From the NCBI GenBank assembly GCA_947085185.1, contig CAMTVK010000019.1, positions 13,892 through 77,891 of the forward strand: a stretch of DNA of 64,000 nt, in the 5' to 3' direction. Shown here one piece after another: positions 1 to 64,000 of the stretch. The number at the start of each line of letters is the position of its first letter. Within the stretch, counting starts at the first letter, position 1. The translations under genes were made by a program, and so were the position numbers. Below the pieces are notes generated by a model. The model worked only from the letters and a program-made list of their open reading frames with translations, ran no database searches and was not told the DNA's origin. Source of the DNA: Candidatus Fraserbacteria bacterium (GTDB lineage: Bacteria > Bipolaricaulota > Bipolaricaulia > RBG-16-55-9 > DRXL01).

Positions 1-661
1 TCGAGCGCATGAGCCTCATCAATAATCAAAATTTCTGCATCGGGCAGGAGCCCATGCCCAGACTCACGCCAGAGCGTCGCATCGGCAGCAAGAAGCGCGT
101 GATTGACCACCAAGAGATCTGCGCCAAACCATCGTTCTCGTGCGCGAAAATAAAAGCACTCATCATAATAAGGGCAGTCTTGTCTGAGGCACCCCGCGGC
201 GTCAGCGCTCACGTCGCTCCAGAGGGGACTGGGCGGGACAAGCGACTCCAGAGAGCCATCTTCAGTGTGCTGGGCCCAGCGCACCAGTCGTGTGTGCTCT
301 TGAGCTTCGAGGGGGGTTTTGGGCTGAAATCCATGGAGCGCCAGCAGACAGAGATAGTTTGAAAACCCCTTGGCCTCAGCAAAGCGAAAGCCCTTCACGC
401 GCGCCAGCAGGGGCAGGTCTTTCTGTATGAGCTGATCTTGCAAGTTCTTCTTATTGGTCGAGATGATCGTGCGCTTCCCAGAGAGGATGGCTGGGATGGC
501 GTAAGCGAAGGTCTTGCCCACACCGGTGGGGGCTTCGACGAGCAAGACTCCCCCAGAGCGCATGGCACGCTCACACGCGGTCACCATTGCCTGTTGGGAG
601 GGGCGCACCTCAAAGTCTGCGATATGCTCTGTGAGTCTCTGAAGAAATTCTCTGCCGGTCA
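1..661 (-). CDS. ATP-dependent DNA helicase, DinG/XPD (Rad3) family; N-terminal part, gene continues past the window start
   Basis: Reverse-strand translation from GTG at 661 reads VTGREFLQRLTEHIADFEVRPSQQAM...LLVEAPTGVGKTFAYAIPA (Walker A). It also shows a CLRQDCPYYDEC Fe-S cysteine cluster and IIDEAHAL (DEAH box). The ORF runs off the left edge of the window. Confidence 0.7.
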
Positions 662-753
662 CAGCTGTAAGTATACTCGGCAGCGGGCGGGCGTGCGAGT
701 TGGCAGGACGAGAGTTTTTTGGTATCTTGAAGTATCACTCTATACAGGGGTTG

Positions 754-1212
754 ATGCCCATGCACACCAATCACGTCTTTCACGTCTATGGCCGGTGGGA
801 GGGCGGCGTAAACGGCAGAGGCGAGATCGTCAACGAGCACCAGACGATACGCACGCCCTTTGGGGTGGCCGAGGAGTTTGGAGGGATTGGGGGGCCGACC
901 AATCCCGAAGAGCTCTTTCTTTCGGCGGCGTGCTCGTGCTATCTCATCACGCTCGCGTATGTTGCCGAGAAGATGCGTCTGCCCGTCAAGAGGCTCGAAT
1001 GTGAGGCCGAAGGGCGCGTCGCGCCCCACGAGGAGGGCGGGTTTCACTTCACGGAAATTATCTTAAAACCCCATTTTGAACTGGAGGGCGACCCCAAGGC
1101 CCACGACATGGCCATCGCGCGCGCCGTCAAGCTTGCCGAACAACGGTGCATCATCTCTCGCGCTGTGAAGGGCGCCGTCAGATACGAGATCAGGCCCACC
1201 GTGAGGGTCTAG
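754..1212 (+). CDS. osmC: OsmC/Ohr family peroxiredoxin-like protein
   Basis: The 151-aa product starting MPMHTNHVFHVYGRWEGG...PEELFLSAACSCYLITL has the paired Cys motif and length of OsmC. AGGGG lies 4 nt before ATG 754. The ORF-table start at 700 is an N-terminal over-extension. Confidence 0.7.
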   Translation: MPMHTNHVFHVYGRWEGGVNGRGEIVNEHQTIRTPFGVAEEFGGIGGPTNPEELFLSAACSCYLITLAYVAEKMRLPVKRLECEAEGRVAPHEEGGFHFTEIILKPHFELEGDPKAHDMAIARAVKLAEQRCIISRAVKGAVRYEIRPTVRV

Positions 1213-2366
1213 AGGCGCTCGAGCACCGTGGCGATCCCCTGGCCAAACCCGATGCACATTGTTACTAAGCCAAACTGAGCATCGCGGCGTTCGAGCTCAT
1301 AGAGAATCTTTGTGAAGAGAATAGCCCCTGTTGCGCCCAGCGGGTGCCCGTGCGCGATCGCCCCACCGTTGACGTTGACGCGCTCCCAGGGGACGTTCAG
1401 CTCTCTGCCCCAGGCGATGGGCACCGACGCGAACGCTTCATTGCACTCAAATACATCTATATCTCTGAGCGCCAGCCCCGCTTTGTGCAGGGCTTTCTTT
1501 GTAGCTGGGATTGGCCCCGTTAACATGAGAGTCGGATCTACTCCGGCGACCGCCCACGAACGAAAGCGCGCCTTGGGCTTGTAGCCCAGCGCTTTGGCTT
1601 TGTCGCGGGTCATCAGCAGGAGCGCTGCGGCCCCGTCGCTGATCTGCGAAGAGTTTCCCGCGGTGATGCGTCCGTTGGGGCGGAAGACCGGCGCGAGCTT
1701 GGCGAGCTTCGCTCGGCCCTCCTCTGGGGAAGTGTAGCGTCGGACGCCCTCGTCGTGTGTTATGACTCTTCCGTTGAGCGTGACGGGGACGATCTGGCCG
1801 TCAAAATATCCAGAATCTTGGGCGTGCGCCGCCTTCAGATGGCTCTGCAGAGAAAATTCGTCCAGTTCTTCGCGAGAAATCCCCCAGCGCTCGGCGATGC
1901 GCTCCGCCGATTCCCCTTGGGGGACGATCTCGTATTTTGCTAAAAGTTTTGGATTGAGTGGCTTGTCTAAATCTGAGCCCATCGGTTCGCGGGTCATGCT
2001 CTCGATCCCGCCGGCGATCGCGCAGTCGCAGACGCCGGCCAAGATCTCTTGGGCCGCAAAGTGAATCGCTTGTTGGGAGGAGCCGCACAGGCGATTGACC
2101 GTGACCCCTGCAGACTCGATGGGCAAGTCGGCTTCGAGCGCCATGATCCGAGCGATGTTAAAGCCCTGCTCGCCTCGAGCAGTGACGCACCCAAAGACGA
2201 CGTCTTCGATTTCAGAGAGACCGATGCGCGTGCGATCCAGCAGCGCTTTGATAGCGAGAACGCCGAGTTCGTCAGCGCGGGTATCTTTGAAAAAACCCTG
2301 GTGTTTCCCGATGGGCGTGCGAACCGCCTCAACAATGACGGGCTCGCGACCAGCGTCGATCGTCAT
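1209..2366 (-). CDS. acetyl-CoA acetyltransferase (thiolase)
   Basis: 385 aa with the thiolase active-site region NRLCGSSQQAI and C-terminal CIGFGQG. Confidence 0.9.
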   Translation of the reverse strand: MTIDAGREPVIVEAVRTPIGKHQGFFKDTRADELGVLAIKALLDRTRIGLSEIEDVVFGCVTARGEQGFNIARIMALEADLPIESAGVTVNRLCGSSQQAIHFAAQEILAGVCDCAIAGGIESMTREPMGSDLDKPLNPKLLAKYEIVPQGESAERIAERWGISREELDEFSLQSHLKAAHAQDSGYFDGQIVPVTLNGRVITHDEGVRRYTSPEEGRAKLAKLAPVFRPNGRITAGNSSQISDGAAALLLMTRDKAKALGYKPKARFRSWAVAGVDPTLMLTGPIPATKKALHKAGLALRDIDVFECNEAFASVPIAWGRELNVPWERVNVNGGAIAHGHPLGATGAILFTKILYELERRDAQFGLVTMCIGFGQGIATVLERL

Positions 2367-2367
2367 A

Positions 2368-2622
2368 TTACAGTTCGCCCATAGCTGCCAGGCCGTCGAG
2401 CAGGTCCTTCACCAGGGAGTCCACGTCGTTGTACGGGAATCGAGCCTTCCCGCCGAGCTTCTGCGACAACTCCATGGCTGTCCACGATTTGTTCCCCGCG
2501 GTGAATTTGGTCATCGGCCCCTGGGGCAGCACCGGGAGCAGATCGAAGACGCTCCTGACGGGGTACTTGGCTTTGCCGAAGACACTCTTGAGTTGGGCTT
2601 CTAATTCTTCGCGCGCACCCAT
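2368..2622 (-). CDS. small hypothetical protein (84 aa) immediately upstream of the thiolase on the same strand
   Basis: Clean ORF with only a 1-nt gap to the thiolase start, so it is operonic. No motif recognised. Confidence 0.4.
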   Translation of the reverse strand: MGAREELEAQLKSVFGKAKYPVRSVFDLLPVLPQGPMTKFTAGNKSWTAMELSQKLGGKARFPYNDVDSLVKDLLDGLAAMGEL

Positions 2623-2681
2623 GATGGACCTCCTTGTTGGCGCTTATATTTTGCCACAAGAGACGAGCAGTTGTCAAGCAG

Positions 2682-3182
2682 TTAGCGCGAGCGGCGCCCA
2701 CGCACCAGAGCACTATGAACCGAATCGGTGAGCGTGTGAATGATATTGGGCAGCCAAAGCCCTGCGATAAGAATACTCAAGAGCTTCATAGCTATTGGTG
2801 GCGCGTTCAGGGAGTCAAGCGGGACCGCCCAGACGCGAAGATAGCTCAGCCCCAAGGCAATCACCAGAGCGAGAACTCCCAAATACCCCAGACGGGTCAG
2901 AGTGCCAAAGAGCAGGCTATGGCTGACCCCGCGATGCTTAAAGATCTTCGTATAGGGAATCCAGAGAAAGCCCAGCACCCCCCAGCGACGACGACTGCGA
3001 TTGTGCCGTAAGTCCAAGTCAGGGCTGAGCCATAAGCTCGAGCAGAGATACGCTCCGGCGAAGATGGCTATCTCTTTCCAACCGACGTCTATGAGCTGAG
3101 CTCTTTCGGCGAGCACGAGCGAGGCGACACAGAGGGGCAGCAGAAACAATTCGATGCGCAGATGCGTCCTTCCCGACGGCAT
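2682..3182 (-). CDS. membrane-bound metal-dependent hydrolase-like protein (YdjM/DUF2227-like)
   Basis: 166 aa with hydrophobic helices and conserved His positions (HSLLFG, HTLTDS). Confidence 0.4.
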   Translation of the reverse strand: MPSGRTHLRIELFLLPLCVASLVLAERAQLIDVGWKEIAIFAGAYLCSSLWLSPDLDLRHNRSRRRWGVLGFLWIPYTKIFKHRGVSHSLLFGTLTRLGYLGVLALVIALGLSYLRVWAVPLDSLNAPPIAMKLLSILIAGLWLPNIIHTLTDSVHSALVRGRRSR

Positions 3183-3343
3183 AGCGAGCTCACTCTACAG
3201 CAAGACCGTGCTTGGGGAAAGCCCCGGTGTCTTGGTGGGACGGCTCAAGGTTCCCTGCTTGACTGTGGGGGGCTGCGAGCATACAATGAGGGCAAGGAGT
3301 TGGCCCAGGAGGCTGTGCGGCACCCTCTCGGGACACAGGGGGA

Positions 3344-3446
3344 GCGTCAATTCGCGTTCAGTCCCGATGGGAAGCTGGTGGCCTCGGGCTCCGGTGATAA
3401 TACGATCAAGCTGTGGGATGTGAGCGATCTGGTGGGGAGGTGAGGG
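3344..3446 (+). pseudogene. WD40-repeat gene remnant (last repeat only)
   Basis: Translation ...FAFSPDGKLVASGSGDNTIKLWDVSDLVGR* is a single WD40 blade with no upstream repeats. The same 3' end is duplicated at 4173-4230. Confidence 0.5.
3384..3444 (+). repeat. direct repeat copy 1 (40-bp perfect core 3405-3444; homology extends from 3384)
   Basis: atcaagctgtgggatgtgagcgatctggtggggaggtgag is identical to 4191-4230, and the upstream tcgggctcc is also shared. Confidence 0.9.
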
Positions 3447-3545
3447 GCAGGCAGCGCAGGCAGAAGACCAAAGCTAGGAATAGCTGTCAGCGAGCAAAAT
3501 GCCCACTTCGTCGGCTTAGGGTACAATACTTGAAGGTGGTCTAGC

Positions 3546-3776
3546 ATGGCGCAAATCGCTGAACGCATTGAAATCGATCCCCACATCCATCACGGCAAGC
3601 CGGTCATCGCAGGCACTCGGGTGCCGGTCCACATGGTACTAGGGCTCTTGGCTAACGGCGTGACTCCCGAAGAGATCATCCGAGATTACTACGATCACAT
3701 CACTAAAGAAGATATTCTCGCGTGCATTCGCTACGCGCAGGCCCTCGTGGAAGAGGAAGAAGTTCACGCCGTCTAG
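3546..3776 (+). CDS. DUF433 family protein (antitoxin-like)
   Basis: 76 aa: MAQIAERIEIDPHIHHGKPVIAGTRVPVHMVLGLLANGVTPEEIIRDY. GAAGGTGG ribosome-binding site upstream. Confidence 0.8.
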   Translation: MAQIAERIEIDPHIHHGKPVIAGTRVPVHMVLGLLANGVTPEEIIRDYYDHITKEDILACIRYAQALVEEEEVHAV

Positions 3777-3778
3777 CA

Positions 3779-4141
3779 ATGGCCCGCTTTTTAGCGGACG
3801 AGTGCACCTTCACTGCTACGGTCCGCCTCATGAGGGATTTGGGGTTTCAAGTGCAGCGCGTCCAGGAACTAAGCATGACTGGCGCGGCTGATATGGACGT
3901 CTTTCAGAAGGCCCAACAGCTGCAAGCAGTCCTCGTGACGAATGATCAAGGCTTTGGGGATGTGCGGACCTATCCACCTTCATCGCATCAAGGGGTAATC
4001 GTCTTGAAGATGGAGCCCGATCCTAAAAAGGTGCAAGCAGTCCACCGCGTGCTAAAGGAACTCCTGAAAAAGGAGCAACGATTTGAGCGGTGTCTTTTTG
4101 TGGTGGACACGAGTACATATCGCAAGCGAACAAAACCTTAA
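3779..4141 (+). CDS. DUF5615 (PIN-like) family protein (toxin-like)
   Basis: ATG lies 3 nt after the DUF433 stop. MARFLADECTFTATVRLMRDLGFQVQRVQEL...VLVTNDQGF has the PIN-like acidic pattern. Confidence 0.75.
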   Translation: MARFLADECTFTATVRLMRDLGFQVQRVQELSMTGAADMDVFQKAQQLQAVLVTNDQGFGDVRTYPPSSHQGVIVLKMEPDPKKVQAVHRVLKELLKKEQRFERCLFVVDTSTYRKRTKP

Positions 4142-4172
4142 CGAGCTTTTGCCGGAAGTGGCGCTTTTGGCT

Positions 4173-4230
4173 TCGGGCTCCTACAGAGAGATCAAGCTGT
4201 GGGATGTGAGCGATCTGGTGGGGAGGTGAG
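4173..4230 (+). repeat. direct repeat copy 2 (40-bp perfect core 4191-4230)
   Basis: Identical to 3405-3444. It encodes ...IKLWDVSDLVGR* again. Confidence 0.9.
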
Positions 4231-4245
4231 AGAGTAGGACAGTTA

Positions 4246-5079
4246 TTAGTAATCCCGGCGCGAGAAGAGATAGATTCCCAAGGCCAGCATGACCACGGCA
4301 AAGAGCGCCGAAGACCACATGGAAAACCCCCAAGAGCTCACTGTGCTCTCCAGGCCGATCAGCTTGACCATGAGGGCTTCCAAATCTTTGGTCTTGGGAA
4401 GAATATCATACAGAACATCGAGGGCTTTCCCGAACACAGGCGAAAGCCCTCGGAAGAGGTCACGCGATGCCGCCAAGTGCGAAAGCCCCCACACAATCAG
4501 GGTGGCCACGAGCGCCAAGCCCGTCCCCTCGCTCAGCAGCGCCATCAGCGCGGCAAAGCTATAGAAGACCGCAAACAAGAAGACGACAACCAAGCCCGCC
4601 TCAATCAGCCCCGTCTCTGTCATGCCCGTCTTCCATAGCAACAGCATCCACAGCCCCACACAAAAGAGCATCGTCGTGACAAAGACTAAGAGCACTCCGC
4701 CCAGATAGCGAGCCAAATAGAGCTCCCAGCGCGCGATGGGCCTCGCTAACAAAAGATAGAGCCTGCCCCGCGCAAGCATGCTCGAAAACAGCCCAGTTGC
4801 GATAAATAACCCCAAAAAGAGCCCCCACGGATTGAGCAAGCTCACGGCCAAGGCCTCGACGATATTCGCAAACATCGAAATGGGTATCTCAGGCACTCGG
4901 TTCCCAAAGATATAGAGCGTGATCATCCCAGGCTGGCCCTCCACATGACGGACACTGATCCCGAACGCAAAGAACAAGAGCAAGAGAAACACAATAGCGG
5001 CCAGCGCAAGAGAAGTCCTTCGGGCCCACGACTCCCGCCAACTCTCTTCGATGATCGCCCAGAAAGCTAAAGCGTTCAT
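4246..5079 (-). CDS. ABC-2 type transporter permease
   Basis: 277 aa polytopic membrane protein that overlaps the upstream ATPase gene by 4 nt. Confidence 0.7.
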   Translation of the reverse strand: MNALAFWAIIEESWRESWARRTSLALAAIVFLLLLFFAFGISVRHVEGQPGMITLYIFGNRVPEIPISMFANIVEALAVSLLNPWGLFLGLFIATGLFSSMLARGRLYLLLARPIARWELYLARYLGGVLLVFVTTMLFCVGLWMLLLWKTGMTETGLIEAGLVVVFLFAVFYSFAALMALLSEGTGLALVATLIVWGLSHLAASRDLFRGLSPVFGKALDVLYDILPKTKDLEALMVKLIGLESTVSSWGFSMWSSALFAVVMLALGIYLFSRRDY

Positions 5080-5822
5080 AGTGAATCTGTCGCGTGTGGC
5101 CCGCGAATCAGCTCTACGAACACGTCCTCGAGGCTCTTGCCCTGGGTCAGCTCCTCAACGGTGCCTTCTGTGAGGAGCTGACCCTGATGGAGAATCGCCA
5201 CGCGATCGCAAATTCTTTCGATTTCCGTAAGCACATGCGAGCTGATAAAGACCGTCGTCCCCTCACCCTTGAGTCTTAGGAGAAGATCTTTGACATCCTT
5301 GCGTCCGAGGGGATCTAAGTTGGCTGTGGGCTCATCTAAGATCAAGAGCTTGGGCTTGTTGAGCAACGCTTGCGCAAGACCGAGGCGCTGGCGCATCCCT
5401 TTGGAGAATTCTCTGACTTTGGAAGCGCGCCGGTCGTCCAGCCCTACAAGCTTCAAGAGCGCATCGACGTGCGCGCGATCGTGGATGCCCGAGAGCTTGC
5501 TGAAGAAATCCAGGACTTGCCAAGCTTTTAAGTACTCCGGCAGCTGGTGATCTTCAGGGAGATATCCCACGAGTCGGCGCGCCTCTGCGCGGCGGCTGTC
5601 GAGCCCAAACAGCTTAACCGTGCCGCGATCAGCAGATACAATCCCCAAAAGAATCTTGATGAGCGTCGTCTTGCCTGCGCCGTTGGGGCCGAGCAGCCCG
5701 AAGATCTCGCCCTCTTGGACGCGCAAGCTCACGCCCCGGAGCGCCTCAATGCCAGTGCGCCGCACAATCCCTCGATAAGTTTTGTAAAGCTCGATGGCTT
5801 CAAGAGCGTCGCCCATGATCAA
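5076..5822 (-). CDS. ABC transporter ATP-binding protein
   Basis: Walker A GPNGAGKTT, signature LSKGMRQRL, Walker B LLILDEPT. Confidence 0.9.
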   Translation of the reverse strand: MIMGDALEAIELYKTYRGIVRRTGIEALRGVSLRVQEGEIFGLLGPNGAGKTTLIKILLGIVSADRGTVKLFGLDSRRAEARRLVGYLPEDHQLPEYLKAWQVLDFFSKLSGIHDRAHVDALLKLVGLDDRRASKVREFSKGMRQRLGLAQALLNKPKLLILDEPTANLDPLGRKDVKDLLLRLKGEGTTVFISSHVLTEIERICDRVAILHQGQLLTEGTVEELTQGKSLEDVFVELIRGPHATDSL

Positions 5823-5970
5823 GCTCCTAGGATAAGCGTTGCGCTATGGGGATGTCAAGTTGGCTCTCGGGGGGACAATGCGCGCACCTGGCGAGCAGCG
5901 GTAGGGCCTTCTGGTTTTCAGCAACTGGTCGCAGTTCGATACCCAAGGATTCTCATTAAAATAACGTTCC

Positions 5971-5997
5971 GGTAACGATCTCTTGGCGCAGGGACCG
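5971..5997 (+). promoter_or_regulatory. 27-bp conserved upstream element (copy 1), 7 nt upstream of the cspA -35 box
   Basis: ggtaacgatctcttggcgcagggaccg. Its reverse complement occurs at 16053-16079 with the same 7-nt spacing to a TTGACA. Confidence 0.5.
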
Positions 5998-6004
5998 CAC
6001 CCCC

Positions 6005-6033
6005 TTGACAAATCCCTGTGAATGTGCTATAGT
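6005..6033 (+). promoter_or_regulatory. sigma70-type promoter of cspA (TTGACA-N17-TATAGT)
   Basis: TTGACA at 6005-6010, 17-nt spacer, TATAGT at 6028-6033. This gives an approximately 165-nt leader before cspA. Confidence 0.55.
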
Positions 6034-6204
6034 ACATTTAGCTGTACGACTTGTCTTGGTCGTTGCGACATATGATGTGACCCATCGAAGGCGCTGCACC
6101 AGCCAAGTTCGACCCTCCGACACGTGACGTTGCCGGGGCCTACACCCCTGATGCACGAGACGGACGTCGAGACGGGAATAAGACAGCAGAAAGGGGTTGT
6201 GCAC

Positions 6205-6408
6205 ATGGTAACCGGCAAAGTCAAGTGGTTCAACGACGCCAAGGGCTATGGCTTCATCCAACAGGATAACGGCGGCCCGGACGTCTTTGTGCACTTCTCA
6301 GCCATCAAGGCCGAGGGGTTCAAGACCTTGCGCGAGGGCCAAGCGGTGGAGTTCGAGATCACCAGCGACGCCAAAGGCCCCCGAGCCGCAAACGTCCAGC
6401 CCAAATAA
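6205..6408 (+). CDS. cspA: cold-shock protein CspA family
   Basis: [34 protein letters not shown], with RNP1/RNP2 motifs. Confidence 0.9.
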
Positions 6409-6435
6409 GCGCGTCTGATCACACAGACAGCTTGT

Positions 6436-6471
6436 CCCCGGCACGGGCACTGCCCTGCCGGGGATCTTTTT
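6436..6471 (+). terminator. rho-independent terminator after cspA
   Basis: GC hairpin ccccggcacgggca/tgccctgccgggg followed by atcttttt. Confidence 0.6.
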
Positions 6472-6529
6472 GGGGTTGCAGAATGCCCCCATTTCGTCTA
6501 TTGTAGAGTTGACAGCGAGGTGTCATCCT

Positions 6530-8245
6530 ATGGCCGACCGATCCCGAAATCGTCGCAACAGTGAAGAGCGTCCGCCCCTGGAGCCTGGTGGGCCAGGCCG
6601 CCCCGAAGGTCGCATTCGTGCTGTAGCTATCCTAGAAGAGATCCTGCGCTATACCCCACAAAACGATCCACGCATGGGGCTGTTAGAGCTGCTCTATGAG
6701 CAGCTCCAGGCCGACGAGCGCGCCTACCGCGAGGCCCAGGAGACCATCCGACAGTTCAACGAAACGTATGAGAAGCTGACATCCCCAGCCAATCGCATCG
6801 GCACGTTCTTAGGGGCGCCCCAAGAGGGCATCGCCTATATCGCCGTGGGCGATGCCGAGTACTATGCCAACGTTGATCCTAAGCTCGACGTGAAGCAGCT
6901 CAAGGTGGGCACTCGCGTCAAGATCAATGAAGCGTTTGCCGTGGTCGGCGATATTGGGTATCACCCTGAGGGCCCCATGGTGAAGGTCGCCGAGGTCCTG
7001 CCCGATGGGAGATTGAGAATTGCCATGGATGCCCAGATGGGCTCCGGGCGGATCGTGCTGCGCTCTTCAGATCTAGCAGAAAAAGCTCTCAAAGTTGGGG
7101 ACGAGGTACGCCTTGAGCCGACGATGCGCGTGGCGCTGGAGCATTTTCAGAAATCTGAGGTGCGCGGGTATTTCTTAGAGAAAATCCCTGAAATCCCGTG
7201 GGAGAAGATCGGCGGCCAAGAAGAAGCGATCTCCCTCATCCGTGATACGATCGAGCGCCCGCTGCTTTATCCGGAGCTCTATAAAAAGTTTGGCAAGCGC
7301 CATCTGAAGGGGATCTTGCTCTATGGGCCTCCTGGCTGTGGCAAGACTCTCATTGGGAAAGCTACAGCGTATAATCTCACCAAAGCGTATCGGGAGCGCA
7401 CGGGGCGCGACGTGCGCGAGTACTTTATGCTCATCAACGGGCCGCAGCTGCTCAACATGTGGCTGGGGGAGACGGAGCGCTTTATTCGAGAGATCTTCGC
7501 GGCGGCGCGCGAGCGCGCCAAGGAAGGGTACTTAGTCTTCATCTTCATCGATGAGGCCGACGCCCTGCTGCGGGTGCGCAGCTCCGGCAGATACTTAAAT
7601 ATCGCGAACACGGTCGTGCCCCAGTTTGCCGCGGAGATGGACGGGCTGGTCTCACTAGAGAACGTCGTCGTCATGCTCACGAGCAATCGTCCTGACTATA
7701 TTGACCCGGCGATCTTGCGCCCGGAGCGCATCGACCGAAAGGTCAAAGTCGGGCGTCCCAACCGCGACGCATCGCGCGCTATTTTTGCGATCTATCTGGA
7801 CGAGAGCGTCCCACTCGATCCAGAGACGGTCACCAAGCACGGCAGCCCTGAGGCGGCGCGACAGGCATTAGTCGAGCACGCAGCAGATTATCTCTTCCGC
7901 AGGGACCGAGAGACCGCGTTTTTAGAAGTTGTGCTCAAGAGCGGGCGGCGCGAGACGCTCTATTGGTGCGATCTCGTCAGTGGCGCTCTCATTATGTCCG
8001 CCGTGGAGCGCGCCAAAGATATGGCCATCAGACGGTGTATCGAGAAGGGCACCGACACCGAGGGCGTCAGTTTAGAAGACCTCAAAGGAGCGATTCGGCA
8101 AGAGTACAAAGAGAGCGAGATCTTCCCCAAGACGGATTATCTTGAAGATTGGCTGAAGCTCTTGGACTACGATCCAGAAGAGGTCGTCGAGGTGCGCCCG
8201 GTGCGTGAGAGTCGTGAGCGCCGTGCCGGCGAGATGGTGGTGTAG
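6530..8245 (+). CDS. ARC/Mpa-like AAA+ ATPase (proteasome-associated ATPase family) without a C-terminal GQYL docking motif
   Basis: N-terminal coiled-coil, OB-like interdomain, Walker A GPPGCGKTL, Walker B FIFIDEAD. Blocks typical of Mpa/ARC are YFMLINGPQLLNMWLGETERFIREIF, VVPQF..EMDGL, and SNRPDYIDPAILRPERIDRKVKVGRP. The protein ends ...GEMVV. Confidence 0.75.
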   Translation: MADRSRNRRNSEERPPLEPGGPGRPEGRIRAVAILEEILRYTPQNDPRMGLLELLYEQLQADERAYREAQETIRQFNETYEKLTSPANRIGTFLGAPQEGIAYIAVGDAEYYANVDPKLDVKQLKVGTRVKINEAFAVVGDIGYHPEGPMVKVAEVLPDGRLRIAMDAQMGSGRIVLRSSDLAEKALKVGDEVRLEPTMRVALEHFQKSEVRGYFLEKIPEIPWEKIGGQEEAISLIRDTIERPLLYPELYKKFGKRHLKGILLYGPPGCGKTLIGKATAYNLTKAYRERTGRDVREYFMLINGPQLLNMWLGETERFIREIFAAARERAKEGYLVFIFIDEADALLRVRSSGRYLNIANTVVPQFAAEMDGLVSLENVVVMLTSNRPDYIDPAILRPERIDRKVKVGRPNRDASRAIFAIYLDESVPLDPETVTKHGSPEAARQALVEHAADYLFRRDRETAFLEVVLKSGRRETLYWCDLVSGALIMSAVERAKDMAIRRCIEKGTDTEGVSLEDLKGAIRQEYKESEIFPKTDYLEDWLKLLDYDPEEVVEVRPVRESRERRAGEMVV

Positions 8246-8249
8246 GACA

Positions 8250-8543
8250 ATGGTGAAGCCTGCAGTGACTAAGCACCCACATATTGAGTGCCACGCTGAA
8301 GTTTGTGGCGGTGAGCCAGTGATCAAAGGAACGCGGATCACTGTGGGGCTCATCGCAGAATTGGAGCAAATGGGCAAGACAGCTGATGAGATCGTGGCGC
8401 TCTATCCCCATATCACGCACGCTCAGGTCTACGATGCACTGGCATATTATTATGACAACAAAGGAGAGATAGATCGCTACCGCCAAGAGAATTCCGAAGA
8501 GCATTTACGCCAGAAATACAAAGGGGCCTCTTGGATGAAGTGA
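8250..8543 (+). CDS. DUF433 family protein (second copy)
   Basis: MVKPAVTKHPHIECHAEVCGGEPVIKGTRITVGLIAELEQMGKTADEIVALYP. ATG lies 4 nt after the ARC stop. Confidence 0.75.
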   Translation: MVKPAVTKHPHIECHAEVCGGEPVIKGTRITVGLIAELEQMGKTADEIVALYPHITHAQVYDALAYYYDNKGEIDRYRQENSEEHLRQKYKGASWMK

Positions 8544-8884
8544 AACTTTATCTGGACGAAAATATCACTCCGATGTTAGCAAGTGTGTTGCGAGGGCGAG
8601 GGTATGACGTGGTCAGCGCGCACGAGGTCGGCATGAGGGGCAAATCAGATGAAGAGCAACTAGAATACGCCGTCTCGCGGGGACGTGCTTTGCTGACGTT
8701 CAATGCCAAGCACTTTGCTCCTCTGGCTGAAAAGTATTTCAAGAAAGGCCGAGAGCATCACGGGATCGTCGCCACAAAAACCCTCGACTTGCCCGGGTTG
8801 ATCCGCTTGACAATCAACCTGCTCCACCGTGCTAAAACTGAAGAACTGAAGAATAATTTTGTCTGGCTGGAGAGCTATCGCTGA
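8531..8884 (+). CDS. DUF5615 (PIN-like) family protein (second copy)
   Basis: Overlaps the DUF433 stop. MDEVKLYLDENITPMLASVLRGRGYDVV... Confidence 0.75.
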   Translation: MDEVKLYLDENITPMLASVLRGRGYDVVSAHEVGMRGKSDEEQLEYAVSRGRALLTFNAKHFAPLAEKYFKKGREHHGIVATKTLDLPGLIRLTINLLHRAKTEELKNNFVWLESYR

Positions 8885-9552
8885 GCGTCATACTGGTGAT
8901 TTTGCTTGAGTGCAAGCTCTTCGATCAACTTTGGAATCTGGCGGAAGTCATCCGTATGCGCTGCAGCGACTTTGGTCAGCTCTGGGTCCTTGGGCGCAAA
9001 TGCGATCGCCAAGCCGGCGCTTTTCATCACGGGGATATCATTGAGATGGTCCCCAACAAAGCAGACTTCTTTCGGATCTAAGCCCTCACGCCGGCACAGC
9101 TCCAGAAAATGACGATCTTTCCCCCAAAGATAGACGCGCTGCTCGCACTCGCCCGTGAAGACCCCGTCGCACACTCGCAGCCCGTTAGCAAGATAAAAGT
9201 CCATCCCCAGGTCATCACAGATATATGCAGCGATACGGTCGAGCCCGCTCGTGAGAATCCCCAGTTTGTACTGACGCTTGAGCTGTGCTATGGTCTCGCG
9301 GGCGCCGGGCGTGTACGGCGGCGGCAAGATCGCCCTGTAGATCTTCTCAGCAGAGATGCCCTTCAAAAGCCGCGCGTTAGCCTCCGTCCACTCCCAGTAC
9401 AACTCTCTTTTAGGAAAGTAATGCTCCATCAAGCAATCCCATTGCTCTTTGAGCCCAGCAGCATACCCAAGAGCATCCCAACTGCTCTGGAAGGGCCCAT
9501 CGTACTGCACAAGCGTCCCGTCCATGTCGAAGATCACAGCTTTGATCGTCAC
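8875..9552 (-). CDS. HAD-superfamily hydrolase (phosphoserine-phosphatase-like)
   Basis: Motif I FDMDGTL and a C-terminal GDHLNDIPVMKSAG motif. Confidence 0.75.
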   Translation of the reverse strand: MTIKAVIFDMDGTLVQYDGPFQSSWDALGYAAGLKEQWDCLMEHYFPKRELYWEWTEANARLLKGISAEKIYRAILPPPYTPGARETIAQLKRQYKLGILTSGLDRIAAYICDDLGMDFYLANGLRVCDGVFTGECEQRVYLWGKDRHFLELCRREGLDPKEVCFVGDHLNDIPVMKSAGLAIAFAPKDPELTKVAAAHTDDFRQIPKLIEELALKQNHQYDAQR

Positions 9553-9653
9553 GGTGCCTCCTCACTCTGAAAGCATAAGTTTACCACACCCTTGCCAGGC
9601 TGTGCCAACTGCGCTACAATGCCCTCTAGACTCTCGTAGGAAAGGAGCACCCT

Positions 9654-11366
9654 ATGCCCATATCGCTCGAAAACTTGCCCAGTGAGTTTCACCGGAAGTT
9701 CGTGCCAGCTCACGCAAATCTTGGAGACTGGGATCAAATCAAACCCTTGCTCGAAGAGCTGGAGCGTCGCCCTATCAAAACGGCGACTGATCTTGAGCAA
9801 TGGTTACTCGACTCTTCTGAACTTGGTGCAGCCATCGGCGAAGAAGCCGCCGTCCGCCGCATCCGCATGACGTGTGATACCGAGAACGAAGAATATCGTA
9901 GAGCGTTCTTGCACTTTGTCGAGAACATTCAGCCCAGGCTGAGAGAATACGGCCATCGGCTCAATGTGAAATATGTGCAGAGTCCCACTCGCGAGAGCTT
10001 GCCCAAGTCACGCTACTTCGTCTACGACCGCAGCACCGCCAACCAAGTCGAGATCTTCCGTGAAGAGAATATCCCACTCATGACTGAGGCTACGAAGCTC
10101 GCTCAAAAGTATCAAGTGATATCTGGGGCGCAGACGGTGCATTTCGACGGGCGCGAGCAGACTCTGCAACAGATGGCAAAATACTTAGAAGAGCCCGATA
10201 GGGCGCTGCGCCAGAGCGCGTGGGAGAAGATCGAAGAACGCCGCCTCACAGATCGCGAGGCTTTCAACGAACTGTATGATCAGCTGATCGAGCTGCGCCA
10301 AAAGATCGCCCAGAACGCGGGATTTGCAAACTATCGCGATTATGTCTTCAAAGCGTTCGAGCGCTTTGAGTACACTCCCGAGGACTGCCGGCGCTATCAC
10401 GATGCCGTCGAAAGATATATAGTGCCGTTGATGCGCGAGCTTCAGGGGAGACGGCAGCGCGAGATGGGCCTTGCTGAACTGCGCCCTTGGGATCTGGCGG
10501 CAGACCCGCAGGGGCGACCGCCACTGCGCCCCTTCCAGAGAGCTCAAGAACTCATTGACGGCTGCCACGAGATCTTTTATCAGCTCGACAGCGAGCTTGG
10601 GGCCCAGTTTCGCCGCATGGCCGAGCTCAATCTCTTTGACTTAGAGAGCCGCAAGGGCAAAGCCCCCGGCGGCTACCAAGCAACACTAACTGAGCGCCGG
10701 CTGCCGTTTATCTTTATGAATGCTGTCGGGCGCAATGCCGATTTGCGAACGATGCTCCACGAATCGGGTCACGCATTCCACACGATGGCCACGCGCACTG
10801 AATCATTACTGAGCTATCGCCATGCGCCGACGGAGTTTTCCGAAGTCGCTTCGATGGGTATGGAGCTGCTCTCTCAGCCATATCTGACGACCTTTTACTC
10901 TGCTGATGAAGCCCAGCGCGCTGCGCGCGAACACCTTGAGGGGATAGTCTATCTGCTGCCGTGGGTCGCAACGATTGATGCGTTTCAGCATTGGGTCTAC
11001 ACGCATCCTGGGCACAGTGTTGCTGAGCGTGAAGCCTATTGGCTAGAGCTGCGTCGGCGCTTTGGCGGGATCGAGAATTGGGCTGGCTATGAAGAAGCCC
11101 AGCGCAACTTCTGGCAGCGCCAGCTCCACCTCTACCTGCACCCGTTCTATTATATTGAGTATGGGATTGCACAACTGGGGGCGCTGCAGCTTTATGCGCG
11201 CGCCAAGAGAGATCCTCAAGAAGCTCTTCTTGCGTACAAGCGGGCCTTAGCGCTTGGGGGCTCGCGGCCGTTGCCAGAGCTCTTTGCCGCCGCGGGGCTG
11301 AAGTTCGACTTCGGCGAGAAGACCGTCAGCCAAGCAGCAGCACTGCTGCGCCATGAGCTCTTATAA
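9654..11366 (+). CDS. pepF: M3B oligoendopeptidase F
   Basis: 570 aa with the HEXXH zinc site in MLHESGHAFH. A TTGCCA-N17-TACAAT promoter lies upstream. Confidence 0.85.
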   Translation: MPISLENLPSEFHRKFVPAHANLGDWDQIKPLLEELERRPIKTATDLEQWLLDSSELGAAIGEEAAVRRIRMTCDTENEEYRRAFLHFVENIQPRLREYGHRLNVKYVQSPTRESLPKSRYFVYDRSTANQVEIFREENIPLMTEATKLAQKYQVISGAQTVHFDGREQTLQQMAKYLEEPDRALRQSAWEKIEERRLTDREAFNELYDQLIELRQKIAQNAGFANYRDYVFKAFERFEYTPEDCRRYHDAVERYIVPLMRELQGRRQREMGLAELRPWDLAADPQGRPPLRPFQRAQELIDGCHEIFYQLDSELGAQFRRMAELNLFDLESRKGKAPGGYQATLTERRLPFIFMNAVGRNADLRTMLHESGHAFHTMATRTESLLSYRHAPTEFSEVASMGMELLSQPYLTTFYSADEAQRAAREHLEGIVYLLPWVATIDAFQHWVYTHPGHSVAEREAYWLELRRRFGGIENWAGYEEAQRNFWQRQLHLYLHPFYYIEYGIAQLGALQLYARAKRDPQEALLAYKRALALGGSRPLPELFAAAGLKFDFGEKTVSQAAALLRHELL

Positions 11367-12110
11367 CCTGCGCCACGGCAGCGCCCAGCGCTCCAGCAGC
11401 GTCAGCAGCCCAAAGAGCCCTATACCCAACAGAGCTAACGCCAAGATCGCCGCGAAGACTAAATCAGTCTTGAGCGTCGCGTTGGCGCGCAGCATCACAT
11501 AGCCCAAGCCCGCTTGCGCTCCCACCCACTCGCCGATCACCGCGCCCACGACGCTGAGCGTGATCCCCACCCGCGCCCCAGAAAAGAGAAACGGCAACGC
11601 TGAGGGAAGCTGCACCTTTCGCAAGATCTGACGCTTTGAGGCGCCAAAAATCTTTAGCAGATCTATCAAATCGGGGTCGGCCGCCCGCAGGCCATCTACC
11701 GTGTTCACAACAATGGGAAAGAACGCGATGATCGCCGCTACGGTCACTTTGGGCCAGATCGTAAACCCCAGCCAAAGCTTGAGCAACGGCGCAATGGCAA
11801 AGAGCGGCATGTTCTGCAAGAAAATAATAATGGGGTAGAAGACGCGTTCGAGTGTCTTACTGTAGAAGATCGCTAGCGCCAACGCGAACGCGCTCACCAG
11901 CGCGATCACAAACCCCAGAGCGATCTCGCCCAGCGTGACGAGAAAGTGCTCAGCGAGCAGCGAAAAATCCAAGACAAAGCGCGTGGCGATCTGACTTGGC
12001 GGAGGGAGAAGAAACACCGGCACCCCTGCCAGACGCACGGATGCTTCCCATGCGACCAGCAGCCCACCAAACACCAACACCGCTGGATGGATGAGGCGAC
12101 GACTCAACAA
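11361..12110 (-). CDS. ABC transporter permease, NitT/TauT (SsuC-like) family
   Basis: 249 aa, six transmembrane segments. No cognate ATPase or substrate-binding protein is adjacent. Confidence 0.7.
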   Translation of the reverse strand: MLSRRLIHPAVLVFGGLLVAWEASVRLAGVPVFLLPPPSQIATRFVLDFSLLAEHFLVTLGEIALGFVIALVSAFALALAIFYSKTLERVFYPIIIFLQNMPLFAIAPLLKLWLGFTIWPKVTVAAIIAFFPIVVNTVDGLRAADPDLIDLLKIFGASKRQILRKVQLPSALPFLFSGARVGITLSVVGAVIGEWVGAQAGLGYVMLRANATLKTDLVFAAILALALLGIGLFGLLTLLERWALPWRRL

Positions 12111-12844
12111 TGACTCCCTCTCAGATCTCTCAAGCCCTTAGGGGTCGGACAGTCAGGCGTCACAGTCACGGTGACGTCCTTGGATGCGCTGAACGCCCCA
12201 TCACTGACGGTCAAACGAAAGACGAGTGTGGACGGTTCGGCTGGCGCAAGAAAGATCGCATAGAGAGTCTCAGCCCCAAAGAGCAAGACCGGCGGCCCTG
12301 AGATCTGATCCCAGCGATAGCGCAAGAGGTCACCGTCTGGGTCTGAACTGTCAAACGCGCTGAGCAAGACGATCTGATAGGGTGTGACGGTCTGATCGGG
12401 ATTCGTGGCAGCTTGCGGAGGCTGATTGGCCCGTACATAAATTCTGAGCTCTCTCGAGACGCTCTCGTAGTCTGTGCGCGCGATGAAGCGGACTAGTAGG
12501 GGCTCTTCGGGGTTGGTGACGTGCGCTTCGGTCGGGGTGAAGGTGAAGACTTGGACGGCCTCGCCTTGGCGCCAGACCGACTCAAACGATGCGTTATCTG
12601 GGAGCCAGCTTGCGATCAATTTGATAGGAACCCACAAGGGCATGCCACGGGCTTGCACCCAGACCTGGAGTGTCTGTCCAAGCCGCATGGTGCATGCGAG
12701 GGCTCCCTCAAGATCAGGAGCGCAGAGGGCCCAGGGGCCAAAGAGCTCAAGATCGAGCTGAACTGAAGCCATCTGAGCCTGTGTGACCGATGGGACGAAC
12801 ACCGCCACAAGAGCGAATACGAGCACGATCCTGACAGACTTCAT
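12104..12844 (-). CDS. secreted protein with C-terminal PKD-like domain
   Basis: Signal peptide MKSVRIVLVFALVAVFVPSVTQA, then DPDGDLLRYRWDQISGP...FRLTVSDGAFSASKDVTVTV. Confidence 0.5.
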   Translation of the reverse strand: MKSVRIVLVFALVAVFVPSVTQAQMASVQLDLELFGPWALCAPDLEGALACTMRLGQTLQVWVQARGMPLWVPIKLIASWLPDNASFESVWRQGEAVQVFTFTPTEAHVTNPEEPLLVRFIARTDYESVSRELRIYVRANQPPQAATNPDQTVTPYQIVLLSAFDSSDPDGDLLRYRWDQISGPPVLLFGAETLYAIFLAPAEPSTLVFRLTVSDGAFSASKDVTVTVTPDCPTPKGLRDLRGSHC

Positions 12845-13059
12845 AACTCCCCCTTTAACTGATGATCGCGTGGTAGCTTATTCTAGCACACAGACGGGGA
12901 GGATGTCTATTCTGATGCTCTTCATAGCTGTTGCCACTCCACTATCAATCTTCACAACACACTGCGCATCTCGCGCTTGCACTCCCGGAGCGTCCTCCCA
13001 AAGGCAATAGCTCCTGGGCATGGGCGGATAGTGCCGCAGTATGTGCCGTCTTCCAACGA

Positions 13060-13330
13060 AGTCTACACCATGAACAAGAGCGAAGCAAGACGCCAACTCG
13101 TGCAGACCTCCCTGAAGACGGGCTCCATTGCCCGCACCGCCCGGCTCTGGCAGACCAGCCGTCGGTGGTACGCACCTGGGTGCGCCGCTTCCAAGCCCAG
13201 GGCCAGGCCGGGCTGGCCGACCGCAGCCGCCGCCCACATTCCTGTCCACGCCAGACTCAACCGGCTCTGCTTGGATCGCATCTCGACCGATTGGGTCCTA
13301 GTAACCATCTCTTGACCCATTACAGCCTTG
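13060..13330 (+). pseudogene. IS481-family transposase N-terminal remnant (frameshifted)
   Basis: Two frames together read ...SIARTARLWQTSRRWY / VRTWVRRFQAQGQAGLADRSRRPHSCPRQT...DRLGP. This matches the IS481 HTH region (RYRAEGEAGLQDRSSRPHRSPRRT...LRLGP). No DDE domain is present. Confidence 0.55.
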
Positions 13331-13438
13331 GGCCGGCGGATCAATCCGCCGGCTCAGCAGATAGAAGCGTGCTGAAGCACGCTCCCTAGTCTGCGGGCTT
13401 CCATCTTCTGAGCCGGATGCTTCATCCGGCCATTTGCT

Positions 13439-14734
13439 CTATCTATGAGCAAGGTGTTGGCATTGCGGAAGATCAGGGTTCTGAGGTTGCTGTAAGTTTA
13501 ACTGATATTCGCCCGATCCTTTCTCCCCACGGGTTACTACCACGTGCAGGAGCGTGTACGCCGCGGGCTGGCTGAGAACGCACTCCTCGGTGAGCGGGAA
13601 GACCTCATAGCTTCCCGAAAGTCTTTGAGCCACAATATGCACGCGAAACTCCGTGTCGGGACTGCCGCGGAAGCGCAGCGCCAGCGATTTTTCAGACTTG
13701 GGCGTGATGCGCAAGAAGTGTATTCCATAAGGGTGGCGCACCACTAAGGGTGCTCCAGCATTGATGATCTCCTCTGGAGCTGGGCAAGTCTCTATTGTCC
13801 ATTGCAAGCCACTTGTCTCTCCTTCTAAAGATCGTCTGGAGCAGATCTGGGGGTAGGGATTCCCCCAATTGCTCTGCTCTATGGTGAGGGCCTTTTGGCC
13901 TGTCCACTCCCCGATGAAGACCGGCACGGGCACGTAGGAGGTCTCCTCTTCCGCGCGCGGGTAGAGCCACTGGGCGTCTCGAAGATCTCGTGCGGCCAAG
14001 GCCACTGCGAACTCCGTCCAGAGTTCCAAGAAGGGCTTGCCGACCAGCTTACCCAGTTCCCGACGCCAAGCCGGCCATCCCTCGGTCTTGATAGCTTCAA
14101 AGAGACGCCGGATGAGTTCTGCACCGCCATAGCGATCAGCAACGTAGCGCCAGAAGAGCCAGCCTCCGTAGGCGGAGAAAGTATACTTCTTCAGGTCAAC
14201 ATCAGTGGCCCCTAGGAGTAAATGGCGAGCGCCTACTGTGCAATCTGGCCCAGCACGAGAGAAGATCTCATAGGAAGCCCAAACAGCCGTGCCCTCAATG
14301 AGAAAGCCATCCCTCGCTCTGAGGACCCCATACCCCAAGTCTTGGATGGTATGAAAGAACTCGTGGGCCCCGGTAACCTGCCAGCAAAGATACTCATTAT
14401 GTGCAAGCAAGGGAATAGGACCAAACCATCCCCACCTGTGTTGTCCTCCGCGGAATTTATGCTTGACCACGAAGTGTTGATAAGCCCACTCCTTACCCCA
14501 AGCAAGGGCTATTACCATTGGTCTAGCCGCCGGATCTTTATACGCGATCGTAAAGTGTGGGGTCCGAAATAACAGGCTGCCCTCCGACGATACTTCGGAC
14601 CCCCGAGGTCGCTCAGCAGCAGGGGCTGCGGATAATACCAAGGTGAGGAGCGCTACCGTTAGCGCATAAGCCACCCCTTTATGTAGCCCTCTTGAACGAG
14701 ATGGGTGCAAGCTTGTATCTTTTAACGGAAACAT
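13439..14734 (-). CDS. secreted putative zinc metallopeptidase (HEXXH)
   Basis: N-terminal signal/anchor, then GAHEFFHTIQ (HExxH). 431 aa. Overlaps the upstream gene by 13 nt. Confidence 0.5.
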   Translation of the reverse strand: MFPLKDTSLHPSRSRGLHKGVAYALTVALLTLVLSAAPAAERPRGSEVSSEGSLLFRTPHFTIAYKDPAARPMVIALAWGKEWAYQHFVVKHKFRGGQHRWGWFGPIPLLAHNEYLCWQVTGAHEFFHTIQDLGYGVLRARDGFLIEGTAVWASYEIFSRAGPDCTVGARHLLLGATDVDLKKYTFSAYGGWLFWRYVADRYGGAELIRRLFEAIKTEGWPAWRRELGKLVGKPFLELWTEFAVALAARDLRDAQWLYPRAEEETSYVPVPVFIGEWTGQKALTIEQSNWGNPYPQICSRRSLEGETSGLQWTIETCPAPEEIINAGAPLVVRHPYGIHFLRITPKSEKSLALRFRGSPDTEFRVHIVAQRLSGSYEVFPLTEECVLSQPAAYTLLHVVVTRGEKGSGEYQLNLQQPQNPDLPQCQHLAHR

Positions 14735-15903
14735 GGAATCTGTCTATACCCACAGACTAAAAACCCGAAAATTGGAACGGTCTCGCATTCCCATCTCACA
14801 CACACGCAGCCAAGGGGGAGATTGAAGCAGTAGAATTCGGGCGGGAAGGGAATTTCGCCACCGCATGAAGCAGGGGAGCCGTCATCGCTGCTAAAGGTAA
14901 AGCAGACCTGCTGTGCCAGTGGAACTAGCCGAGTTCGCGGCTGGCTTGACGTTCCCATTTGGCTTCCGCAACTCGAGCGCATTGGCCCTTGCTTCACCGA
15001 TCCCACGATAACTTCCCCGGACTCCGACCAGCTCCGGGCTTCAAGAATGACGACTTGGTTGCCTGTCCGTGTGCTAATGATCAACCAAACCTCTCGTCTG
15101 GTTTCATCAATGCCTGCGCTGGCCCAGCCTTTGGTAATCCCACGCTGCTTCAGGAAGTCAGCGGCTTGTTGCAGGACACCACGAATCTGATCTGGATTCA
15201 AGGAGAGCAGAGAGCTTGTGGCCCCACTCGCTTGTCGATAGTCTCTGCGTCGCCCTTGAGAGGTCACCGCCGTAGCATTCGACCCCTGAGGAGTACGGAA
15301 ATAGAGAATCTCTCCTTGAGGATTGAAGGGGATCGAGATCACCACGTTCTGCGCTCCAGAAAATACCTTGGCCGCGTTGAGATTGGGCCTCAGCCCTTGT
15401 GATTCCAACTGCTGTTGCAGTTGCTGAACTTGAGGATCGGCCAGCGCCTGCACGATAAGAGCCTCGGCGCTGTTCTGAGAAACTCTAGCGAGACACAAGC
15501 CGTTTGCACTCTGAGTTGCCTGTGGGCCGGATGTTGGGAAGCTGACGAGCGTCTGCCGACCCGAGGAGCCAAGTAACGCCAACTTGCCCAGCTTACGTAC
15601 CAGCTTTCCCTCACTATTCCGAACCGTCACGACATAGAGATAGACCCCGCTGGCTACACGACGCCCCTCATAGCTGAGCTTGTTCCACGAGAGGCTCGAA
15701 CAATTCAGAGCACCGCTGTCGAAGAGTCGTTGTCCCGTCAACCCGAAGACCTCCACGCGCATCTCTTGCGCCCCTTGGGCGGTGAAGCGCACTTGATCCG
15801 GCTCGATACTCAGTCTAACCGATAAACCTTCTCCTGCAAAACTGGGAACTCCGAAGACCAGCGCTAAGCCACCGAGCACGCTGAGCAGAACGAGCTTCTT
15901 CAT
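14722..15903 (-). CDS. secreted protein with N-terminal FlgD-Ig/T9SS-CTD-like beta-sandwich and Cys-rich C-terminus
   Basis: Signal peptide MKKLVLLSVLGGLALVFGVPSFA, then VEVFGLTGQRLF...SWN...GVYLYVVTV. The same module ends the S8 protease at 56380-56658. Confidence 0.5.
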   Translation of the reverse strand: MKKLVLLSVLGGLALVFGVPSFAGEGLSVRLSIEPDQVRFTAQGAQEMRVEVFGLTGQRLFDSGALNCSSLSWNKLSYEGRRVASGVYLYVVTVRNSEGKLVRKLGKLALLGSSGRQTLVSFPTSGPQATQSANGLCLARVSQNSAEALIVQALADPQVQQLQQQLESQGLRPNLNAAKVFSGAQNVVISIPFNPQGEILYFRTPQGSNATAVTSQGRRRDYRQASGATSSLLSLNPDQIRGVLQQAADFLKQRGITKGWASAGIDETRREVWLIISTRTGNQVVILEARSWSESGEVIVGSVKQGPMRSSCGSQMGTSSQPRTRLVPLAQQVCFTFSSDDGSPASCGGEIPFPPEFYCFNLPLGCVCVRWECETVPIFGFLVCGYRQIPCFR

Positions 15904-16017
15904 GAGAAATGCCTCCTTCTTAAATTTGTGATCTTGGGCCGTTCAACCGCCATACTGCTTTGGTTTTTGCGCCTCACCTCCTTGGACATCGTCTTCAGTG
16001 TTTTCACCCTTAAAGTA

Positions 16018-16079
16018 ATTATACCCCCCACTATTTATTTGTCAAGAGTAACCGGTCCCTGCGCCAAGAGATCGTTACC
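16018..16079 (-). promoter_or_regulatory. minus-strand sigma70-type promoter plus inverted copy 2 of the 27-bp element
   Basis: On the minus strand: cggtccctgcgccaagagatcgttacc (plus 16053-16079), 7 nt, TTGACA (plus 16040-16045), 16 nt, TATAAT (plus 16018-16023). It drives the 14722-15903 gene. Confidence 0.5.
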
Positions 16080-16185
16080 AGGGGGAGGTGTGGCAATGGC
16101 TCAAGAAAGCGGGCATCCTCTCACGGGCACGACTTTGGCAGAGTGCCCAAGGAGTTTGCGGTGCTGCCGCCCATTGTGTTAGATA

Positions 16186-16245
16186 GGATCTCGACCGATT
16201 GGGTCCTGGGCCCTGGTAACCATCTCTTGACCCATTACAACTTGT
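16186..16245 (+). repeat. second short IS481-family remnant (direct repeat of 13272-13325)
   Basis: atctcgaccgattgggtcct...gtaaccatctcttgacccattaca is shared with 13272-13325. It reads [17 protein letters not shown]. Confidence 0.6.
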
Positions 16246-16290
16246 CAAGATGATTATCCTTGGCTTATAATGCTCTGCAAGGAGGATTCT

Positions 16291-17946
16291 ATGGCCGTTG
16301 CAACAGAGATTCGCGCCCCACGCGGAACTCAGCTCACGTGCAAAAGCTGGCTCACCGAAGCCCCCATGAGAATGTTGATGAATAACTTAGACCCCGAAGT
16401 CGCCGGAGACCCAGCGAACTTAATCGTCTATGGCGGCACGGGCAAGGCCGCCCGATCTTGGCAAGACTTTTGGGCCATTGTCAATACCCTGAAAGAATTA
16501 GAGCTCGACGAGACGCTCTTGGTGCAGTCTGGCAAGCCCGTCGCAGTCTTCAAGACCCACCCCGATGCCCCCCGCGTGCTTATTGCAAATTCACTCTTAG
16601 TCCCCCATTGGGCGACGTGGGAGAAGTTCAGAGAATTAGAGCGCAAGGGCTTGATTATGTACGGCCAGATGACCGCGGGCAGTTGGATCTATATTGGCAC
16701 CCAAGGGATTCTGCAGGGTACCTATGAGACGTTGGCTTCGGTAGCGAAGAAGCACTTTGGCGGCTCTCTCAGAGGGAAATTTGTGCTGTCTGCAGGCCTG
16801 GGAGAGATGGGTGGCGCCCAGCCCCTCGCGATCACCATGAACGAGGGCGTCGGACTGATCGTCGAGATCAATTCCGAGAAGATCAAACGACGCTTGAAGA
16901 CAAACTATCTCGACACGTGGACGCATGATCTTGATGAAGCCCTCGATCTTGTGAGAGAGCACACGAGATCGGGGAGAGCAATCTCTCTTGGGCTTCTGGG
17001 CAATGCTGCCGACGTCTACCCTGAACTTGTCCGAAGGGGGATCATCCCCGACGTGGTCACCGACCAGACGGCAGCTCACGATGAGCTCAACGGCTACGTC
17101 CCCGGCGGCATGAGCTATGACGAAGCGCTGCAGCTGCGCCGCGAGAACCCACAGAGATATAGTGAGCTCTCGTTCGCATCGATGGTGCGGCACGTGCAAG
17201 CGATGATCGAGATGCAGAAAGCTGGCGCGGTTGTCTTCGATTATGGGAATAATTTACGGGGGCAGGCCCAGCGGGGCGGACACCCAAACCCCTTTCAGTT
17301 TCCAGGCTTTGTCCCGGCGTATATTCGACCGTTGTTCTGTGAGGGGAAAGGCCCGTTCCGCTGGGCAGCCCTCTCCGGCGACCCACAAGATATCTATAGG
17401 ACAGATCAAGCAATCCTTGAGCTCTTCCCCCATGACGAAGCCCTCTGCCGCTGGATCACGATGGCGCAAAAGCGCGTGAAGTTTCAGGGGTTGCCCGCGC
17501 GCATCTGTTGGCTGGGCTATGGCGACCGTGCCAAAGCCGGGCTCTACTTTAATGAACTGGTGCGCACGGGCGAGCTCAAAGCCCCCATTGTCATCGGGCG
17601 CGATCACTTGGATGCGGGCTCAGTCGCTTCGCCGTACAGGGAGACCGAAGGGATGAAGGACGGCTCGGATGCTATCGCGGACTGGCCCATTCTCAATGCG
17701 CTCTTGAATGCGGTCTGCGGGGCGACGTGGGTCTCGGTCCATCATGGTGGCGGTGTTGGCATTGGGAAGTCCATTCACGCAGGGATGGTGATCGTCTGCG
17801 ACGGCACCAAAGAAGCCGATAGGCGCTTAGAGCGCGTCTTGACGGCCGATCCGGGCCTAGGAGTAGTGCGCCACGCCGATGCCGGCTACGAAGAGGCGAT
17901 CAGGGTCGTTCGGGAGAAGGGCATCAGGATGCCGAGATTATTATAG
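16291..17946 (+). CDS. hutU: urocanate hydratase
   Basis: AAGGAGG 5 nt before ATG 16291. [25 protein letters not shown]...[10 protein letters not shown]. Confidence 0.9.
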
Positions 17947-17959
17947 GAGGGCTGCAACT

Positions 17960-18220
17960 ATGAGCAAAACGCGCGGCGGCTTTCTGAGACCTTGGCAGGT
18001 CTCACAGTATCTGGGCATCTCTATAGAGCAAGTCTATGAGATGATAGAGTCTGGAGAACTGCCCGCAGAGAAGATCGAGGGGCGCTGGCGCATCAATCTC
18101 GAGAAGCTCGAGCGCTGGCTCGATGAGGATGTCCCCCCACAAGAGATAGAGAAACTTGCCAAGCGCCTCAACGTCAGCGAAGAAAAAGTCCAAGAGTTCT
18201 TCAAGAAAGTTGGGCGCTGA
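17960..18220 (+). CDS. excisionase-family helix-turn-helix DNA-binding protein
   Basis: GGAGGG ribosome-binding site. WQVSQYLGISIEQVYEMIESGELPAEKIEGRWRI matches the MerR-superfamily excisionase-type HTH. Confidence 0.6.
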   Translation: MSKTRGGFLRPWQVSQYLGISIEQVYEMIESGELPAEKIEGRWRINLEKLERWLDEDVPPQEIEKLAKRLNVSEEKVQEFFKKVGR

Positions 18221-19315
18221 TCACACTTCAATGAGCTTCTTCTTGGGCGCACCCGTCAGCACACGACAGCCCTGCTCTTCGACAACTGCGACGTCTTCGA
18301 TGCGCACCCCGCCCCATCCCGGCAGATAGATCCCAGGCTCGATCGTGACCACGTTGCCTGCCTGCAGCCTGTCTTTCCCCAAGGGCGACAGACGCGGGCT
18401 CTCATGCACATCGAGTCCCAAGCCGTGTCCGGTGCCATGCCCAAAATTCTTTTTGTACCCAGCCTGGGCAATCGTTTCCCGGGCGGGAGCGTCGGCTTGC
18501 TTGCTGGTCAGCCCCGCCCGTAAGTTTCTTATGGCGCGCTCTTGAGCCTCGAGCACGATCTTATAAATCTTCTTCTGCGCTGCACTAGCGCGGCCGACTA
18601 CGACCGTGCGTGTGAGATCTGCGCAGTAGTGGTCTACTTTCGCCCCCATGTCGAAGAGCACAAAATCGCCCTTCTGGACCTCTCGATCTTGGGGTTCATA
18701 ATGGGGCATAGCTGTCGTTATCCCCGTGGCGACGATGCTCTCGAACGCCAAGCCGTCGCCCCCGTGGGTGCGAATATATTGTTCGATCTCCCAAGCGAGC
18801 TCGCGCTCGGTTACCCCGGGCTTGACTCTGCCCAAGATGAACTCAAAAGCTTTATCAGTCAAACGAATAGCGCGCGCCATCGCTGCGATCTCGGAGTCAT
18901 CTTTCACGGTGCGCAACGTCTCGACGAACCCTACGACGGGCACGAGCTTCGCTCTTTTGAGCCTATCGCGCACCTGATGGAAGAGCCAGGTGCTGGTCGT
19001 CGGCGCGTTGATCCCAACGTTTTTGAGCTTGAGCTTTCTGATCTGTTGAGCGACGACGGTCGTCGCTCGACCCTTGAGTTCAGATATCTCGTAGCCGGAG
19101 ACGATCTCCCTCGCACGGGTGATGTAGCGAGAGTCAGTCAAGAAGATCTGACGGTCTTTGGTGACGATGAGGACACCAAACGACCCGCCAAAGCCCGTCA
19201 AATAATAGAGATTGGAACGATCGGAGCCCTCAATATTAATAAGACAGAACGCCTCAAGTCTTTTCCGTCGTAACTGATCACGAAGCCGCTCGAGACGAAC
19301 TGCATAGGCGTTCAT
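18221..19315 (-). CDS. pepP: M24 family Xaa-Pro aminopeptidase
   Basis: 364 aa. Metal ligands lie in the DFVLFDMGA...HGTGHGLGLDVHE context. Confidence 0.85.
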   Translation of the reverse strand: MNAYAVRLERLRDQLRRKRLEAFCLINIEGSDRSNLYYLTGFGGSFGVLIVTKDRQIFLTDSRYITRAREIVSGYEISELKGRATTVVAQQIRKLKLKNVGINAPTTSTWLFHQVRDRLKRAKLVPVVGFVETLRTVKDDSEIAAMARAIRLTDKAFEFILGRVKPGVTERELAWEIEQYIRTHGGDGLAFESIVATGITTAMPHYEPQDREVQKGDFVLFDMGAKVDHYCADLTRTVVVGRASAAQKKIYKIVLEAQERAIRNLRAGLTSKQADAPARETIAQAGYKKNFGHGTGHGLGLDVHESPRLSPLGKDRLQAGNVVTIEPGIYLPGWGGVRIEDVAVVEEQGCRVLTGAPKKKLIEV

Positions 19316-19526
19316 AGTGCAGCTGATTATATACGAAAACCTGGGCCGAGGCGAACAAGCAGGTCATGCCAGGACACCCGTCCCACGCCATCAAGACAAA
19401 TCGCCAGAGAGGTCTCGACAGCAGTCCTTCAGAAGCGGCTTCCTATCGCGTATAACAAAAACACTCAGCCGGAGCCTACGCCCTCTCTCCTCACCAAGGG
19501 CGAGGCCGGCACGGGGGAGGTGCGCC

Positions 19527-20681
19527 GTGGGCACGCCAAAGTTGGTCGTTGCCGTACTCGTGCTGGTTACGCTGGGTATCGTCATGGTCGCCAGCGCCAG
19601 CCTGCCCATCGCTGCCATCCGATACGAACAGCCCTCGTATCTGCTCATAAAACATCTCATCGCGCTCGCCGTGGGACTCTGCGTCTTCTGGATCTGTTGG
19701 CGTTTAGACTATCGAGTCTTCTTGAAGATAGATCATATTGTGCTGCTGGCAGCGCTGGGGTTGACCGCTCTGACGCTCGTTCCTGGGCTGTCCACGCGAG
19801 GGAGCTGGCTGCGCCTGCCTGGCCCATTCCAGCTCCAACCCACAGAATTCTTAAAGCTTGCTCTTGTTATCTCGTGTGCAGCCTTCTGCGTGCGCAAAGA
19901 AGATCGCCTCCACGAGTTCTCCGAAGGCGTCTTGCCTCCCCTCATAGTGACGACCCTCGCGGCCATGATGGCCCTCAAGCAGTCCGATTTCGCTATGGCG
20001 CTCATCTTCTTCCTCATTGTCTTCTGCATGCTCTTTCTCGGGGGTGCTCGGCTGGCGCATCTGGTCGGGATCGTGCTGGCGACCGTGCCCGCCCTGGCTG
20101 CCCTTGTTTGGCTCGCCCCCTATCGCTTCGGACGAGTGCTCGCTTTTCTCGATCCGTTCAAATATAGCACAACTGAGGGCTACCAGTTGGTGCAGTCACT
20201 GACAGCGATCGGATCTGGGGGCCTGATGGGGCGCGGCTTGGGGGAAAGCCGCGGGAAATTGCTCTTCCTGCCAGAGCCGCACAACGATTTTATCTTCTCC
20301 ATTATTGGGGAGGAGCTCGGGCTGATCGGCGGTTTCATCGTGCTCGGGCTGTTCGCGTATCTGACATGGGGGGGATATCTCATTGCGTCGCGGGCAGCGG
20401 ACCGGTTCGGAAGATTGCTCGCAGGAGGGATCACTGTTACTCTTGCGGCGCAAGCGTGTATCAACCTCGGGGTCACCACGGGGATCTTGCCCGTCACCGG
20501 CCTGACCCTGCCGTTCATCAGCTACGGCGGCTCATCGTTGATCGTCTCACTGGCTATGGTTGGGATTCTTGGCAACATCTCACGAAAGGGCTCGCATGTT
20601 GAGAGTCGTCGTCTGTGGGGGCGGGACGGGGGGACATCTCTATCCCGCCCTCGCGATTTTGGAAGGGTTGCGGCACGCTGA
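19527..20681 (+). CDS. ftsW: SEDS-family peptidoglycan glycosyltransferase FtsW
   Basis: GGGGGAGG ribosome-binding site 6 nt before GTG 19527. VGTPKLVVAVLVLVTLGIVMVASAS..., ten transmembrane segments. The 3' end overlaps murG. Confidence 0.8.
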   Translation: MGTPKLVVAVLVLVTLGIVMVASASLPIAAIRYEQPSYLLIKHLIALAVGLCVFWICWRLDYRVFLKIDHIVLLAALGLTALTLVPGLSTRGSWLRLPGPFQLQPTEFLKLALVISCAAFCVRKEDRLHEFSEGVLPPLIVTTLAAMMALKQSDFAMALIFFLIVFCMLFLGGARLAHLVGIVLATVPALAALVWLAPYRFGRVLAFLDPFKYSTTEGYQLVQSLTAIGSGGLMGRGLGESRGKLLFLPEPHNDFIFSIIGEELGLIGGFIVLGLFAYLTWGGYLIASRAADRFGRLLAGGITVTLAAQACINLGVTTGILPVTGLTLPFISYGGSSLIVSLAMVGILGNISRKGSHVESRRLWGRDGGTSLSRPRDFGRVAAR

Positions 20682-21747
20682 GCCAAACGCGCGGCTTGTG
20701 TACGTGGGGAGCCGTTACGGACTCGAGGCCACCGTGATGCCGCGCTACAGATGGGTTGAGTTCTATAAGCTCCCCATCCGCGGGATCGCGCGGCCAGGGC
20801 AACGCCCCTGGTGGTTCTGCTGGGCGCTGCTCGCCCTCTTCCAGCTTCCCATCGCGCTCGCGCAAGCACTTCTGATCGTCCTTAGACAGAGACCCCATCT
20901 GATCATCGGCGTTGGGGGCTATGGGGCGTTTGCGCCTGTGCTCTGGGGAATTCTTCTGGGGATCCCGATCTTCTTGCACGAACAGAATTCTGTTCCGGGG
21001 ATAGTGACGCGGCTCTTTGCCCCGTGGGCGAGCAAAGTCTTTCTCACTTACCCACAGACAGCCCGCTATCTGCGAGCGCGCCATGTCGTCGTGACCGGGC
21101 TTCCCATCCGCCCAGAGGTGCTGTCGGCCCGCCCCGACCCCCAGCGGTTCGGCCTGCACCAAGACATAAAAACTGTGCTCGTCTTCGGCGGCAGCCGGGG
21201 ATCCCAGCTCTTAACCGAAACGGCCTGTGAGACAGCGCGCTCTCTAAGTACAGTCCAGTTTCTCATCGTCACGGGATCTTCTTCCCAATCTCCCTGCCCT
21301 CCAAGGGAGAGCCTTGGGGAGAGAGTAGTTCTTGTTCCATACATTCACGAGATGGGCACAGCGCTCTCCACCGCTGATCTTGTGATCTGTCGCGCGGGGG
21401 CAGGGACGCTTGCCGAGCTTGCTGCCTTGCGCAAGCCCGCTATTGTCGTCCCTTGGCCAGGCGCAGCCGCTTCGCACCAGATGGCCAATGCCAACTCTCT
21501 CGCCCATCTCGGCTTGTTCTCTGTAGTGCCAGAGTCCGAACTCACCCCTCAACGACTCGTTGAGGAGATCACAACAGCGCTGCAACGACACGCTGCACTC
21601 TCATCCCATCGAGAGACTCAGCCTCCGGCAGCGCTCACCCATATCCTGCGCGAGGTGTTTTCCGATGCGACCAGAACATACGACACATCTGCACTTTATC
21701 GGAATCGGCGGCGACGGCATGAGTGGGTTGGCCAAAGTCTATTCTGA
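20596..21747 (+). CDS. murG: undecaprenyldiphospho-muramoylpentapeptide beta-N-acetylglucosaminyltransferase
   Basis: MLRVVVCGGGTGGHLYPALAI... Confidence 0.85.
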   Translation: MLRVVVCGGGTGGHLYPALAILEGLRHAEPNARLVYVGSRYGLEATVMPRYRWVEFYKLPIRGIARPGQRPWWFCWALLALFQLPIALAQALLIVLRQRPHLIIGVGGYGAFAPVLWGILLGIPIFLHEQNSVPGIVTRLFAPWASKVFLTYPQTARYLRARHVVVTGLPIRPEVLSARPDPQRFGLHQDIKTVLVFGGSRGSQLLTETACETARSLSTVQFLIVTGSSSQSPCPPRESLGERVVLVPYIHEMGTALSTADLVICRAGAGTLAELAALRKPAIVVPWPGAAASHQMANANSLAHLGLFSVVPESELTPQRLVEEITTALQRHAALSSHRETQPPAALTHILREVFSDATRTYDTSALYRNRRRRHEWVGQSLF

Positions 21748-23074
21748 GCTGGGGTTCCGCATCACCGGGTGCAACCTCGAAGAGAACCAGCGCACCCGGC
21801 AGCTGCGCGCCCTGGGCGTGCCCGTGGCTATTGGGCACTCGTCGGACCATCTCCAGAGCGCTACGCACGTCATCGTCTCCTCGGCCATCCCTCCAGATAC
21901 TAAAGAATTGCTCGAAGCCCAACGCTTGGGCCTGCCGATCCTCCATCGCCTCGAGCTGCTGCACGAGCTCACCACACAACGCTTCACCATTGGGGTTGCC
22001 GGCACCCACGGCAAGACGACCACCGCCGCGATGATCGCCACGGTGCTCGAGCGCGCTTGGCTCGATCCCACGTTTGTCATCGGTGCGGCCTCTCCGACGT
22101 TGGGCACTCATGCCCGCTTGGGCATGGGCCCCCATCTCGTCGCGGAAGTGTGCGAGAGCGATGGGCATTTTTTAAAGCTCCACCCGCAGATCGCCGTGAT
22201 TACGAACATCGGTCGAGATCATTTGAATTTCTATGGCAGCGCACAAGCGCTTTGGGCGAGTTTCACCCAATTTGCTCACCAGAGCGATCTGTGCATCGCG
22301 TGCGCCGACGACCCCGGAGCCCGACGCGCCGTCATCGAGGGAGGGGCTCGTCTCTCCATGCCCCTCACCTACAGCATCGAGTGCCCTGCAGACTTGGTCG
22401 CCCATGATATTGTGTTTCATCAATTTCACACGGCGTTTGAGATCTCATGGCGGGGACGCCATGTGGGGCACGTCGAGCTCTTGCACGCCCCTGGCATACA
22501 TAACGTCTATAATGCATTAGCAGCTCTGCTAGTAGGCCGTCAGCTTGGCCTCTCTTTTGCTGATATGGCCGCGCATCTGAGAGACTTCCAGCTCCCAGAA
22601 AGACGCTTCCAAGTGCTCATCAATAATGGGATCACCGTCGTGGATGACTACGCCCATCTTCCCGAACAGATCCAGCGCAACCTCCAAGCGATCCGCCAAA
22701 GCTGGCATCCCGCACGGATCGTCGCGCTCTTCCAGCCCCACCGCTTCACCCGCACGTATTATCTGGGTCGGGAGTTCAGCACGGCATTCGATCTCGCAGA
22801 TACGGTCATCCTGACAGATATCTACCCGGCATTCGAGCGCCCCATCCCCGGCGTGGACGTCGGACTCATTCTCGAGGCCCTGCGCCGTCGGCACCACGCT
22901 GTCGTGTACGTGCCGCGCGGGAAGGATTTCGTGCACCGGCTCAAGGAGCTCTTACGCCCCGGCGATTTCGTCATCGGCTTTGGTGCCGGGGACTTAGGAG
23001 CGGAGCTGCATCGGTTCGCTCGCGCTTGGAATCAGAAAGATCAGGAGGACTCTCATGAAGCTTCGGGAGAGTAA
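21665..23074 (+). CDS. murC: UDP-N-acetylmuramate--L-alanine ligase
   Basis: LHFIGIGGDGMSGLA...GVAGTHGKTTT. Confidence 0.9.
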   Translation: MRPEHTTHLHFIGIGGDGMSGLAKVYSELGFRITGCNLEENQRTRQLRALGVPVAIGHSSDHLQSATHVIVSSAIPPDTKELLEAQRLGLPILHRLELLHELTTQRFTIGVAGTHGKTTTAAMIATVLERAWLDPTFVIGAASPTLGTHARLGMGPHLVAEVCESDGHFLKLHPQIAVITNIGRDHLNFYGSAQALWASFTQFAHQSDLCIACADDPGARRAVIEGGARLSMPLTYSIECPADLVAHDIVFHQFHTAFEISWRGRHVGHVELLHAPGIHNVYNALAALLVGRQLGLSFADMAAHLRDFQLPERRFQVLINNGITVVDDYAHLPEQIQRNLQAIRQSWHPARIVALFQPHRFTRTYYLGREFSTAFDLADTVILTDIYPAFERPIPGVDVGLILEALRRRHHAVVYVPRGKDFVHRLKELLRPGDFVIGFGAGDLGAELHRFARAWNQKDQEDSHEASGE

Positions 23075-23960
23075 GCTCTGCGAAGAGCTTCAGAGCCGCC
23101 TCCAAGGGGTCGTCAAAACTCATGAACCCTTGGCACGACATACATCGTTGCGGATCGGCGGCCCGGCAGATTACTTTGTCATTCCCGCTTCGCTCGAAGA
23201 TATCTTGGAGACGCTCGATTTTGCCGGTGAGCACGGCTTGCCGTGGATCGTCCTGGGGAATGGTACCAACGTGCTCTTCCCCGACGAGGGCTATCGAGGA
23301 GTTGTTCTGAAGTTGGGGCCAAGCCTAGGCCGCATCGAACTCCACGAAGACAGAGTGCGCGCCCAAGCGGGAGCCAGCTTGGCCGCCCTGATCTCCCGTG
23401 TTCGTTCTTTGGGGTTGCGCGATCTGGACTTTTTAGTGGGCATCCCTGGCAGCGTCGGTGGCGCTCTCGTCATGAATGCTGGCATCCCCGAGGGGGCTGT
23501 CTCCGACGTGGTCACCAGGGTGGGGGCATTGACTTTTGACAAAAAATTGATTACTCTTACTCCCGAGGAATGTCGCTTCGGCTACCGATCGAGCCGGTTT
23601 CAGGAGGAACGGCTGATCGTGATCGAGGGAGAGTTTGCCTTGGGAAGAGGGAAATCCTGGGATGGTGAGGAGTTACTGAGACGACGCAAGGAGCGCCAGC
23701 CCTTGGGGGTGCCCAGCCCCGGCTGCGTCTTCCGTAACCCGGTGGGGGTGAAGGCCACCGCCGGGCAGCTCATCGAGCGCGCGGGGTTGAAGGGATACCG
23801 GGTAGGCGGCGCGAGTATTTCCGTAAAGCATGCGAACTTTATCGTCAATGAAGGGGGGGCGACCAGTCGAGATGTCCTCCAGCTAATTGACATCGCCCGG
23901 TCGGTTGTGCTTAAATATTGGGGGGTGGAGTTACAGCTGGAGCTCGCCGTCGTCGCCTGA
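23055..23960 (+). CDS. murB: UDP-N-acetylenolpyruvoylglucosamine reductase
   Basis: LARHTSLRIGGPADYFV...LGNGTNVLF (FAD-binding domain). Confidence 0.85.
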   Translation: MKLRESKLCEELQSRLQGVVKTHEPLARHTSLRIGGPADYFVIPASLEDILETLDFAGEHGLPWIVLGNGTNVLFPDEGYRGVVLKLGPSLGRIELHEDRVRAQAGASLAALISRVRSLGLRDLDFLVGIPGSVGGALVMNAGIPEGAVSDVVTRVGALTFDKKLITLTPEECRFGYRSSRFQEERLIVIEGEFALGRGKSWDGEELLRRRKERQPLGVPSPGCVFRNPVGVKATAGQLIERAGLKGYRVGGASISVKHANFIVNEGGATSRDVLQLIDIARSVVLKYWGVELQLELAVVA

Positions 23961-24655
23961 ACGATGTGCGGCGGTTGATCATACAAGCGAGCATCGGGCT
24001 CTTGCTCGGCGTCTTGGCAGCCAGTCGCGTGCCGTGGCAGGAGTATATAGCCGTACGAGAGATCGCCGTCAAGGGTGGTGAGAGGATCCAAGCCGAGGCG
24101 GTCCTGCAGAGATTTCCGATCCAAATCGGAATGAATTGGCTGACGGCCGACACCGAGGCCGCGCGGCAGGCCCTCTTGCGTCTCCCTCCCGTCCGTGAAG
24201 CGCAAGTCGCGCGAGCCCTGTGGGGACGTATTCTCGTCACCATTCACGAACGGGAGCCGCTGGCCGTCGTCCAGCTGGGCAAACAGCTCTTCTGGATGGA
24301 CACCGAAGGAGTCCTCTACCACCAGGCTGAGCAGGCGTTTGGGCCGGTTCTCCTCGAACCAGATGTGCAAGAGACCGAGCGCGGCCCACGCCTGGCCGAT
24401 CTCTTCTTGCTCGTGCCCCTCAGCGCCCTGATGGCCGCGCCGGGGGATTTCTTGAATCGTATCTCTACTGTGCGTTTTGAAGGGAGCTCTATGAGAGTGT
24501 CTCTGCGGAATGGCCCTGACGTCTGGCTGAACGCCTACGACGTGCGGGGGGAATTGCCACGCCTGCAACGGGTGTTGCGCGCGCTGGCCGCTCACAAGCT
24601 GCAGACGGTGGACCTGCGCTTTGAGCGCCTAGTCGTCGTTCGCAAAAGACGGTGA
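23918..24655 (+). CDS. ftsQ: cell division protein FtsQ/DivIB (POTRA)
   Basis: Membrane anchor followed by a POTRA-like region. Lies between murB and ftsA. Confidence 0.7.
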   Translation: MGGGVTAGARRRRLNDVRRLIIQASIGLLLGVLAASRVPWQEYIAVREIAVKGGERIQAEAVLQRFPIQIGMNWLTADTEAARQALLRLPPVREAQVARALWGRILVTIHEREPLAVVQLGKQLFWMDTEGVLYHQAEQAFGPVLLEPDVQETERGPRLADLFLLVPLSALMAAPGDFLNRISTVRFEGSSMRVSLRNGPDVWLNAYDVRGELPRLQRVLRALAAHKLQTVDLRFERLVVVRKRR

Positions 24656-24670
24656 GGTGGTGATCTGGGA

Positions 24671-25933
24671 ATGGGGGAGATCATTGTTGGCTTGGACATT
24701 GGCACCACGAAAGTCGTTGCCCTCGTCTGCAACGTCGAGGACTCGCACATCGAGATCATTGGGATGGGCAAAGCCCCATCTCGCGGGCTCGAGAAGGGCG
24801 TAGTCGTAGACATCGGCGAGACCACAGCTTCGATTAAGCGCGCCATCGAAGAAGCCGAGAACATGGCCGATGTCAAGATCGAGCGCGTCTACGCGGGCAT
24901 CGCGGGAAAACACATCTCTTCGATCAACAACTCTGGGACCGTCTCGATCTCGCGGGACACAAAGATCATTACACTCGATGACGTGCAACGGGTGATCGAC
25001 ACCGCGCAGGCCGTGCAGATCACCCCAGACAGCCAGCTCATCCACGTCATCCCCAGGCAGTATATCGTCGACGGACAAGAGGGAATCACGGACCCCGTCG
25101 GTATGACCGGGACTCGGCTCGAAGTGGACGTGCACATCGTGACCGGCTCGATCACAGCTGTGCATAATATTCGACGCTGCGTGGAAAACCTTGGGATCGA
25201 AGTCGAGCAGATCGTGCTCCAGCCATTGGCCAGCAGTTATGCGATCTTGAACGAGGCCGAAAAAGAGCTTGGCGTCGCCCTGATGGACATCGGGGGCGGG
25301 ACGACCGATATCGCGATCTTCCGCGGCGGCGACATCTGGTTCAGCAAGATCCTGCCCATCGCCGGAGAGCATATCACCAACGACATCGCAGTAGGCCTGC
25401 GAGTCAGCTACGAAGAGGCCGAACGCATCAAGATCCAAGAGGGCCTCCCCAGAATCCTCGACGAAGCCGCCGAAGAAGAACGCATCGAGATCACGACGAT
25501 CAGCGAAGAGAAGAAGCTCATCGCCAAGAGAAAGCTCGCGAAGATCATCGAGCCCAGGCTCGAAGAGCTGTTTGATCTCGCCATGGGAGAGATCGAGAAC
25601 GTCGGGTATCGCGATCTCATCCCTGCGGGGATCGTCCTGACCGGCGGAACTTCGCTGTTGAAAGGGCTCCCGGAGTTCGTCTCCGAGCGCTACGACATCT
25701 CGGTGCGCCGGGGGAGGAACCCTCAGGGGATTCACGGATTGCGAGACATCGTCGAGAGCCCCGTGTATTCTACAGTGATCGGCCTGGTGAAGTACGCCGT
25801 GGAATCGAAGGAGTATCTGCACCGGTTTGGCGAATATTCTAGGCCTCGCTCGTGGGGGATCACCCGCAACCGGGGTTTCTCTGGGCTTTTGGGGAAGTTA
25901 CTGCGCTGGTTCACCCGATTCTTCCGAGGTTAG
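24671..25933 (+). CDS. ftsA: cell division protein FtsA
   Basis: MGEIIVGLDIGTTKVVALV...DIGGGTTDIAIF (actin-fold motifs). Confidence 0.9.
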   Translation: MGEIIVGLDIGTTKVVALVCNVEDSHIEIIGMGKAPSRGLEKGVVVDIGETTASIKRAIEEAENMADVKIERVYAGIAGKHISSINNSGTVSISRDTKIITLDDVQRVIDTAQAVQITPDSQLIHVIPRQYIVDGQEGITDPVGMTGTRLEVDVHIVTGSITAVHNIRRCVENLGIEVEQIVLQPLASSYAILNEAEKELGVALMDIGGGTTDIAIFRGGDIWFSKILPIAGEHITNDIAVGLRVSYEEAERIKIQEGLPRILDEAAEEERIEITTISEEKKLIAKRKLAKIIEPRLEELFDLAMGEIENVGYRDLIPAGIVLTGGTSLLKGLPEFVSERYDISVRRGRNPQGIHGLRDIVESPVYSTVIGLVKYAVESKEYLHRFGEYSRPRSWGITRNRGFSGLLGKLLRWFTRFFRG

Positions 25934-25942
25934 GGGGTCTGT

Positions 25943-27022
25943 ATGGGCCGCAACGGGTTGGCACGGATCAAAGTGATCGGCGTTGGAGGCGGGGGCGGCA
26001 ACGCCGTGGACCGCATGAAGAAAGCCAAAGTCAAAGACGTCGAACTGATCGTGGTCAACACCGACGCACAGGTGCTTTCGATCATAGAAGCCGATCGGAC
26101 TGTGCAGATTGGGGCGAAGCTCACCGCGGGATTGGGGGCTGGGGGAAACCCTGAGATTGGACGGAAGGCCGCAGAAGAGTCTGAAGCTGAGCTTGCAGAG
26201 CTGCTCGAAGACACCGATATGGTCTTCCTCACCGTAGGGATGGGTGGGGGCACGGGGACCGGGGCCTCGCCGGTGATCGCGCGGCTGGCCCGCGAGGCCG
26301 GCATCTTGACCGTCGCTATCGTCACCAAGCCCTTCTCGTTTGAGGGGCGGCTCCGAGCAGAGCGCGCCAAAAAGGGCATCGAAGAGCTCCGCCAATACGT
26401 GGACACGCTCATCGCTATCCCCAATGATCGTCTGCTGAAGGTCGCCCCCCCCGATATGCCCTTGGTGAAAGCATTCGAGCTGGCCGACGACATCTTGCGC
26501 CAGGGGGTGCAAGGCATCTCAGATCTGATTACGACCCCAGGGATGATCAATCTCGACTTTGCCGACGTCGAAGCGACGATGCGTAACGCCGGGACGGCCC
26601 TCATGGGTATCGGCGAAGGGGAGGGCGAAAATCGCACCCGCGACGCGGCCCGCAACGCCATCACCAGCCCCCTCCTAGAGGGATCCATCGAAGGGGCTCA
26701 AAAACTCATCTTAAATATTACGGGAGGGCCGGATCTCTCGCTCGAAGAGGTGACCGAGGCCGCATCGCTCGTACAAGACACGCTCTCCGACCAAGCCGAT
26801 ATCTTCTTTGGCGCGGTCGTGCGCGAGGGCTACGACCGAGTGCGGATCACCGTGATCGCCACAGGGTTCAAAGAGCACGAAGAGCTCTCCAAAGAAGAGA
26901 AGATCGAGCGCGGCATAGACGACGAAGAAGAGATGATCGAGAAGGTCGAGCGCAGCATCCGCAAGGCCCATTCCGACGATTGGGACATCCCCACATTCTT
27001 ACGCAAGCGCAAGAACGATTAG
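25943..27022 (+). CDS. ftsZ: cell division GTPase FtsZ
   Basis: IKVIGVGGGGGNAVDRM, GGGTGTGASPVIA. Confidence 0.95.
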   Translation: MGRNGLARIKVIGVGGGGGNAVDRMKKAKVKDVELIVVNTDAQVLSIIEADRTVQIGAKLTAGLGAGGNPEIGRKAAEESEAELAELLEDTDMVFLTVGMGGGTGTGASPVIARLAREAGILTVAIVTKPFSFEGRLRAERAKKGIEELRQYVDTLIAIPNDRLLKVAPPDMPLVKAFELADDILRQGVQGISDLITTPGMINLDFADVEATMRNAGTALMGIGEGEGENRTRDAARNAITSPLLEGSIEGAQKLILNITGGPDLSLEEVTEAASLVQDTLSDQADIFFGAVVREGYDRVRITVIATGFKEHEELSKEEKIERGIDDEEEMIEKVERSIRKAHSDDWDIPTFLRKRKND

Positions 27023-28149
27023 AAGTCCATTCTGATGGGCATACAGACGTATAAGAAGCCCTGATCCGCTTCGCTGTCCCCTGGCTCAAGCAGCCCGGCA
27101 CTCTCCGCATCCGCCACCCACAGATGCACTTCATCGCTCTGGAGACGCTTGAGCGCATCTATGAGATACTCCGCGCGAAAGCTGATCTTTATAGCTTGGG
27201 CCTTCTTTTTGAGGGGCAGCACCTCGCGGGCTTCGCCCTTCTCCGCTGCTTGAGAGCTGAGCACAAGCTGCGAGTCCTCGACGCTCAAGATGACCGCATT
27301 CGACTCCTCCGCAGCAGTGATCTGTGCCCGCTGCAACGCTTCTAAGAAGAGCTTTCTGTCGAGAGAGAGTCCAATGGGATTTTCTTTGGGGATGACCTTC
27401 TCAAAGTCGGGATAGGCCTCTTCAATGAGCCGCCCCACGAAGACCACCGAGCCGACTTTAAAGAAGAGATAATTTTCAGCGTGATAGAGTTCCGCGTGCT
27501 CGGCATCGAGCTGTGCCATAATACTAACGAGATCGCGCAGGGAGTCCGCGGCGACCAAAAACTCCCCCTCACGAGAGGCCTTCTGCACCAAAGACTCCGC
27601 TTTGAGCGCCAGACGATACCCGTTCGTCGCTACGACCTTGAGCGTCTCTTTCTCAAGGACTATATTGACCCCCGTCAGGCTCAACCGAGACGTCTCGCGC
27701 GCCGACAGCGCCGCATACACGACCAGCTCTAAGCTGCGCTCAAGCTGCTTCTTCCCCACCGTGCAGATGGGCTTCTCCGGCAGCGCTGGGACTTCAGGGT
27801 AGTCCTCCAACGACAGCCGAAAGAGATCGAACGTCGCCCCACCGGAGGTGAGCTCGACTTTCCCCGTGCCGGAGATCGTCTTCAGCTCTACGGTCTCTGC
27901 CGGCAGGGTGCTAGCGATCTTCACCAGCAATTCGCCGTTGAGCACAAGTGCCTCGTCTCCTCCACGGTTCTCTATGGGGACGGAGCACCACAGAGCCCGC
28001 TCCAAGTCGGTCGCGTAGAGCATGAGCTGATGTTTTTTGGTCTCCAGCTTCAGCCCCGCTAAGATGGGCATGCTCGTGGCTTTCCCTAAAGCCCGGCTGA
28101 CGATCTTGACCCCAGAGAGAAATTCATTCCGTCTGCATGAAAACTCCAT
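27019..28149 (-). CDS. dnaN: DNA polymerase III beta sliding clamp
   Basis: MEFSCRRNEFLSGVKIVSRALG...MPIRMDF. Three-domain clamp length (376 aa). Confidence 0.8.
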   Translation of the reverse strand: MEFSCRRNEFLSGVKIVSRALGKATSMPILAGLKLETKKHQLMLYATDLERALWCSVPIENRGGDEALVLNGELLVKIASTLPAETVELKTISGTGKVELTSGGATFDLFRLSLEDYPEVPALPEKPICTVGKKQLERSLELVVYAALSARETSRLSLTGVNIVLEKETLKVVATNGYRLALKAESLVQKASREGEFLVAADSLRDLVSIMAQLDAEHAELYHAENYLFFKVGSVVFVGRLIEEAYPDFEKVIPKENPIGLSLDRKLFLEALQRAQITAAEESNAVILSVEDSQLVLSSQAAEKGEAREVLPLKKKAQAIKISFRAEYLIDALKRLQSDEVHLWVADAESAGLLEPGDSEADQGFLYVCMPIRMDF

Positions 28150-28151
28150 AC

Positions 28152-28784
28152 TTACTCGTTCCCTCCTTGTCGGTGCAGAAGCGACTGAACGATTTCCCAA
28201 ATCTGTTCCGCCAGCTCTTGGGCCGGGCGCGTCGCATCGAGCAAGACGCTGCGCGGGATCTTGTGCGCAAGTTCACAATATCCCTGCCGCACGCGCTCGT
28301 GAAATGCTCGCCCCGCTCGCTCCAACCGATCGAACGCCTCCCTCTTGCGCGCCCGTGCCAGCTCGATGGGAAGATCGAGAATGATCGTGAGAGACGGCTC
28401 TATCCCATCGGTGGCTATCTCGTTCAAGTGCTGCACGAGAGCGAAGTCGAGGCCGCGACCATAGCTCTGATACGCCAAGCTCGCCAAAGCGAAGCGGTCC
28501 GAAAGCACCACGCGCCCGTCTTTGAGCGCCGGACGGAGCACCGCACGGGTCAGCTCGCTGCGCGAGGCCTCATAGAGCAAAAGCTCCGTCATGGGGTCCA
28601 TCTCCAACGGGCGCTCCAGCACAATCTGCCTGATCTGCTCCCCCACAGGGGTAGACCCAGGCTCACGAAGCACAAGGGCCTCGATGCCGTACCCGCGCAA
28701 ACGCTCTTGTAACGCGTGAATCTGCGTAGATTTCCCGCTGCCATCAATCCCCTCAAACACAATGAAGACGCCCTCATGGCTCAT
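28152..28784 (-). CDS. tmk: thymidylate kinase
   Basis: FIVFEGIDGSGKSTQ. Confidence 0.9.
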   Translation of the reverse strand: MSHEGVFIVFEGIDGSGKSTQIHALQERLRGYGIEALVLREPGSTPVGEQIRQIVLERPLEMDPMTELLLYEASRSELTRAVLRPALKDGRVVLSDRFALASLAYQSYGRGLDFALVQHLNEIATDGIEPSLTIILDLPIELARARKREAFDRLERAGRAFHERVRQGYCELAHKIPRSVLLDATRPAQELAEQIWEIVQSLLHRQGGNE

Positions 28785-29290
28785 ACGTGCTCCTGCTCAG
28801 TAACACCGTGATGGGCCAGCAGCGCCAAGAGCACCAAGCCCGTCCCAACAACGATCGCCGTGTCGGCGAAATTGAACACAGGCCAACTGAAATCCTGCCA
28901 ACGCAGCTCGAGAAAATCTATGACCGCGCCCCGGGTGAAACGATCTATTAAGTTCCCTAAAGCTCCCCCAGCGATACAGATCAGCCCGACGGTCAGAGCT
29001 CGGCGCTGGGGCCCCCCACACAACAACATCCCCATAATCCCTACGCTGACAATAACCCCAAGAACCGCGATCACACCCCCAAAGCCCTGAAAGAGCCCAA
29101 ACGCCCCCCCCTCATTGGAAGTAAGCGTCAGACGCAAAAATCCATCTATAATTTCGACGGGTCGCCCAGGCTCTAAAGCCCTGAGAGCCAGCGCCTTGCT
29201 CACTTGATCGAGCGCTACTATCCCGGCAATGGCCAACAATCTCCGTCGCCTCATTGGGCACAGTATAGCGACCAGAACAAGAAAAATCAA
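28781..29290 (-). CDS. lspA: lipoprotein signal peptidase II
   Basis: DQVSK...LTLTSNEGGAFGL...FNFAD. Confidence 0.85.
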   Translation of the reverse strand: MIFLVLVAILCPMRRRRLLAIAGIVALDQVSKALALRALEPGRPVEIIDGFLRLTLTSNEGGAFGLFQGFGGVIAVLGVIVSVGIMGMLLCGGPQRRALTVGLICIAGGALGNLIDRFTRGAVIDFLELRWQDFSWPVFNFADTAIVVGTGLVLLALLAHHGVTEQEHV

Positions 29291-29339
29291 TTTGCAGTTC
29301 CGTGCTCTTTGCTTTATACTCTAACAGAGGTGAAGCCTG

Positions 29340-30977
29340 ATGACCGCTAAGCCCTGGCTCCGACATTACCCCGACGACATCCCACCCACCCTGAATTATC
29401 CAGAAAAGCCCCTCTATGACTTTCTCGATCGCTCCGCCCTCTCTCACGAGAGAGCGCCAGCACTCATCTTCTTCGGGCAACGGATCAGTTATGGACAGCT
29501 CCGCGAGCTCACCGATCGCTTCGCTGCAGCTCTCGCACAGATCGGAGCCAAGCCCGGCGAAAAGATCTCCCTGATGCTCCCTAACATCCCCCAGTTTGTG
29601 ATCGCGTTCTATGGCGCGCTCAAAGCGGGCCTCACCGTCGTCCAGACGAACCCTCTGTACACCGAAGACGAACTCCTCGTTATATTAAAAGACTCCCAAG
29701 CCGAGACGCTCATCACGCTCGATCGCTTCTATGAAAAAGTCCTGCATGTCCGAGAGCAAACTCATCTCAAGCGCGTCATCGTCACCGGGGTCCAAGAGTT
29801 CTTCCCCGGGTTGCTGCGCTTGGGATATCTCCTCAAAGAGCGCCCGAAGAGAATAAGACCAGCTCCTCCGAACGTCTATCTCTTCTCTGATTTGATTCGC
29901 CATGCCCCAGCGCATCCTCCAGAGATCCCCGTGAAAAGCAGCGATATCGCACTCTTTCAGTACACAGGGGGAACGACGGGGATTCCCAAGGGGGCCATGC
30001 TCACTCATAAGAATCTCGTCGCGAACACGCTGCAAGCGTGCTCGTGGTTCCCTCGCGCCCGACCTGCCCAAGAGACGTGTCTGTGTGTGCTCCCTCTCTT
30101 CCATGTCTACGCCATGACCGTCGCGCTCAATCTCTCTATGGCGCTTGCGGCAGGGCTCATCTTGGTCCCACGCTTCCAGATAGACGAGCTCTTAAAGATC
30201 ATAGATCGTGAACGCCCTACGCTCTTTCCCGGTGCCCCTACGCTCTACGCCGCTATCGCCAACCATCCACGAGTGAAAGACTATCATGTCAGTTCCATCA
30301 AAGCATGCCTCAGCGGTTCCGCCCCGCTCCCGCTGGAAGTCAAACGGCGCTTTGAAGAGCTGACCGGCGCGGCGCTCGTCGAGGGCTACGGGCTTTCAGA
30401 AGCTTCCCCGGTGACCCATTGCAACCCGCTCTATGGGAAGCAAGTGTCAGGGAGCATCGGCATCCCCCTCCCCGATACCGACGCGAAGATCGTCGATCCA
30501 ACTTCGGAGCGCGAGCTGCCCCTTGGAGAGATCGGAGAGCTCGTCGTAAGCGGCCCTCAAGTGATGGCGGGCTATTGGAACCGCCCGGAGGAGACCGCTC
30601 TTGCGCTGCGCGGCGGCTGGCTCCATACGGGCGACCTCGCGCGCATGGACCAAGACGGCTATTTCTATATCGTGGACCGCCTCAAAGAGATGATCATCTG
30701 TTCTGGATTAAAAGTCTATCCCCGCGAGGTCGAAGAGGTCTTATATAAGCATCCCAAGGTGCTCGAAGCTGCGGTCATTGGGGTTCCCGACGCCTATCGC
30801 GGCGAGACCGTCAAGGCGCTCATCGTCCCTAAGCCCGGGACAAACCCAACAGCCGAGGAAATCAAGAGATTCTGCGCTGAGCACCTAGCCAAATATAAAG
30901 TCCCAACGATCGTCGAGTTCCGTGAAGTGCTGCCCAAGAGCATCATTGGGAAGGTTTTAAAGAAAGACCTGCGATGA
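29340..30977 (+). CDS. long-chain fatty acid--CoA ligase (AMP-binding)
   Basis: AMP-binding motif YTGGTTGIPKGAMLTHKNL, and GYGLSE. Confidence 0.85.
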   Translation: MTAKPWLRHYPDDIPPTLNYPEKPLYDFLDRSALSHERAPALIFFGQRISYGQLRELTDRFAAALAQIGAKPGEKISLMLPNIPQFVIAFYGALKAGLTVVQTNPLYTEDELLVILKDSQAETLITLDRFYEKVLHVREQTHLKRVIVTGVQEFFPGLLRLGYLLKERPKRIRPAPPNVYLFSDLIRHAPAHPPEIPVKSSDIALFQYTGGTTGIPKGAMLTHKNLVANTLQACSWFPRARPAQETCLCVLPLFHVYAMTVALNLSMALAAGLILVPRFQIDELLKIIDRERPTLFPGAPTLYAAIANHPRVKDYHVSSIKACLSGSAPLPLEVKRRFEELTGAALVEGYGLSEASPVTHCNPLYGKQVSGSIGIPLPDTDAKIVDPTSERELPLGEIGELVVSGPQVMAGYWNRPEETALALRGGWLHTGDLARMDQDGYFYIVDRLKEMIICSGLKVYPREVEEVLYKHPKVLEAAVIGVPDAYRGETVKALIVPKPGTNPTAEEIKRFCAEHLAKYKVPTIVEFREVLPKSIIGKVLKKDLR

Positions 30978-31609
30978 ACTGCGGCGATATCTCTCTGTGC
31001 TTTGCTGTTGCGGCTTCTCAGAGCTCGCTGAACTGGCTCACCCCACAAGAGATGCGCGCTCTGGAGCGGATCACATCCGAGCAGCATCGCCGGGACTGGC
31101 TTGCCGGACGGAAAGCCGCCAAAGAGCTTCTTCGACGATACTTTCTCTCAACAGGGCTTGCACTTAATGCAGCTCAGATCGAGATTGCCAATGACGAGCA
31201 CGGGGCCCCCTATCTTGTGAGCCCTTCTCCAGCTCCTCTCATCTCGATCGCGCACAGCGCCGGACATGGCTTCGCCGGCCTGTGCGCGCACCGTTCTATC
31301 GGAGTAGATCTCCAACAAATACGCCCAGTGCGCCCCACACTCCAAGAGCGCGTGCTCGCTGAGCACGAGCACAAGCAGCTCGCGGGCGCTAAGAGCAAAG
31401 AAGCAGAAAGAGAAGGGATACTCGTCTTCTGGGCGCTCAAGGAAGCGACCATCAAAGCTCAAAGAACTCGTCCTGCCCCAGCGTTCCGCGAGATCCTCGT
31501 GACCCTGACAACACCAGGGCACGCAGAGATCTCTTGGCGATCCCAGAGATTCACAGCCCAGTGGGGCCGCTGGAGAGGGTTCATCTGGGCCTGGGTCTCT
31601 AACTGTTGA
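30974..31609 (+). CDS. 4'-phosphopantetheinyl transferase (Sfp/EntD type)
   Basis: 211 aa overlapping the ligase stop. WLAGRKAAKEL...GAPYL motifs. Confidence 0.6.
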   Translation: MNCGDISLCFAVAASQSSLNWLTPQEMRALERITSEQHRRDWLAGRKAAKELLRRYFLSTGLALNAAQIEIANDEHGAPYLVSPSPAPLISIAHSAGHGFAGLCAHRSIGVDLQQIRPVRPTLQERVLAEHEHKQLAGAKSKEAEREGILVFWALKEATIKAQRTRPAPAFREILVTLTTPGHAEISWRSQRFTAQWGRWRGFIWAWVSNC

Positions 31610-33953
31610 GCTCGACGATCGTCACGCCGTCGCCGCCTTGGGTGGGCGGGGCAGACTCAAAGCTCTTCACGATGGGCAGGGTTGCCAAGTGCTTGCGAAT
31701 CTCTTTGCGCAAGATGCCAGCGCCCTTGCCATGCACGATATACCCGCGCGTCAGCCCCGCTAACACTAAGCGATCTAAATAGAGATCGAGCTCCCGGAGG
31801 GCTTCACTGACGGTCATGCCCCGCACGTTCAATTCTAATGCCGGAGCTGAAGCCACATCGAAATGCACCGAGATCGTGCGCCGCTCCGCCTCGCTCATCT
31901 GAGCGCGAGTTGGTTGGACCAAATCCGAGAGCTTGGCCCACAAGCGCAGCCCGCCCACATCCACTTCGATGCGTTCCGCAGCGACGATCTTTCGCACGAC
32001 GCCGATCTTCTTAGACCCACGAAATTGCACAGGCAGCCCCTTCCGAAGCTGCTCCAAAGGGATAGGAACATCAGCGGGCTCTTGGCGGAGCTGCTGCCCT
32101 GCCTCAGCCAGACGACTGCCTAGCTCTTGGACTTCCTTGAGCTTTGCGCGCAGGCGTTCTTCATCGGCGCGCTGCTTGGCAATGTGTAAAGCCTCTTCTA
32201 AAGCCCCCCGCGCTTGTTTCAAGAGGTGCTCCAGACGGCGAAGCTCGTGAGTTAGGGCTTCTTCTTTGCGGCGGCGCAGTTCCTCAAGTTTTTGGGTATA
32301 CTCGGCTTTGAGCTCTTCCAATTCGTGGGCACGCTGGCTTATCGCGAGCCGTTCGTGCGCGAGCTCGCTGCGCTCCTGCTGAAGCTTCTGAAGAACATCC
32401 TCGACCCGCACTTGCCCTTCGGTCAAGTGCGTCTTCGCCAGAGCTACAACGTGCGGCGGCACCCCAAGGCGCTCCGCAATGATGAACGCATTGCTTGCGC
32501 CCACCCCTTCAACGATCTTATACGTGGGCGAAAGCGTCTCAATATCGAATGCGACAGAACAAGTCTTTAGCTTCGGATGCTGATATGCGAAGTGCTTGAT
32601 CGCGCTCAAATGCGTCGTAACGATAAGCTTGGCGTTGGAATCGAGCAATGTCTGTAGGAGCGCGATCCCCAAGGCTGCGCCCTCCGTAGGATCGGTGCCC
32701 GCACCAAGCTCGTCAATGAGCACCAAAGTCTGGGGATCTGCCTCGCGCAAGATCTCAACGAGATTTTTCATATGGGCAGAGAATGTACTGAGATTCTGCT
32801 GGATGGACTGCTCATCGCCGATGTCTGTAAAAATCTTCTGAAAGAGCACGATTGTGCTCTCAGGGGCAGCGGGAATGGGAATCCCCGATTGCGCCATGAG
32901 CGTCAGCAGCCCGACGGTCTTGAGCGAGACGGTCTTGCCGCCGGTGTTGGGCCCGGTGATGACCATCCCCTGGAAGGGTGCTCCCAGACGGATATCAATG
33001 GGCACAACGGCCGTCTGATCGAGCAAGGGATGGCGCGCCTCAATCAAGTGCAGGGGGCCATCTTGGGTGATCGTGGGACGGGAGCACCGCAAGTGCAGAG
33101 CAAACTGTGCTTTCGCGTAGAGCACATCAAAGTACGCTAAGATTTTGAGGGTCTCTTCGATCTTGCGGGTTTCGGCTTGCAGTTTTTTGGTGAGCTCGCG
33201 CATGATGGCAAGCTGTTCGTCGCGGATCTCCCCGTCCAGCTCACGGATCTCATTGTTCTCAGCGACGACAGAAGTCGGCTCGACGTAGAGCGTCTGTCCA
33301 GAGTCCGAGCTGTCATGCACCACTGCATCGAGCTCATAGCGAGCATTGCTCTTGATGGGGATGACGAACCGTCCGGAGCGCCGCGTGACCACGCTATCTT
33401 GTAATACCCCAGACCATTGCCCAGACTGAATGAGAGCTTGCAACCGACGCTGGACTCGCTCTTCTAGGGTGCGCCTTCGGCTGGTCAATTCGCGTAAGCG
33501 TGGTGAAGCGCTGTCGCGGACTTGGCCGTCGTCATCAAAGACTCTTACGATATTCTCTTCCAGCTCGCGGAAGACGTGTATCCGTTCGCCAAGCTCGCGC
33601 ACCTGCGGATAGTCGTCGAGGCGCATCAAGCGCTCGCGGAGGGTGCGTGCCTGACTGATAGCTTGATGGAGAGCGAGAAACTCTTCACCGCTCAGCGCAA
33701 CTGTCTGATGGGCATGGTGTAAGATAGGGCGGATATCCGGCAGTGGGCCAAGTGAGAGATCCGTGGCAAGCAATGCCTCTCGCAGCTCCTCGACGCGGTC
33801 CAGCTCCCGCTGCACCGTGGACAAGTCCGCGGATGGCCGCAAGTTCTCAATGAGCTCGCGCCCCACTTCCGAGCACGCAAAGCTCTTCAGAATCTCCTTG
33901 AGTCTCTCGTACTCCAGATCTTTGAAAGTCTTGGCGCTGGTAACGATGTTCAC
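31599..33953 (-). CDS. mutS2: endonuclease MutS2 (MutS domain + C-terminal Smr)
   Basis: GPNTGGKTVSLKTVGLL, DELGAGTDP, and a C-terminal Smr domain (LDLHGKGAGILRKEIRKHL type). Confidence 0.9.
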   Translation of the reverse strand: MNIVTSAKTFKDLEYERLKEILKSFACSEVGRELIENLRPSADLSTVQRELDRVEELREALLATDLSLGPLPDIRPILHHAHQTVALSGEEFLALHQAISQARTLRERLMRLDDYPQVRELGERIHVFRELEENIVRVFDDDGQVRDSASPRLRELTSRRRTLEERVQRRLQALIQSGQWSGVLQDSVVTRRSGRFVIPIKSNARYELDAVVHDSSDSGQTLYVEPTSVVAENNEIRELDGEIRDEQLAIMRELTKKLQAETRKIEETLKILAYFDVLYAKAQFALHLRCSRPTITQDGPLHLIEARHPLLDQTAVVPIDIRLGAPFQGMVITGPNTGGKTVSLKTVGLLTLMAQSGIPIPAAPESTIVLFQKIFTDIGDEQSIQQNLSTFSAHMKNLVEILREADPQTLVLIDELGAGTDPTEGAALGIALLQTLLDSNAKLIVTTHLSAIKHFAYQHPKLKTCSVAFDIETLSPTYKIVEGVGASNAFIIAERLGVPPHVVALAKTHLTEGQVRVEDVLQKLQQERSELAHERLAISQRAHELEELKAEYTQKLEELRRRKEEALTHELRRLEHLLKQARGALEEALHIAKQRADEERLRAKLKEVQELGSRLAEAGQQLRQEPADVPIPLEQLRKGLPVQFRGSKKIGVVRKIVAAERIEVDVGGLRLWAKLSDLVQPTRAQMSEAERRTISVHFDVASAPALELNVRGMTVSEALRELDLYLDRLVLAGLTRGYIVHGKGAGILRKEIRKHLATLPIVKSFESAPPTQGGDGVTIVELNS

Positions 33954-34723
33954 TTCAGGAGTCCTACGGTCAAGCCACCATCAACGATAATGCTCTGTCC
34001 ACGGATCATTTCGGCGTCGTCGCTGCAGAGAAATGCCACGACTTTGGCGATATCTTCGGGTTTGACCATCCGTCCTGCGGGGGTCAGCCGCGCGATGCGC
34101 TCTTTCTCGTCTTGGGGCATCATGTGGCTGAAGCCCGTCTCGTCCACAAGTCCTCCGCAGACGGCGTTCACCGCAATCTTAGGAGCAAGCTCGACGGCAT
34201 AGCTGCGCGTGAGCGACTCAATCGCGGCTTTGGCCGCACCAAGCGCTCCGTAGTTGGGCAGATATGTGATGCTCCCTAAGCTCGTAATATTGATAATGGC
34301 ACCCTGAGTCATCAGGGGAACCGTGTGCTTGATGCAGAGATTGATCGCTCTGAGATTGACGTCCCAGACGTGCTCCCAGTGCTTCTCTTCTAACTGTAAC
34401 AAGGGGCGAAAGACCGCGGAAGCCGCGTTGTTCACCAAGATATCGAGCTTGCCAAACTCACTCTGAATCGCGGAGAACATCTGGGCGACGTCGTGTGGAT
34501 CGGCGACGTCGGCTTTGATGACCAACGTGCGTCTGCCCAACTGAGTGAGCTCATGGGCGACGGCTTCGGCCTGGGCGCGGGTGCTGTTGCGCCGATGATT
34601 CAAGACAACGTCAGCGCCGCGACGGCCAAGCTCAAGCGCAATAGCTCGACCGATCCCGCGGCTCGACCCTGTGACCAGCGCGACTTTTCCCTGCAAATCC
34701 ATGCCCACGCAAGCATAAAGCAT
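33950..34723 (-). CDS. SDR-family oxidoreductase (FabG-like)
   Basis: GSSRGIGRAIA...NNAA...YGALGAAKAA. Confidence 0.85.
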   Translation of the reverse strand: MLYACVGMDLQGKVALVTGSSRGIGRAIALELGRRGADVVLNHRRNSTRAQAEAVAHELTQLGRRTLVIKADVADPHDVAQMFSAIQSEFGKLDILVNNAASAVFRPLLQLEEKHWEHVWDVNLRAINLCIKHTVPLMTQGAIINITSLGSITYLPNYGALGAAKAAIESLTRSYAVELAPKIAVNAVCGGLVDETGFSHMMPQDEKERIARLTPAGRMVKPEDIAKVVAFLCSDDAEMIRGQSIIVDGGLTVGLLK

Positions 34724-34832
34724 CTCGAGAAGCTTTGCAACTTGACGGATGCTCTTCTATCTGATAAGATTACAAGGCTCATTTCAGCACCTAACCGTCT
34801 GGATGAAGCACTCATAACAAGGAGTGATACCC

Positions 34833-36143
34833 ATGAAGCGCGTCATTATTATGGGCGCCGCCGGGCGCGATTTCCATAACTTCAACGTGTACTTCCGCGA
34901 TAACCCTAACTATAAAGTCGTCGCCTTCACTGCCACGCAAATCCCCGATATTGACGAGCGCCGCTACCCTGCTAAACTCGCAGGCAAACTCTACCCCAAA
35001 GGCATCCCCATCGAATCCGAAGAGCATTTAAGAGCACTGATAGCCGAACACGACGTCGATCTTGTGGTCTTCTCGTATAGTGATGTCTCTCATCAGTACG
35101 TGATGGAACGGGCGAGCTGGGCCATGGCCGCCGGCGCAGATTTTATGCTCCTTGGCCCCAAATCAACCCAGCTGCACTCTAAAAAGCCCGTGATCTCCGT
35201 GACAGCTGTGCGCACCGGCTCGGGCAAAAGCCAAACCACCCGACGCGTCACAGATATCTTACGCAAGCACGGCAAACGGGTCGTGGTGGTGCGCCATCCC
35301 ATGCCCTACGGCGATCTGGTCAAGCAAGAATGCCAGCGCTTCGCAAGTTTTAAAGACTTAGATCGATACGAGTGCACTATTGAGGAGCGCGAGGAGTACG
35401 AGCCCCATCTGACCCGGGGCACAGTCGTCTACGCCGGCGTAGATTACGAGAAGATTCTGCGCATGGCCGAGCGCGAAGCCGACGTGATCGTCTGGGACGG
35501 GGGGAACAACGACTTCTCGTTCTTCGTGCCCGATCTCACGATCGTCGTCGCTGATCCGTTGCGCGCGGGGCACGAAGTCAGCTATTACCCTGGGCATATC
35601 AATCTCTTGTTGGCTGACGTCGTGGTCATCAACAAAGTAGACACGGCCGCGCGCGCTGAGGTAGAACGGGTGCGCGAGAACATCCGGAAGTTCAATCCCA
35701 CCGCGAAGATCGTTGAAGCAGCTTCCCCGATCTTCGTGGAGGATCCTTCGATTATTGAGGGCAAGCGCGTCTTGGCCATCGAAGATGGGCCGACGCTCAC
35801 CCACGGCGAGATGGCCTACGGCGCGGCCACGCTCGCCGCTGAAAAGTACGGCGCCACAGAGCTCGTTGACCCCAGACCCCATGCCGTCAATTCTATTGCT
35901 GAAACGTTCAAGAAGTACCCCCATATCGGAAAGCTTCTCCCCGCCATGGGCTACGGCGATGAACAGATTAAAGACTTAGCGAAGACGATCAAGCGCACGG
36001 ACTGCGATGCCGTCATCATTGGCACTCCCATCGATCTGAAGAGACTGATAAAATTTGATGTGCCCACGACGCGCGTGCTCTATGAGTTGCAAGAGATCGG
36101 CCATCCCACGCTCGAAGAAGTTCTCAAACCCTTGATAGACTGA
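34833..36143 (+). CDS. COG2403-type predicted GTPase (cyclic 2,3-diphosphoglycerate synthetase-like)
   Basis: AAGGAG ribosome-binding site. N-terminal IIMGAAGRDFHNFNV, P-loop RTGSGKSQTT, and G4 motif VINKVD. Confidence 0.45.
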   Translation: MKRVIIMGAAGRDFHNFNVYFRDNPNYKVVAFTATQIPDIDERRYPAKLAGKLYPKGIPIESEEHLRALIAEHDVDLVVFSYSDVSHQYVMERASWAMAAGADFMLLGPKSTQLHSKKPVISVTAVRTGSGKSQTTRRVTDILRKHGKRVVVVRHPMPYGDLVKQECQRFASFKDLDRYECTIEEREEYEPHLTRGTVVYAGVDYEKILRMAEREADVIVWDGGNNDFSFFVPDLTIVVADPLRAGHEVSYYPGHINLLLADVVVINKVDTAARAEVERVRENIRKFNPTAKIVEAASPIFVEDPSIIEGKRVLAIEDGPTLTHGEMAYGAATLAAEKYGATELVDPRPHAVNSIAETFKKYPHIGKLLPAMGYGDEQIKDLAKTIKRTDCDAVIIGTPIDLKRLIKFDVPTTRVLYELQEIGHPTLEEVLKPLID

Positions 36144-36235
36144 GACAACGGTCACCCTACGATCAGACCGAAGATCGATCTCCCCTGCACGGGCTTCCTT
36201 GGCAGCGCGAGCAGAACTGCCTAGAGTTATCGTGT

Positions 36236-37309
36236 ATGAATCAGCTACGACGAAGCGTCGCGTGCGGGGTCTTGGTGCTCTCGTTCAGCATGCTCAGCAT
36301 TGCTTCTTGGGAACAGATCGCACTGGGGCAATCTGTCTTAGGGCGTTTCATGAGCGCGCTGAGTTTTAACAACGTCGCGCCCTACTTTTTGAATGCTGAA
36401 TTTCGCATTCTCTCTCGAATCAGCGTCGCCGAGGCTGCCTTCGCGACCGATACCAAGTTCGACATCACTCTCTTGCGCTGGCAGAAATTCATCGCGTCGG
36501 TGGGCGTCAATCCGCTGTCGGCGCGCAATCGCCTGACGTTCGTCAACGGATTTACGTTTGATAAGAACGAACTGGTCGCAGCGTTGAGCTTTGGCGGGGT
36601 CTCTATTGGCGTTGAGCTCATCCTCAAAAATCAAAGTCCCTCACTCGAAGTTGGGCTGGTCGTCGAAGCCGCAGCGAAGACGGAATGGTTCACGATCGCC
36701 AGTTACACCGGCTTTGGCGTCACCCAAGTCGTCGAAGACTTGGATGTAGATCAGCTGCCTATCGTGAACGAGCCCTTCGGCTTTGAACCGAGAATTGTGA
36801 AGCTGGACACGTTCAGCGAGCGCGAGCCCGACCGCGTCGTCACCGCGCCGTTTCTCTTCACTGAAGAGATCGTGGCTGCGGAATTTTATGCTCTCGATAT
36901 AGCTTCTCTGAGCGTGATGACGCTCTTTACGCCGGGGGGGTTAAGAAAGCTCATCCCTGCGCTCGCGGTGAAAGTGAACGCTCCGGCCGCGGACCTGCGC
37001 TTGCGCATGACGGTCAGCTCGACGTTCGAGTTCGTCCCGCCCGCTGTGTTCTTGACGTTCTTGCCCGTTGAGCTTCACCTGCAGTGGAGCTTCTTCCGGT
37101 GGCGCAGCTTCACGCTCTTGGCTGATCCAGCTCCTCCAGGCCCTCCCAATGGGGTATTCTCCTTCCGACGGCAAGTCTTCCAATCGCTCTTTGAGCTTGC
37201 GTTCTTCCGGGCGTTCACGGAGATCTGCTTTGGGCCGGACTGTCCTGGAGGCTCGGGGCTAGAGTGGCGCTTTGGGGTCGAGCTGCGCTTCCTCTTCGGC
37301 GGCCCATAA
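36236..37309 (+). CDS. secreted hypothetical protein, probable outer-membrane beta-barrel
   Basis: Signal peptide, alternating hydrophobic dyads, and a C-terminal ...GVELRFLFGGP. Confidence 0.45.
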   Translation: MNQLRRSVACGVLVLSFSMLSIASWEQIALGQSVLGRFMSALSFNNVAPYFLNAEFRILSRISVAEAAFATDTKFDITLLRWQKFIASVGVNPLSARNRLTFVNGFTFDKNELVAALSFGGVSIGVELILKNQSPSLEVGLVVEAAAKTEWFTIASYTGFGVTQVVEDLDVDQLPIVNEPFGFEPRIVKLDTFSEREPDRVVTAPFLFTEEIVAAEFYALDIASLSVMTLFTPGGLRKLIPALAVKVNAPAADLRLRMTVSSTFEFVPPAVFLTFLPVELHLQWSFFRWRSFTLLADPAPPGPPNGVFSFRRQVFQSLFELAFFRAFTEICFGPDCPGGSGLEWRFGVELRFLFGGP

Positions 37310-37393
37310 CGAAAACGCCCCATCCTACAAGCTCCATACATACAATGTAACGTCCATCACAGGTGCTCAAAGCGATATCGATATTCTCCCATC

Positions 37394-37422
37394 TTGACAA
37401 TGTGATTTTATTATGTTATAGT
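37394..37422 (+). promoter_or_regulatory. sigma70-type promoter TTGACA-N17-TATAGT
   Basis: TTGACA at 37394-37399 and TATAGT at 37417-37422. It precedes a 145-nt A-rich leader. Confidence 0.55.
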
Positions 37423-37568
37423 TATTATGTCTCTGAAAGGAGGTGCAGGAGCGCAGCCCAAAGACAAAGACAGTCCTGACAAAGGCAAACCGCGCGAAAG
37501 CGCGGGACGCAAAGCCACAGGCCTACGACAGTGCACACTGTTATCGGCGGCTGGGCTGCCAAAGGACC

Positions 37569-38087
37569 ATGAAGAAGATGCTTGTGCTCGCTGCAGTGGT
37601 AAGCTTAGGTAGTCTGGTTTTCAGCTTGGAAAGCTCCTCGCAGGGCTCAACGAGCGCAGTGGTAACCTTTCGCATTGCGCCCTCGATGAGTCTCTCTATC
37701 TTGGGCGAGAGCACCTCTGGGAACAGCGTGGTCTCGATCTACACGATGCCGCGCCCAACTGCCCAAGAGCGTCAGGCGGGGTTTCTCGAGCGCCTCAACG
37801 CTCTCACGCTGATAGCTCGCAGCAACGTACCGTGGGCCCTGCGCGTCCGCGCTCAAGAGCCCGAGATGGGGATCAGCGATGACGGCACGTATCATAAGCC
37901 CGTCAGCGATTTTGAGGTGCGCGCATCCAGAGGAGCATATCTCCCTGTGGCCCTGTCCGATCAGCTCCTCACCCGCGGCAGCCCCGGGGAACATCCTCTC
38001 AGCATAGACTATAGAATACGCTTAGGGCCGGAACACCGCGATGGCACCTACTCCATTACGCTGATCTATACTCTGGTCTCCCAGTAA
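37569..38087 (+). CDS. small secreted protein, SCPU-like (spore coat U/Csu-pilin-like) candidate
   Basis: AAAGGA ribosome-binding site before ATG 37569. Signal peptide MKKMLVLAAVVSLGSLVFS. The C-terminus GTYSITLIYTLVSQ resembles the GxYTDTVTVTV tail of SCPU subunits. Confidence 0.5.
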   Translation: MKKMLVLAAVVSLGSLVFSLESSSQGSTSAVVTFRIAPSMSLSILGESTSGNSVVSIYTMPRPTAQERQAGFLERLNALTLIARSNVPWALRVRAQEPEMGISDDGTYHKPVSDFEVRASRGAYLPVALSDQLLTRGSPGEHPLSIDYRIRLGPEHRDGTYSITLIYTLVSQ

Positions 38088-38152
38088 CCCCAGCACTTCT
38101 CGAGAGGCTTTCCCCTGCCAGAGGCCATCCCTTGGTATATCGTGTTTTCACC

Positions 38153-38181
38153 TTGACAGAGGTCTCAAGTTCGTGTATAGT
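38153..38181 (+). promoter_or_regulatory. sigma70-type promoter TTGACA-N17-TATAGT for the RHH regulator gene
   Basis: TTGACA at 38153-38158 and TATAGT at 38176-38181, followed by AGGAGG at 38204-38209. Confidence 0.55.
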
Positions 38182-38218
38182 ATATTATAGCACTCAACAG
38201 AGAAGGAGGAAGAAAGCC

Positions 38219-38542
38219 ATGCAATTGACGATCTACTACACCAAGGATGATCTCTATCTTATCAAACAGGTTGAAGCGAAAGCCGAGCGAGAGCGGCGGA
38301 GCAAGAGCTCGGTCATCCTCTCTATCGTCGAAGAGTACTTCGCTCGCAAGAAGAAGCTGGGTGAGATCCTGTGCGATCTAGGAAAGCTCACCCCGGAGAA
38401 GCTCAATCAAGCCATCGAGATCCAGAAGAAAGAAGGGGGCACGCGGACGCTCGGCGAGATCTTGCTCTCCAAGAAGTGGATCACCGAGCACGATCTCATG
38501 CGAGCGCTGATGCTCCAGGGCAAAGCGAAAGATCTCGAATAA
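38219..38542 (+). CDS. ribbon-helix-helix (CopG/Arc) DNA-binding domain fused to a T2SSE_N/MshEN-like domain (putative c-di-GMP receptor)
   Basis: The N-terminus is MQLTIYYTKDDLYLIKQVEAKAE...SVILSIVEEYF (beta-alpha-alpha). It is followed by two tandem 24-residue motifs, KLGEILCDLGKLTPEKLNQAIEIQ and TLGEILLSKKWITEHDLMRALMLQ, separated by 7 aa. Both fit RLGxxLLxxGLLxxxxLxxxLxxQ. Confidence 0.65.
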   Translation: MQLTIYYTKDDLYLIKQVEAKAERERRSKSSVILSIVEEYFARKKKLGEILCDLGKLTPEKLNQAIEIQKKEGGTRTLGEILLSKKWITEHDLMRALMLQGKAKDLE

Positions 38543-38556
38543 TCGAATAACTCTCT

Positions 38557-39588
38557 ATGAAGATCATTCGACCTCTGGGCATAGCCGCCATCGGGATGGG
38601 GCTGGTCTGGCTCTCCGGCCAGGCTTTGCTCATCTCGAACATCGAGTTCGATCTTAGTCTGCCCCGGGGCGCTACGGATATATTGACATTCCAAGTGCTC
38701 AATAACGAAGCCGATCCCCTCGAGATTCAAATCAGCTTGGCTGACTGGGATCGAGACCTCAACGGCGAGAACCGGTTCTATCCGCCAGGGACGCTGCCGC
38801 GCTCGGCAGCAAGCTGGCTCTCTGTCACCCCGTTGCGATTCGATCTTGCGCCAAACGAACAGAAAGAGATTCGCTTCTCCATCAAAGTCCCTTCGGATAT
38901 CGTGGGGACGTACTGGGCGGCGATCATGGTCGAGGCCGCTCCTAAACGGGCTCAGCCCCAACCCCCAGGCACGACTGTGATCGTGCGGCGGCGCTTCGCT
39001 GTCAAAGTCTTAGAGACCCCACCGGGCACAGGCACCAAGGACGGGCGCATCACCTTGATAGACGTGCGCGGGCTCAATCCCCCAAATTACTTTCTAGAGT
39101 TTGAGAACCGGGGGACGATCCATACCCCGCAAGTCAAAGGGCGCATCGAGCTGCGCGACGAGAAGGGAGCACTTATAGAAAAGCTCGAGATCGAGAGCTT
39201 TCCCACCCTGCCCTTCTCCAAACGCTTGCTCAAAGTCACCAGCGCTCGCAAGAGAGGGGATCTCTTGCCCCCGGGGAAGTATCTTGTCTTAGCTATTCTC
39301 GATTATGGGGGAGAGACCCTCGCAGGCGGGCAATTTATTCTCCGGATCAAGCCCTTACAGCTCGTCCCCATCGGCGACGCCAAGGCCCCTCCCAAAGACT
39401 TAGACAAAGACGGCCTCTACGAAGATGTCAACGGGGACGGCACGCTCTCCCTCGAAGACGCTGCGCTCTTGGGGTTGAATATTGATAAACCCGCGGTGCA
39501 AGAGAACGCCAGAGCGTTCGACTTCGATAACGACGGCGACGCCGACTTCGACGATGTCGTCACCCTCAAAAAGATAGCTGGGGGATAA
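38557..39588 (+). CDS. secreted two-domain beta-sandwich protein (PapD-like N-terminal fold) with C-terminal type I dockerin
   Basis: Signal peptide. The N-terminal ILTFQVLNNEADPLEIQISLADW resembles the chaperone L.V.NN...P.L.Q.W strand. The C-terminal DVNGDGTLSLEDAALL and DFDNDGDADFDDVVTLKK form a duplicated Ca-binding dockerin. Confidence 0.6.
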   Translation: MKIIRPLGIAAIGMGLVWLSGQALLISNIEFDLSLPRGATDILTFQVLNNEADPLEIQISLADWDRDLNGENRFYPPGTLPRSAASWLSVTPLRFDLAPNEQKEIRFSIKVPSDIVGTYWAAIMVEAAPKRAQPQPPGTTVIVRRRFAVKVLETPPGTGTKDGRITLIDVRGLNPPNYFLEFENRGTIHTPQVKGRIELRDEKGALIEKLEIESFPTLPFSKRLLKVTSARKRGDLLPPGKYLVLAILDYGGETLAGGQFILRIKPLQLVPIGDAKAPPKDLDKDGLYEDVNGDGTLSLEDAALLGLNIDKPAVQENARAFDFDNDGDADFDDVVTLKKIAGG

Positions 39589-39693
39589 AGACAGTTCAGA
39601 GTTCCCAGTCTGACAGTTCTAAGTTCAGCGGCTCGGCGAACTCAGACCTATGAAACCCTGAACTGTCCCGCGCCCCCGCGATCCTTCGTCAAT

Positions 39694-40017
39694 TTAGCCG
39701 CGCTTGACGGAGAGTTTTCCGCCAGCTTCCACGACTTTGAGCCTCTTGCGGACCATCTCTTTGAGCTCGCGACCAGCCCGGAACCCCGGCACGGCCTTGC
39801 TCGCGACCATGATGCGCTGGCCCGTCTGCGGGTTGACACGCATAGAACTCTTGCGCGGGCGCGCCTCAAATGTGCCAAACCCCGTGATCCGCACCGGCTC
39901 GCCATCGCACATCGTCTTGCTAATCGTTTCAAACATCGCGTCCACGGCCTCTTTGGCCGCCTTCTTGCTCAGACCCGTCTGCTTGGCTACCATCTCTGCC
40001 AACTCGGCCTTGTTCAT
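39694..40017 (-). CDS. HU-family nucleoid protein with Lys-rich C-terminal extension
   Basis: MNKAELAEMVAKQTGLSKKAAKEAVDAMFETI...GFGTFEARPRKSSMRVNPQTGQ. Confidence 0.85.
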   Translation of the reverse strand: MNKAELAEMVAKQTGLSKKAAKEAVDAMFETISKTMCDGEPVRITGFGTFEARPRKSSMRVNPQTGQRIMVASKAVPGFRAGRELKEMVRKRLKVVEAGGKLSVKRG

Positions 40018-40226
40018 TGGCACAAACCCCCCTTGTGGTCTATGATGAACCCAACGGACAGCCCTCGTGCCGGCGGAGGAGAGCTGCCCATCCGGTTCTC
40101 AAGTGCCCATATTCTAGAGACTCACCCCCCTAGAAGGCAAATTTTCACCTCCAGGGACAGAGATACCCTGGGAGAGAGCTTGCCGTCCTTGGTCCCCCAT
40201 CGCCAAAGATCTTAAAATTTCCTACA

Positions 40227-43200
40227 ATGCACAAGAGGGCCATAAATATTATCGGGCTGATCACGGTGGGATGGAGCTGGCTGGGCACCGGCCAGGTGAT
40301 GATCACCCCTCCTGCGGCTCCGCCGATCGCCGGCCCCGGCGATGCCCTCACCCTGCCGTTTCACGTGAAAAATACCGGCCCAGAAAGAGATATGTTCGAG
40401 TTCTCTCTCGAAATGTCTGCGGGGCTTGAGCCGCTGGGGACGCCCGAGCCAGTTGAGCTTGACCCCAATGCCGCAGAGACTGTTTTCGTCAGCGTCTTCG
40501 TCAGCACGAAAGCCCGCGCGGGAGAGGGAAGCGTCACCCTGAAAGCCCGGTCACGAAAGAACCCATCCCTGACAGGTCAAGCTACGGTGATAGTGACCGT
40601 CAGAGCATCTCCTGGGCTGGCCCTGAGCGCTCCCCCGGCCAAGACGGTCGAGCCAGGCCGCGCTGACTCCCTCGTCTTCATCGTGCGCAACACGGGCAAT
40701 GTGCCGGATCGTGTGGCGTTCTCCACACAAACTACGGGTGCTCTGAAAGCGCAAGCACCCACGGACGAGATCCCGCTTGACGTCGGCGAGCGCCGTGAGG
40801 TACGAGTCGAAATCTCCGTGCCTAAGGGCGCTCCGCCGGTGCGCCAGCGCGTCACGCTCACAGCCCTCTCCAAAAAATTTCCAAACGTCTCCGCTGAAGC
40901 TACGGCGGTGCTGGAGATCTTGCCGCCCTTGCCCCAAGAGGTGGGCGGCTCGCTCTTTTTGACGATCCCCTCCGAAGTACAGTTTCAATTCGACGGCCAG
41001 ACAGGAGCGACGTTAGGAGCTTTTATCACGATTACTGAGCGAGGCGGCGTGCTGGTCCCTGAGCCGCCGGCAGTGCGCCTCGACGTCGGAGGAACCTTGA
41101 CTGTGAATAATACGAGCCCCGTGGCGATCACGGTGACCGTGTCCGATGGGCGACCCCCCGTGAGCATCCCGTCGGGGGGAAGCAGCTCTTTCGCTTTCCC
41201 AGTCTCCGGAATCTTTACTGTGACTTTCAGCAACGGGGCTCTCATCTCTTCTGTGGGCTTCGTGACCGTGCACGATATAATCTTCCGACAGAGGCTCAGG
41301 GGGGGCGGTGGCACGAGCCCTCTCAGCACCCAGCAGAACGTCCTCACGCGCGACGCTCGCTATGCTTGGCCAAGGCGCGAGCCCTCTGAACGTTTTCAAG
41401 AGATCTCTTATCTGCTCGATATTCAGAATCTCTTCGAGCTCAATGCGCTCTTCTTTGCCCTCGATGGGAGCCCCCTAGGAGTGACCTTGGGCGATCTCTA
41501 TCTCCCGGTGGGTGTGCTGGCGACCCTGGCCGGGCGCGGCGGCCAGCTCATTGTGCACCCAGGGATTTTCAGCACAAGACTCTCGCTCTCGGCTACGGCC
41601 GGCCGACGTGCCCTCCCCGAACTCGCATTTTTGATCACCGATGACCCAGCCGAGCTGCCCTCTGCAGGAGTCGTCAGCCTGAATCAGCCCGTTCGGTTTC
41701 GCAACGTCGGGCTTCTCCCCCATACAGTCACGATTGCCGGCTCCGGGACGATAACGCTTGCGCCAGGGCAGTCGTTCGTCTATCTCTTCAGCACCATCGG
41801 ACAGATCACTGTTACGATAGATACAACGCCTGTGGTCTTTCTCGTGATTGCCGAAGCGTTCTGCAGTGCATCGTTTCTCTTCTGTCTTGGCGCTGAAGGG
41901 CAAGGCTCGCCCATCCCCGGCGTGACGGTAGGCCAGACCGCGCTCTTTGGGTATACTCCCAGTCCGAGCCTGACGACGACGCTCATCAACCGGGTGCGCT
42001 GGCAGATCCCCGGCGGCAGCGCCACGACCGTCGAGGGTGGGCTCACTTGGCAAAACGGGACTCTCTTAGATTCTGCCCTGCGCGCCAGCTCGGAGCTGCG
42101 CTTTGGCGACTTTTTCGTGGTCGCAGAATTTCTCCGGGCCGGCCGGGATTTCGTGGGTGACCGCCGCGATGAACAGAGTATTCAGATCTTTCAAGCGTTC
42201 TCGAGCACAAACTTTTCCGTGGGTCTCAGCTTTGGGCGCTCGCACAACAACGTCAATGCCGATCCCCTGCAGCAGACGCTGACCCGCCAGGATGCCCGCG
42301 CCGCGCTTCGTCTCAAGATCTCCGAAGTGCTGCCTACGATCAAGCTCGCCACAGCCTATAGCACGTTGGTGGGAACAGGCCCCTTGCCCCCTACAGATAT
42401 CGCACGGTTCTCCATCACGGCACAAGCGACCCAGCCCATTGGCCAGCTTGGGGATATCTCCGTCTTTACCGAGCAAGCCCGAATCATCAACGCTGTCGCA
42501 GGCACCGATATCGGCTTTGGCACGGTGGGCAGCGATTTCTCTCTCAGACTGACGGAGCTGCGCGCCTCGCTGCGCTTCGAGCACCGCTCCGAGGTCGATC
42601 TCCTCTCGAGCGCTCTGCTGAGCCGGACGCTTATAGCTTCAGCGGGGATGGAGCTGGTGCGCCGCCCGTTCGGCGTGCGCCTAGGGATCACGCGGTTTGC
42701 TCAACGCACGGATCTGAGCGTGGGCCTCCAAGCCCAGCTGGGGATCGCTGAGCTCTTCTTCTCTAGCTTGATAGGGCTGCTCGATCTGGGCGGGGCAGAC
42801 TTCAGCTTTGCGCTCGCCTTCTTGGTGCGCTTTGATGCCCCGATCCCGTTCCTCGTCGTCAAGGGGCAAGTTGAGGGCTTCGTCTTCATAGATACAAATA
42901 AGAACACTCAGCGCGACCCCAACGAGACTGGGCCAAAAGATCTCATCCTCACGTTGGGCAATGAAAAAGCTCGCACCGACGCGCGCGGGTTCTTCAGATT
43001 CCCCCCGATGCCCACAGGAACATACGAGCTCAAGATCGAAAAGCTTCCCCTAGGGATCATCGTCAAGACAGAACTCCCTAAGAAAATCCAGATTGTCGCG
43101 GGGCAGACTCTGAAGATCGAGGTCCCCCTGGCCCAAGTCGCAGTGATCGAAGGGCTGGTCTTCCACGACGAGAACCGCAACGGTCAAGTAGATTCTTCAG

Positions 43201-43718
43201 AGCAAGGGCTCAGCTCTGTACGGATCTTCTTGACGGATGCGACGGGCAAGACTCGCGAGCAACGTACGGATCTTGATGGGCGCTTCGCGTTCAGCGAGCT
43301 GCTTTCGGGAAGGTACACGGTCGCTCTCGACGTGCGCAGTCTTCCGGAGAATTTTGTGCCGACGACCCCGGCAGAAGTCGTGGTGGAGCTGCGCCCCCAG
43401 GAGCAGATCACTGTGAACTTTGGGGCAGCTGAGCGCGAGAAGATCGTGAAATTCCCGCCGGTGGCAGAGTTCACGTTCTCCCCGCCACGCCCCACTGTGG
43501 GCCAGACCGTGACTTTTGACGCTTCAGAATCGTTCGATCCTGATGGACAGATCGTCAAGTATGAATGGGACTTTGAGAGCGACGGGACGATAGACGCTCA
43601 AGGGGTTGTAGTCGAGCACGTCTTCACCCAAGCGGGGACATTCACGGTGACGCTGAGTGTGACAGATAACGATGGCCAGACAAGCACGGCACGAAAGACC
43701 ATCACGGTGAGGCCGTGA
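40227..43718 (+). CDS. giant surface adhesin-like protein (CARDB-like repeats, central beta-rich region, SdrD-B/CnaB-like repeats, C-terminal PKD)
   Basis: Signal peptide. N-terminal HVKNTGPERD and IVRNTGNVPD are CARDB-like. GLVFHDENRNGQVDSSEQGLSSVRIFLTDATGKTREQRTDLDGRFAFSEL is CnaB/SdrD-B. The C-terminal VTFDASESFDPDGQIVKYEWDF...TFTVTLSVTDNDGQTS is PKD. Confidence 0.7.
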   Translation: MHKRAINIIGLITVGWSWLGTGQVMITPPAAPPIAGPGDALTLPFHVKNTGPERDMFEFSLEMSAGLEPLGTPEPVELDPNAAETVFVSVFVSTKARAGEGSVTLKARSRKNPSLTGQATVIVTVRASPGLALSAPPAKTVEPGRADSLVFIVRNTGNVPDRVAFSTQTTGALKAQAPTDEIPLDVGERREVRVEISVPKGAPPVRQRVTLTALSKKFPNVSAEATAVLEILPPLPQEVGGSLFLTIPSEVQFQFDGQTGATLGAFITITERGGVLVPEPPAVRLDVGGTLTVNNTSPVAITVTVSDGRPPVSIPSGGSSSFAFPVSGIFTVTFSNGALISSVGFVTVHDIIFRQRLRGGGGTSPLSTQQNVLTRDARYAWPRREPSERFQEISYLLDIQNLFELNALFFALDGSPLGVTLGDLYLPVGVLATLAGRGGQLIVHPGIFSTRLSLSATAGRRALPELAFLITDDPAELPSAGVVSLNQPVRFRNVGLLPHTVTIAGSGTITLAPGQSFVYLFSTIGQITVTIDTTPVVFLVIAEAFCSASFLFCLGAEGQGSPIPGVTVGQTALFGYTPSPSLTTTLINRVRWQIPGGSATTVEGGLTWQNGTLLDSALRASSELRFGDFFVVAEFLRAGRDFVGDRRDEQSIQIFQAFSSTNFSVGLSFGRSHNNVNADPLQQTLTRQDARAALRLKISEVLPTIKLATAYSTLVGTGPLPPTDIARFSITAQATQPIGQLGDISVFTEQARIINAVAGTDIGFGTVGSDFSLRLTELRASLRFEHRSEVDLLSSALLSRTLIASAGMELVRRPFGVRLGITRFAQRTDLSVGLQAQLGIAELFFSSLIGLLDLGGADFSFALAFLVRFDAPIPFLVVKGQVEGFVFIDTNKNTQRDPNETGPKDLILTLGNEKARTDARGFFRFPPMPTGTYELKIEKLPLGIIVKTELPKKIQIVAGQTLKIEVPLAQVAVIEGLVFHDENRNGQVDSSEQGLSSVRIFLTDATGKTREQRTDLDGRFAFSELLSGRYTVALDVRSLPENFVPTTPAEVVVELRPQEQITVNFGAAEREKIVKFPPVAEFTFSPPRPTVGQTVTFDASESFDPDGQIVKYEWDFESDGTIDAQGVVVEHVFTQAGTFTVTLSVTDNDGQTSTARKTITVRP

Positions 43719-44258
43719 TCACGAGATCTGCCGCAACAGCTTCCGTACCCGATAGAAATACTCAGCCCCGGAGATCACCGTCACGGCCACGACGATAGGA
43801 ACGAGAATATCTTTTATGCCCGCGACGTCCCAACGGAACGCCCCTTGGCCAAGTAACACCAAGACCAGCCCAATCTGCGAGATCGTCTTGAGCTTGCCCC
43901 AGATACTTGCCCCAAGCACCATCCCTTGAGTGCTGATCACCGTGCGCAACCCCGTCACTAAAAACTCTCGCGCAATAATAATAATCACGGGAATCGCGGA
44001 GATCTGCTGCAACTGCACATACGCTAAAAGCACCGAGATAATCAAGAGCTTATCCGCGATAGGATCGGCAAATTTCCCCAAGTTTGTCTCGTCAGAGCGG
44101 CGACGCGCCAGATAGCCGTCGAGCGCATCGGTCATCGCAGCAAAACCAAAGAGCGCCAGCGCGATCAGCGCGTTCTGCGCCCCGGGAACGAGCACAAAAT
44201 AGAGAATCGCCGGAATCAGCGCGATGCGCAGCAGCGTGATCCCATTGGGCCAGTTCAT
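43719..44258 (-). CDS. pgsA: CDP-diacylglycerol--glycerol-3-phosphate 3-phosphatidyltransferase
   Basis: MNWPNGITLLRIALIP...DALDGYLARR...GKFADPIADK. Confidence 0.8.
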   Translation of the reverse strand: MNWPNGITLLRIALIPAILYFVLVPGAQNALIALALFGFAAMTDALDGYLARRRSDETNLGKFADPIADKLLIISVLLAYVQLQQISAIPVIIIIAREFLVTGLRTVISTQGMVLGASIWGKLKTISQIGLVLVLLGQGAFRWDVAGIKDILVPIVVAVTVISGAEYFYRVRKLLRQIS

Positions 44259-44284
44259 AGGGCTATTGTAAAGTGACGGCGCAG

Positions 44285-45043
44285 CTAGAGCAACCGCCCA
44301 CAAAACTCTCTCAGAGCTTCTGTGACCGCCTGGGGCTGCTCCACCATCACCATGTGTCCGGCACGTTCTATGATTTCTAAGTGGGCATTGGGGATATGAT
44401 GCTGAAGATACTCAGAATACTTGACTGGGGTGAGCTTGTCCTCCCGCCCGCAGAGTATGAGTGTGGGCACGGCGATCTCCGAGAGTCGCGCCATGACGTC
44501 GAATGCGTTACAGCTTGAGAAATCACGAAAGAGCGTGGCCGCCCCGTTGCGATGCATCTGGTGGCGGGCTCGCTCGTGAAGCTCTGTGGGGCTCTGCTCC
44601 GCGAAGGCCCATCGAATGACGAGCTCGATCGCGTGCTCAAAGTCCGTCTGGCAGAGCTCGAGAATCTGTGGGTGGACTGTAAGCTTCGCTCCAGTGCCGA
44701 CAAGCCCTAAGCCCGCAAGATTCTGAGGGCGCTCGAGCCCAACTGTAAGGGCGATCGCCCCGCCCATTGAGTGTCCGACGACGACCGTGGGCAGAGCCAG
44801 AGCTTTGAGCACCGCGAGCACATCTTCGACATAAGTATGCAGCCCGTCACCCTGGCGGGCAGGGCTGCGCCCGTGGCCGTTGAGATCCACAGCTGCGACC
44901 GAAAAATCTTGGGCAAGCTCGCGCAACTGCTCCCCCCAGATGGTGTGATCCCCACCGGCACCATGCACAAAGAGCAGCGCGGGCTGGCCCTGCCCCGCCT
45001 GTGCATAATAGAGCTCTTGGTGAAAGACTGTGATCGTGGGCAC
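44285..45043 (-). CDS. alpha/beta-fold hydrolase
   Basis: HGAGG, GHSMGG nucleophile elbow, C-terminal His. Confidence 0.7.
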   Translation of the reverse strand: MPTITVFHQELYYAQAGQGQPALLFVHGAGGDHTIWGEQLRELAQDFSVAAVDLNGHGRSPARQGDGLHTYVEDVLAVLKALALPTVVVGHSMGGAIALTVGLERPQNLAGLGLVGTGAKLTVHPQILELCQTDFEHAIELVIRWAFAEQSPTELHERARHQMHRNGAATLFRDFSSCNAFDVMARLSEIAVPTLILCGREDKLTPVKYSEYLQHHIPNAHLEIIERAGHMVMVEQPQAVTEALREFCGRLL

Positions 45044-45393
45044 TACAGATGCGCCTTGGCCGTCTCGACCAACGTGTCGAACGCCTTGGGGTCGTGAATA
45101 GCAATCTCAGCGAGCATCTTCCGATTGAGCTGGATGCCCGCTTTTGCGAGCCCATTCATGAACCGAGAGTACGGCAGCCCACGAGCCCGCGCTGCGGCGT
45201 TGATGCGAATGTTCCAAAGTCTGCGAAAATCGCGCTTGCGCAGCTTGCGACTGATATACGCATTGCGCAGCGCGTGCATCACGCGCTCTTTCGCAATGCG
45301 AAAGCACGTGCGGCGCTTGCCCTTAAACCCCTTGGCGAGCTCTAAGATCCTCTTGCGCCGTTCTAGTCGCTTGTTTCCGCCTTTCACACGCAT
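45043..45393 (-). CDS. rplT: 50S ribosomal protein L20
   Basis: [23 protein letters not shown]... Confidence 0.95.
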
Positions 45394-45413
45394 GGAGATT
45401 CTCCTCTGTGTCG

Positions 45414-45608
45414 CTAGCTTGAGAGCAAGTCTTGAAAGGTCTTAGCCAAAGTTGAGGGCACTTGAAAGCCTCGGCGGGCTTGGCGCTTGCGATTGGGACT
45501 GCGCTTCACCAGCTTATGGTGATACCCCGCCGTCGCGCCAAGCACCTTCTTGTTACGCGTGACTTTAAAGCGCTTGGCGATCCCCTTGTGCGTCTTCTTC
45601 TTGGGCAT
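45414..45608 (-). CDS. rpmI: 50S ribosomal protein L35
   Basis: [23 protein letters not shown] ribosome-binding site. Confidence 0.9.
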
Positions 45609-46188
45609 CCTTAGGACCTCCTGTGTCGTAGTCTAGAGATCGTTCTGGGGCAGACTTCGCTCCCTTCCCCGGTACCAGGAGCATCTGCAAAGACCGACCG
45701 CGTTCTTTGGGATATTGTTCGACGCGACCGATGTCCGCCGTCTCTCGAGCGATGCGCTCCAAGAGCTCGCGCCCGCGGTTGATGTGGACGATCTCGCGCC
45801 CGCGGAAGATCACCGTCACTCGGACCTTGTTCTCCGACTTCAAAAACTCGCGAATGTGCCGGAGCTTCGTCTCGAAGTCGTGCTTTTCGATCTGGGTCGT
45901 CATACGGATCTCTTTGAGCTTGCCGCCTTTAGGGCGCTTCTTCTCGCGCTTCTCTTGACGATAACGATACTTCCCGAAATTAACAAACTTACAGACGACT
46001 GGGGTCGCCTGCGGAGCCACCTCGACCAGATCGAGATTTCGGCTGCGCGCTTGCTTGATCGCTTCGGCGAGCGGCATGATGCCTAACTGCTCGCCGTTCT
46101 CGTCAATGACTCGAACTTCCTGGGCACGAATCTCTTCGTTCTTGCGAATCCGACTATAAGGTCCGGCGATAGACGACCTCCTCCTCAA
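45565..46188 (-). CDS. infC: translation initiation factor IF-3 (C-terminal about 30 codons overlap rpmI)
   Basis: NEEIRAQEVRVIDENGEQLGIMPLAEAI...VRVTVIFRGREI. The first in-frame stop lies inside rpmI. Confidence 0.8.
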   Translation of the reverse strand: MRRRSSIAGPYSRIRKNEEIRAQEVRVIDENGEQLGIMPLAEAIKQARSRNLDLVEVAPQATPVVCKFVNFGKYRYRQEKREKKRPKGGKLKEIRMTTQIEKHDFETKLRHIREFLKSENKVRVTVIFRGREIVHINRGRELLERIARETADIGRVEQYPKERGRSLQMLLVPGKGAKSAPERSLDYDTGGPKDAQEEDAQGDRQAL

Positions 46189-46241
46189 AAAGACAGTTTA
46201 AAGCGAAACGTGACAAGTTGCAAGTTGCCACGGCCATCTAG

Positions 46242-46314
46242 CGCTCCCAAGGGGATTCGAACCCCTGTTTCCGGCTTGAGAGACCAGCGTCCTGGGCCGC
46301 TAGACGATGGGAGC
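46242..46314 (-). tRNA. tRNA-Glu (anticodon CUC)
   Basis: Manual cloverleaf: acceptor GCTCCCA/TGGGAGC, D-arm GTCT..GGAC, anticodon arm CTGGT-CTCTCAA-GCCGG, T-arm AGGGG-TTCGAAT-CCCCT, discriminator G. CCA is not encoded. Confidence 0.7.
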
Positions 46315-46406
46315 GAAAGCGCCTTGAGTGTAACAAATCTTGGAGAAATCGTCAAGCAGTCCTTATTGCCTTGGCCGCGGTATTGCTCTACAATAAGCCG
46401 AAGTTT

Positions 46407-47993
46407 ATGTACCCTTCACGCCGGAGCCCGCTGATCGCTCAACGAGGCGTCGTAGCCACGAGCCATCCTTTGGCTGTCCAAGCCGGGATTGAGATGCTCC
46501 GCCGCGGCGGCACCGCCGTGGACGCCGCGATCGCTACAGCGATCACGCTCACGGTCGTCGAGCCGACTTCCAATGGGATCGGCAGCGACGCGTTTGCCAT
46601 CGTGTGGGATGGGCAGAGACTGCATGGACTGAACGGTTCCGGGCGCGCCCCTCGCGCGCTCACGCTCCAAGCCGTCAGAGCGCTCGGCCACGAGACGATG
46701 CCTACACGCGGATGGCTCCCCGTCACCGTGCCGGGCGCCCCGGCAGCCTGGCGCGATCTCCACCGACGCTTTGGGAGATTGCGCTTTACAGAGCTTTTTG
46801 AGCCCGCGATCTTCTATGCCGAGCACGGCTCTCCCGTCTCGCCCATCGTGGCTCAGTATTGGGAGCATGCCGTTCGAGCCTATGCCGAGCTGAAAGGCCC
46901 AGAGTTTGTCGCCTGGCATCAGACGTTTGCGCCGGGAGGGCACGCCCCTGGCGCCGGGGAGATCTTTGCCCTTCCCGATCACGCCCACACGCTCCGTGCC
47001 CTTGCCCAGTCCTATTGCGAGGCGTTCTATCACGGCGAGTTGGCGCAAAAGCTCGTGCGCTTTGCCCACCAGACCGGCGGGTTCCTCTCAGAAAGAGATC
47101 TCCAAGAGCACACAAGCACGTGGGTCGAGCCGATCAAGACTGCGTATCGAGATTATGAAGTCTGGGAGATCCCCCCGAATACTCAGGGGATCATCACCCT
47201 GATCGGGCTCAATATCTTAGAGGGCTTCGAGCTCGCCCGATATCCCCGCGACACGGCCGAGTCCTTTCATCTCCAGATCGAAGCGTTAAAGCTTGCGTTT
47301 GCCGACGGGCTGCGATATATCGCTGACCCGCAGTTTGCTGCCGTACCCACAGAAAAATTATTGAGCAAAGCATACGCCGCCCAGCGCCGCGCGTTGATCT
47401 CAGACAAAGCTCTCATCCCCCAGCCGGGAGATAGATACTCTGGCGGGACCGTCTATCTCTGCACCGCTGATAGCAGCGGCATGATGGTCAGCTTCATCCA
47501 GTCCAATTATATGGGCTTTGGCTCTGGGATCGTCGTCCCCGGGACGGGGATCGCCTTGCAGAATCGCGGGGCATGCTTCTCGCTGGACCCCAAACACCCA
47601 AACTCTCTGGAGCCGGGCAAGCGCCCCTATCACACGATCATCCCCGGATTCCTTACCAAAGACGGTCAAGCTCTCGGGCCGTTTGGGGTCATGGGCGGAT
47701 TCATGCAGCCCCAAGGACATATTCAGATGATCGTCAACACGGTAGACTATCGCATGGACCCCCAGGTGAGCTTAGACGCCCCGCGCTGGCAGTGGATCCA
47801 ATCCCAAGAAGTCGAGATCGAGTCCGACGCCGACCCCAAGATCATTGAGGGCTTACGCGCCCGGGGGCATGACGTCAGAGTCCGCGAGCCAGGCGGACAC
47901 TTCGGGCGCGGGCAAATTCTCTGGCGTTTGCCGTCAGGAGCGTACATCGCCGGCAGCGACAAGCGTGCCGATGGCTACGCCGCGGGGATCTGA
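46407..47993 (+). CDS. ggt: gamma-glutamyltransferase
   Basis: HPLAVQAGIEMLRRGGTAVDAAIA...GGTVYLCTADSSG (autoprocessing Thr), GGFMQPQGH. Confidence 0.85.
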   Translation: MYPSRRSPLIAQRGVVATSHPLAVQAGIEMLRRGGTAVDAAIATAITLTVVEPTSNGIGSDAFAIVWDGQRLHGLNGSGRAPRALTLQAVRALGHETMPTRGWLPVTVPGAPAAWRDLHRRFGRLRFTELFEPAIFYAEHGSPVSPIVAQYWEHAVRAYAELKGPEFVAWHQTFAPGGHAPGAGEIFALPDHAHTLRALAQSYCEAFYHGELAQKLVRFAHQTGGFLSERDLQEHTSTWVEPIKTAYRDYEVWEIPPNTQGIITLIGLNILEGFELARYPRDTAESFHLQIEALKLAFADGLRYIADPQFAAVPTEKLLSKAYAAQRRALISDKALIPQPGDRYSGGTVYLCTADSSGMMVSFIQSNYMGFGSGIVVPGTGIALQNRGACFSLDPKHPNSLEPGKRPYHTIIPGFLTKDGQALGPFGVMGGFMQPQGHIQMIVNTVDYRMDPQVSLDAPRWQWIQSQEVEIESDADPKIIEGLRARGHDVRVREPGGHFGRGQILWRLPSGAYIAGSDKRADGYAAGI

Positions 47994-48024
47994 TTTGACA
48001 GCGCTCTCAATCTTTGATAATATA

Positions 48025-48044
48025 CAGACCGACCAGTCGGTCTG
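48025..48044 (+). promoter_or_regulatory. perfect 9-3-9 palindrome, probable TetR operator over its own promoter
   Basis: cagaccgac-cag-tcggtctg lies immediately upstream of ATG 48047 and downstream of TTGATAAT. Confidence 0.5.
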
Positions 48045-48046
48045 CT

Positions 48047-48640
48047 ATGAGAGATAAAGAAGCCACACGCGAGCGCATCTTACAAGCGGCCGAGCAGCTC
48101 TTTGCTGAGAAGGGCTTTCATGAGACGGCCATGGACGAGATCGTCCAGGTCTCACAAGTCTCCAAGGGCGGCCTGTATTTTCACTTCTCTAGCAAAGAGG
48201 CGCTCTACTTTGCTCTGCTCGATCGGCTCGCTGAGAGCTTACAACGCGACGTCTCTCAAGAGATTGTGCGCCGGCGCGGCGCGGTCGAGAAAGTCCAAGG
48301 AGCTTTAGAAGTCGTCCTCAAACACCTCGCGAGCAAGCGCCGCTTAGCACAGATTCTCTTACGGCACGGCTATGGGCTGGGGCCAAGCTTCGAGCGCAAG
48401 CGCTTAGAGATTTATGGTCGGTTCGCTCGGCTCATCAGCGAGCACTTGGACCGAGCTGTAGCTGCTGGCTCGATTCCCCCTATCGATACGGAGATCACGG
48501 CGTATGCCTGGCTGGGCGCGATCAACGAGCTCATAGTGCGCTGGGTCTATACGGGGGAGCCGGACCCTCTGGAGCAATCGCTGCCGGTGCTGACAACGCT
48601 CTTTTTGCGCAGCATCGGTACGAGACAGAATTCACTATAA
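48047..48640 (+). CDS. TetR-family transcriptional regulator
   Basis: RERILQAAEQLFAEKGFHETAMDEIVQVSQVSKGGLYFHFSSKEAL. Confidence 0.8.
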   Translation: MRDKEATRERILQAAEQLFAEKGFHETAMDEIVQVSQVSKGGLYFHFSSKEALYFALLDRLAESLQRDVSQEIVRRRGAVEKVQGALEVVLKHLASKRRLAQILLRHGYGLGPSFERKRLEIYGRFARLISEHLDRAVAAGSIPPIDTEITAYAWLGAINELIVRWVYTGEPDPLEQSLPVLTTLFLRSIGTRQNSL

Positions 48641-48657
48641 CTTAAAGGAGGCCATCT

Positions 48658-49914
48658 ATGCTCTCACGGCGGGATTTTCTGCGAGCGAGCGTTGGGGCGA
48701 CTGTAGCAGTCTGGATGTGGGGTGGCTCGGGTGAATCTCAAGCGCAGCCTATTCGAATCGGGCATCAGCTAGACCGAACCGGCGCGGTGGCGCTCTTTGG
48801 CCGCTGGCACAATCGCGCTCTTGACGCTGCTATCAGATTAGTCAACAAGCAGCACGGCATCAACGGCCGCCCTGTCGAACTGGTGAACTCCGAGGACTCC
48901 CAAACCAAGCCCGACGTCGGCAAAGACGAGTTCGAAAAGTTGGTCACGCAAAAGAGAGCGGACTTTGTCATCGGCTCGGTCTTCTCCGGGACGAATATCG
49001 CGACGGCTCCGTTAGCAAAAACGCTGAAGACCGTCTACTTTCCCCAGGGGATCGCGACCGACATCACGGAACGATTTGGGAATCGCTATACTTTCAAGAG
49101 CTATCACACCGTGCGAGCGGCCATCGAAGCTGCGCACGAGTGGGTCTTTGCCAATCTGGGCAAGCGCTTTACGATCGTGCACTCCGTGATAGACTTGGGG
49201 CGCTCCCAAGCTGAAGACTGGACGGAGAAGATCAAGGCAGCCGGCGGCACAGTCGAGCGGATTCCCGTTCCCTTCCCCGCCCCAACGGATCTCTTCTCCA
49301 TTATTCAGAAGATAGATCTCTCCAAGACCGATGTGCTCTATCATGCGTTCACGGCGGTCGAGACCGCACGCTTCCTGCAAGCCGCGCTCGATCAGAACCT
49401 CCAAGCCACAGTCAAAATCTTGGGATTGATCGAGGGCATAGATATTCTGAGCACGGCCGATCCGTCTCTAGAAGGGACGTACTTTATCTCCGGGTATCCT
49501 CGACGTGCCGATCAGGTCCCGGAAGAGCTGCGCGACTTCGATCGAGAGTATCGTCGTCATGTGGGGATCACTCTTGATGGGTTTTCTGTAGAAAATCCCC
49601 GTGAGGTCGTCCCGATCGCCGATCTCTTTGGGTCGTGGCAGGCGGTCTTCTTGATCAAGCAAGCCGCCGAGCTCGTGAACTGGCGCAGTAAATCAGATAC
49701 TCCCGCGCTCATCAGGGCGCTCGAAGGGCTGACCATGCCGGCAAGCGTGAACTTCCCCCAAGGGGCTCAGTTTCTGAGAGCCCAAGATCACTTGGTCTTC
49801 CACGATCACTATATAGAGAAAGTCGAGGGTGGGCAGCTTACAGTCTTGGCGCGCCTCCCCAAAGAAAAGTCGCTCTACAAGACGAACGCCGATTACACCA
49901 AAGAAGAGTTCTGA
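48658..49914 (+). CDS. ABC transporter substrate-binding protein (branched-chain amino acid type), Tat signal
   Basis: MLSRRDFLRASVGATVAVWMW twin-arginine signal. LivK-like periplasmic binding fold. Confidence 0.75.
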   Translation: MLSRRDFLRASVGATVAVWMWGGSGESQAQPIRIGHQLDRTGAVALFGRWHNRALDAAIRLVNKQHGINGRPVELVNSEDSQTKPDVGKDEFEKLVTQKRADFVIGSVFSGTNIATAPLAKTLKTVYFPQGIATDITERFGNRYTFKSYHTVRAAIEAAHEWVFANLGKRFTIVHSVIDLGRSQAEDWTEKIKAAGGTVERIPVPFPAPTDLFSIIQKIDLSKTDVLYHAFTAVETARFLQAALDQNLQATVKILGLIEGIDILSTADPSLEGTYFISGYPRRADQVPEELRDFDREYRRHVGITLDGFSVENPREVVPIADLFGSWQAVFLIKQAAELVNWRSKSDTPALIRALEGLTMPASVNFPQGAQFLRAQDHLVFHDHYIEKVEGGQLTVLARLPKEKSLYKTNADYTKEEF

Positions 49915-49921
49915 TTTGCTC

Positions 49922-50764
49922 TTGCTTGCGCTTCTTAATGGGCTGGTGTGGGGGTGTCTGTGGGCGCTGCTGGCGCTCGGGCTGGCGCTCATCTATGGGA
50001 CGCTTGGGATACTCAATCTCTCTCACGGCGCGTTCTACATGGTGGGGGCGTTGCTGGGCTGGCTGCTGACTCCGGCCCTCGGTTTCTGGGGAGCTCTGGT
50101 GGTGGCCCCTGGGCTTGTGGGTCTTGCGGGATTGGCGCTGGCGCGCCTGACTAGGCTCGAGCGCAACACGACGGCAGCTCTTTTGATGACGTTTGCGCTC
50201 ATGCTCATCATCCAACAGATCGCAGCGATTGCACTTCAAGCAGCGACGGGCGAGCTGCGCCATCCCATCGCATCTCCCGTGCGCTGGCCTATTCCCGTGG
50301 GCGATCGTTTTTATGACGGCTATCGTCTCATAGCAGCAGCAATAGCGAGCGCTGTGCTGATGGGACTGGGGGTATTGTGGGGTTTGACGCGTTGGGGGTG
50401 TTGCGTGCGCGCGGTGCGCGACAATCGTGATTTAGCATCTATTGTGGGTGTTCCTGTCCTGTGGGTGCAATGGGGGACTTTCGGGCTGGGGGCAGCGCTC
50501 GCCGCGCTCGCCGGCGCTCTTGTGGGCCCTATAGCAAGAGAAGTCTCCCCCACCATGGGCGTTGAAGTCTTATTAGTGAGCGTATTGATCGCGGTAGCGG
50601 GCGGGATGGGGAGCTTTGGCGGAGCGTTGGCCGTCGCGTTTGTGTACAGTTTTTTGGAGAATCTTCTCACGGTGCTGGCCGATCCCATGCTCGCTCGCGC
50701 TAGCGCCCTGTTTGCTATTGGGCTGATCGCGCTCGTCCGCTCCCAAGGAGAGCTCTTCTCATGA
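49922..50764 (+). CDS. branched-chain amino acid ABC permease (LivH-like)
   Basis: Probable TTG start. Hydrophobic, eight transmembrane segments. Confidence 0.7.
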   Translation: MLALLNGLVWGCLWALLALGLALIYGTLGILNLSHGAFYMVGALLGWLLTPALGFWGALVVAPGLVGLAGLALARLTRLERNTTAALLMTFALMLIIQQIAAIALQAATGELRHPIASPVRWPIPVGDRFYDGYRLIAAAIASAVLMGLGVLWGLTRWGCCVRAVRDNRDLASIVGVPVLWVQWGTFGLGAALAALAGALVGPIAREVSPTMGVEVLLVSVLIAVAGGMGSFGGALAVAFVYSFLENLLTVLADPMLARASALFAIGLIALVRSQGELFS

Positions 50765-51666
50765 GGCGCTGGGCAGTATTAGTCGGTCTTGCGGGTGCGA
50801 TACTGCTGCCGTGGTTGTGGGAGGGTGCTGCCCTATGGGTGATCAATCTCTTCATCTGGAGTTTAGTTGCGCTCTCGCTCAACGTGCTGTACGGCTACAC
50901 GGGATTGCTCAGCTTTGGGCAAGGGGTCTATATGGCGCTTGGCGCTTACGGAGCTGCGTGGGCGATCATCTACGCTCAGGCGAACTTCTGGGGGGCGCTC
51001 TTGTCAGGGCTGCTCTGTGCTCTTGTGGGAGCTCTCATAGTGGGCTGGGGGAGCGTGCGGGCGTCCGGGTATAGTTTTGTCGTGGTCACGCTGGTCACGG
51101 CGTTCATCTGTTATCTTGTCGCTCTGAGCGCGGACAGCATCACCGGGGGAGAGGACGGCATGTCCTTCCGCGCTCCGGCGCTGACGCTGTTTGGGCTGGC
51201 GCTCCCTGGGCACAGCGTAGGGGTGCGCTATTATCTGGCGCTGGGGGCGTTGCTTGTGGGTGTAGGCGTTGTGTATTTAGTGAGTCGGAGCTTGGTGGGG
51301 CTAGCGCTTCGAGCGGTGCGCGACGACGCAATCGCTGCGGCTTCACTGGGCTATGATATCTTCAAGGTCAAAGTATTTTCGTTTGTGCTTGCGGGGGGTC
51401 TGGCGGGGGTCGCAGGGGCGGTATGGGCGCTGTCGAAGGAGTTTGTGCGGGCCGGGCTGTTTCAGCCGTTTGGGGCATTTATGGCCGCTCAGCCCGATCC
51501 GGACCCTCTGATCGCGGTGCTTGTTGGGGGAGCAGGGACGCTGCTTGGGCCGCTGTGGGGCACGGGAATTCTGTTAGTGCTGCGCGAGCTCTTTGGGAGC
51601 TTTTGGCCTCAAGGGTATGTGTTGGCCTTGGGGGTAGCGATCATAGTGCTTAGGCCACGGTATTAA
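50761..51666 (+). CDS. branched-chain amino acid ABC permease (LivM-like)
   Basis: Overlaps the upstream stop. Polytopic. No ATPase genes follow. Confidence 0.7.
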   Translation: MRRWAVLVGLAGAILLPWLWEGAALWVINLFIWSLVALSLNVLYGYTGLLSFGQGVYMALGAYGAAWAIIYAQANFWGALLSGLLCALVGALIVGWGSVRASGYSFVVVTLVTAFICYLVALSADSITGGEDGMSFRAPALTLFGLALPGHSVGVRYYLALGALLVGVGVVYLVSRSLVGLALRAVRDDAIAAASLGYDIFKVKVFSFVLAGGLAGVAGAVWALSKEFVRAGLFQPFGAFMAAQPDPDPLIAVLVGGAGTLLGPLWGTGILLVLRELFGSFWPQGYVLALGVAIIVLRPRY

Positions 51667-52112
51667 GCCCTTCTTAGGGTGCGGCGCAGCTCGCGCTCTT
51701 CTTCTCTCTTTTTGATCTTTTCGCGCTTGTCGTACTTGGCCAAGCCCTTGGCCAGAGCCAGCTCGACTTTTGCCCAACTGTTCTTAAAGTAAATCCTGAG
51801 GGGGATGAGCGTATAGCCCTTCTCTTTGACTTTGCTCTGCAAGCGATAGACCTCTTGTTTTTTGAGTAAAAGCTTGCGCTTGCGCAGGGGGTCGGGGTTA
51901 TAGCGATTGCCCTCTTGATAAGGGGCGATATAGACGTTCATCAAAAAAACTTCGCCGTTGCGGATGAAAGCGAAGCCGTCTTGCAAGCTGACGCTGCCTC
52001 GACGGAGAGACTTCACTTCGGTGCCCTTGAGCTCGATGCCGGCCTCGATGGTCTCTTCGATGCGATATTCGTGTCGGGCCTTACGGTTGGTAGCGACAGC
52101 TCTTTCGCTCAT
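51663..52112 (-). CDS. smpB: SsrA-binding protein
   Basis: MSERAVATNRKARHEYRIEETIEAGIELKGTEVKSLR. Confidence 0.9.
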   Translation of the reverse strand: MSERAVATNRKARHEYRIEETIEAGIELKGTEVKSLRRGSVSLQDGFAFIRNGEVFLMNVYIAPYQEGNRYNPDPLRKRKLLLKKQEVYRLQSKVKEKGYTLIPLRIYFKNSWAKVELALAKGLAKYDKREKIKKREEERELRRTLRRA

Positions 52113-52115
52113 ACG

Positions 52116-52189
52116 TGGCGGGGGAGGGACTCGAACCCTCTACCTGCCGCTTATGAGACGGCCGCTCTAGCCAGATGAGCTACCCCGCC
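52116..52189 (-). tRNA. tRNA-Met (CAU), elongator type (or Ile2-lysidine)
   Basis: Acceptor GGCGGGG/CCCCGCC, D-stem GCTC/GAGC with a pyrimidine at position 11, anticodon loop CTCATAA, T-arm GAGGG-TTCGAGT-CCCTC. It ends 4 nt from the smpB start. Confidence 0.7.
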
Positions 52190-52281
52190 ACTTTGTGGGC
52201 CTCTTAGTGTAGCACAAAGAGGGCCAGCTTGGCAACCTCTCTCGGTTTAGAAAAAAAGAGGGCGCTTTGTGCGCCCTCTGC

Positions 52282-52357
52282 TGGTTGCGGGGGCTGGATT
52301 CGAACCAGCAACCTCCGGGTTATGAGCCCGACGAGCTTCCTGTTGCTCCACCCCGCA
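52282..52357 (-). tRNA. tRNA-fMet-like (CAU) initiator type, CCA encoded
   Basis: Anticodon stem carries three G:C pairs (TCGGG/CCCGG), position 11 is A pairing with U24, anticodon CAT. Position 1:72 is an unusual U:A. TATAAT on the minus strand (plus 52361-52366) lies just upstream. Confidence 0.65.
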
Positions 52358-52512
52358 GGCTTATTATACCACGGTGCTGCTCCACATGCAAGCCACAAGA
52401 TCGCTCCCAAAGTCGCCAACTCCCCTCCCTCATGAGACAGAGCGCCCTTCCCTTCCCTCGTAACGTGCATTACTATAACATAAGCAGACTCTCCCAAAGA
52501 AGGTGATACGGC

Positions 52513-53058
52513 GTGCGTGCGCGACTTATAGGAATCTCTCTAGTGCTCGGATTGATCGTGCTCTTCTGGTACGTTGGACTCTACCGCCGCCCCAATCAGC
52601 TCCCCTCAGTCCAGACTCCATCCCCTTCTTTCAACGCCAGCCAGCCTCACATAGTAGCTCTTGCTGCTCCAGCAAGCCCGCCATGCCCCCACGATACGAC
52701 CGACAACGGCATGCTGCGCGTGCGCGTGCGCGCCGTCAGCACCACCCAACAGATCGGCTTCTGGAGGCTCGATCCAGATCGTCGCTTTGTGATTATCGAG
52801 GTCTTCTTAGAAGCGATCACGGATTTTCAGCTGGCCAGCTCAGCCGTGCTCTGGCTGGAAGAGCCCGACGGCACGGAGCGCACTCGCAGCGTCGCTACCG
52901 GGGCGCTGGCTCGCCCGTTGCTGTCGCTCAGCCCCGCACGGGGCGAAGGCGTCGGCGGCCAGGTCGCTTTTGAGATCAGCGCCCAGACCCGTGAGGTCAA
53001 ACTCCACTATGACCCGTTCTTAGCGCGTCGACTCACTCTGTGCGTGAGCGTCCCGTAA
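52513..53058 (+). CDS. secreted/membrane-anchored hypothetical protein (DUF4352-like)
   Basis: N-terminal transmembrane segment followed by a beta-rich domain. No catalytic motif. Confidence 0.4.
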   Translation: MRARLIGISLVLGLIVLFWYVGLYRRPNQLPSVQTPSPSFNASQPHIVALAAPASPPCPHDTTDNGMLRVRVRAVSTTQQIGFWRLDPDRRFVIIEVFLEAITDFQLASSAVLWLEEPDGTERTRSVATGALARPLLSLSPARGEGVGGQVAFEISAQTREVKLHYDPFLARRLTLCVSVP

Positions 53059-53115
53059 GTGTATAACCCCAGGCTACGCCGTCCCCGACGAGTGCGCCCA
53101 CAGATCCCCCAAAGA

Positions 53116-54252
53116 CTAACTCACTGTCGCAAAGACTTCGAGCGCCGCGCGCACCCCAGCCCCAAGCTCGAACTTGTGCCCAAGCTTGCGCAACACGAGC
53201 TCTAATGCAGCGATCGTCCCCAGCACGTCCTTGGCACCAATATCCCCGATGTGCCCAATCCTGAAGATCTTGCCCTTGAGATGATCTTGCCCACCGGAGA
53301 TCTTTATCCCAAAATCTGTGCGCAACGTCTCTAAAATCTCTTTACTGCTCAGGCCCTGGGGAACAGAGACAGCCGTGCAGACCGGCCCCGGCCGCTCACT
53401 GAACAACTCAAGATTCATAGCCAAGACCGCCGCTCGCGTCGCGCGTGCGTACAGCTCCGTGCGCGCCTGCAAGCGCTCCACCCCCTCTTCTAAGATCATA
53501 GTGAGCGCTTCGTCAAGAGCCATGATCAGAGAGATCGCGGGAGTGAAGGGCGTGAAATAGAGATTCTTCTTGGCCGTCTTGAAATCCCAATAGTACTTGG
53601 GCAGATCGGATCTGTCAACGCGCCCCCAGGCTCGCGCGCTCACGCTCACGAACGCCACCCCCGGCGGGACCATCAACGCCTTCTGTGACCCCGCAACGAC
53701 ACAGTCTACCCCCCACCGATCGGGCTCCAACGGCACCACCCCCAAGCCGCTGATCGCGTCTACTACAAGGAGCACGTCGCGCTCATTCGTGATTTGCGCG
53801 ATCTTCTCGATATCGTAGACCGTCCCTGTGGAAGTCTCCGACAGCTGGGTGAAGACCGCGCGGACTTTGGGATGGGCGTCAAGGGCTTCTTCTATCTGCT
53901 CGGGGTGCACAGCCCTCCCCCACTCAATCTGAACTGTATGGTGCTTCACCCCAAAAGCTTGGCAGAGCTCGCGCCAGCGCTGCCCAAACTTGCCGCCCTC
54001 CACCACGAGGACCTCATCGTTGGTGCTTACGAGATTGGTGATACACGCCTCCATCGCCCCGGTGCCCGAGGACGTAAAGTACAAGATTGTATTTTGGGTG
54101 CGGAAGACTTGCTTGAGCTTGGCATCGACTCTCTGCAAGAGCTCGGCGAACTCCTCCCCGCGATGATAGATGATCTCTTGGCTTTCGGCAAGAGCCACAC
54201 GGCGCGGGACGGTGACCGGGCCTGGGACCAGCAAAAAGTCGCGTTTGGGCAT
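53116..54252 (-). CDS. class V aminotransferase (alanine--glyoxylate/serine--pyruvate type)
   Basis: MPKRDFLLVPGPVTVP...SSGTGAMEA...VVAGSQKAL (PLP lysine context). Confidence 0.8.
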   Translation of the reverse strand: MPKRDFLLVPGPVTVPRRVALAESQEIIYHRGEEFAELLQRVDAKLKQVFRTQNTILYFTSSGTGAMEACITNLVSTNDEVLVVEGGKFGQRWRELCQAFGVKHHTVQIEWGRAVHPEQIEEALDAHPKVRAVFTQLSETSTGTVYDIEKIAQITNERDVLLVVDAISGLGVVPLEPDRWGVDCVVAGSQKALMVPPGVAFVSVSARAWGRVDRSDLPKYYWDFKTAKKNLYFTPFTPAISLIMALDEALTMILEEGVERLQARTELYARATRAAVLAMNLELFSERPGPVCTAVSVPQGLSSKEILETLRTDFGIKISGGQDHLKGKIFRIGHIGDIGAKDVLGTIAALELVLRKLGHKFELGAGVRAALEVFATVS

Positions 54253-54339
54253 AGGGCCTCCTTCTGCATCCTCATCCCGACACAAAGAAGGGAGAGGATA
54301 CGGGGGTTAGGTCTCAGTCTACACCATCGCATGGGAAAC

Positions 54340-54369
54340 TTGCAACCGAGAACTTCACACTGTTATAAT
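54340..54369 (+). promoter_or_regulatory. sigma70-type promoter for the S8 protease operon
   Basis: TTGCAA at 54340-54345, then TATAAT at 54364-54369 (18-nt spacer). Confidence 0.45.
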
Positions 54370-54384
54370 CGAGCACGTTGAACT

Positions 54385-56658
54385 GTGCACAAGCGAGAGG
54401 CAGAGACTAGAGTGATTCGGTTACGATCGGACAGTTGGGTGCTTCTGTGGGGTGTGCTCGTTGCGGCTCTCGTGCTCTGGAGCGCCTCGTCTTCACCCCC
54501 TGTGAGTTCAGAGTTAGGGATTCCAAGCCCCCAGGCGGAACCGGGAGGAACTCCGTATGCCAAACTCGATCCGTTCTTGCGACTTTTGGCAAATCGCGTG
54601 CACCGCGATCCCTCGACGGACCTTGCGCGCTTTGCCCCAATGGTCGCAGTCTATAGCGCTCCTTCTTATGCCCCGCTCGCTGCGCAAGGAGACGAACCAC
54701 GACTAGGCGTCTTGATCAAAACGAGGGCACCCCTCTCACGGGTGTGGTCTGTCACCCCGCTCACGCGAGATCTCGCCCTCGCCCGCGTCACCCTCGATGA
54801 GCTGAGAGAACTGGCGCAGCTCCCAGAGGTCGTCTTCATCGAAGCGAGCTATCGTTTAGAGCCGCACATCGATAGGAGCGTTCCTGCGGTGGGCGCTCGC
54901 TCTCTGCACAAGATGAGCCCCCAAGCTACGGGCAGGGGCGTCATCGTCGGCATGGTGGACACGGGGATAGATTGGACGCATCGGGATTTTCGCACCGATC
55001 GCGACGGCGACGGCTTCGAAGAGTCCTCGCGAGTTCTTTGGTTATGGGATCAGACGGAGACGGGGACCTTCGGCAGCCCGCGCACAGTCCCGTTCGGCAC
55101 TGAGTACACCAAAGAAGAGCTCGAGAGAGCGCTGCGCTCAGGGATGGGCATTGTCAATGGACGGGACGAGTCCGGCCACGGCACCCACGTCACCGGCATC
55201 GCTGTTGGAGATGGCTCGTCCTCCGGGGGAACGTTTGTGGGCATGGCCCCAAACGCCGAGATCATATTTGTCAAGACGAGCTATTTCAGCACCGATATTG
55301 TCGAAGGGGTTCGATATATCTTCGACAAATCTGAGTGGCTCGGCAAGCCCGCTGTGGTCAATCTGAGCTTGGGCGGACACTTCGGGCCGCACGACGGCAC
55401 AAGTCTGTTTGAGCAGAGCTTGGAAGCTTTTCTCGAGCGTCCCGGTCGCGCCATCGTCGCCTCTGCAGGCAACGACGGCGACCAGAAGATTCATATAGGG
55501 AGACAGCTGCGTCCCAAAGAAGCATTTACGTTTGCGTTCGTCCCCACAGGGGAGACGGCGTATGTGAACATTTGGTATTCCGGCACGGCGAATTTTACCG
55601 TTGCGGTGACGTCGCCGGGGATCAACGGGCCGCCTCAGACGGTGCTGGCGTTGCGCGGCCAGGGGGAGTTCCAAAACACCCCCGACGGCTCCGTCGAGAT
55701 CGATAACGCCGGAGGTGGGCTCGACCCGCGCAACAGAGATCGAGCGATTGCGATCTCACTGGAGCGCGCGCCGCCCAACTCATCATGGTATATTACTCTG
55801 ACAGACCAAGGGGGCACGGGGGGCAGATTCGACGCCTGGCCGGGGCTCGCTTCCATGGGGTACTTCCCCGAAGGCGACGCACTCTCGACGATCACTGAGC
55901 CGGCAACGGCGAAAAAGATTATTGCCGTTGGGGCATACACGACGAAGATCTTTTGGACCGGGGCCGACGGTCACCCCCATCGCTTCACGGACGCCCCAAG
56001 CGAAGGAGAGCTGGCGCCCTTCTCGGCGCGCGGGCCAACCCGCGACGGACGTCTCAAGCCCGACCTGACCGCCCCAGGGACGGCCATCGTCTCGGCGCTC
56101 GCGAAGAACTCTGAAGTCTCTCAGAGCACCAAGCTCGTCCTGCCAGGGGGAGACTACGTGGCCATGCAGGGGACATCTATGGCTGCGCCGCACGTCGCCG
56201 GAGCTATTGCGTTGCTCTTGCAAGCGCAGCCCCATCTGACGGCCGAAGAGATTCTCCGTCAGCTCACACGGACGGCCCTGCACGATGCGTTCACCACGGA
56301 CCCCAGGGCGTGGGGCGCGGGCAAGCTCCAGATAGACCGGGGCTTCGAGACGCTTGGGCTGCAAGATCAATTGAGTGCCAATCGTCCGGCCCTCAAAATC
56401 GGCCCCAACCCCGCAGTCCGATCCGTGACGCTCTTCTACGCGACCGTGGGCAGCCCGCGCACGGTCGAACTGATGGTCTTCGATCTTGTGGGAAGGCTCG
56501 TCTATAAGCGAGAACTCCCCGCGCAAGGGCAGCGCTTCCAATGGACGCTGCAGGACTTAGAGAATAGACCCCTTGCCCCAGGACTCTATCTCATTGTCGT
56601 GACCGCCGATGGCCGACCTAGTACCCCTTATCCCTTGGTCGTGCGCAGATCACAATGA
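54385..56658 (+). CDS. S8 subtilisin-family peptidase with C-terminal FlgD-Ig/T9SS-CTD-like domain
   Basis: Signal anchor. Catalytic triad in DTGIDWTHRDF, HGTHVTGIAVG, and GTSMAAPHVAGAIALL. The C-terminus is VELMVFDLVGRLVY...GLYLIVVTADGRPSTPYPLVV. Confidence 0.85.
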   Translation: MHKREAETRVIRLRSDSWVLLWGVLVAALVLWSASSSPPVSSELGIPSPQAEPGGTPYAKLDPFLRLLANRVHRDPSTDLARFAPMVAVYSAPSYAPLAAQGDEPRLGVLIKTRAPLSRVWSVTPLTRDLALARVTLDELRELAQLPEVVFIEASYRLEPHIDRSVPAVGARSLHKMSPQATGRGVIVGMVDTGIDWTHRDFRTDRDGDGFEESSRVLWLWDQTETGTFGSPRTVPFGTEYTKEELERALRSGMGIVNGRDESGHGTHVTGIAVGDGSSSGGTFVGMAPNAEIIFVKTSYFSTDIVEGVRYIFDKSEWLGKPAVVNLSLGGHFGPHDGTSLFEQSLEAFLERPGRAIVASAGNDGDQKIHIGRQLRPKEAFTFAFVPTGETAYVNIWYSGTANFTVAVTSPGINGPPQTVLALRGQGEFQNTPDGSVEIDNAGGGLDPRNRDRAIAISLERAPPNSSWYITLTDQGGTGGRFDAWPGLASMGYFPEGDALSTITEPATAKKIIAVGAYTTKIFWTGADGHPHRFTDAPSEGELAPFSARGPTRDGRLKPDLTAPGTAIVSALAKNSEVSQSTKLVLPGGDYVAMQGTSMAAPHVAGAIALLLQAQPHLTAEEILRQLTRTALHDAFTTDPRAWGAGKLQIDRGFETLGLQDQLSANRPALKIGPNPAVRSVTLFYATVGSPRTVELMVFDLVGRLVYKRELPAQGQRFQWTLQDLENRPLAPGLYLIVVTADGRPSTPYPLVVRRSQ

Positions 56659-57455
56659 GATACTTACTCTGTGTGGTGAGCATAGCGCTGCTAGGCACAC
56701 CCAGTCAGGCTGTGCCTATCATCTTGGAGATGGGGACAAGCGCCCGTGCTGTGGGGATGGGTGGAGCGTTTACAGCGATCGCCGACGACGAGAGCGCGGT
56801 CTTCTATAATCCCGCGGGCCTGGCGTTTCTCGGCAAACTCACAGTTTCCGCATTCTATCAGCGTGCGTTTGACGTCGTGCATCATATAGCGCTGACCGCG
56901 GCGTCGTCCGGCTGGGGCGCTCAGTTCATCCGCATAGATACAGGCCCCCTGGAGAGCACCAACGAGTTCGGCAACCCCTCCGGGGAACCGATGCCATACG
57001 CCAGCCAAGCGGGTTTGGTAGGGATCGCGTTCGGGAGAGAGTATATGGCTCTGGGGCTGCGCGGAAAGCTCTCAAGCGATGGCACTGAGACTTCCTGGGG
57101 TCTGGACGCGGGGGCATTGGCGCGGCTTGGGGGGCTGCGCGTGGGGATAGTCGCGGAAGATCTTCTGGGAATGGCGGAGTTATCTCTTCGGGCTGGGATG
57201 GCGCTTGAAGTAGAGTTGAGCCCACGCATAGCCGTGACTCTAGCTCTGGAGGGATGGAATCTCTTAAGCAGTCCGGAGCTGCATCTTGGGCTGGAAGTCT
57301 CGGTGAACGGCGTGCACATTCGAGTTGGTTATGACGGCGTAGCTGTTATCACTGGAGCGGGGGCGCGATGGAACAGCATCCGGCTTGATTGGGCGTATCG
57401 GATGCATCCCCAGCTGCCCGCTTCTGCTATTGTTACGGTCGCGTATCTGTTCTAG
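56655..57455 (+). CDS. short outer-membrane beta-barrel protein with FadL/PorV-like N-terminal hatch motif
   Basis: ATGA overlap with the S8 stop. Signal peptide. GMGGAFTAIADDESAVFYNPAGLAFL matches the FadL-family NPA hatch. The C-terminal ...VTVAYLF ends in Phe. Confidence 0.55.
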   Translation: MRYLLCVVSIALLGTPSQAVPIILEMGTSARAVGMGGAFTAIADDESAVFYNPAGLAFLGKLTVSAFYQRAFDVVHHIALTAASSGWGAQFIRIDTGPLESTNEFGNPSGEPMPYASQAGLVGIAFGREYMALGLRGKLSSDGTETSWGLDAGALARLGGLRVGIVAEDLLGMAELSLRAGMALEVELSPRIAVTLALEGWNLLSSPELHLGLEVSVNGVHIRVGYDGVAVITGAGARWNSIRLDWAYRMHPQLPASAIVTVAYLF

Positions 57456-57469
57456 AGAAGGAGGACGCT

Positions 57470-60400
57470 ATGGGGAATCGTATCGTAAAGCTCTTGCTCT
57501 ATCTTGTGATCGGGGTGGTGGTGACGGCCAGCTCTCAAGAGCGACCTCCCCATGAAGAGACGCTCTCGGTGAGTTACTCCGGCGAACTAGGGTGGACGAT
57601 CAAGTATGGTCTGGGGGACTCGCGCGAGCTCTCCCGACGCGGCTATGCCAATCAAGTGCTCTTCGAGCAATATGTCGCGCTGACGCTGGATGCTGGAGTC
57701 CAAGTGGACTGGCCCATCTCTGGGGTTTTGCGCGTCAGTGCCCAACTGGACAACCGCAAAGCCAATAACTTACAGAGCTTCAAGATGGGGTACAAAGCCC
57801 AGGCTCTTGAGGCCGCGTTTGAAGATTTCTCGATGCGGGCGGGCAGCTCCGACTTTGTCGCCACAGAGAGACTGCTCAAGGGGCTGCGCTTTAGCTGGGA
57901 TATCTCAGACACTATGAAGCTCTCCGGGAAATTCGCGCGTGTGGAAGGGATCTCCGAGTCGCGCATCTTTCGCGGCAACACCAGCCGACAGACCGTGGAA
58001 TTCACTCAACAAGACCCAGCTGCACCTTGGCTCGAAGCCCCCTATCAGACAAATCTGAAAGGGCTCGAATACTTTCAGCTCCACAGCTACGTCCCCGGTT
58101 TCACGACCGTCTCGATGCGCTTTGCGCTGACGCCGCAGCTGCGCGCCCTGCTCACCAATTACGGCTTAGACTATCTCATCGAGACTATTGAGAACGATCC
58201 CGAGCCGGAGCTCGATGCGACGCTCTATGATGTCATAAGCGAGAACGGCTCGAACTTTCTTGTGCTCAAGCGCCCAGCCCTAGAGATATTGCGCGATCAG
58301 ATCCGCACATACATTGAAGACTACAACGATGAGCATAATCTCTTCGATGAGAACGCCAAAGAATATCCCCTCGGCGAAGGGACCGACTACGAACAGAGCT
58401 TTCTGAAGAGCGTGAGCAAGCTTGTCGCGCTGACGACCTCCGATGAGGCGTTCCCTCTCGATAGCGCCAAGCGCGGACGCTTCTTCTCTCTGGGGCGCGA
58501 GAGCGTCAAAGAAGAGACGTTGAAGCTCGAGATCAAGCGCCAAGGGAGCTATATTCAGATTCCCGATCCCGATCTGCCTCAATTTCAGTTCACACTCTTT
58601 GCCGAGCAAGGGATTGTGGCGCTCGATTTCCCCGAAGAGTTTTTCGCCAACCCCCAAAGCGCTGTACGCATCACGTTCGACTACACCGTGCCGGGGGGCT
58701 TATATGTGCTGGGGCTGGCTGTCTTACAGAACAGCGAACGCGTCTATATCAAGCGCGAAGGCGAACAAGAGTATAAATTATTGCGACGCGATCAAGACTA
58801 TCAGATAGACTACGAGACCGGAGCACTGTTGCTCTTGCCCCCTTATGATGTGCTCGGCGACAAAGACGAGCTGAAGATCGAATACGAGCTGATGCGAGGC
58901 GGTCTGGGGGGCTTCGCTGAGCATCAGCGCGTCTTCACGGGGCTTTCGTACCAATGGACGCCATGGCCGTCCTTGAAGATCTCTCTCGATGCGCTGCGCG
59001 CCTTTGATACCCCCGCATCTGCCGAGAACCGGGATCGCCTGCGCACCATGCCCAATACCCATTCGGTCTTGGGAATGGCCGCTCAACTGAACTTGGGCGA
59101 TCTCCAAGCTGATCTCAAACTCGGCTACACTGAGAATATCTTCCCTACGGTGCCGTTCAGTGGCGCCAAAGCGTATCACACCAACGAGAGACTCAACCAA
59201 CGCAATCGCATTAACGTCATTGCGGGGGTCACGTTTGAAGGGCGGCGGGTGACGTTGATTGGGCATCAGAACGGGTTGCTCGTCTACGACGGCTCGCGCT
59301 GGCAGAGCTTCACCACGGCCCAGGGGCTATCCGGGCGCGGGGTGCGTGCCATCGCGGTGACGAGAAATACTGTGCTTGTGGCCACGGACTCCGGACTCTC
59401 GATGGTGAAGCTCGAGCCGGGACGCCCCGTGCTCGAAAGCTTCGCCAAGCCCATCAATTGGAGGCGTTTTTATAGCTTAGACGGCCTGCCCCATAACGAG
59501 ACGTACGATCTCTTGATTGACCGATCGGGCACAGTATGGGTGGGCACCAAGGAGGGTCTGGCTCGTGTCCCATTCGCTCAGATCACCGAGAAGACTGCCT
59601 GGAAGACCCTCAAAAAGAGCGCTATCTCGGGGTTGCGCAGCGATCTCATCACGAAGATCCTCAGCGATGGGACACGGCTCTATCTTGGCACAGATAAAGG
59701 GCTCGTGCTCTACGAGCCTGAGACGGGGCGCTCCGTCGAAGTCGCGGAGCTGCGCGGCCAAGTTATTCGAGATCTCGCGCTGTCGGGGACGACGGTCTAC
59801 GTTGCGACCGACCGTGGGATCTATGAGCTGACGGATGGTTTTGAGGTGGGCTGGCGCGTCAAAGACTTAAAAGTCTATGCGCTCGCCGTGCAGGGCACAG
59901 AGTTATGGTACGGCACGGAGATCGGGCTCTTTCGCTTGAGCTCTGATGTCCCTGTCATTCAAGAGTATGCAATCACTGCGATCGAGAAGAACGCCCGTGC
60001 GGAGCATCTGTGGGTTGGCCCGCGCGCTTCATCTACATTTGAGATGCCCTTGTGGAAGATTGATCCTTCCGGGAGCGTGAAAACATACTCTCAAGCCGAG
60101 ACACGCTTGAACGGACGAGATGAGTTTCGCTTTGAAGATATATCTCCTGACAAGAACACCGATCATGGCTGGCTGGCGCAGCTCTCGGCACAGTACAAGA
60201 TAGGCGCGTTAGAGCTCAGGGCACTGCTCGAGCGCATCACCCCGGAATTTCTCGCTATCGGTCAGGAGAGCCGCCAAGACGCACAACGCCTGACGCTCAG
60301 CGCCCAATGGCCCCTCTCGCCGACTCTGTCGCTCTCAGGCGATCACGTGATGAGCGTAGCGGGGGGCTGGCGCACCTTCGTCATGACCGATACCGTGCGT

Positions 60401-61594
60401 GCTCAGTGGACTCCTTGGGCCGGCGGCCCTCGGCTCAGCGGGACGCTCGCGCTGGAGCTCACCGACCGAGATCTCTCCGATCGCGCTACCGGATTCGATA
60501 TGACGAAGATCACTCTCACCTTCAAGGGCGATCACAAGATAGTCGGGTTCTTGCCCTTCACGCAAGAGCTCACGGTCGGGGCGACTTATGACGGCCTTTT
60601 GACGCTGGCGCGCCTGGGGCGCTCGCTGCTGGACTCCAAAGTAGGGCTGAATATCGGGCTGGCCCTCACTCCCAGCCTCAAGCTGCGCGGCTCGCTCACG
60701 GGGGCGCAGCGCCTCCCTGGAGACTCCGATCTCACTTACACCCTCGGCGGCGACTGGCAGTATACTCTGAACTTTGGGCAGCTCACGACAAGCTATACCC
60801 AGACGACGCGCCTGCGCGGTGGGCGCGGCTCGTTCGACGAGAGCGCTTCAGTCAATCTGCGCCTTAGCGACTTTACGCTCGCTGACGTCAAGCTCTCCCC
60901 AACGCTCACTCTCTCAGGGCGGCGCACGGCGCTTCTGGGCAGTACGCCCCCCAGCGGGACGCTCACGCTCTCTTTCGAAGGGCGCGCCCTCGGCCAATGG
61001 CAGGCGCTCTCCGGATCGCTCCTCACTCGGATGTCGCTCTCGTCAGACGTGCGCACATCCCGAGACTCGCTCAAACAAGAGTTCACGGGCTCGTTCGCCT
61101 GGGCGCTCAGCCCGCAGCTTGCGCCACGGGTCGAGCTGGGGCTGGTGCTGGATACGCTGAGCCATCCGACGCTGGGGCGCAAGCAGACGCTCCGACCGCG
61201 CGCCAGACTCTCGGTAGATTGGACCCCCCAAAGTCTCTGGAAGACCAGCGCTGATCTGTTCTGGCAGATGACCCTCAGCGAGCGCGAGCGCACCAGCACG
61301 TATGAGATCGGAAGTCGAGCTTCGTGGGACCCACTTGATGAGCTCTCGCTGAGCCTAGACGCCCGAGTATCGCTCGATACGCGCCTGCGCGATACCAAGC
61401 CCCTAAGCGCGACGACCTGGGAGGTGACGCTCCAGGGCGACTACGAACTTGGCACATTCTGCGCTCCCACCCTTGAGGGCAGCGATTGCACATTTTCGGC
61501 TCTGCTGGGGTATTCAGGTCGGCTGGACCAAGGGGTCGCTGTGCCCTTCGGACAAGGGCTCTTTCTCCGAGCTCAGCTGGGCTTGAACTTCTAA
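57470..61594 (+). CDS. giant (1375 aa) outer-membrane protein: beta-rich barrel-like regions flanking a Reg_prop beta-propeller; C-terminal Phe
   Basis: GAAGGAGG ribosome-binding site before ATG 57470. Signal peptide. Central repeats TVWVGTKEGLARV, RLYLGTDKGLVLYEPETG, TVYVATDRGIYEL, and ELWYGTEIGLFRL are Reg_prop-type. A long amphipathic beta region ends ...LRAQLGLNF. Confidence 0.6.
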   Translation: MGNRIVKLLLYLVIGVVVTASSQERPPHEETLSVSYSGELGWTIKYGLGDSRELSRRGYANQVLFEQYVALTLDAGVQVDWPISGVLRVSAQLDNRKANNLQSFKMGYKAQALEAAFEDFSMRAGSSDFVATERLLKGLRFSWDISDTMKLSGKFARVEGISESRIFRGNTSRQTVEFTQQDPAAPWLEAPYQTNLKGLEYFQLHSYVPGFTTVSMRFALTPQLRALLTNYGLDYLIETIENDPEPELDATLYDVISENGSNFLVLKRPALEILRDQIRTYIEDYNDEHNLFDENAKEYPLGEGTDYEQSFLKSVSKLVALTTSDEAFPLDSAKRGRFFSLGRESVKEETLKLEIKRQGSYIQIPDPDLPQFQFTLFAEQGIVALDFPEEFFANPQSAVRITFDYTVPGGLYVLGLAVLQNSERVYIKREGEQEYKLLRRDQDYQIDYETGALLLLPPYDVLGDKDELKIEYELMRGGLGGFAEHQRVFTGLSYQWTPWPSLKISLDALRAFDTPASAENRDRLRTMPNTHSVLGMAAQLNLGDLQADLKLGYTENIFPTVPFSGAKAYHTNERLNQRNRINVIAGVTFEGRRVTLIGHQNGLLVYDGSRWQSFTTAQGLSGRGVRAIAVTRNTVLVATDSGLSMVKLEPGRPVLESFAKPINWRRFYSLDGLPHNETYDLLIDRSGTVWVGTKEGLARVPFAQITEKTAWKTLKKSAISGLRSDLITKILSDGTRLYLGTDKGLVLYEPETGRSVEVAELRGQVIRDLALSGTTVYVATDRGIYELTDGFEVGWRVKDLKVYALAVQGTELWYGTEIGLFRLSSDVPVIQEYAITAIEKNARAEHLWVGPRASSTFEMPLWKIDPSGSVKTYSQAETRLNGRDEFRFEDISPDKNTDHGWLAQLSAQYKIGALELRALLERITPEFLAIGQESRQDAQRLTLSAQWPLSPTLSLSGDHVMSVAGGWRTFVMTDTVRAQWTPWAGGPRLSGTLALELTDRDLSDRATGFDMTKITLTFKGDHKIVGFLPFTQELTVGATYDGLLTLARLGRSLLDSKVGLNIGLALTPSLKLRGSLTGAQRLPGDSDLTYTLGGDWQYTLNFGQLTTSYTQTTRLRGGRGSFDESASVNLRLSDFTLADVKLSPTLTLSGRRTALLGSTPPSGTLTLSFEGRALGQWQALSGSLLTRMSLSSDVRTSRDSLKQEFTGSFAWALSPQLAPRVELGLVLDTLSHPTLGRKQTLRPRARLSVDWTPQSLWKTSADLFWQMTLSERERTSTYEIGSRASWDPLDELSLSLDARVSLDTRLRDTKPLSATTWEVTLQGDYELGTFCAPTLEGSDCTFSALLGYSGRLDQGVAVPFGQGLFLRAQLGLNF

Positions 61595-61596
61595 GT

Positions 61597-62715
61597 ATGT
61601 CGTTTGTGAGCTTAGTGTTGAAGAATCTGTGGCGCCAGAAGGTGCGCAGTCTCTTGGCGATCGCCGGGATCAGCTTGGGGATCGCGACTATGATCGCGTT
61701 GGGGGCGATCGCCGACGGCCTAGAGTATAGCTTAATCGCGACGCTGCGCTCGGGGAGAGCAGACTTCTCTATTGGGCAAGCCCACGCCCCCATGATCGTG
61801 CTCAGCTCGGTCCCTGAGGCGCGACTCTATGAGATCCAGCGCTGGCCGGAGATCCAACAAGCCGTTGGGGCGCTCGTGACGTTCGCGAGCTTCCCTGGGA
61901 ACCCGTATTTCTTAGCGATCGGCATCGAGCCCGATGCGTTCGAGCTGGGCGGCGTCATTCTCTTAGAAGGGCGCGCGTTCTCCCAGTACGCCGAAGACGA
62001 AGTGCTCCTAGGGAAGAGCGCCGCGAACACCCTCAAACTAAAGCCCGGCGACGCCATCGAGATCGACCGAAAGACTTTTCAGGTCGTTGGGATCTACGAG
62101 ACGGGCAATCTCCTCGAAGACGGCGGCGCGTTGTTCCCCTTGCGAACGCTTCAGAACCTCAAGAATCGCCCTGCGGAGCTCACGGTCATTCTCGTGCGCG
62201 TGCGGGAGGGCTTCGCCATCGAAGACGTGATGGCTCGGGTCGAGCGCGAGTATGGGGGCGCGCTCATCACGCTGCGTTCTGCTGCAGAGTTTCATAAAAA
62301 CTATCAGAGTTTGAGCTTGGTGCGCGCGGGCACTTGGCTGATTGCGCTCTTGGCGCTGGTGATCGGCGGGATCGGCGTGATGAACACGATGATCATGTCT
62401 GTTTTTGAGCGCACGCGCGAGATCGGGATTCTTCGAGCCGTGGGCTGGCGGCGCGTGCGCGTCTTGCAGCTCATCTTGGGGGAATCGCTCTTGTTGGGGG
62501 GCATCGCAGCGCTTGTCGGGACGCTGCTGGGCTGGGGAGCCGCGCGCGCCGTGACGCTCCTGCCTCAAGTACGCGGGCTGATCGGTCCGCTCTACACGCC
62601 CGATCTGTTCGCCAAGGCCCTGCTCATCGCGCTCATTGTTGGGCTGGTGGGTGGACTCTACCCAGCCTATCGCGCTGCGAAGATCTCCCCACAAGAAGCG
62701 TTACGCTATGAGTGA
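61597..62715 (+). CDS. FtsX-family ABC permease, MacB/LolE type (4 TM, large periplasmic domain)
   Basis: ATG lies 2 nt after the preceding stop. MSFVSLVLKNLWRQKVRSLLAIAGISLGIA, then a periplasmic domain of about 200 aa, then three C-terminal transmembrane segments. Confidence 0.8.
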   Translation: MSFVSLVLKNLWRQKVRSLLAIAGISLGIATMIALGAIADGLEYSLIATLRSGRADFSIGQAHAPMIVLSSVPEARLYEIQRWPEIQQAVGALVTFASFPGNPYFLAIGIEPDAFELGGVILLEGRAFSQYAEDEVLLGKSAANTLKLKPGDAIEIDRKTFQVVGIYETGNLLEDGGALFPLRTLQNLKNRPAELTVILVRVREGFAIEDVMARVEREYGGALITLRSAAEFHKNYQSLSLVRAGTWLIALLALVIGGIGVMNTMIMSVFERTREIGILRAVGWRRVRVLQLILGESLLLGGIAALVGTLLGWGAARAVTLLPQVRGLIGPLYTPDLFAKALLIALIVGLVGGLYPAYRAAKISPQEALRYE

Positions 62716-63388
62716 ACAGATGGTCATCGCGCGCGACCTTGTGAAGACCTACGAAGGCGGGCGCATCCGCGCCCTCGACGGCGTCAGCTTAGAGATCTTC
62801 TCGGGAGAGTTTGTGGCGATCTGCGGCCCGTCGGGATCGGGCAAGAGCACGCTTCTTCATCTGCTTGGGGCTCTCGATAGCCCCGACTCGGGAGAGCTCT
62901 GGGTTGCAGGGGAAGACCTCGCTCACAGTCGCGGGGACTTGGCGCGCTTCCGCGCGCGCAAGGTCGGATTTATCTTTCAGCTGCATAATCTCATACCGTC
63001 GCTGACGGCGCTCGAAAATCTCTTGATCCCGACGCTTGAGCTCAATCACTCGCGCCGCGACGCCCACGCGCGCGCTCACAGACTCCTAGAGCGTGTGGGG
63101 CTGGCGGACAAAGCCCACCGGCGTCCTCCAGAGCTTTCGGGAGGTGAGAGACAGCGCGTCGCTGTCGCCCGAGCCCTCGTCAATGATCCTGCACTTGTGC
63201 TCGCCGACGAACCCACAGGGAGTCTCGACTCAAAGACAGAAAAACACGTGCTCGATCTACTGAAAGAGCTGCGTGCCGAGCGTGATGTCACCCTGATCTT
63301 AGTGACGCACGACCCGCGGGTCGCTCAGCACGCCGATCGCGTCCTTGAGCTTTGGGACGGTCGGATCAAAGCCCCAGTTGTCTCTTAA
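62708..63388 (+). CDS. ABC transporter ATP-binding protein (MacB/LolD type)
   Basis: Overlaps the permease by 8 nt. [38 protein letters not shown]. Confidence 0.9.
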
Positions 63389-64000
63389 GGATCTTTTCGA
63401 AGACCCCTTCAGGCAGGAGCCTGCGCAAGGGCAAGACCGTACGGGCGTCGCGCCCCACGGGATAGCGCAGCTTGGGATTGGGATTCTTTATCGCGCGATA
63501 GATCGTCTCGGCGACTCGCTCTGGAGGCGCCGCACGAGAGATTCTGCGCAGGCGTCGGCCGCTGGCTTGCTTGAAGATCGCATAAGGAGAGCTCTCATTC
63601 TGGGCGGCTTGGGCCAGTTGCACGTTCTCCTGAAAATTCGTAGCGATAAACCCTGGCTCAATCAGAATGACTTTGATATTCCAAGGAGCCAGCTCGTAGC
63701 GTAGCGTCTCCGTTAGCCCCTCGAGAGCGAACTTGCTCGCCGTGTACGGCCCAGAGAAGGGGATGGCCATTCTGCCCAAGACCGAACTGATATTGACGAT
63801 CGCGCCCGATCTGCGCGTGCGCATGTGGGGAAGCACAGCGTGCGTGACGCGAATGACCCCGAAGAAATTCGTCTCAAACTGCCTCTTCCATTCGTCGAGG
63901 GAGACCTCTTCAACGGCGCCGTGCAGCCCATAGCCAGCGTTGTTAACGAGCACGTCAATCCGCCCGCTCTTTTGAAGAACCTTCTCGACGGCTCTCTGCA
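63366..64000 (-). CDS. SDR-family oxidoreductase (partial, N-terminus beyond the window end)
   Basis: NNAGYG, YTASKFALEGL (YxxxK), in frame through 64000. Confidence 0.7.
   Translation of the reverse strand, partial: QRAVEKVLQKSGRIDVLVNNAGYGLHGAVEEVSLDEWKRQFETNFFGVIRVTHAVLPHMRTRRSGAIVNISSVLGRMAIPFSGPYTASKFALEGLTETLRYELAPWNIKVILIEPGFIATNFQENVQLAQAAQNESSPYAIFKQASGRRLRRISRAAPPERVAETIYRAIKNPNPKLRYPVGRDARTVLPLRRLLPEGVFEKILKRQLGL

What the first reader, a model, noticed from the sequence alone, without database searches (positions are those of the whole stretch)
38219..38542. Small RHH transcription-factor domain fused to a T2SSE_N/MshEN-like tandem motif: candidate c-di-GMP-sensing regulator in a surface-protein locus
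The N-terminal 45 aa form a CopG/Arc-type ribbon-helix-helix. The C-terminal half carries two consecutive 24-residue motifs, KLGEILCDLGKLTPEKLNQAIEIQ and TLGEILLSKKWITEHDLMRALMLQ. Both match the RLGxx(LVI)(LVI)xxG(LVI)(LVI)xxxxLxxxLxxQ signature of the high-affinity c-di-GMP-binding MshEN domain. That domain is otherwise found at the N-terminus of T2SS/T4P ATPases. The gene has its own consensus promoter and ribosome-binding site, and it sits between secreted fimbrial/adhesin-like genes. This fits a second-messenger switch for adhesion. An RHH-MshEN architecture as a stand-alone regulator is not something I recognise as described. Motif 2 has K in place of the conserved Gly, and the inter-motif spacer is 7 aa rather than 5, so binding is not assured.
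Basis: partly seen in the sequence, partly recalled or inferred. Interest (0 to 1): 0.7.

Follow-up and report, generated by a model that had tools for sequence, protein, structure and literature searches.

The report
Small c-di-GMP-sensing DNA-binding regulator
A 107-residue protein joins a ribbon-helix-helix DNA-binding domain to the compact c-di-GMP-binding module known from pilus ATPases, and it belongs to an apparently undescribed family, common in uncultured Bipolaricaulota, whose genes usually sit behind c-di-GMP riboswitches beside surface-protein genes.

Summary
ORF 38219-38542 (+) encodes 107 aa, preceded by a TTGACA-17-TATAGT promoter and an AAGGAGG ribosome-binding site. Residues 46-98 match NCBIfam NF053729, the MshE-related c-di-GMP motif (52.5 bits, cutoff 38). 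In the AlphaFold model they superpose on c-di-GMP-bound PilF-GSPIIB and MshE at 0.8-1.1 Å. Residues 1-45 fold like CopG, Arc and CdbA.

The protein belongs to a family of about 100-120 aa. At least 272 species-level genomes carry it, mostly Bipolaricaulota MAGs annotated "hypothetical". The putative DNA-contact residues Q2, T4 and Y6 and the ligand-contact Leu, Gly and Gln positions of both motifs are nearly invariant.

In 80 related loci I found 107 such riboswitches, 106 on the gene's strand. In 45 loci one ends a median 58 nt before the gene's start codon. In 35 of 46 leaders the aptamer's 3' end forms the 5' arm of a terminator, which implies a c-di-GMP ON switch.

Most likely this is a c-di-GMP-responsive RHH transcription factor of a surface-protein regulon. 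Binding of c-di-GMP and DNA, the operator and the sign of regulation remain untested. No description of this architecture was found. I rate it a new variant of a known kind.

The parts
38153..38181 (+). Promoter-like site of the RHH-MshEN gene (TTGACA, 17 nt, TATAGT)
   Evidence: 11 of 12 matches. Both hexamers are kept in 14 relatives whatever lies upstream.
38203..38209 (+). Ribosome-binding site AAGGAGG, 9 nt before the ATG
   Evidence: Read directly from the sequence.
38219..38542 (+). RHH-MshEN gene, 107 aa plus stop codon
   Evidence: An identical protein (P0001) and 37 close homologues of 61-159 aa (most 104-120) were found.
38219..38353 (+). Ribbon-helix-helix domain (aa 1-45): strand MQLTIYY, helix 9-24, helix 29-44
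38354..38425 (+). MshEN motif 1 (aa 46-69)
   Evidence: K46=R9, L47=L10, G48=G11, L62=L25, I66=L29 and Q69=Q32 of V. cholerae MshE. G48, E49 and L51 are invariant and Q69 is kept in 80 of 81.
38426..38446 (+). Seven-residue spacer KKEGGTR (aa 70-76)
   Evidence: Solved PilB chains 5zfr and 5tsg have the same spacer length and align without a gap.
38447..38518 (+). MshEN motif 2 (aa 77-100)
   Evidence: L78=L39, G79=G40, L93=L54, L97=L58 and Q100=Q61. The deviating residues are T77 (R38) and K86 (G47). G79 and Q100 are kept in 80 of 81.
37394..37422 (+). Promoter-like site (TTGACA, 17 nt, TATAGT) of the riboswitch transcript
   Evidence: It is conserved in L008-L016.
37475..37564 (+). c-di-GMP-I class riboswitch aptamer
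   Evidence: Rfam RF03167, 75.2 bits (gathering score 59), E 5e-16. A second family of the same clan also passed its threshold. The sequence reads CGC-A-AAG, the canonical A.
37569..38087 (+). 172-aa secreted beta-sandwich protein, the direct target of the riboswitch
   Evidence: The same family lies behind an aptamer in 9 other loci at full length, plus a truncated 62-aa ORF in L008.
38557..39588 (+). 343-aa secreted protein with a dockerin-like C-terminus, 14 nt downstream and probably co-transcribed
   Evidence: Dockerin_1, 23.2 bits against a cutoff of 22.9. The same neighbour is found in L001-L003 and L088.
40227..43718 (+). 1163-aa surface protein (PKD, SdrD_B, Ig-like domains), a conserved neighbour and candidate target
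   Evidence: The orthologous neighbour is present in L001-L003, and a similar protein lies next to the gene in L006.

Best explanation
The gene encodes a small cytoplasmic transcription factor that senses c-di-GMP directly. Two chains should pair through the N-terminal ribbon-helix-helix domain, as in CopG and Arc. That pairing would place a two-stranded sheet, with Q2, T4 and Y6 facing out, in the DNA major groove. The second RHH helix runs almost without a linker into a four-helix MshEN_N module. That module should bind one extended c-di-GMP per chain, as in MshE and PilF. Ligand binding at this junction would then change DNA affinity or the cooperation between dimers. The result would be a switch in transcription of the adjacent secreted and surface-protein genes, and probably of the gene itself. 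In most relatives the gene lies behind a c-di-GMP-I riboswitch whose aptamer competes with a terminator. In those genomes the protein is made only when c-di-GMP is high, so it most likely acts in its ligand-bound form: RNA and protein sensors of one signal in series. In the window's clade the gene has its own promoter, and the riboswitch controls the upstream 172-aa gene instead. Shown here: the two folds, the motif, the family, its conservation, the riboswitch linkage and the terminator geometry. Inferred: c-di-GMP binding, DNA binding, the targets and the sign of regulation.

For: Ligand-contact positions: L47, G48, L62, I66, Q69, L78, G79, L93, L97 and Q100 correspond to L10, G11, L25, L29, Q32, L39, G40, L54, L58 and Q61 of MshE. 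They are kept in 78-81 of 81 sequences, counting Leu, Ile and Val as equivalent at the hydrophobic positions.

RHH domain. Residues alternate between invariant polar ones (Q2, T4, Y6) and hydrophobic ones (positions 3, 5, 7).

Riboswitch linkage: an aptamer lies at 37475-37564 in the window. In 80 species-level loci there are 107 aptamers, 106 on the gene's strand. In 45 loci an aptamer ends within 300 nt upstream of the start codon (median 58 nt). Aptamer density is 0.82 per kb within 500 nt of the gene against 0.048 per kb elsewhere. In 35 of 46 leaders the last 9-16 nt of the aptamer form the 5' arm of a hairpin of at least 11 bp followed by a T-run.

Neighbours behind further aptamers are large Ig-like, PKD, cadherin-like or LTD surface proteins, S8 peptidases and the 172-aa family.
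Against: Nothing has been measured, and every genome that carries the family is a MAG. The window's copy departs from the V. cholerae motif at K46 (R9), K56 (I19), T77 (R38) and K86 (G47). XpsE, which does not bind c-di-GMP, also differs at the I19 and R38 positions among others. Against that, PilF-GSPIIB binds c-di-GMP with Lys at position 1 of motif 1 and Leu at position 1 of motif 2. Pfam T2SSE_N and RHH_1 do not hit the window protein itself. No operator was found: k-mer enrichment in 81 promoter regions returned only -35 and -10 elements. In the window's clade no riboswitch lies directly before this gene, and six close relatives have none within 5 kb. The model is a monomer with pTM 0.55, so the arrangement of the two domains and the dimer are not modelled.
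Confidence: 0.6

Rival explanations
1. The MshEN-like half is degenerate in this clade, as in XpsE. It would serve only as a helical oligomerisation or stability module on an ordinary RHH repressor that does not respond to c-di-GMP.
For: Four motif positions deviate (K46, K56, T77, K86). Non-binding XpsE also differs at the I19 and R38 positions. This clade's gene has its own promoter and no riboswitch directly upstream.
Against: The ten Leu, Gly and Gln contact positions are intact and under strong conservation. The score is well above the curated cutoff. The fit to ligand-bound structures is sub-ångström to about 1 Å. c-di-GMP-binding PilF-GSPIIB tolerates Lys and Leu at the two first positions. 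The clade still sits beside a c-di-GMP riboswitch in the window and seven relatives (L008-L011, L013, L016, L019).
Confidence: 0.15
2. It binds c-di-GMP but is not a sequence-specific transcription factor. It would be either a nucleoid-associated protein modulated by c-di-GMP, like CdbA, or a sink induced by c-di-GMP that buffers the free nucleotide as negative feedback.
For: Induction by a c-di-GMP ON riboswitch fits a feedback buffer. No conserved operator was found. CdbA sets a precedent for an RHH protein that is a c-di-GMP-regulated nucleoid protein (PMC7156744).
Against: The near-invariance of the three outward-facing ribbon residues Q2, T4 and Y6 across sequences only about 45% identical overall points to a specific, conserved DNA target. 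A pure sink would not need an RHH domain. The fixed position beside surface-protein genes suggests local targets.
Confidence: 0.15
3. The RHH domain serves only for dimerisation. The protein would be a c-di-GMP-dependent adaptor that acts on another protein, such as a secretion or surface-assembly component, rather than on DNA.
For: In known proteins MshEN modules regulate attached enzymes such as ATPases and glycosyltransferases. The neighbours are secreted proteins.
Against: No conserved cytoplasmic partner gene is present in the loci. The ribbon residues and the RSKS helix cap closely resemble CopG (CopG sequence recalled from my own knowledge).
Confidence: 0.07
4. It is the RHH antitoxin of a toxin-antitoxin pair.
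For: Many RHH structural neighbours are antitoxins, including TacA, VapB, ParD, MazE6 and Rv0298.
Against: No toxin-like gene is adjacent in the window or in any inspected locus. The neighbours are riboswitches and secreted proteins. In L005 the gene stands alone in a conserved chromosomal slot.
Confidence: 0.03

Closest known systems
MshEN_N c-di-GMP-binding module of MshE (V. cholerae, 5HTL), PilF-GSPIIB (T. thermophilus, 8PDK) and PilB
   Same: It has two tandem 24-residue motifs forming four helices. The Leu, Gly and Gln contact positions are the same. It matches the curated HMM and superposes on the ligand-bound structures at 0.8-1.1 Å.
   Different: There is no MshEN_C subdomain and no ATPase. 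The module is C-terminal rather than N-terminal and is fused to a DNA-binding domain. The spacer is 7 aa rather than 5. Positions 1 and 11 of motif 1 and positions 1 and 10 of motif 2 deviate in the window copy.
NfrB, a c-di-GMP-activated glycosyltransferase with a C-terminal MshEN domain
   Same: It carries a C-terminal MshEN-type module that controls an N-terminal output domain. NCBIfam NF008411 aligns its residues 639-711 to aa 29-103 of this protein, and 31 of 38 family members hit that model.
   Different: The output is a membrane glycosyltransferase rather than a DNA-binding domain.
CdbA of Myxococcus xanthus, an RHH protein and c-di-GMP receptor
   Same: It is a small RHH DNA-binding protein that binds c-di-GMP. 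It is among the RHH-domain Foldseek hits for residues 1-45 (6sbw, rmsd 1.8 Å).
   Different: CdbA binds c-di-GMP through the RHH DNA-binding surface itself, so that DNA and ligand are mutually exclusive. [quoted passage not shown]
CopG and Arc plasmid/phage RHH repressors
   Same: They share the beta-alpha-alpha fold and an N-terminal ribbon with alternating polar and hydrophobic residues. CopG is the best RHH hit by sequence (E 0.14, positions 12-45 against 11-44) and matches by structure (TM 0.80 normalised to CopG).
   Different: CopG and Arc have no ligand-binding domain and are not known to be controlled by a second messenger.
NikR and MetJ, ligand-responsive RHH regulators (comparison from my own knowledge, not tested here)
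   Same: In both, an RHH DNA-binding unit has its operator affinity set by a small ligand. In NikR the ligand binds a separate C-terminal domain.
   Different: The ligands (Ni2+, SAM) and sensor folds differ (ACT-like domain in NikR). There is no sequence relationship to the MshEN half.

Membership tests
MshEN (MshEN_N) c-di-GMP-binding domain | Significant match to a curated profile of the domain | tested here: met
   NF053729 gives 52.5 bits against a cutoff of 38, E 3.1e-14, over aa 46-98. 36 of 38 family members match. Pfam T2SSE_N (PF05157) gives no hit; Pfam's T2SSE_N is the full N-terminal domain, whereas this protein has only the 53-residue MshEN_N core, which probably explains the miss.
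MshEN (MshEN_N) c-di-GMP-binding domain | Two tandem 24-residue motifs RLGxx(L)(V/I)xxG(I/F)(L/V)xxxxLxxxLxxQ joined by a short spacer | tested here: met
   The motifs are at aa 46-69 and 77-100 with a 7-aa spacer. Solved PilB homologues have the same spacer length.
MshEN (MshEN_N) c-di-GMP-binding domain | Key contact residues conserved (R9, L10, G11, G18, L25, L29, Q32, and R38, L39, G40, G47, L54, L58, Q61 of V. cholerae MshE) | tested here: inconclusive
   Ten of fourteen positions are identical or conservatively kept, including all Leu, Gly(3) and Gln positions. R9 is K46, R38 is T77 and G47 is K86. In addition I19 is K56. Against the relaxed published motif, motif 2 fails at positions 1 and 10, and motif 1 at positions 7 (C) and 11 (K). 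The family consensus is closer to canonical.
MshEN (MshEN_N) c-di-GMP-binding domain | Four-helix fold superposable on the ligand-bound domain | tested here: met
MshEN (MshEN_N) c-di-GMP-binding domain | Specific c-di-GMP binding in vitro | not testable with these tools
   This needs ITC, DRaCALA or MST. Indirect support comes from the genomic linkage to c-di-GMP riboswitches.
Ribbon-helix-helix (CopG/Arc/MetJ) superfamily | Beta-alpha-alpha topology of about 45 residues | tested here: met
Ribbon-helix-helix (CopG/Arc/MetJ) superfamily | Significant sequence match to an RHH profile | tested here: inconclusive
   The window protein has no Pfam RHH hit at E <= 1. Its family profile matches CopG at E 0.14. 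Eight of 38 family members hit PF01402 RHH_1, the best at 1.3e-4.
Ribbon-helix-helix (CopG/Arc/MetJ) superfamily | N-terminal strand with alternating solvent-facing polar and core-facing hydrophobic residues, and a Ser/Thr-capped second helix | tested here: met
   Q2, T4 and Y6 are kept in 79-81 of 81 sequences. Positions 3, 5 and 7 are hydrophobic or beta-branched. S28 and S30 are invariant.
Ribbon-helix-helix (CopG/Arc/MetJ) superfamily | Homodimer that binds DNA through the paired strands | not testable with these tools
   Only monomer prediction was available. This needs SEC-MALS, EMSA or a multimer model.
CdbA family | c-di-GMP bound by the RHH surface itself; Myxococcales-specific paralogues CdbA and CdbB | tested here: not met
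   The similarity is at fold level only (22% identity over 36 residues). This protein has a separate MshEN module and a different taxonomic range.
c-di-GMP-I riboswitch (neighbouring element at 37475-37564) | Score above the Rfam gathering threshold over the full-length model | tested here: met
   RF03167 scores 75.2 bits against 59, over model positions 1-80 of 80. A second family of the clan also passed.
c-di-GMP-I-GGC variant riboswitch (RF03167) | G in place of the canonical A within CGC-A-AAG, as the RF03167 consensus CGCGAAG shows | tested here: not met
   The window and all 95 relatives' aptamers that could be scored have A at this position. They are best treated as canonical c-di-GMP-I despite the label.

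The most novel reading that the evidence does not exclude
RHH-MshEN proteins are a previously unrecognised, widespread class of c-di-GMP-dependent transcription factors in Bipolaricaulota and neighbouring candidate phyla. Together with a c-di-GMP ON riboswitch in their own leader, they would form a two-tier circuit in which RNA and then protein sense the same messenger. That circuit would act as a coincidence filter or delay element gating expression of adhesins, proteases and other surface proteins. In the window's clade the protein sensor has been uncoupled from the riboswitch and works as a stand-alone switch.
Probability: 0.45. Interest if true: 0.75.

Novelty: new variant of a known kind. 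Interest (0 to 1): 0.65.

Why it matters
Only PilZ and MshEN, and recently ComFB, are regarded as broadly distributed c-di-GMP receptor modules. The known c-di-GMP-responsive transcription factors, such as FleQ, BldD and CdbA, each use their own lineage-specific binding mode. A minimal 53-residue MshEN core fused directly to an RHH domain would be the simplest known design of this kind: a portable ligand module bolted onto a portable DNA-binding module.

It would also give the first handle on c-di-GMP signalling in Bipolaricaulota, a phylum known in this dataset only from metagenome-assembled genomes (MAGs). There the messenger appears to govern surface proteins through dense arrays of riboswitches.

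A riboswitch and a protein receptor for the same messenger, wired in series, is an unusual and testable regulatory design. The parts are small enough for direct biochemistry and for use as a synthetic c-di-GMP-responsive switch.

Tried and rejected
- Pfam on the single protein gave only sub-threshold FumaraseC_C and DUF4388 hits and no T2SSE_N or RHH hit. These are artefacts of the helical motif. NCBIfam, PDB profile searches and structure comparison settled the domain assignments.
- The search for related loci with the 38-sequence alignment failed because the alignment was too diverse. A 12-sequence alignment worked.
- The listing of cluster members returned no organism names. Taxonomy came from the record titles.
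- The AFDB50 fold library was unavailable.
- Operator search: k-mers of 6-8 nt enriched in 81 promoter regions against 4446 control windows were only -35 and -10 elements. GGAC-N4-GTCC abuts the -35 in about 9 loci of one clade. It is not enriched overall (16 observed against 17.5 in shuffles) and is absent from the window's promoters. A GTG-N4-CAC element before the window's -35 is not conserved in the clade.
- The idea that the window's 1163-aa adhesin is the orthologue of the riboswitch-controlled downstream genes is rejected. The single-linkage cluster rests on the PKD domain alone.
- The idea that other DNA-binding-MshEN fusions exist, prompted by the 'ArsR' label on P0222, is rejected. 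Those proteins are membrane-anchored tandem-MshEN proteins.
- A regex scan of the window for GGDEF, EAL, HD-GYP or PilZ signatures found nothing credible.
- A sensitive Rfam scan of 38000-40400 found no hidden aptamer.
- The 172-aa protein has no convincing structural relative.

Full report
**1. The observation**

The + strand ORF runs from ATG 38219 to TAA 38540-38542 and encodes 107 residues: MQLTIYYTKDDLYLIKQVEAKAERERRSKSSVILSIVEEYFARKKKLGEILCDLGKLTPEKLNQAIEIQKKEGGTRTLGEILLSKKWITEHDLMRALMLQGKAKDLE. A sigma-70-like site, TTGACA-17-TATAGT, lies at 38153-38181 (11 of 12 matches). AAGGAGG lies 9 nt before the ATG. In 14 close relatives both promoter hexamers are kept even where the upstream gene differs, so this clade's gene has its own promoter.

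**2. The C-terminal half**

- Pfam finds nothing significant.
- NCBIfam NF053729, 'cyclic di-GMP-binding domain-containing protein, MshE-related', matches aa 46-98 over the whole profile at 52.5 bits (cutoff 38, E 3.1e-14). Weaker matches hit the MshEN regions of NfrB and related glycosyltransferases.
- Against PDB sequences the single protein finds T. thermophilus PilF (1.6e-11), PilB and MshE. A family profile finds PilF at 1.3e-21, PilB at 1.3e-9 and V. cholerae MshE 5htl at 4.5e-8.
- The profile alignment to MshE maps the residues. L47, G48, L62, I66 and Q69 correspond to L10, G11, L25, L29 and Q32. L78, G79, L93, L97 and Q100 correspond to L39, G40, L54, L58 and Q61.
- Wang et al. describe these Leu residues as stacking on the two guanines. 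The Gly backbone amides read O6/N7, and the Gln residues bind ribose and phosphate. The isolated MshEN_N fragment 1-62 binds with Kd 0.35 µM (PMC5013675).
- The deviations are K46 (R9), K56 (I19), T77 (R38) and K86 (G47). PilF-GSPIIB binds c-di-GMP with Lys at the first position of motif 1 and Leu at the first position of motif 2. Solved PilB chains have the same 7-residue spacer. The I19 and G47 substitutions are the ones that leave binding by this particular copy uncertain.

**3. The N-terminal half**

**4. The family**

A word-indexed search found 38 close homologues of 61-159 aa (most 104-120). All were unnamed or labelled hypothetical, and all named ones came from Candidatus Bipolaricaulota or Acetothermia. 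A full HMMER scan of 1.84 billion cluster representatives with the family profile returned about 45 proteins of 72-151 aa with a single match starting at profile position 1 (some partial) among the top 150. The remainder were multi-MshEN proteins. The best 80 come mostly from Bipolaricaulota MAGs. A few carry Fraserbacteria, Aerophobetes, Caldisericota, Atribacteria or other labels. All 80 encode intact proteins of 99-117 aa.

Across these 81 sequences, which are often only 45-55% identical to the window protein, conservation is as follows:
- RHH half: Q2 79, T4 79, Y6 81, D11 81, R26 81, S28 81, S30 81, E38 81, F41 81.
- Motif 1: R/K46 81, G48 81, E49 81, L51 81, Q69 80.
- Motif 2: G79 80, L82 79, L97 78, Q100 80.
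- Variable positions: motif 2 position 1, and the turn glycine of motif 2 (G 27, E 20, K 13).

In the ribbon, invariant polar residues (2, 4, 6) alternate with hydrophobic ones (3, 5, 7). That is the pattern expected if Q2, T4 and Y6 face DNA, as R4, T6 and T8 do in CopG (my own knowledge) and K8, S10 and Y12 do in CdbA. 36 of 38 diverse members match NF053729.

**5.

Rfam finds a c-di-GMP-I class aptamer at 37475-37564 (+), 75.2 bits, behind a second consensus promoter at 37394. It ends 4 nt before the ATG of the 172-aa signal-peptide protein at 37569.

I scanned all 80 related loci (605 kb) at Rfam gathering thresholds and tabulated the hits:
- There are 107 aptamers, 106 of them on the strand of the RHH-MshEN gene.
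- 58 of 80 loci have at least one.
- In 45 of 80 an aptamer ends within 300 nt upstream of the gene's start codon (median gap 58 nt).
- In 33 of 80 another begins within 300 nt downstream (median 54 nt).
- Ten more have the window's layout, with an aptamer 300-1000 nt upstream.
- Density is 0.82 per kb within 500 nt of the gene and 0.048 per kb elsewhere.

A separately fetched homologue, L004, shows the same arrangement. Most hits are labelled RF03167 ('GGC' variant). However, the window and all 95 aptamers I could score read CGC-A-AAG where the RF03167 consensus has G. They are therefore best read as ordinary c-di-GMP-I aptamers.

**6. Riboswitch logic**

For the 46 leaders directly before an RHH-MshEN gene, I folded the last 16 nt of the aptamer plus the downstream leader. 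In 35 of them, 9-16 of those aptamer nucleotides form the 5' arm of a hairpin of at least 11 bp followed by a T-run. Two further leaders, L072 and L083, look the same by eye. Aptamer and terminator are thus mutually exclusive. I infer that c-di-GMP binding prevents termination, making this an ON switch.

The window's aptamer is different. It has no terminator. The minimum-free-energy fold pairs GUCCU (37472-37476) with AGGAC (37563-37567), which is the ribosome-binding site. This suggests translational control of the 172-aa gene, probably repression by the ligand. That step is inference only.

**7. Neighbours**

In the window the gene lies between MutS2 plus a short-chain dehydrogenase (31599-34723, minus strand) and a CDP-alcohol phosphatidyltransferase (43719-44303, minus strand). 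In L005 the homologue sits alone in that same slot. In L001-L003 the sequence RHH-MshEN, 345-aa protein, HU (minus strand) and 1141-aa PKD protein is conserved, as in the window.

Genes behind the additional aptamers are:
- the 172-aa family, full length in 9 other loci plus a truncated 62-aa ORF in L008, at 34-73% identity;
- S8 peptidases of about 350 aa in 5 loci;
- large secreted proteins of 450 to more than 1600 aa with DUF7507, LTD, Big_9, PKD, DUF11 or cadherin-like domains.

The window's 1163-aa protein shares only its PKD domain with these large proteins. The AF2 model of the 172-aa protein (pLDDT 71.5) is a beta-sandwich without a convincing solved relative. RHH-MshEN is the only conserved protein in these loci without a signal peptide and with a regulator-like fold.

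**8. Mechanism**

The best-supported reading is a c-di-GMP-responsive RHH transcription factor, set out under the best explanation above. RHH helix 2 ends at about residue 44, and the ligand-contacting K46-L47-G48 begins the next helix. The ligand site therefore abuts the part of an RHH dimer that usually mediates contacts between dimers. That last point is inference from general knowledge of RHH proteins.

Where the gene is behind an ON riboswitch, the protein exists mainly when c-di-GMP is high. The holo form is therefore the likelier active species, at roughly 55:45. Apo-form activity after c-di-GMP falls, acting as a shut-off timer, cannot be excluded. The targets are unknown. K-mer enrichment in promoter regions recovered only -35 and -10 elements.

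**9. Comparison with known systems and novelty**

The sensor is a member of the MshEN_N class. Curated profile, motif and fold criteria are met, the residue test is mixed, and binding is untested. The DNA-binding half is an RHH, with fold and ribbon pattern met and sequence support at family level only.

The protein is not a CdbA-type receptor, because CdbA binds c-di-GMP on its DNA-binding surface and lacks MshEN. Published MshEN architectures list ATPase, glycosyltransferase, REC, HD-GYP, CheA/CheX, cyclase and kinase partners. The supplement of that paper does not mention ribbon, CopG, HTH or DNA-binding. Full-text searches combining MshEN with ribbon-helix-helix, CopG, DNA-binding or transcriptional regulator, and c-di-GMP riboswitch with Bipolaricaulota, found no description. 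That library is incomplete, so priority cannot be guaranteed.

I rate the finding a new variant of a known kind. The modules are known, but their combination is new, as is the pairing of a riboswitch with a protein receptor for the same ligand.

**10. Verdict**

- Confidence in the full mechanistic statement is about 0.6. By my estimate the window copy binds c-di-GMP with probability about 0.75 and binds DNA through the RHH domain with probability about 0.8.
- Interest is 0.65.

Noticed in passing
window 37475-37564 (+), with promoter at 37394-37422: A c-di-GMP-I class riboswitch, not in the finding, ends 4 nt before the ATG of a 172-aa secreted protein. The ribosome-binding site AGGAC can pair with GUCCU at the aptamer's 5' end, which suggests translational control. 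Rfam labels it the 'GGC' variant, but it carries the canonical A.
   Followed up: yes
window 37569-38087 (+); also L009, L010, L011, L013, L016, L019, L041, L056, L085: A family of 171-178-aa signal-peptide beta-sandwich proteins with no Pfam or NCBIfam match always has a c-di-GMP aptamer abutting its start codon. No convincing structural relative was found (TM <= 0.4 to CUB, the enterotoxin C-domain and the BPSL1626 fimbrial protein).
   Followed up: partly
L004 6348-6695 (+) and the contig end at about 6745-6775: A second small protein (115 aa) has an MshEN tandem motif but no RHH domain. It lies directly after the RHH-MshEN gene. The contig then ends in what looks like the start of another c-di-GMP aptamer.
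   Followed up: partly
L032 4750-4827 and 4871-4948; L045 4667-4775 and 4817-4946; L078 788-869 and 888-961; L041 4271-4319 and 4331-4427: Tandem c-di-GMP aptamers occur in a single leader, before the RHH-MshEN gene or before the next gene.
   Followed up: no
L038 4812, L049 4794, L072 2324, L074 4821, L075 4798, L083 4798; also L040 3864, L065 3858, L073 544: A palindrome GGAC-N4-GTCC abuts the -35 hexamer (GTCC(C/T)CTTGA). The arms are conserved and the spacer varies, all within one sub-clade. It may be an operator for some dimeric regulator. It is not enriched overall and is absent from the window.
   Followed up: partly
L039, L071, L072, L075, L083 (for example L075 3149-9305): A conserved array reads: tRNA, aptamer, S8 peptidase (about 350 aa), aptamer, RHH-MshEN, aptamer, then a surface protein (>1200 aa where the ORF is complete). 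That is three riboswitches within about 1.8 kb.
   Followed up: partly
window 39694-40023 (-): An HU-type DNA-binding protein gene sits on the opposite strand between the 343-aa gene and the 1163-aa surface-protein gene. The same placement occurs in L001-L003.
   Followed up: no
window 36236-37309 (+): A 357-aa ORF with a signal-peptide-like start has no match in Pfam or NCBIfam. It lies just upstream of the riboswitch promoter.
   Followed up: no
proteins P0222, P0223, P0224, P0232: These membrane-anchored proteins of about 186-213 aa carry three or four MshEN-like motifs. One has a JGI label 'ArsR family regulator' that the sequence and the Pfam scan do not support.
   Followed up: yes
window 46242-46314, 52116-52189, 52285-52357 (-): Three tRNA genes.
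   Followed up: no

Follow-up and report, generated by a model that had tools for sequence, protein, structure and literature searches.

Type IX secretion systems (T9SS) require a PMF-driven GldLM/PorLM motor together with a PorKN ring, and in the Bacteroidota the gene for their giant outer-membrane translocon, sprA, is usually separate from those of its partners. The phylum Bipolaricaulota is deep-branching and has been placed near the Thermotogota. Type IX secretion has been described as confined to the Bacteroidota or to the FCB superphylum, and as dependent on a large apparatus of motor and ring (e.g. PMC7463736, PMC10202324). The Bipolaricaulota, for their part, are atypical diderms that have a toga-like outer membrane and no LPS genes (PMC6092417; bioRxiv 10.1101/2025.11.21.689855). 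We have analysed a 64-kb stretch of DNA (64,000 nucleotides, hereafter the window) from a member of Candidatus Bipolaricaulota (OP1/Acetothermia), which carries an operon of five genes. Our interpretation is that genes 1–3 are probably a small equivalent of the type IX secretion translocon, compact and complete in itself, that serves export or surface display. The three parts are homologous to the type-A C-terminal domain (CTD), to PorV and to SprA, their order is conserved, and CTD proteins are paired one-to-one with PorV-like barrels.

Layout of the operon and the secreted subtilase

The five open reading frames lie on the + strand with tight junctions, as the original prediction had claimed, and profile searches with Pfam and curated models returned the domains that it had assigned to each of them. 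The predicted sigma-70-like promoter TTGCAA-N18-TATAAT, which has an extended -10 TG, was found where it had been reported (54340–54369, + strand, by consensus match) and, with 10 of 12 positions and the TG extension, outscored every other promoter-like sequence on the + strand in a scan of 11 kb from 53000 to 64000. Gene 1 (54412–56658, + strand; 748 aa) starts with a GTG at 54412 that has a GAGAGG Shine–Dalgarno sequence, an alternative GTG being present at 54385, and its end forms an ATGA overlap with gene 2 (56655–57455, + strand; 266 aa). The gap between gene 2 and gene 3 (57470–61594, + strand; 1374 aa) contains the expected ribosome-binding site, GAAGGAGG, and measures 14 nt, not the 15 nt first given. 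Gene 4 (61597–62715, + strand) follows gene 3 after 2 nt and overlaps gene 5 (62708–63388, + strand) by 8 nt, and a terminator-like hairpin is located at 61543–61559, immediately upstream of the gene 3 stop. As read from the translations, each of the products of genes 1, 2 and 3 carries a signal peptide, and Phe is the C-terminal residue of both barrels.

The gene 1 product matched Peptidase_S8 (PF00082) at 1.7e-48, which places it among the S8 subtilases, and consists of a Sec signal peptide, a propeptide, an Asp/His/Ser catalytic triad and a C-terminal sorting domain. D183, H256, S589 and the oxyanion Asn, N354, are invariant across eight orthologues, and the enzyme is predicted from its sequence to be an active secreted subtilase. 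The sorting domain, a T9SS type-A-like CTD of ~90 aa (56371–56655, + strand), was recognized by TIGR04183 (Por_Secre_tail) with 24.0 bits for the whole protein and 29.3 bits for the isolated domain against a cutoff of 23, so that the T9SS-CTD-like tail originally proposed for the protease stands. The same model matched 17 of 18 related CTDs, all situated at the true C terminus; the model of the PorU C terminus (NF033707) matched 16 of them and TIGR04131 a single one. A profile built from these domains had the PorU CTD (6za2_A, 1e-8) as its best PDB match, and PKD-type proteins encoded at other Bipolaricaulota loci end in the same CTD as gene 1. On the evidence of these profiles, the predicted tail of gene 1 is a CTD of type A or of the PorU type.

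The two outer-membrane barrels

At its N terminus the gene 2 product carries the hatch motif GTSARAVGMGGAF..NPAGL, and at its C terminus a Phe beta-signal. It matched the PorV family model NF033709 (PorV_fam) at 2e-16 over its N-terminal 94 residues only, and the score of 60.5 bits lies below the cutoff of 90; the curated threshold of the PorV/PorQ family (NF033709; PF19572) was thus not reached, PorV and PorQ equivalog scores were far under their cutoffs, and profile searches detected the FadL N-terminal motif as well. Modelling with AF2 (pLDDT 92.7) gave a 14-strand FadL-type barrel with an N-terminal hatch that is closest to PorV: the top Foldseek matches were PorV 8gl6_F (E 5.8e-12, TMq 0.75) and 6h3i_F, with OmpG and FadL ranking behind at ~1e-6 to 1e-7, and the profile of the gene 2 family aligns collinearly with PorV 6h3i_F. 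By its modelled fold, then, gene 2 encodes a PorV-like barrel, and the hatch barrel of FadL or PorV type that had been predicted agrees with the family match, the FadL motif and the model alike. PorV/PorQ-family barrels are widespread outside the T9SS phyla, for example in Elusimicrobiota and Zixibacteria, and the PorV-like barrels of Bacteroidota BAM complexes are found among the Foldseek matches of gene 2 (ranks 24 and 35); a PorV-like fold alone is therefore no proof of a carrier role.

Gene 3, which we refer to as ‘mini-SprA’, encodes a giant outer-membrane beta-barrel protein of roughly 150 kDa, the ‘1.4-kDa-scale’ of the original prediction being a slip. Its AF2 model (pLDDT 84.7) has ~38 strands as assigned by DSSP, the barrel being put at ~36–38, and the protein is, like SprA/Sov (~36 strands), a giant barrel made from a single polypeptide. 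The best four PDB matches of this model in Foldseek were all SprA (E down to 3.7e-18, TMq 0.55), whereas non-SprA barrels reached a TMq of no more than 0.29. When the gene 3 family was aligned by hhalign with the SprA family, whose profile had been validated on the solved SprA structure 6h3i_A (2.1e-241), residues 31–565 (57560–59164, + strand) were matched over 477 columns (probability 99.8 %, E 3.6e-28). This homologue of the SprA N-terminal/cap part comprises the first barrel strands and an alpha/beta insert and is the best-conserved part of the gene 3 family; within it, residues about 180–485 may correspond to the SprA cap region, a correspondence that is only suggestive. A second match, collinear with the first, paired the C-terminal barrel (residues ~895–1374; 60152–61591, + strand; ~25 strands by DSSP of the model) with the C-terminal end of the SprA family (probability 94.1 %, E 1.2e-7). 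SprA exceeds gene 3 in length by about 1000 aa, and the window protein itself was matched by neither TIGR04189 nor PF14349, so remaining below the curated SprA/Sov thresholds. Distant members of its family do match TIGR04189 directly but weakly (21–30 bits against a cutoff of 200), and a bridge protein, P0288, scores 145 bits against the same cutoff. Common ancestry with SprA/Sov is detectable by profile–profile comparison, and the homology of gene 3 to the T9SS translocon, though distant, is clear.

The strand order of the model places a Reg_prop-type beta-propeller (residues ~576–874; 59195–60091, + strand) between the barrel strands, where it would be extracellular. Pfam Reg_prop matched gene 3 at 8.8e-6, and the family profile matched the propellers of Bacteroides HTCS sensors (4a2l, 5.7e-31) and of PorZ (5m11, 1.3e-3).

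The identity of the two barrels bears on readings in which they play no part in secretion. Peptides released by the subtilase could be taken up through the giant barrel in the manner of RagAB/SusCD, with the small barrel acting as a FadL-like hydrophobic channel; yet it is SprA and PorV, not TonB-dependent transporters or FadL, to which the barrels are specifically homologous, the same barrels are paired with CTD cargo that is not a protease, and the domain search found neither a TonB box nor a plug-domain signature, all of which makes nutrient uptake highly unlikely. A structural or biogenesis role, with gene 3 anchoring a toga or S-layer like SlpA of Deinococcus and gene 2 serving as a BAM-associated PorV-like subunit, sits poorly with the sequence homology of gene 3 to SprA. 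No SLH domain was found in the domain search, and the gene 3 family is both rare, with 102 clusters in a set of 1.84 billion representatives, and always linked to CTD-cargo genes; we regard such a role as extremely improbable.

Conservation of gene order and the MacB-type transporter

The triad of CTD cargo, PorV-like barrel and mini-SprA, in that order, is complete in 20 of the 24 species-level Bipolaricaulota loci, the flanks of which are otherwise unrelated, and in 20 of the 24 an orthologue of gene 1 immediately precedes the small barrel. The order is repeated, with different cargo, in a Bacillota MAG and at one locus of unknown taxon. Although the S8 protease is the commonest cargo adjoining mini-SprA, PKD-type CTD proteins are paired with PorV-like barrels ten more times beside mini-SprA genes (in loci L001, L009, L023, L024, L025 and L028), and some mini-SprA loci (L025, L028 and L036) have PKD-type CTD cargo only, with no S8 gene. 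For the S8 protease and the ten PKD-type cargo genes alike, each CTD-protein gene has a small barrel gene of its own immediately after it. Taken with the SprA homology, the modelled PorV fold and the type-A-like CTD, this synteny, which extends to the Bacillota MAG, strongly supports the core of the original suggestion, in which a PorV-like shuttle was combined with a large translocon and CTD cargo. The predicted conservation among relatives holds across the 24 loci for the three-gene order, not for the order of all five genes.

The same data invite comparison with an attachment complex, in which the S8 protease and the PorV-like barrel would act like the PorU–PorV surface sortase or processing protease and a PorZ-like propeller would bind an anchor glycan, no translocon being involved. 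The resemblance of the CTD family to that of PorU, the Reg_prop type that the gene 3 propeller shares with PorZ and the frequency of the S8 protease beside mini-SprA are all in keeping with this idea, but it does not account for loci with PKD-type cargo alone, and the host lacks the LPS on which PorU and PorZ rely as an anchor (PMC6092417). An attachment function is, moreover, compatible with a translocon role for gene 3 and no replacement for it, and as an explanation in its own right we consider it rather unlikely.

Gene 4 encodes a MacB-type (type VII) ABC permease, with matches to MacB_PCD (8.9e-25) and FtsX (4e-20), and gene 5 its ATPase partner (ABC_tran, 1.7e-35), whose Walker A, signature and Walker B motifs are intact in the translation; the nucleotide-binding domain is a polypeptide separate from the permease, for which there is a single gene. 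With 92.9 bits for gene 4 against lolCE (cutoff 362.45) and 251.3 bits for gene 5 against LolD (cutoff 307.75), the pair scores below the LolCDE equivalog cutoffs and so is not a canonical LolCDE. The HlyD/MFP adaptor gene is missing from the operon, as had been pointed out before, and neither a MacA/HlyD adaptor nor TolC was found in the operon or its flanks, so that the pair does not make up a MacAB–TolC tripartite system. Genes 4 and 5 are present downstream of gene 3 only where gene 3 identity is at least 76 % (9 of 24 species-level loci); they are absent from the Bacillota locus and from all 12 loci that fall below 62 % identity and extend 2 kb or more downstream. Since the pair adjoins gene 3 only in a close clade and never in the 12 distant loci, it is not a core part of the system. 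It was appended to the operon within one genus-level clade as a recent addition. Most probably it is an exporter that has nothing to do with the triad; at the most it would be an accessory peculiar to that lineage.

This distribution tells against the MacB-type pump that was first thought to energize the system, that is, against a single envelope-spanning machine of all five genes in which the ABC transporter drives both barrels with ATP in place of the T9SS motor. MacB-type transporters are established mechanotransmitters, the junctions of the ABC genes with gene 3 and with each other are tight (the 2-nt gap and the 8-nt overlap) in the window and in close relatives, the arrangement is kept in nine species-level loci, and the window shows no other evident energizer. 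Nevertheless, the pair comes without an adaptor protein, a terminator-like hairpin precedes the gene 3 stop, and we know of no T9SS-type system with an ABC motor; we judge a five-gene machine to be decidedly unlikely.

Our current working hypothesis is that genes 1–3 act as a translocon with its own carrier and cargo. The S8 subtilase would be exported by Sec, after which its type-A-like CTD would be recognized by the PorV-like barrel of gene 2, itself docked on the SprA-like barrel of gene 3, the three forming a physical complex. The protease would pass the toga-like outer membrane through the gene 3 barrel and, displayed at the cell surface, either remain on its PorV-like carrier or be released from it. 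There it could digest proteins for a peptide-fermenting host and possibly process other CTD proteins, which, each having its own PorV-like partner gene, probably share the same mini-SprA. Genes for a GldLM/PorLM motor or a GldKN/PorKN ring were not seen among the ~50 large open reading frames of the 64-kb window, so that either the motor lies elsewhere or the system works differently. We tentatively raise the possibility, without favouring it, that in deep-branching diderms without LPS (Bipolaricaulota and Limnochordia-like Bacillota) SprA, PorV and CTD work on their own as a system of three genes, with neither GldKLMN/PorKLMN nor attachment to A-LPS. If that is true, the three-gene system would be either the ancestral core on which the Bacteroidota T9SS was built or an ancient lateral offshoot, and a giant barrel with its carrier would be the smallest unit able to carry out type IX secretion.

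Comparison with known systems

Genes 4 and 5 resemble the type VII ABC transporters of MacAB–TolC and LolCDE in combining a MacB_PCD and FtsX permease with an ABC ATPase, but they differ from the former in having neither a MacA/HlyD adaptor nor TolC and from the latter in scoring below equivalog thresholds, and their conservation does not follow that of the triad. The triad itself recalls the PorU–PorV/PorQ–PorZ complex of Porphyromonas gingivalis (PMC12365241), where, as here, a protease with a PorU-type CTD adjoins a PorV-like barrel and a Reg_prop-type propeller is present. In place of a C25-type cysteine sortase, however, the Bipolaricaulota locus has a predicted serine protease of the S8 subtilase family, the propeller is, in the model, built into the translocon barrel instead of being a separate protein as in PorZ, and there is no A-LPS to which cargo could be attached. 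In systems with type-B CTDs and PorP/SprF-like carriers, such as SprB–SprF (PMC9143113, PMC12618676), the same gene logic of one cargo and one carrier is seen, but the CTDs described here are of type A or PorU type by their profile matches (TIGR04183, 17/18; TIGR04131, 1/18) and the barrels are PorV/PorQ-like and not of the PorP/SprF kind.

Homologues of all three components of the SprA–PorV–type-A CTD core of Flavobacterium johnsoniae (PDB 6H3I, 8GL6; PMC10994853) are present at this locus: a single-chain barrel of ~36–38 strands related to SprA in fold and sequence, a 14-strand barrel that is PorV-like in its modelled fold, and a Sec-signal cargo with a type-A-like CTD of ~90 aa. Unlike F. 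johnsoniae SprA (~2400 aa), gene 3 has 1374 aa and falls below the curated SprA thresholds, and at the position of the SprA middle region it has the Reg_prop propeller. The SprA-type relatives examined for comparison were stand-alone genes, whereas here, in contrast to the Bacteroidota T9SS, the three genes form one operon. GldKLMN, SprE, SkpA, PPI and Plug genes were not seen near the locus. The hosts also differ, being Bipolaricaulota without LPS, and additionally a Bacillota MAG, in place of members of the FCB group.

What is new is an operon-encoded, half-size relative of SprA, accompanied by a PorV-like carrier and tagged cargo, outside the FCB group. It widens the known range of T9SS-like systems to a very different type of envelope (that of an LPS-free phylum and of a diderm-type Bacillota MAG), gives a probable role to ~100 large outer-membrane proteins of one family, so far ‘hypothetical’, and explains how the toga could come to display proteases and PKD-type proteins. 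For studies of structure and mechanism it also supplies a far smaller translocon, and one with which it can be tested directly whether a translocon can work without the known motor.

The gene triad and its downstream ABC pair

The original prediction read five adjacent genes as an envelope machine energised by a MacB-type pump, and its open reading frames, their junctions and its domain calls were confirmed from the sequence and with Pfam and NCBIfam. All five lie on the + strand. Gene 1 (54412–56658), which comes first and encodes an S8 subtilase, has a GTG start preceded by GAGAGG, with an alternative in-frame GTG at 54385; gene 2 (56655–57455), encoding a small PorV-like barrel, overlaps it by ATGA; gene 3 (57470–61594), encoding a giant barrel of 1374 aa referred to here as mini-SprA, follows after a gap that contains GAAGGAGG and measures 14 nt, not the 15 nt first given; and genes 4 (61597–62715) and 5 (62708–63388), the permease and ATPase of a MacB-type ABC pair, begin 2 nt after gene 3 and overlap each other by 8 nt. 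A promoter-like TTGCAA-N18-TATAAT at 54340–54369 (+) is the top-scoring + strand site of its kind in the surrounding 11 kb, and the upstream neighbour (class-V aminotransferase) and the downstream one (SDR) are both on the opposite strand. Taken together, the junctions, the promoter-like site and the orientation of the flanks make a single transcription unit plausible in this genome. A terminator-like hairpin at 61543–61559 (+), composed of GCCCTTCGGACAAGGGC and then TCTTTCTCC, lies within the final 50 nt of gene 3, ahead of the ABC genes, and could attenuate read-through into genes 4 and 5; with 12 such sites found in the region versus 7.3 ± 2.6 expected, their number does not clearly exceed chance.

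Synteny was followed in seven independent contigs with homologues 31–77% identical to gene 3 and in 24 species-level genome loci scanned with an HMM for each gene. All three genes, in the order S8 protease, small barrel and giant protein, were present in 20 of the 24 loci. Their flanks vary between lineages, the exception being a class-V aminotransferase gene found upstream in the window and in two related loci (L007 and L009). The ABC pair directly follows the giant gene in nine of the 24, all with gene 3 identities of 76% or more, and is missing from all 12 loci with identities below 62% whose downstream sequence extends for 2 kb or more. What is conserved is therefore a set of three genes (the triad), with the ABC pair a recent arrival beside them in a single clade; synteny thus upholds the triad and not the five-gene set.

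The ABC pair itself is intact, with MacB_PCD and FtsX domains in gene 4, ABC_tran in gene 5, and Walker A, signature and Walker B motifs all present. Identification as canonical LolCDE was rejected, as scores were below the curated cutoffs. No adaptor for the pair was found, nor were any GldKLMN-type genes present within the 64 kb window. An ABC-energised five-gene machine is unsupported, and we treat the pair, which is not conserved with the triad, as an appended exporter.

PorV-like barrels and their CTD-bearing partners

Gene 2 matches the PorV/PorQ family, UPF0164 and the FadL N-terminal motif (Pfam, NCBIfam), and its eight orthologues have in common the N-terminal motif G.SARA.GMGGAF..ADD..A..YNPAGL and a terminal Phe. 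AF2 modelled the protein (pLDDT 92.7) as a barrel of 14 strands with a hatch at the N-terminus; its closest PDB matches are to PorV within the T9SS translocon (8gl6_F, E 5.8e-12, TMq 0.75; 6h3i_F, 7e-11), ahead of OmpG and FadL, and the family profile matches PorV collinearly. Gene 2 is PorV-like in fold, but fold alone is no proof of a T9SS role, because the protein scores below the curated PorV_fam threshold (60.5 bits versus 90) and kindred 'PorV/PorQ family' barrels occur widely in other phyla, Elusimicrobiota, Zixibacteria and Calditrichota among them. Many barrels of this family in Elusimicrobiota and other non-Bacteroidota phyla (e.g. P0147, P0154, P0155 and P0166) are N-terminal TPR fusions, and the role of the family outside T9SS-bearing phyla seems little explored.

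In gene 1, a Peptidase_S8 domain is followed by a match to TIGR04183 (Por_Secre_tail) at 24.0 bits, against a cutoff of 23 (Pfam, NCBIfam). The final ~90 residues are conserved in all S8 orthologues, and an HMM of this C-terminal domain (CTD) finds it at the end of PKD-type proteins at other Bipolaricaulota loci. TIGR04183 is matched by 17 of the 18 CTDs examined, and the C-terminus of the PorU sortase model by 16; the nearest solved relative is the PorU CTD (6za2_A, 1e-8), then FlgD and then a T9SS substrate CTD. The tail of gene 1 is a type-A-like CTD.

A gene for a PorV-like barrel comes next, on the same strand, after every gene ending in this CTD, the sole exception being the S8 gene of L024. 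Ten further pairs, each a PKD-type CTD protein followed by a PorV-like barrel paralogue, occur on the − strand of six loci (L001, 14086–16094; L009, 15649–20306; L023, 9388–11447; L024, 9047–13663; L025, 6558–10816; L028, 9251–13819); many are arranged in tandem, and every pair is convergent to the mini-SprA gene and sits just downstream of it. L025 and L028 have such pairs, yet no S8 or small-barrel gene ahead of the giant gene. This arrangement mirrors that of type-B CTD proteins, in which cargo is paired with a cognate PorP/SprF-like carrier (PMC9143113, PMC12618676).

Relationship of gene 3 to SprA

The curated-domain content of gene 3 amounts to one Reg_prop repeat (Pfam, NCBIfam). This central beta-propeller is related to the sensor domains of Bacteroides HTCS proteins (4a2l, 5.7e-31), with a weaker relationship to PorZ; when the family HMM profile was searched against PDB sequences only these propeller matches were returned and SprA was not found. 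A propeller-deleted construct (residues 1–575 plus 875–1374) was modelled with 43 homologues at a mean pLDDT of 84.7, giving ~38 long beta strands in the order nine strands, an alpha/beta insert of ~300 residues, four strands, the propeller insertion point and ~25 strands. This modelled order would have both the propeller and the cap-like insert facing outward. The first four PDB chains matched by Foldseek were all SprA, the giant pore of the T9SS translocon (6h3i_A, E 3.7e-18, TMq 0.55; 8gl6_A, 6.9e-18, 0.52; 8gl8_A, 1.4e-17, 0.50; 6h3j_A, 5.4e-11, 0.40), with other membrane barrels at E 3e-7 or weaker and TMq no higher than 0.29 (SlpA best) and LptD at E ~1e-6 and TMq 0.16. BamA, TamA, LptD and TamB were rejected for want of any family match, in addition to the low LptD TMq, and an SlpA-type S-layer anchor was rejected on its TMq of 0.29 and the absence of an SLH domain.

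A chain of sequence comparisons leads to the same protein. In a phmmer search of 1.84 billion representatives with the construct, just 102 proteins were matched, among them a bridging protein of 1929 aa (P0288; E 1.4e-4), which itself matches TIGR04189, the SprA model of NCBIfam, at 1.2e-42; weak matches to the same region of that model also come from three long proteins of the gene 3 family. The alignment of P0288 and its relatives contains PF14349 proteins and one protein named SprA by JGI, and matches the solved Flavobacterium johnsoniae SprA over its whole length at 2.1e-241. Profile and profile–profile searches were required here, phmmer of P0288 against PDB having given no match. By hhalign, the gene 3 family aligns with the P0288 alignment over residues 31–565 (probability 99.8%, E 3.6e-28), with a second, collinear match in the C-terminal barrel (94.1%, E 1.2e-7). 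On the structural matches and this chain together, gene 3 is a true, very diverged SprA/Sov homologue, ~1000 residues shorter.

Distribution and a model for the triad

The close homologues of gene 3 are without exception from MAGs of Candidatus Bipolaricaulota, Acetothermia or Fraserbacteria, and distant members of the family are found in MAGs of Limnochordaceae and other Bacillota. A Bacillota MAG (GCA_014896355.1; L035, 1–12647) has the same order, a very large S8/PKD protein (called as 3445 aa, of which more than 2260 were read) whose C-terminus carries the same CTD (2.8e-18) preceding a PorV-like barrel (1.4e-44) and mini-SprA, and in L036, of unknown taxon, a different CTD cargo precedes the barrel and mini-SprA. 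In a Limnochordaceae MAG (GCA_014896305.1; L034, features at 313–5124 and 8224–10362, −), the mini-SprA copy is at a contig edge, its upstream genes unreadable, and a different S8 peptidase, which has a CarboxypepD_reg domain, is encoded on the opposite strand 3 kb downstream. Stand-alone genes encode P0298 (L037), an SprA-type relative, and P0254 (L038), the longest family member examined.

Bipolaricaulota are atypical diderms that have BamA-type genes but no LPS genes, with a toga-like outer membrane carrying an S-layer (PMC6092417; bioRxiv 10.1101/2025.11.21.689855). The remainder of the window is ordinary chromosome (dcw cluster, ftsA/ftsZ, dnaN, smpB, infC). It includes a surface-type protein of 1163 aa (40227–43718, +) with SdrD_B, CarboxypepD_reg, SpaA-like and terminal PKD domains and no CTD, preceded by three unannotated ORFs (36236–39588, +; 357, 214 and 343 aa) that have no Pfam match, and, at 12104–15903 (−), a PKD-like protein of 245 aa adjoining two further ORFs (430 and 392 aa) with no Pfam match, one of which (14725–15942) has a weak internal match to the CTD HMM (E 1.3e-5). 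A proteasomal-type AAA ATPase with Prot_ATP_ID_OB domains (6470–8245, +), along with Pup-ligase-family, proteasome and UBact genes in L007 (19608–24116), indicates a bacterial proteasome with UBact or Pup-like tagging in the phylum. In one Bipolaricaulota contig (L001), the triad and CTD proteins have an exosortase (EpsH family) gene and an XrtH-associated gene (22070–23186, −) within a few kb, so that a second protein-sorting system may exist alongside the triad.

We hold the homology assignments of genes 1–3 with high confidence, and an export or display function for the triad is somewhat favoured. Cargo bearing a CTD would be exported by Sec, its CTD would be captured by the PorV-like barrel on mini-SprA, in a complex proposed by homology, and the cargo would then presumably cross through the mini-SprA barrel, to be retained at the surface or released. 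The triad part of the original interpretation thus stands, now with homology evidence behind it, and its ABC-energised five-gene part does not. Published papers describe T9SS as restricted to Bacteroidota or the FCB group. Our search, whose incomplete literature coverage means that it is no proof, turned up no published account of SprA-like translocons from Bipolaricaulota, Limnochordia or Terrabacteria and nothing relevant on T9SS or SprA in Acetothermia; triad-type proteins are annotated in public records as 'hypothetical' or 'UPF0164 family'. We classify the locus as a compact, operon-encoded, T9SS-translocon-like module in a non-FCB, LPS-less diderm. In T9SS, PorV docks at the lateral opening of SprA, the CTD is bound by PorV loops within the pore and the substrate exits together with PorV (PMC10994853). 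Since the SprA, PorV and CTD parts of that translocon all have homologues here, encoded together, a compact form of the T9SS pathway is the most economical model.
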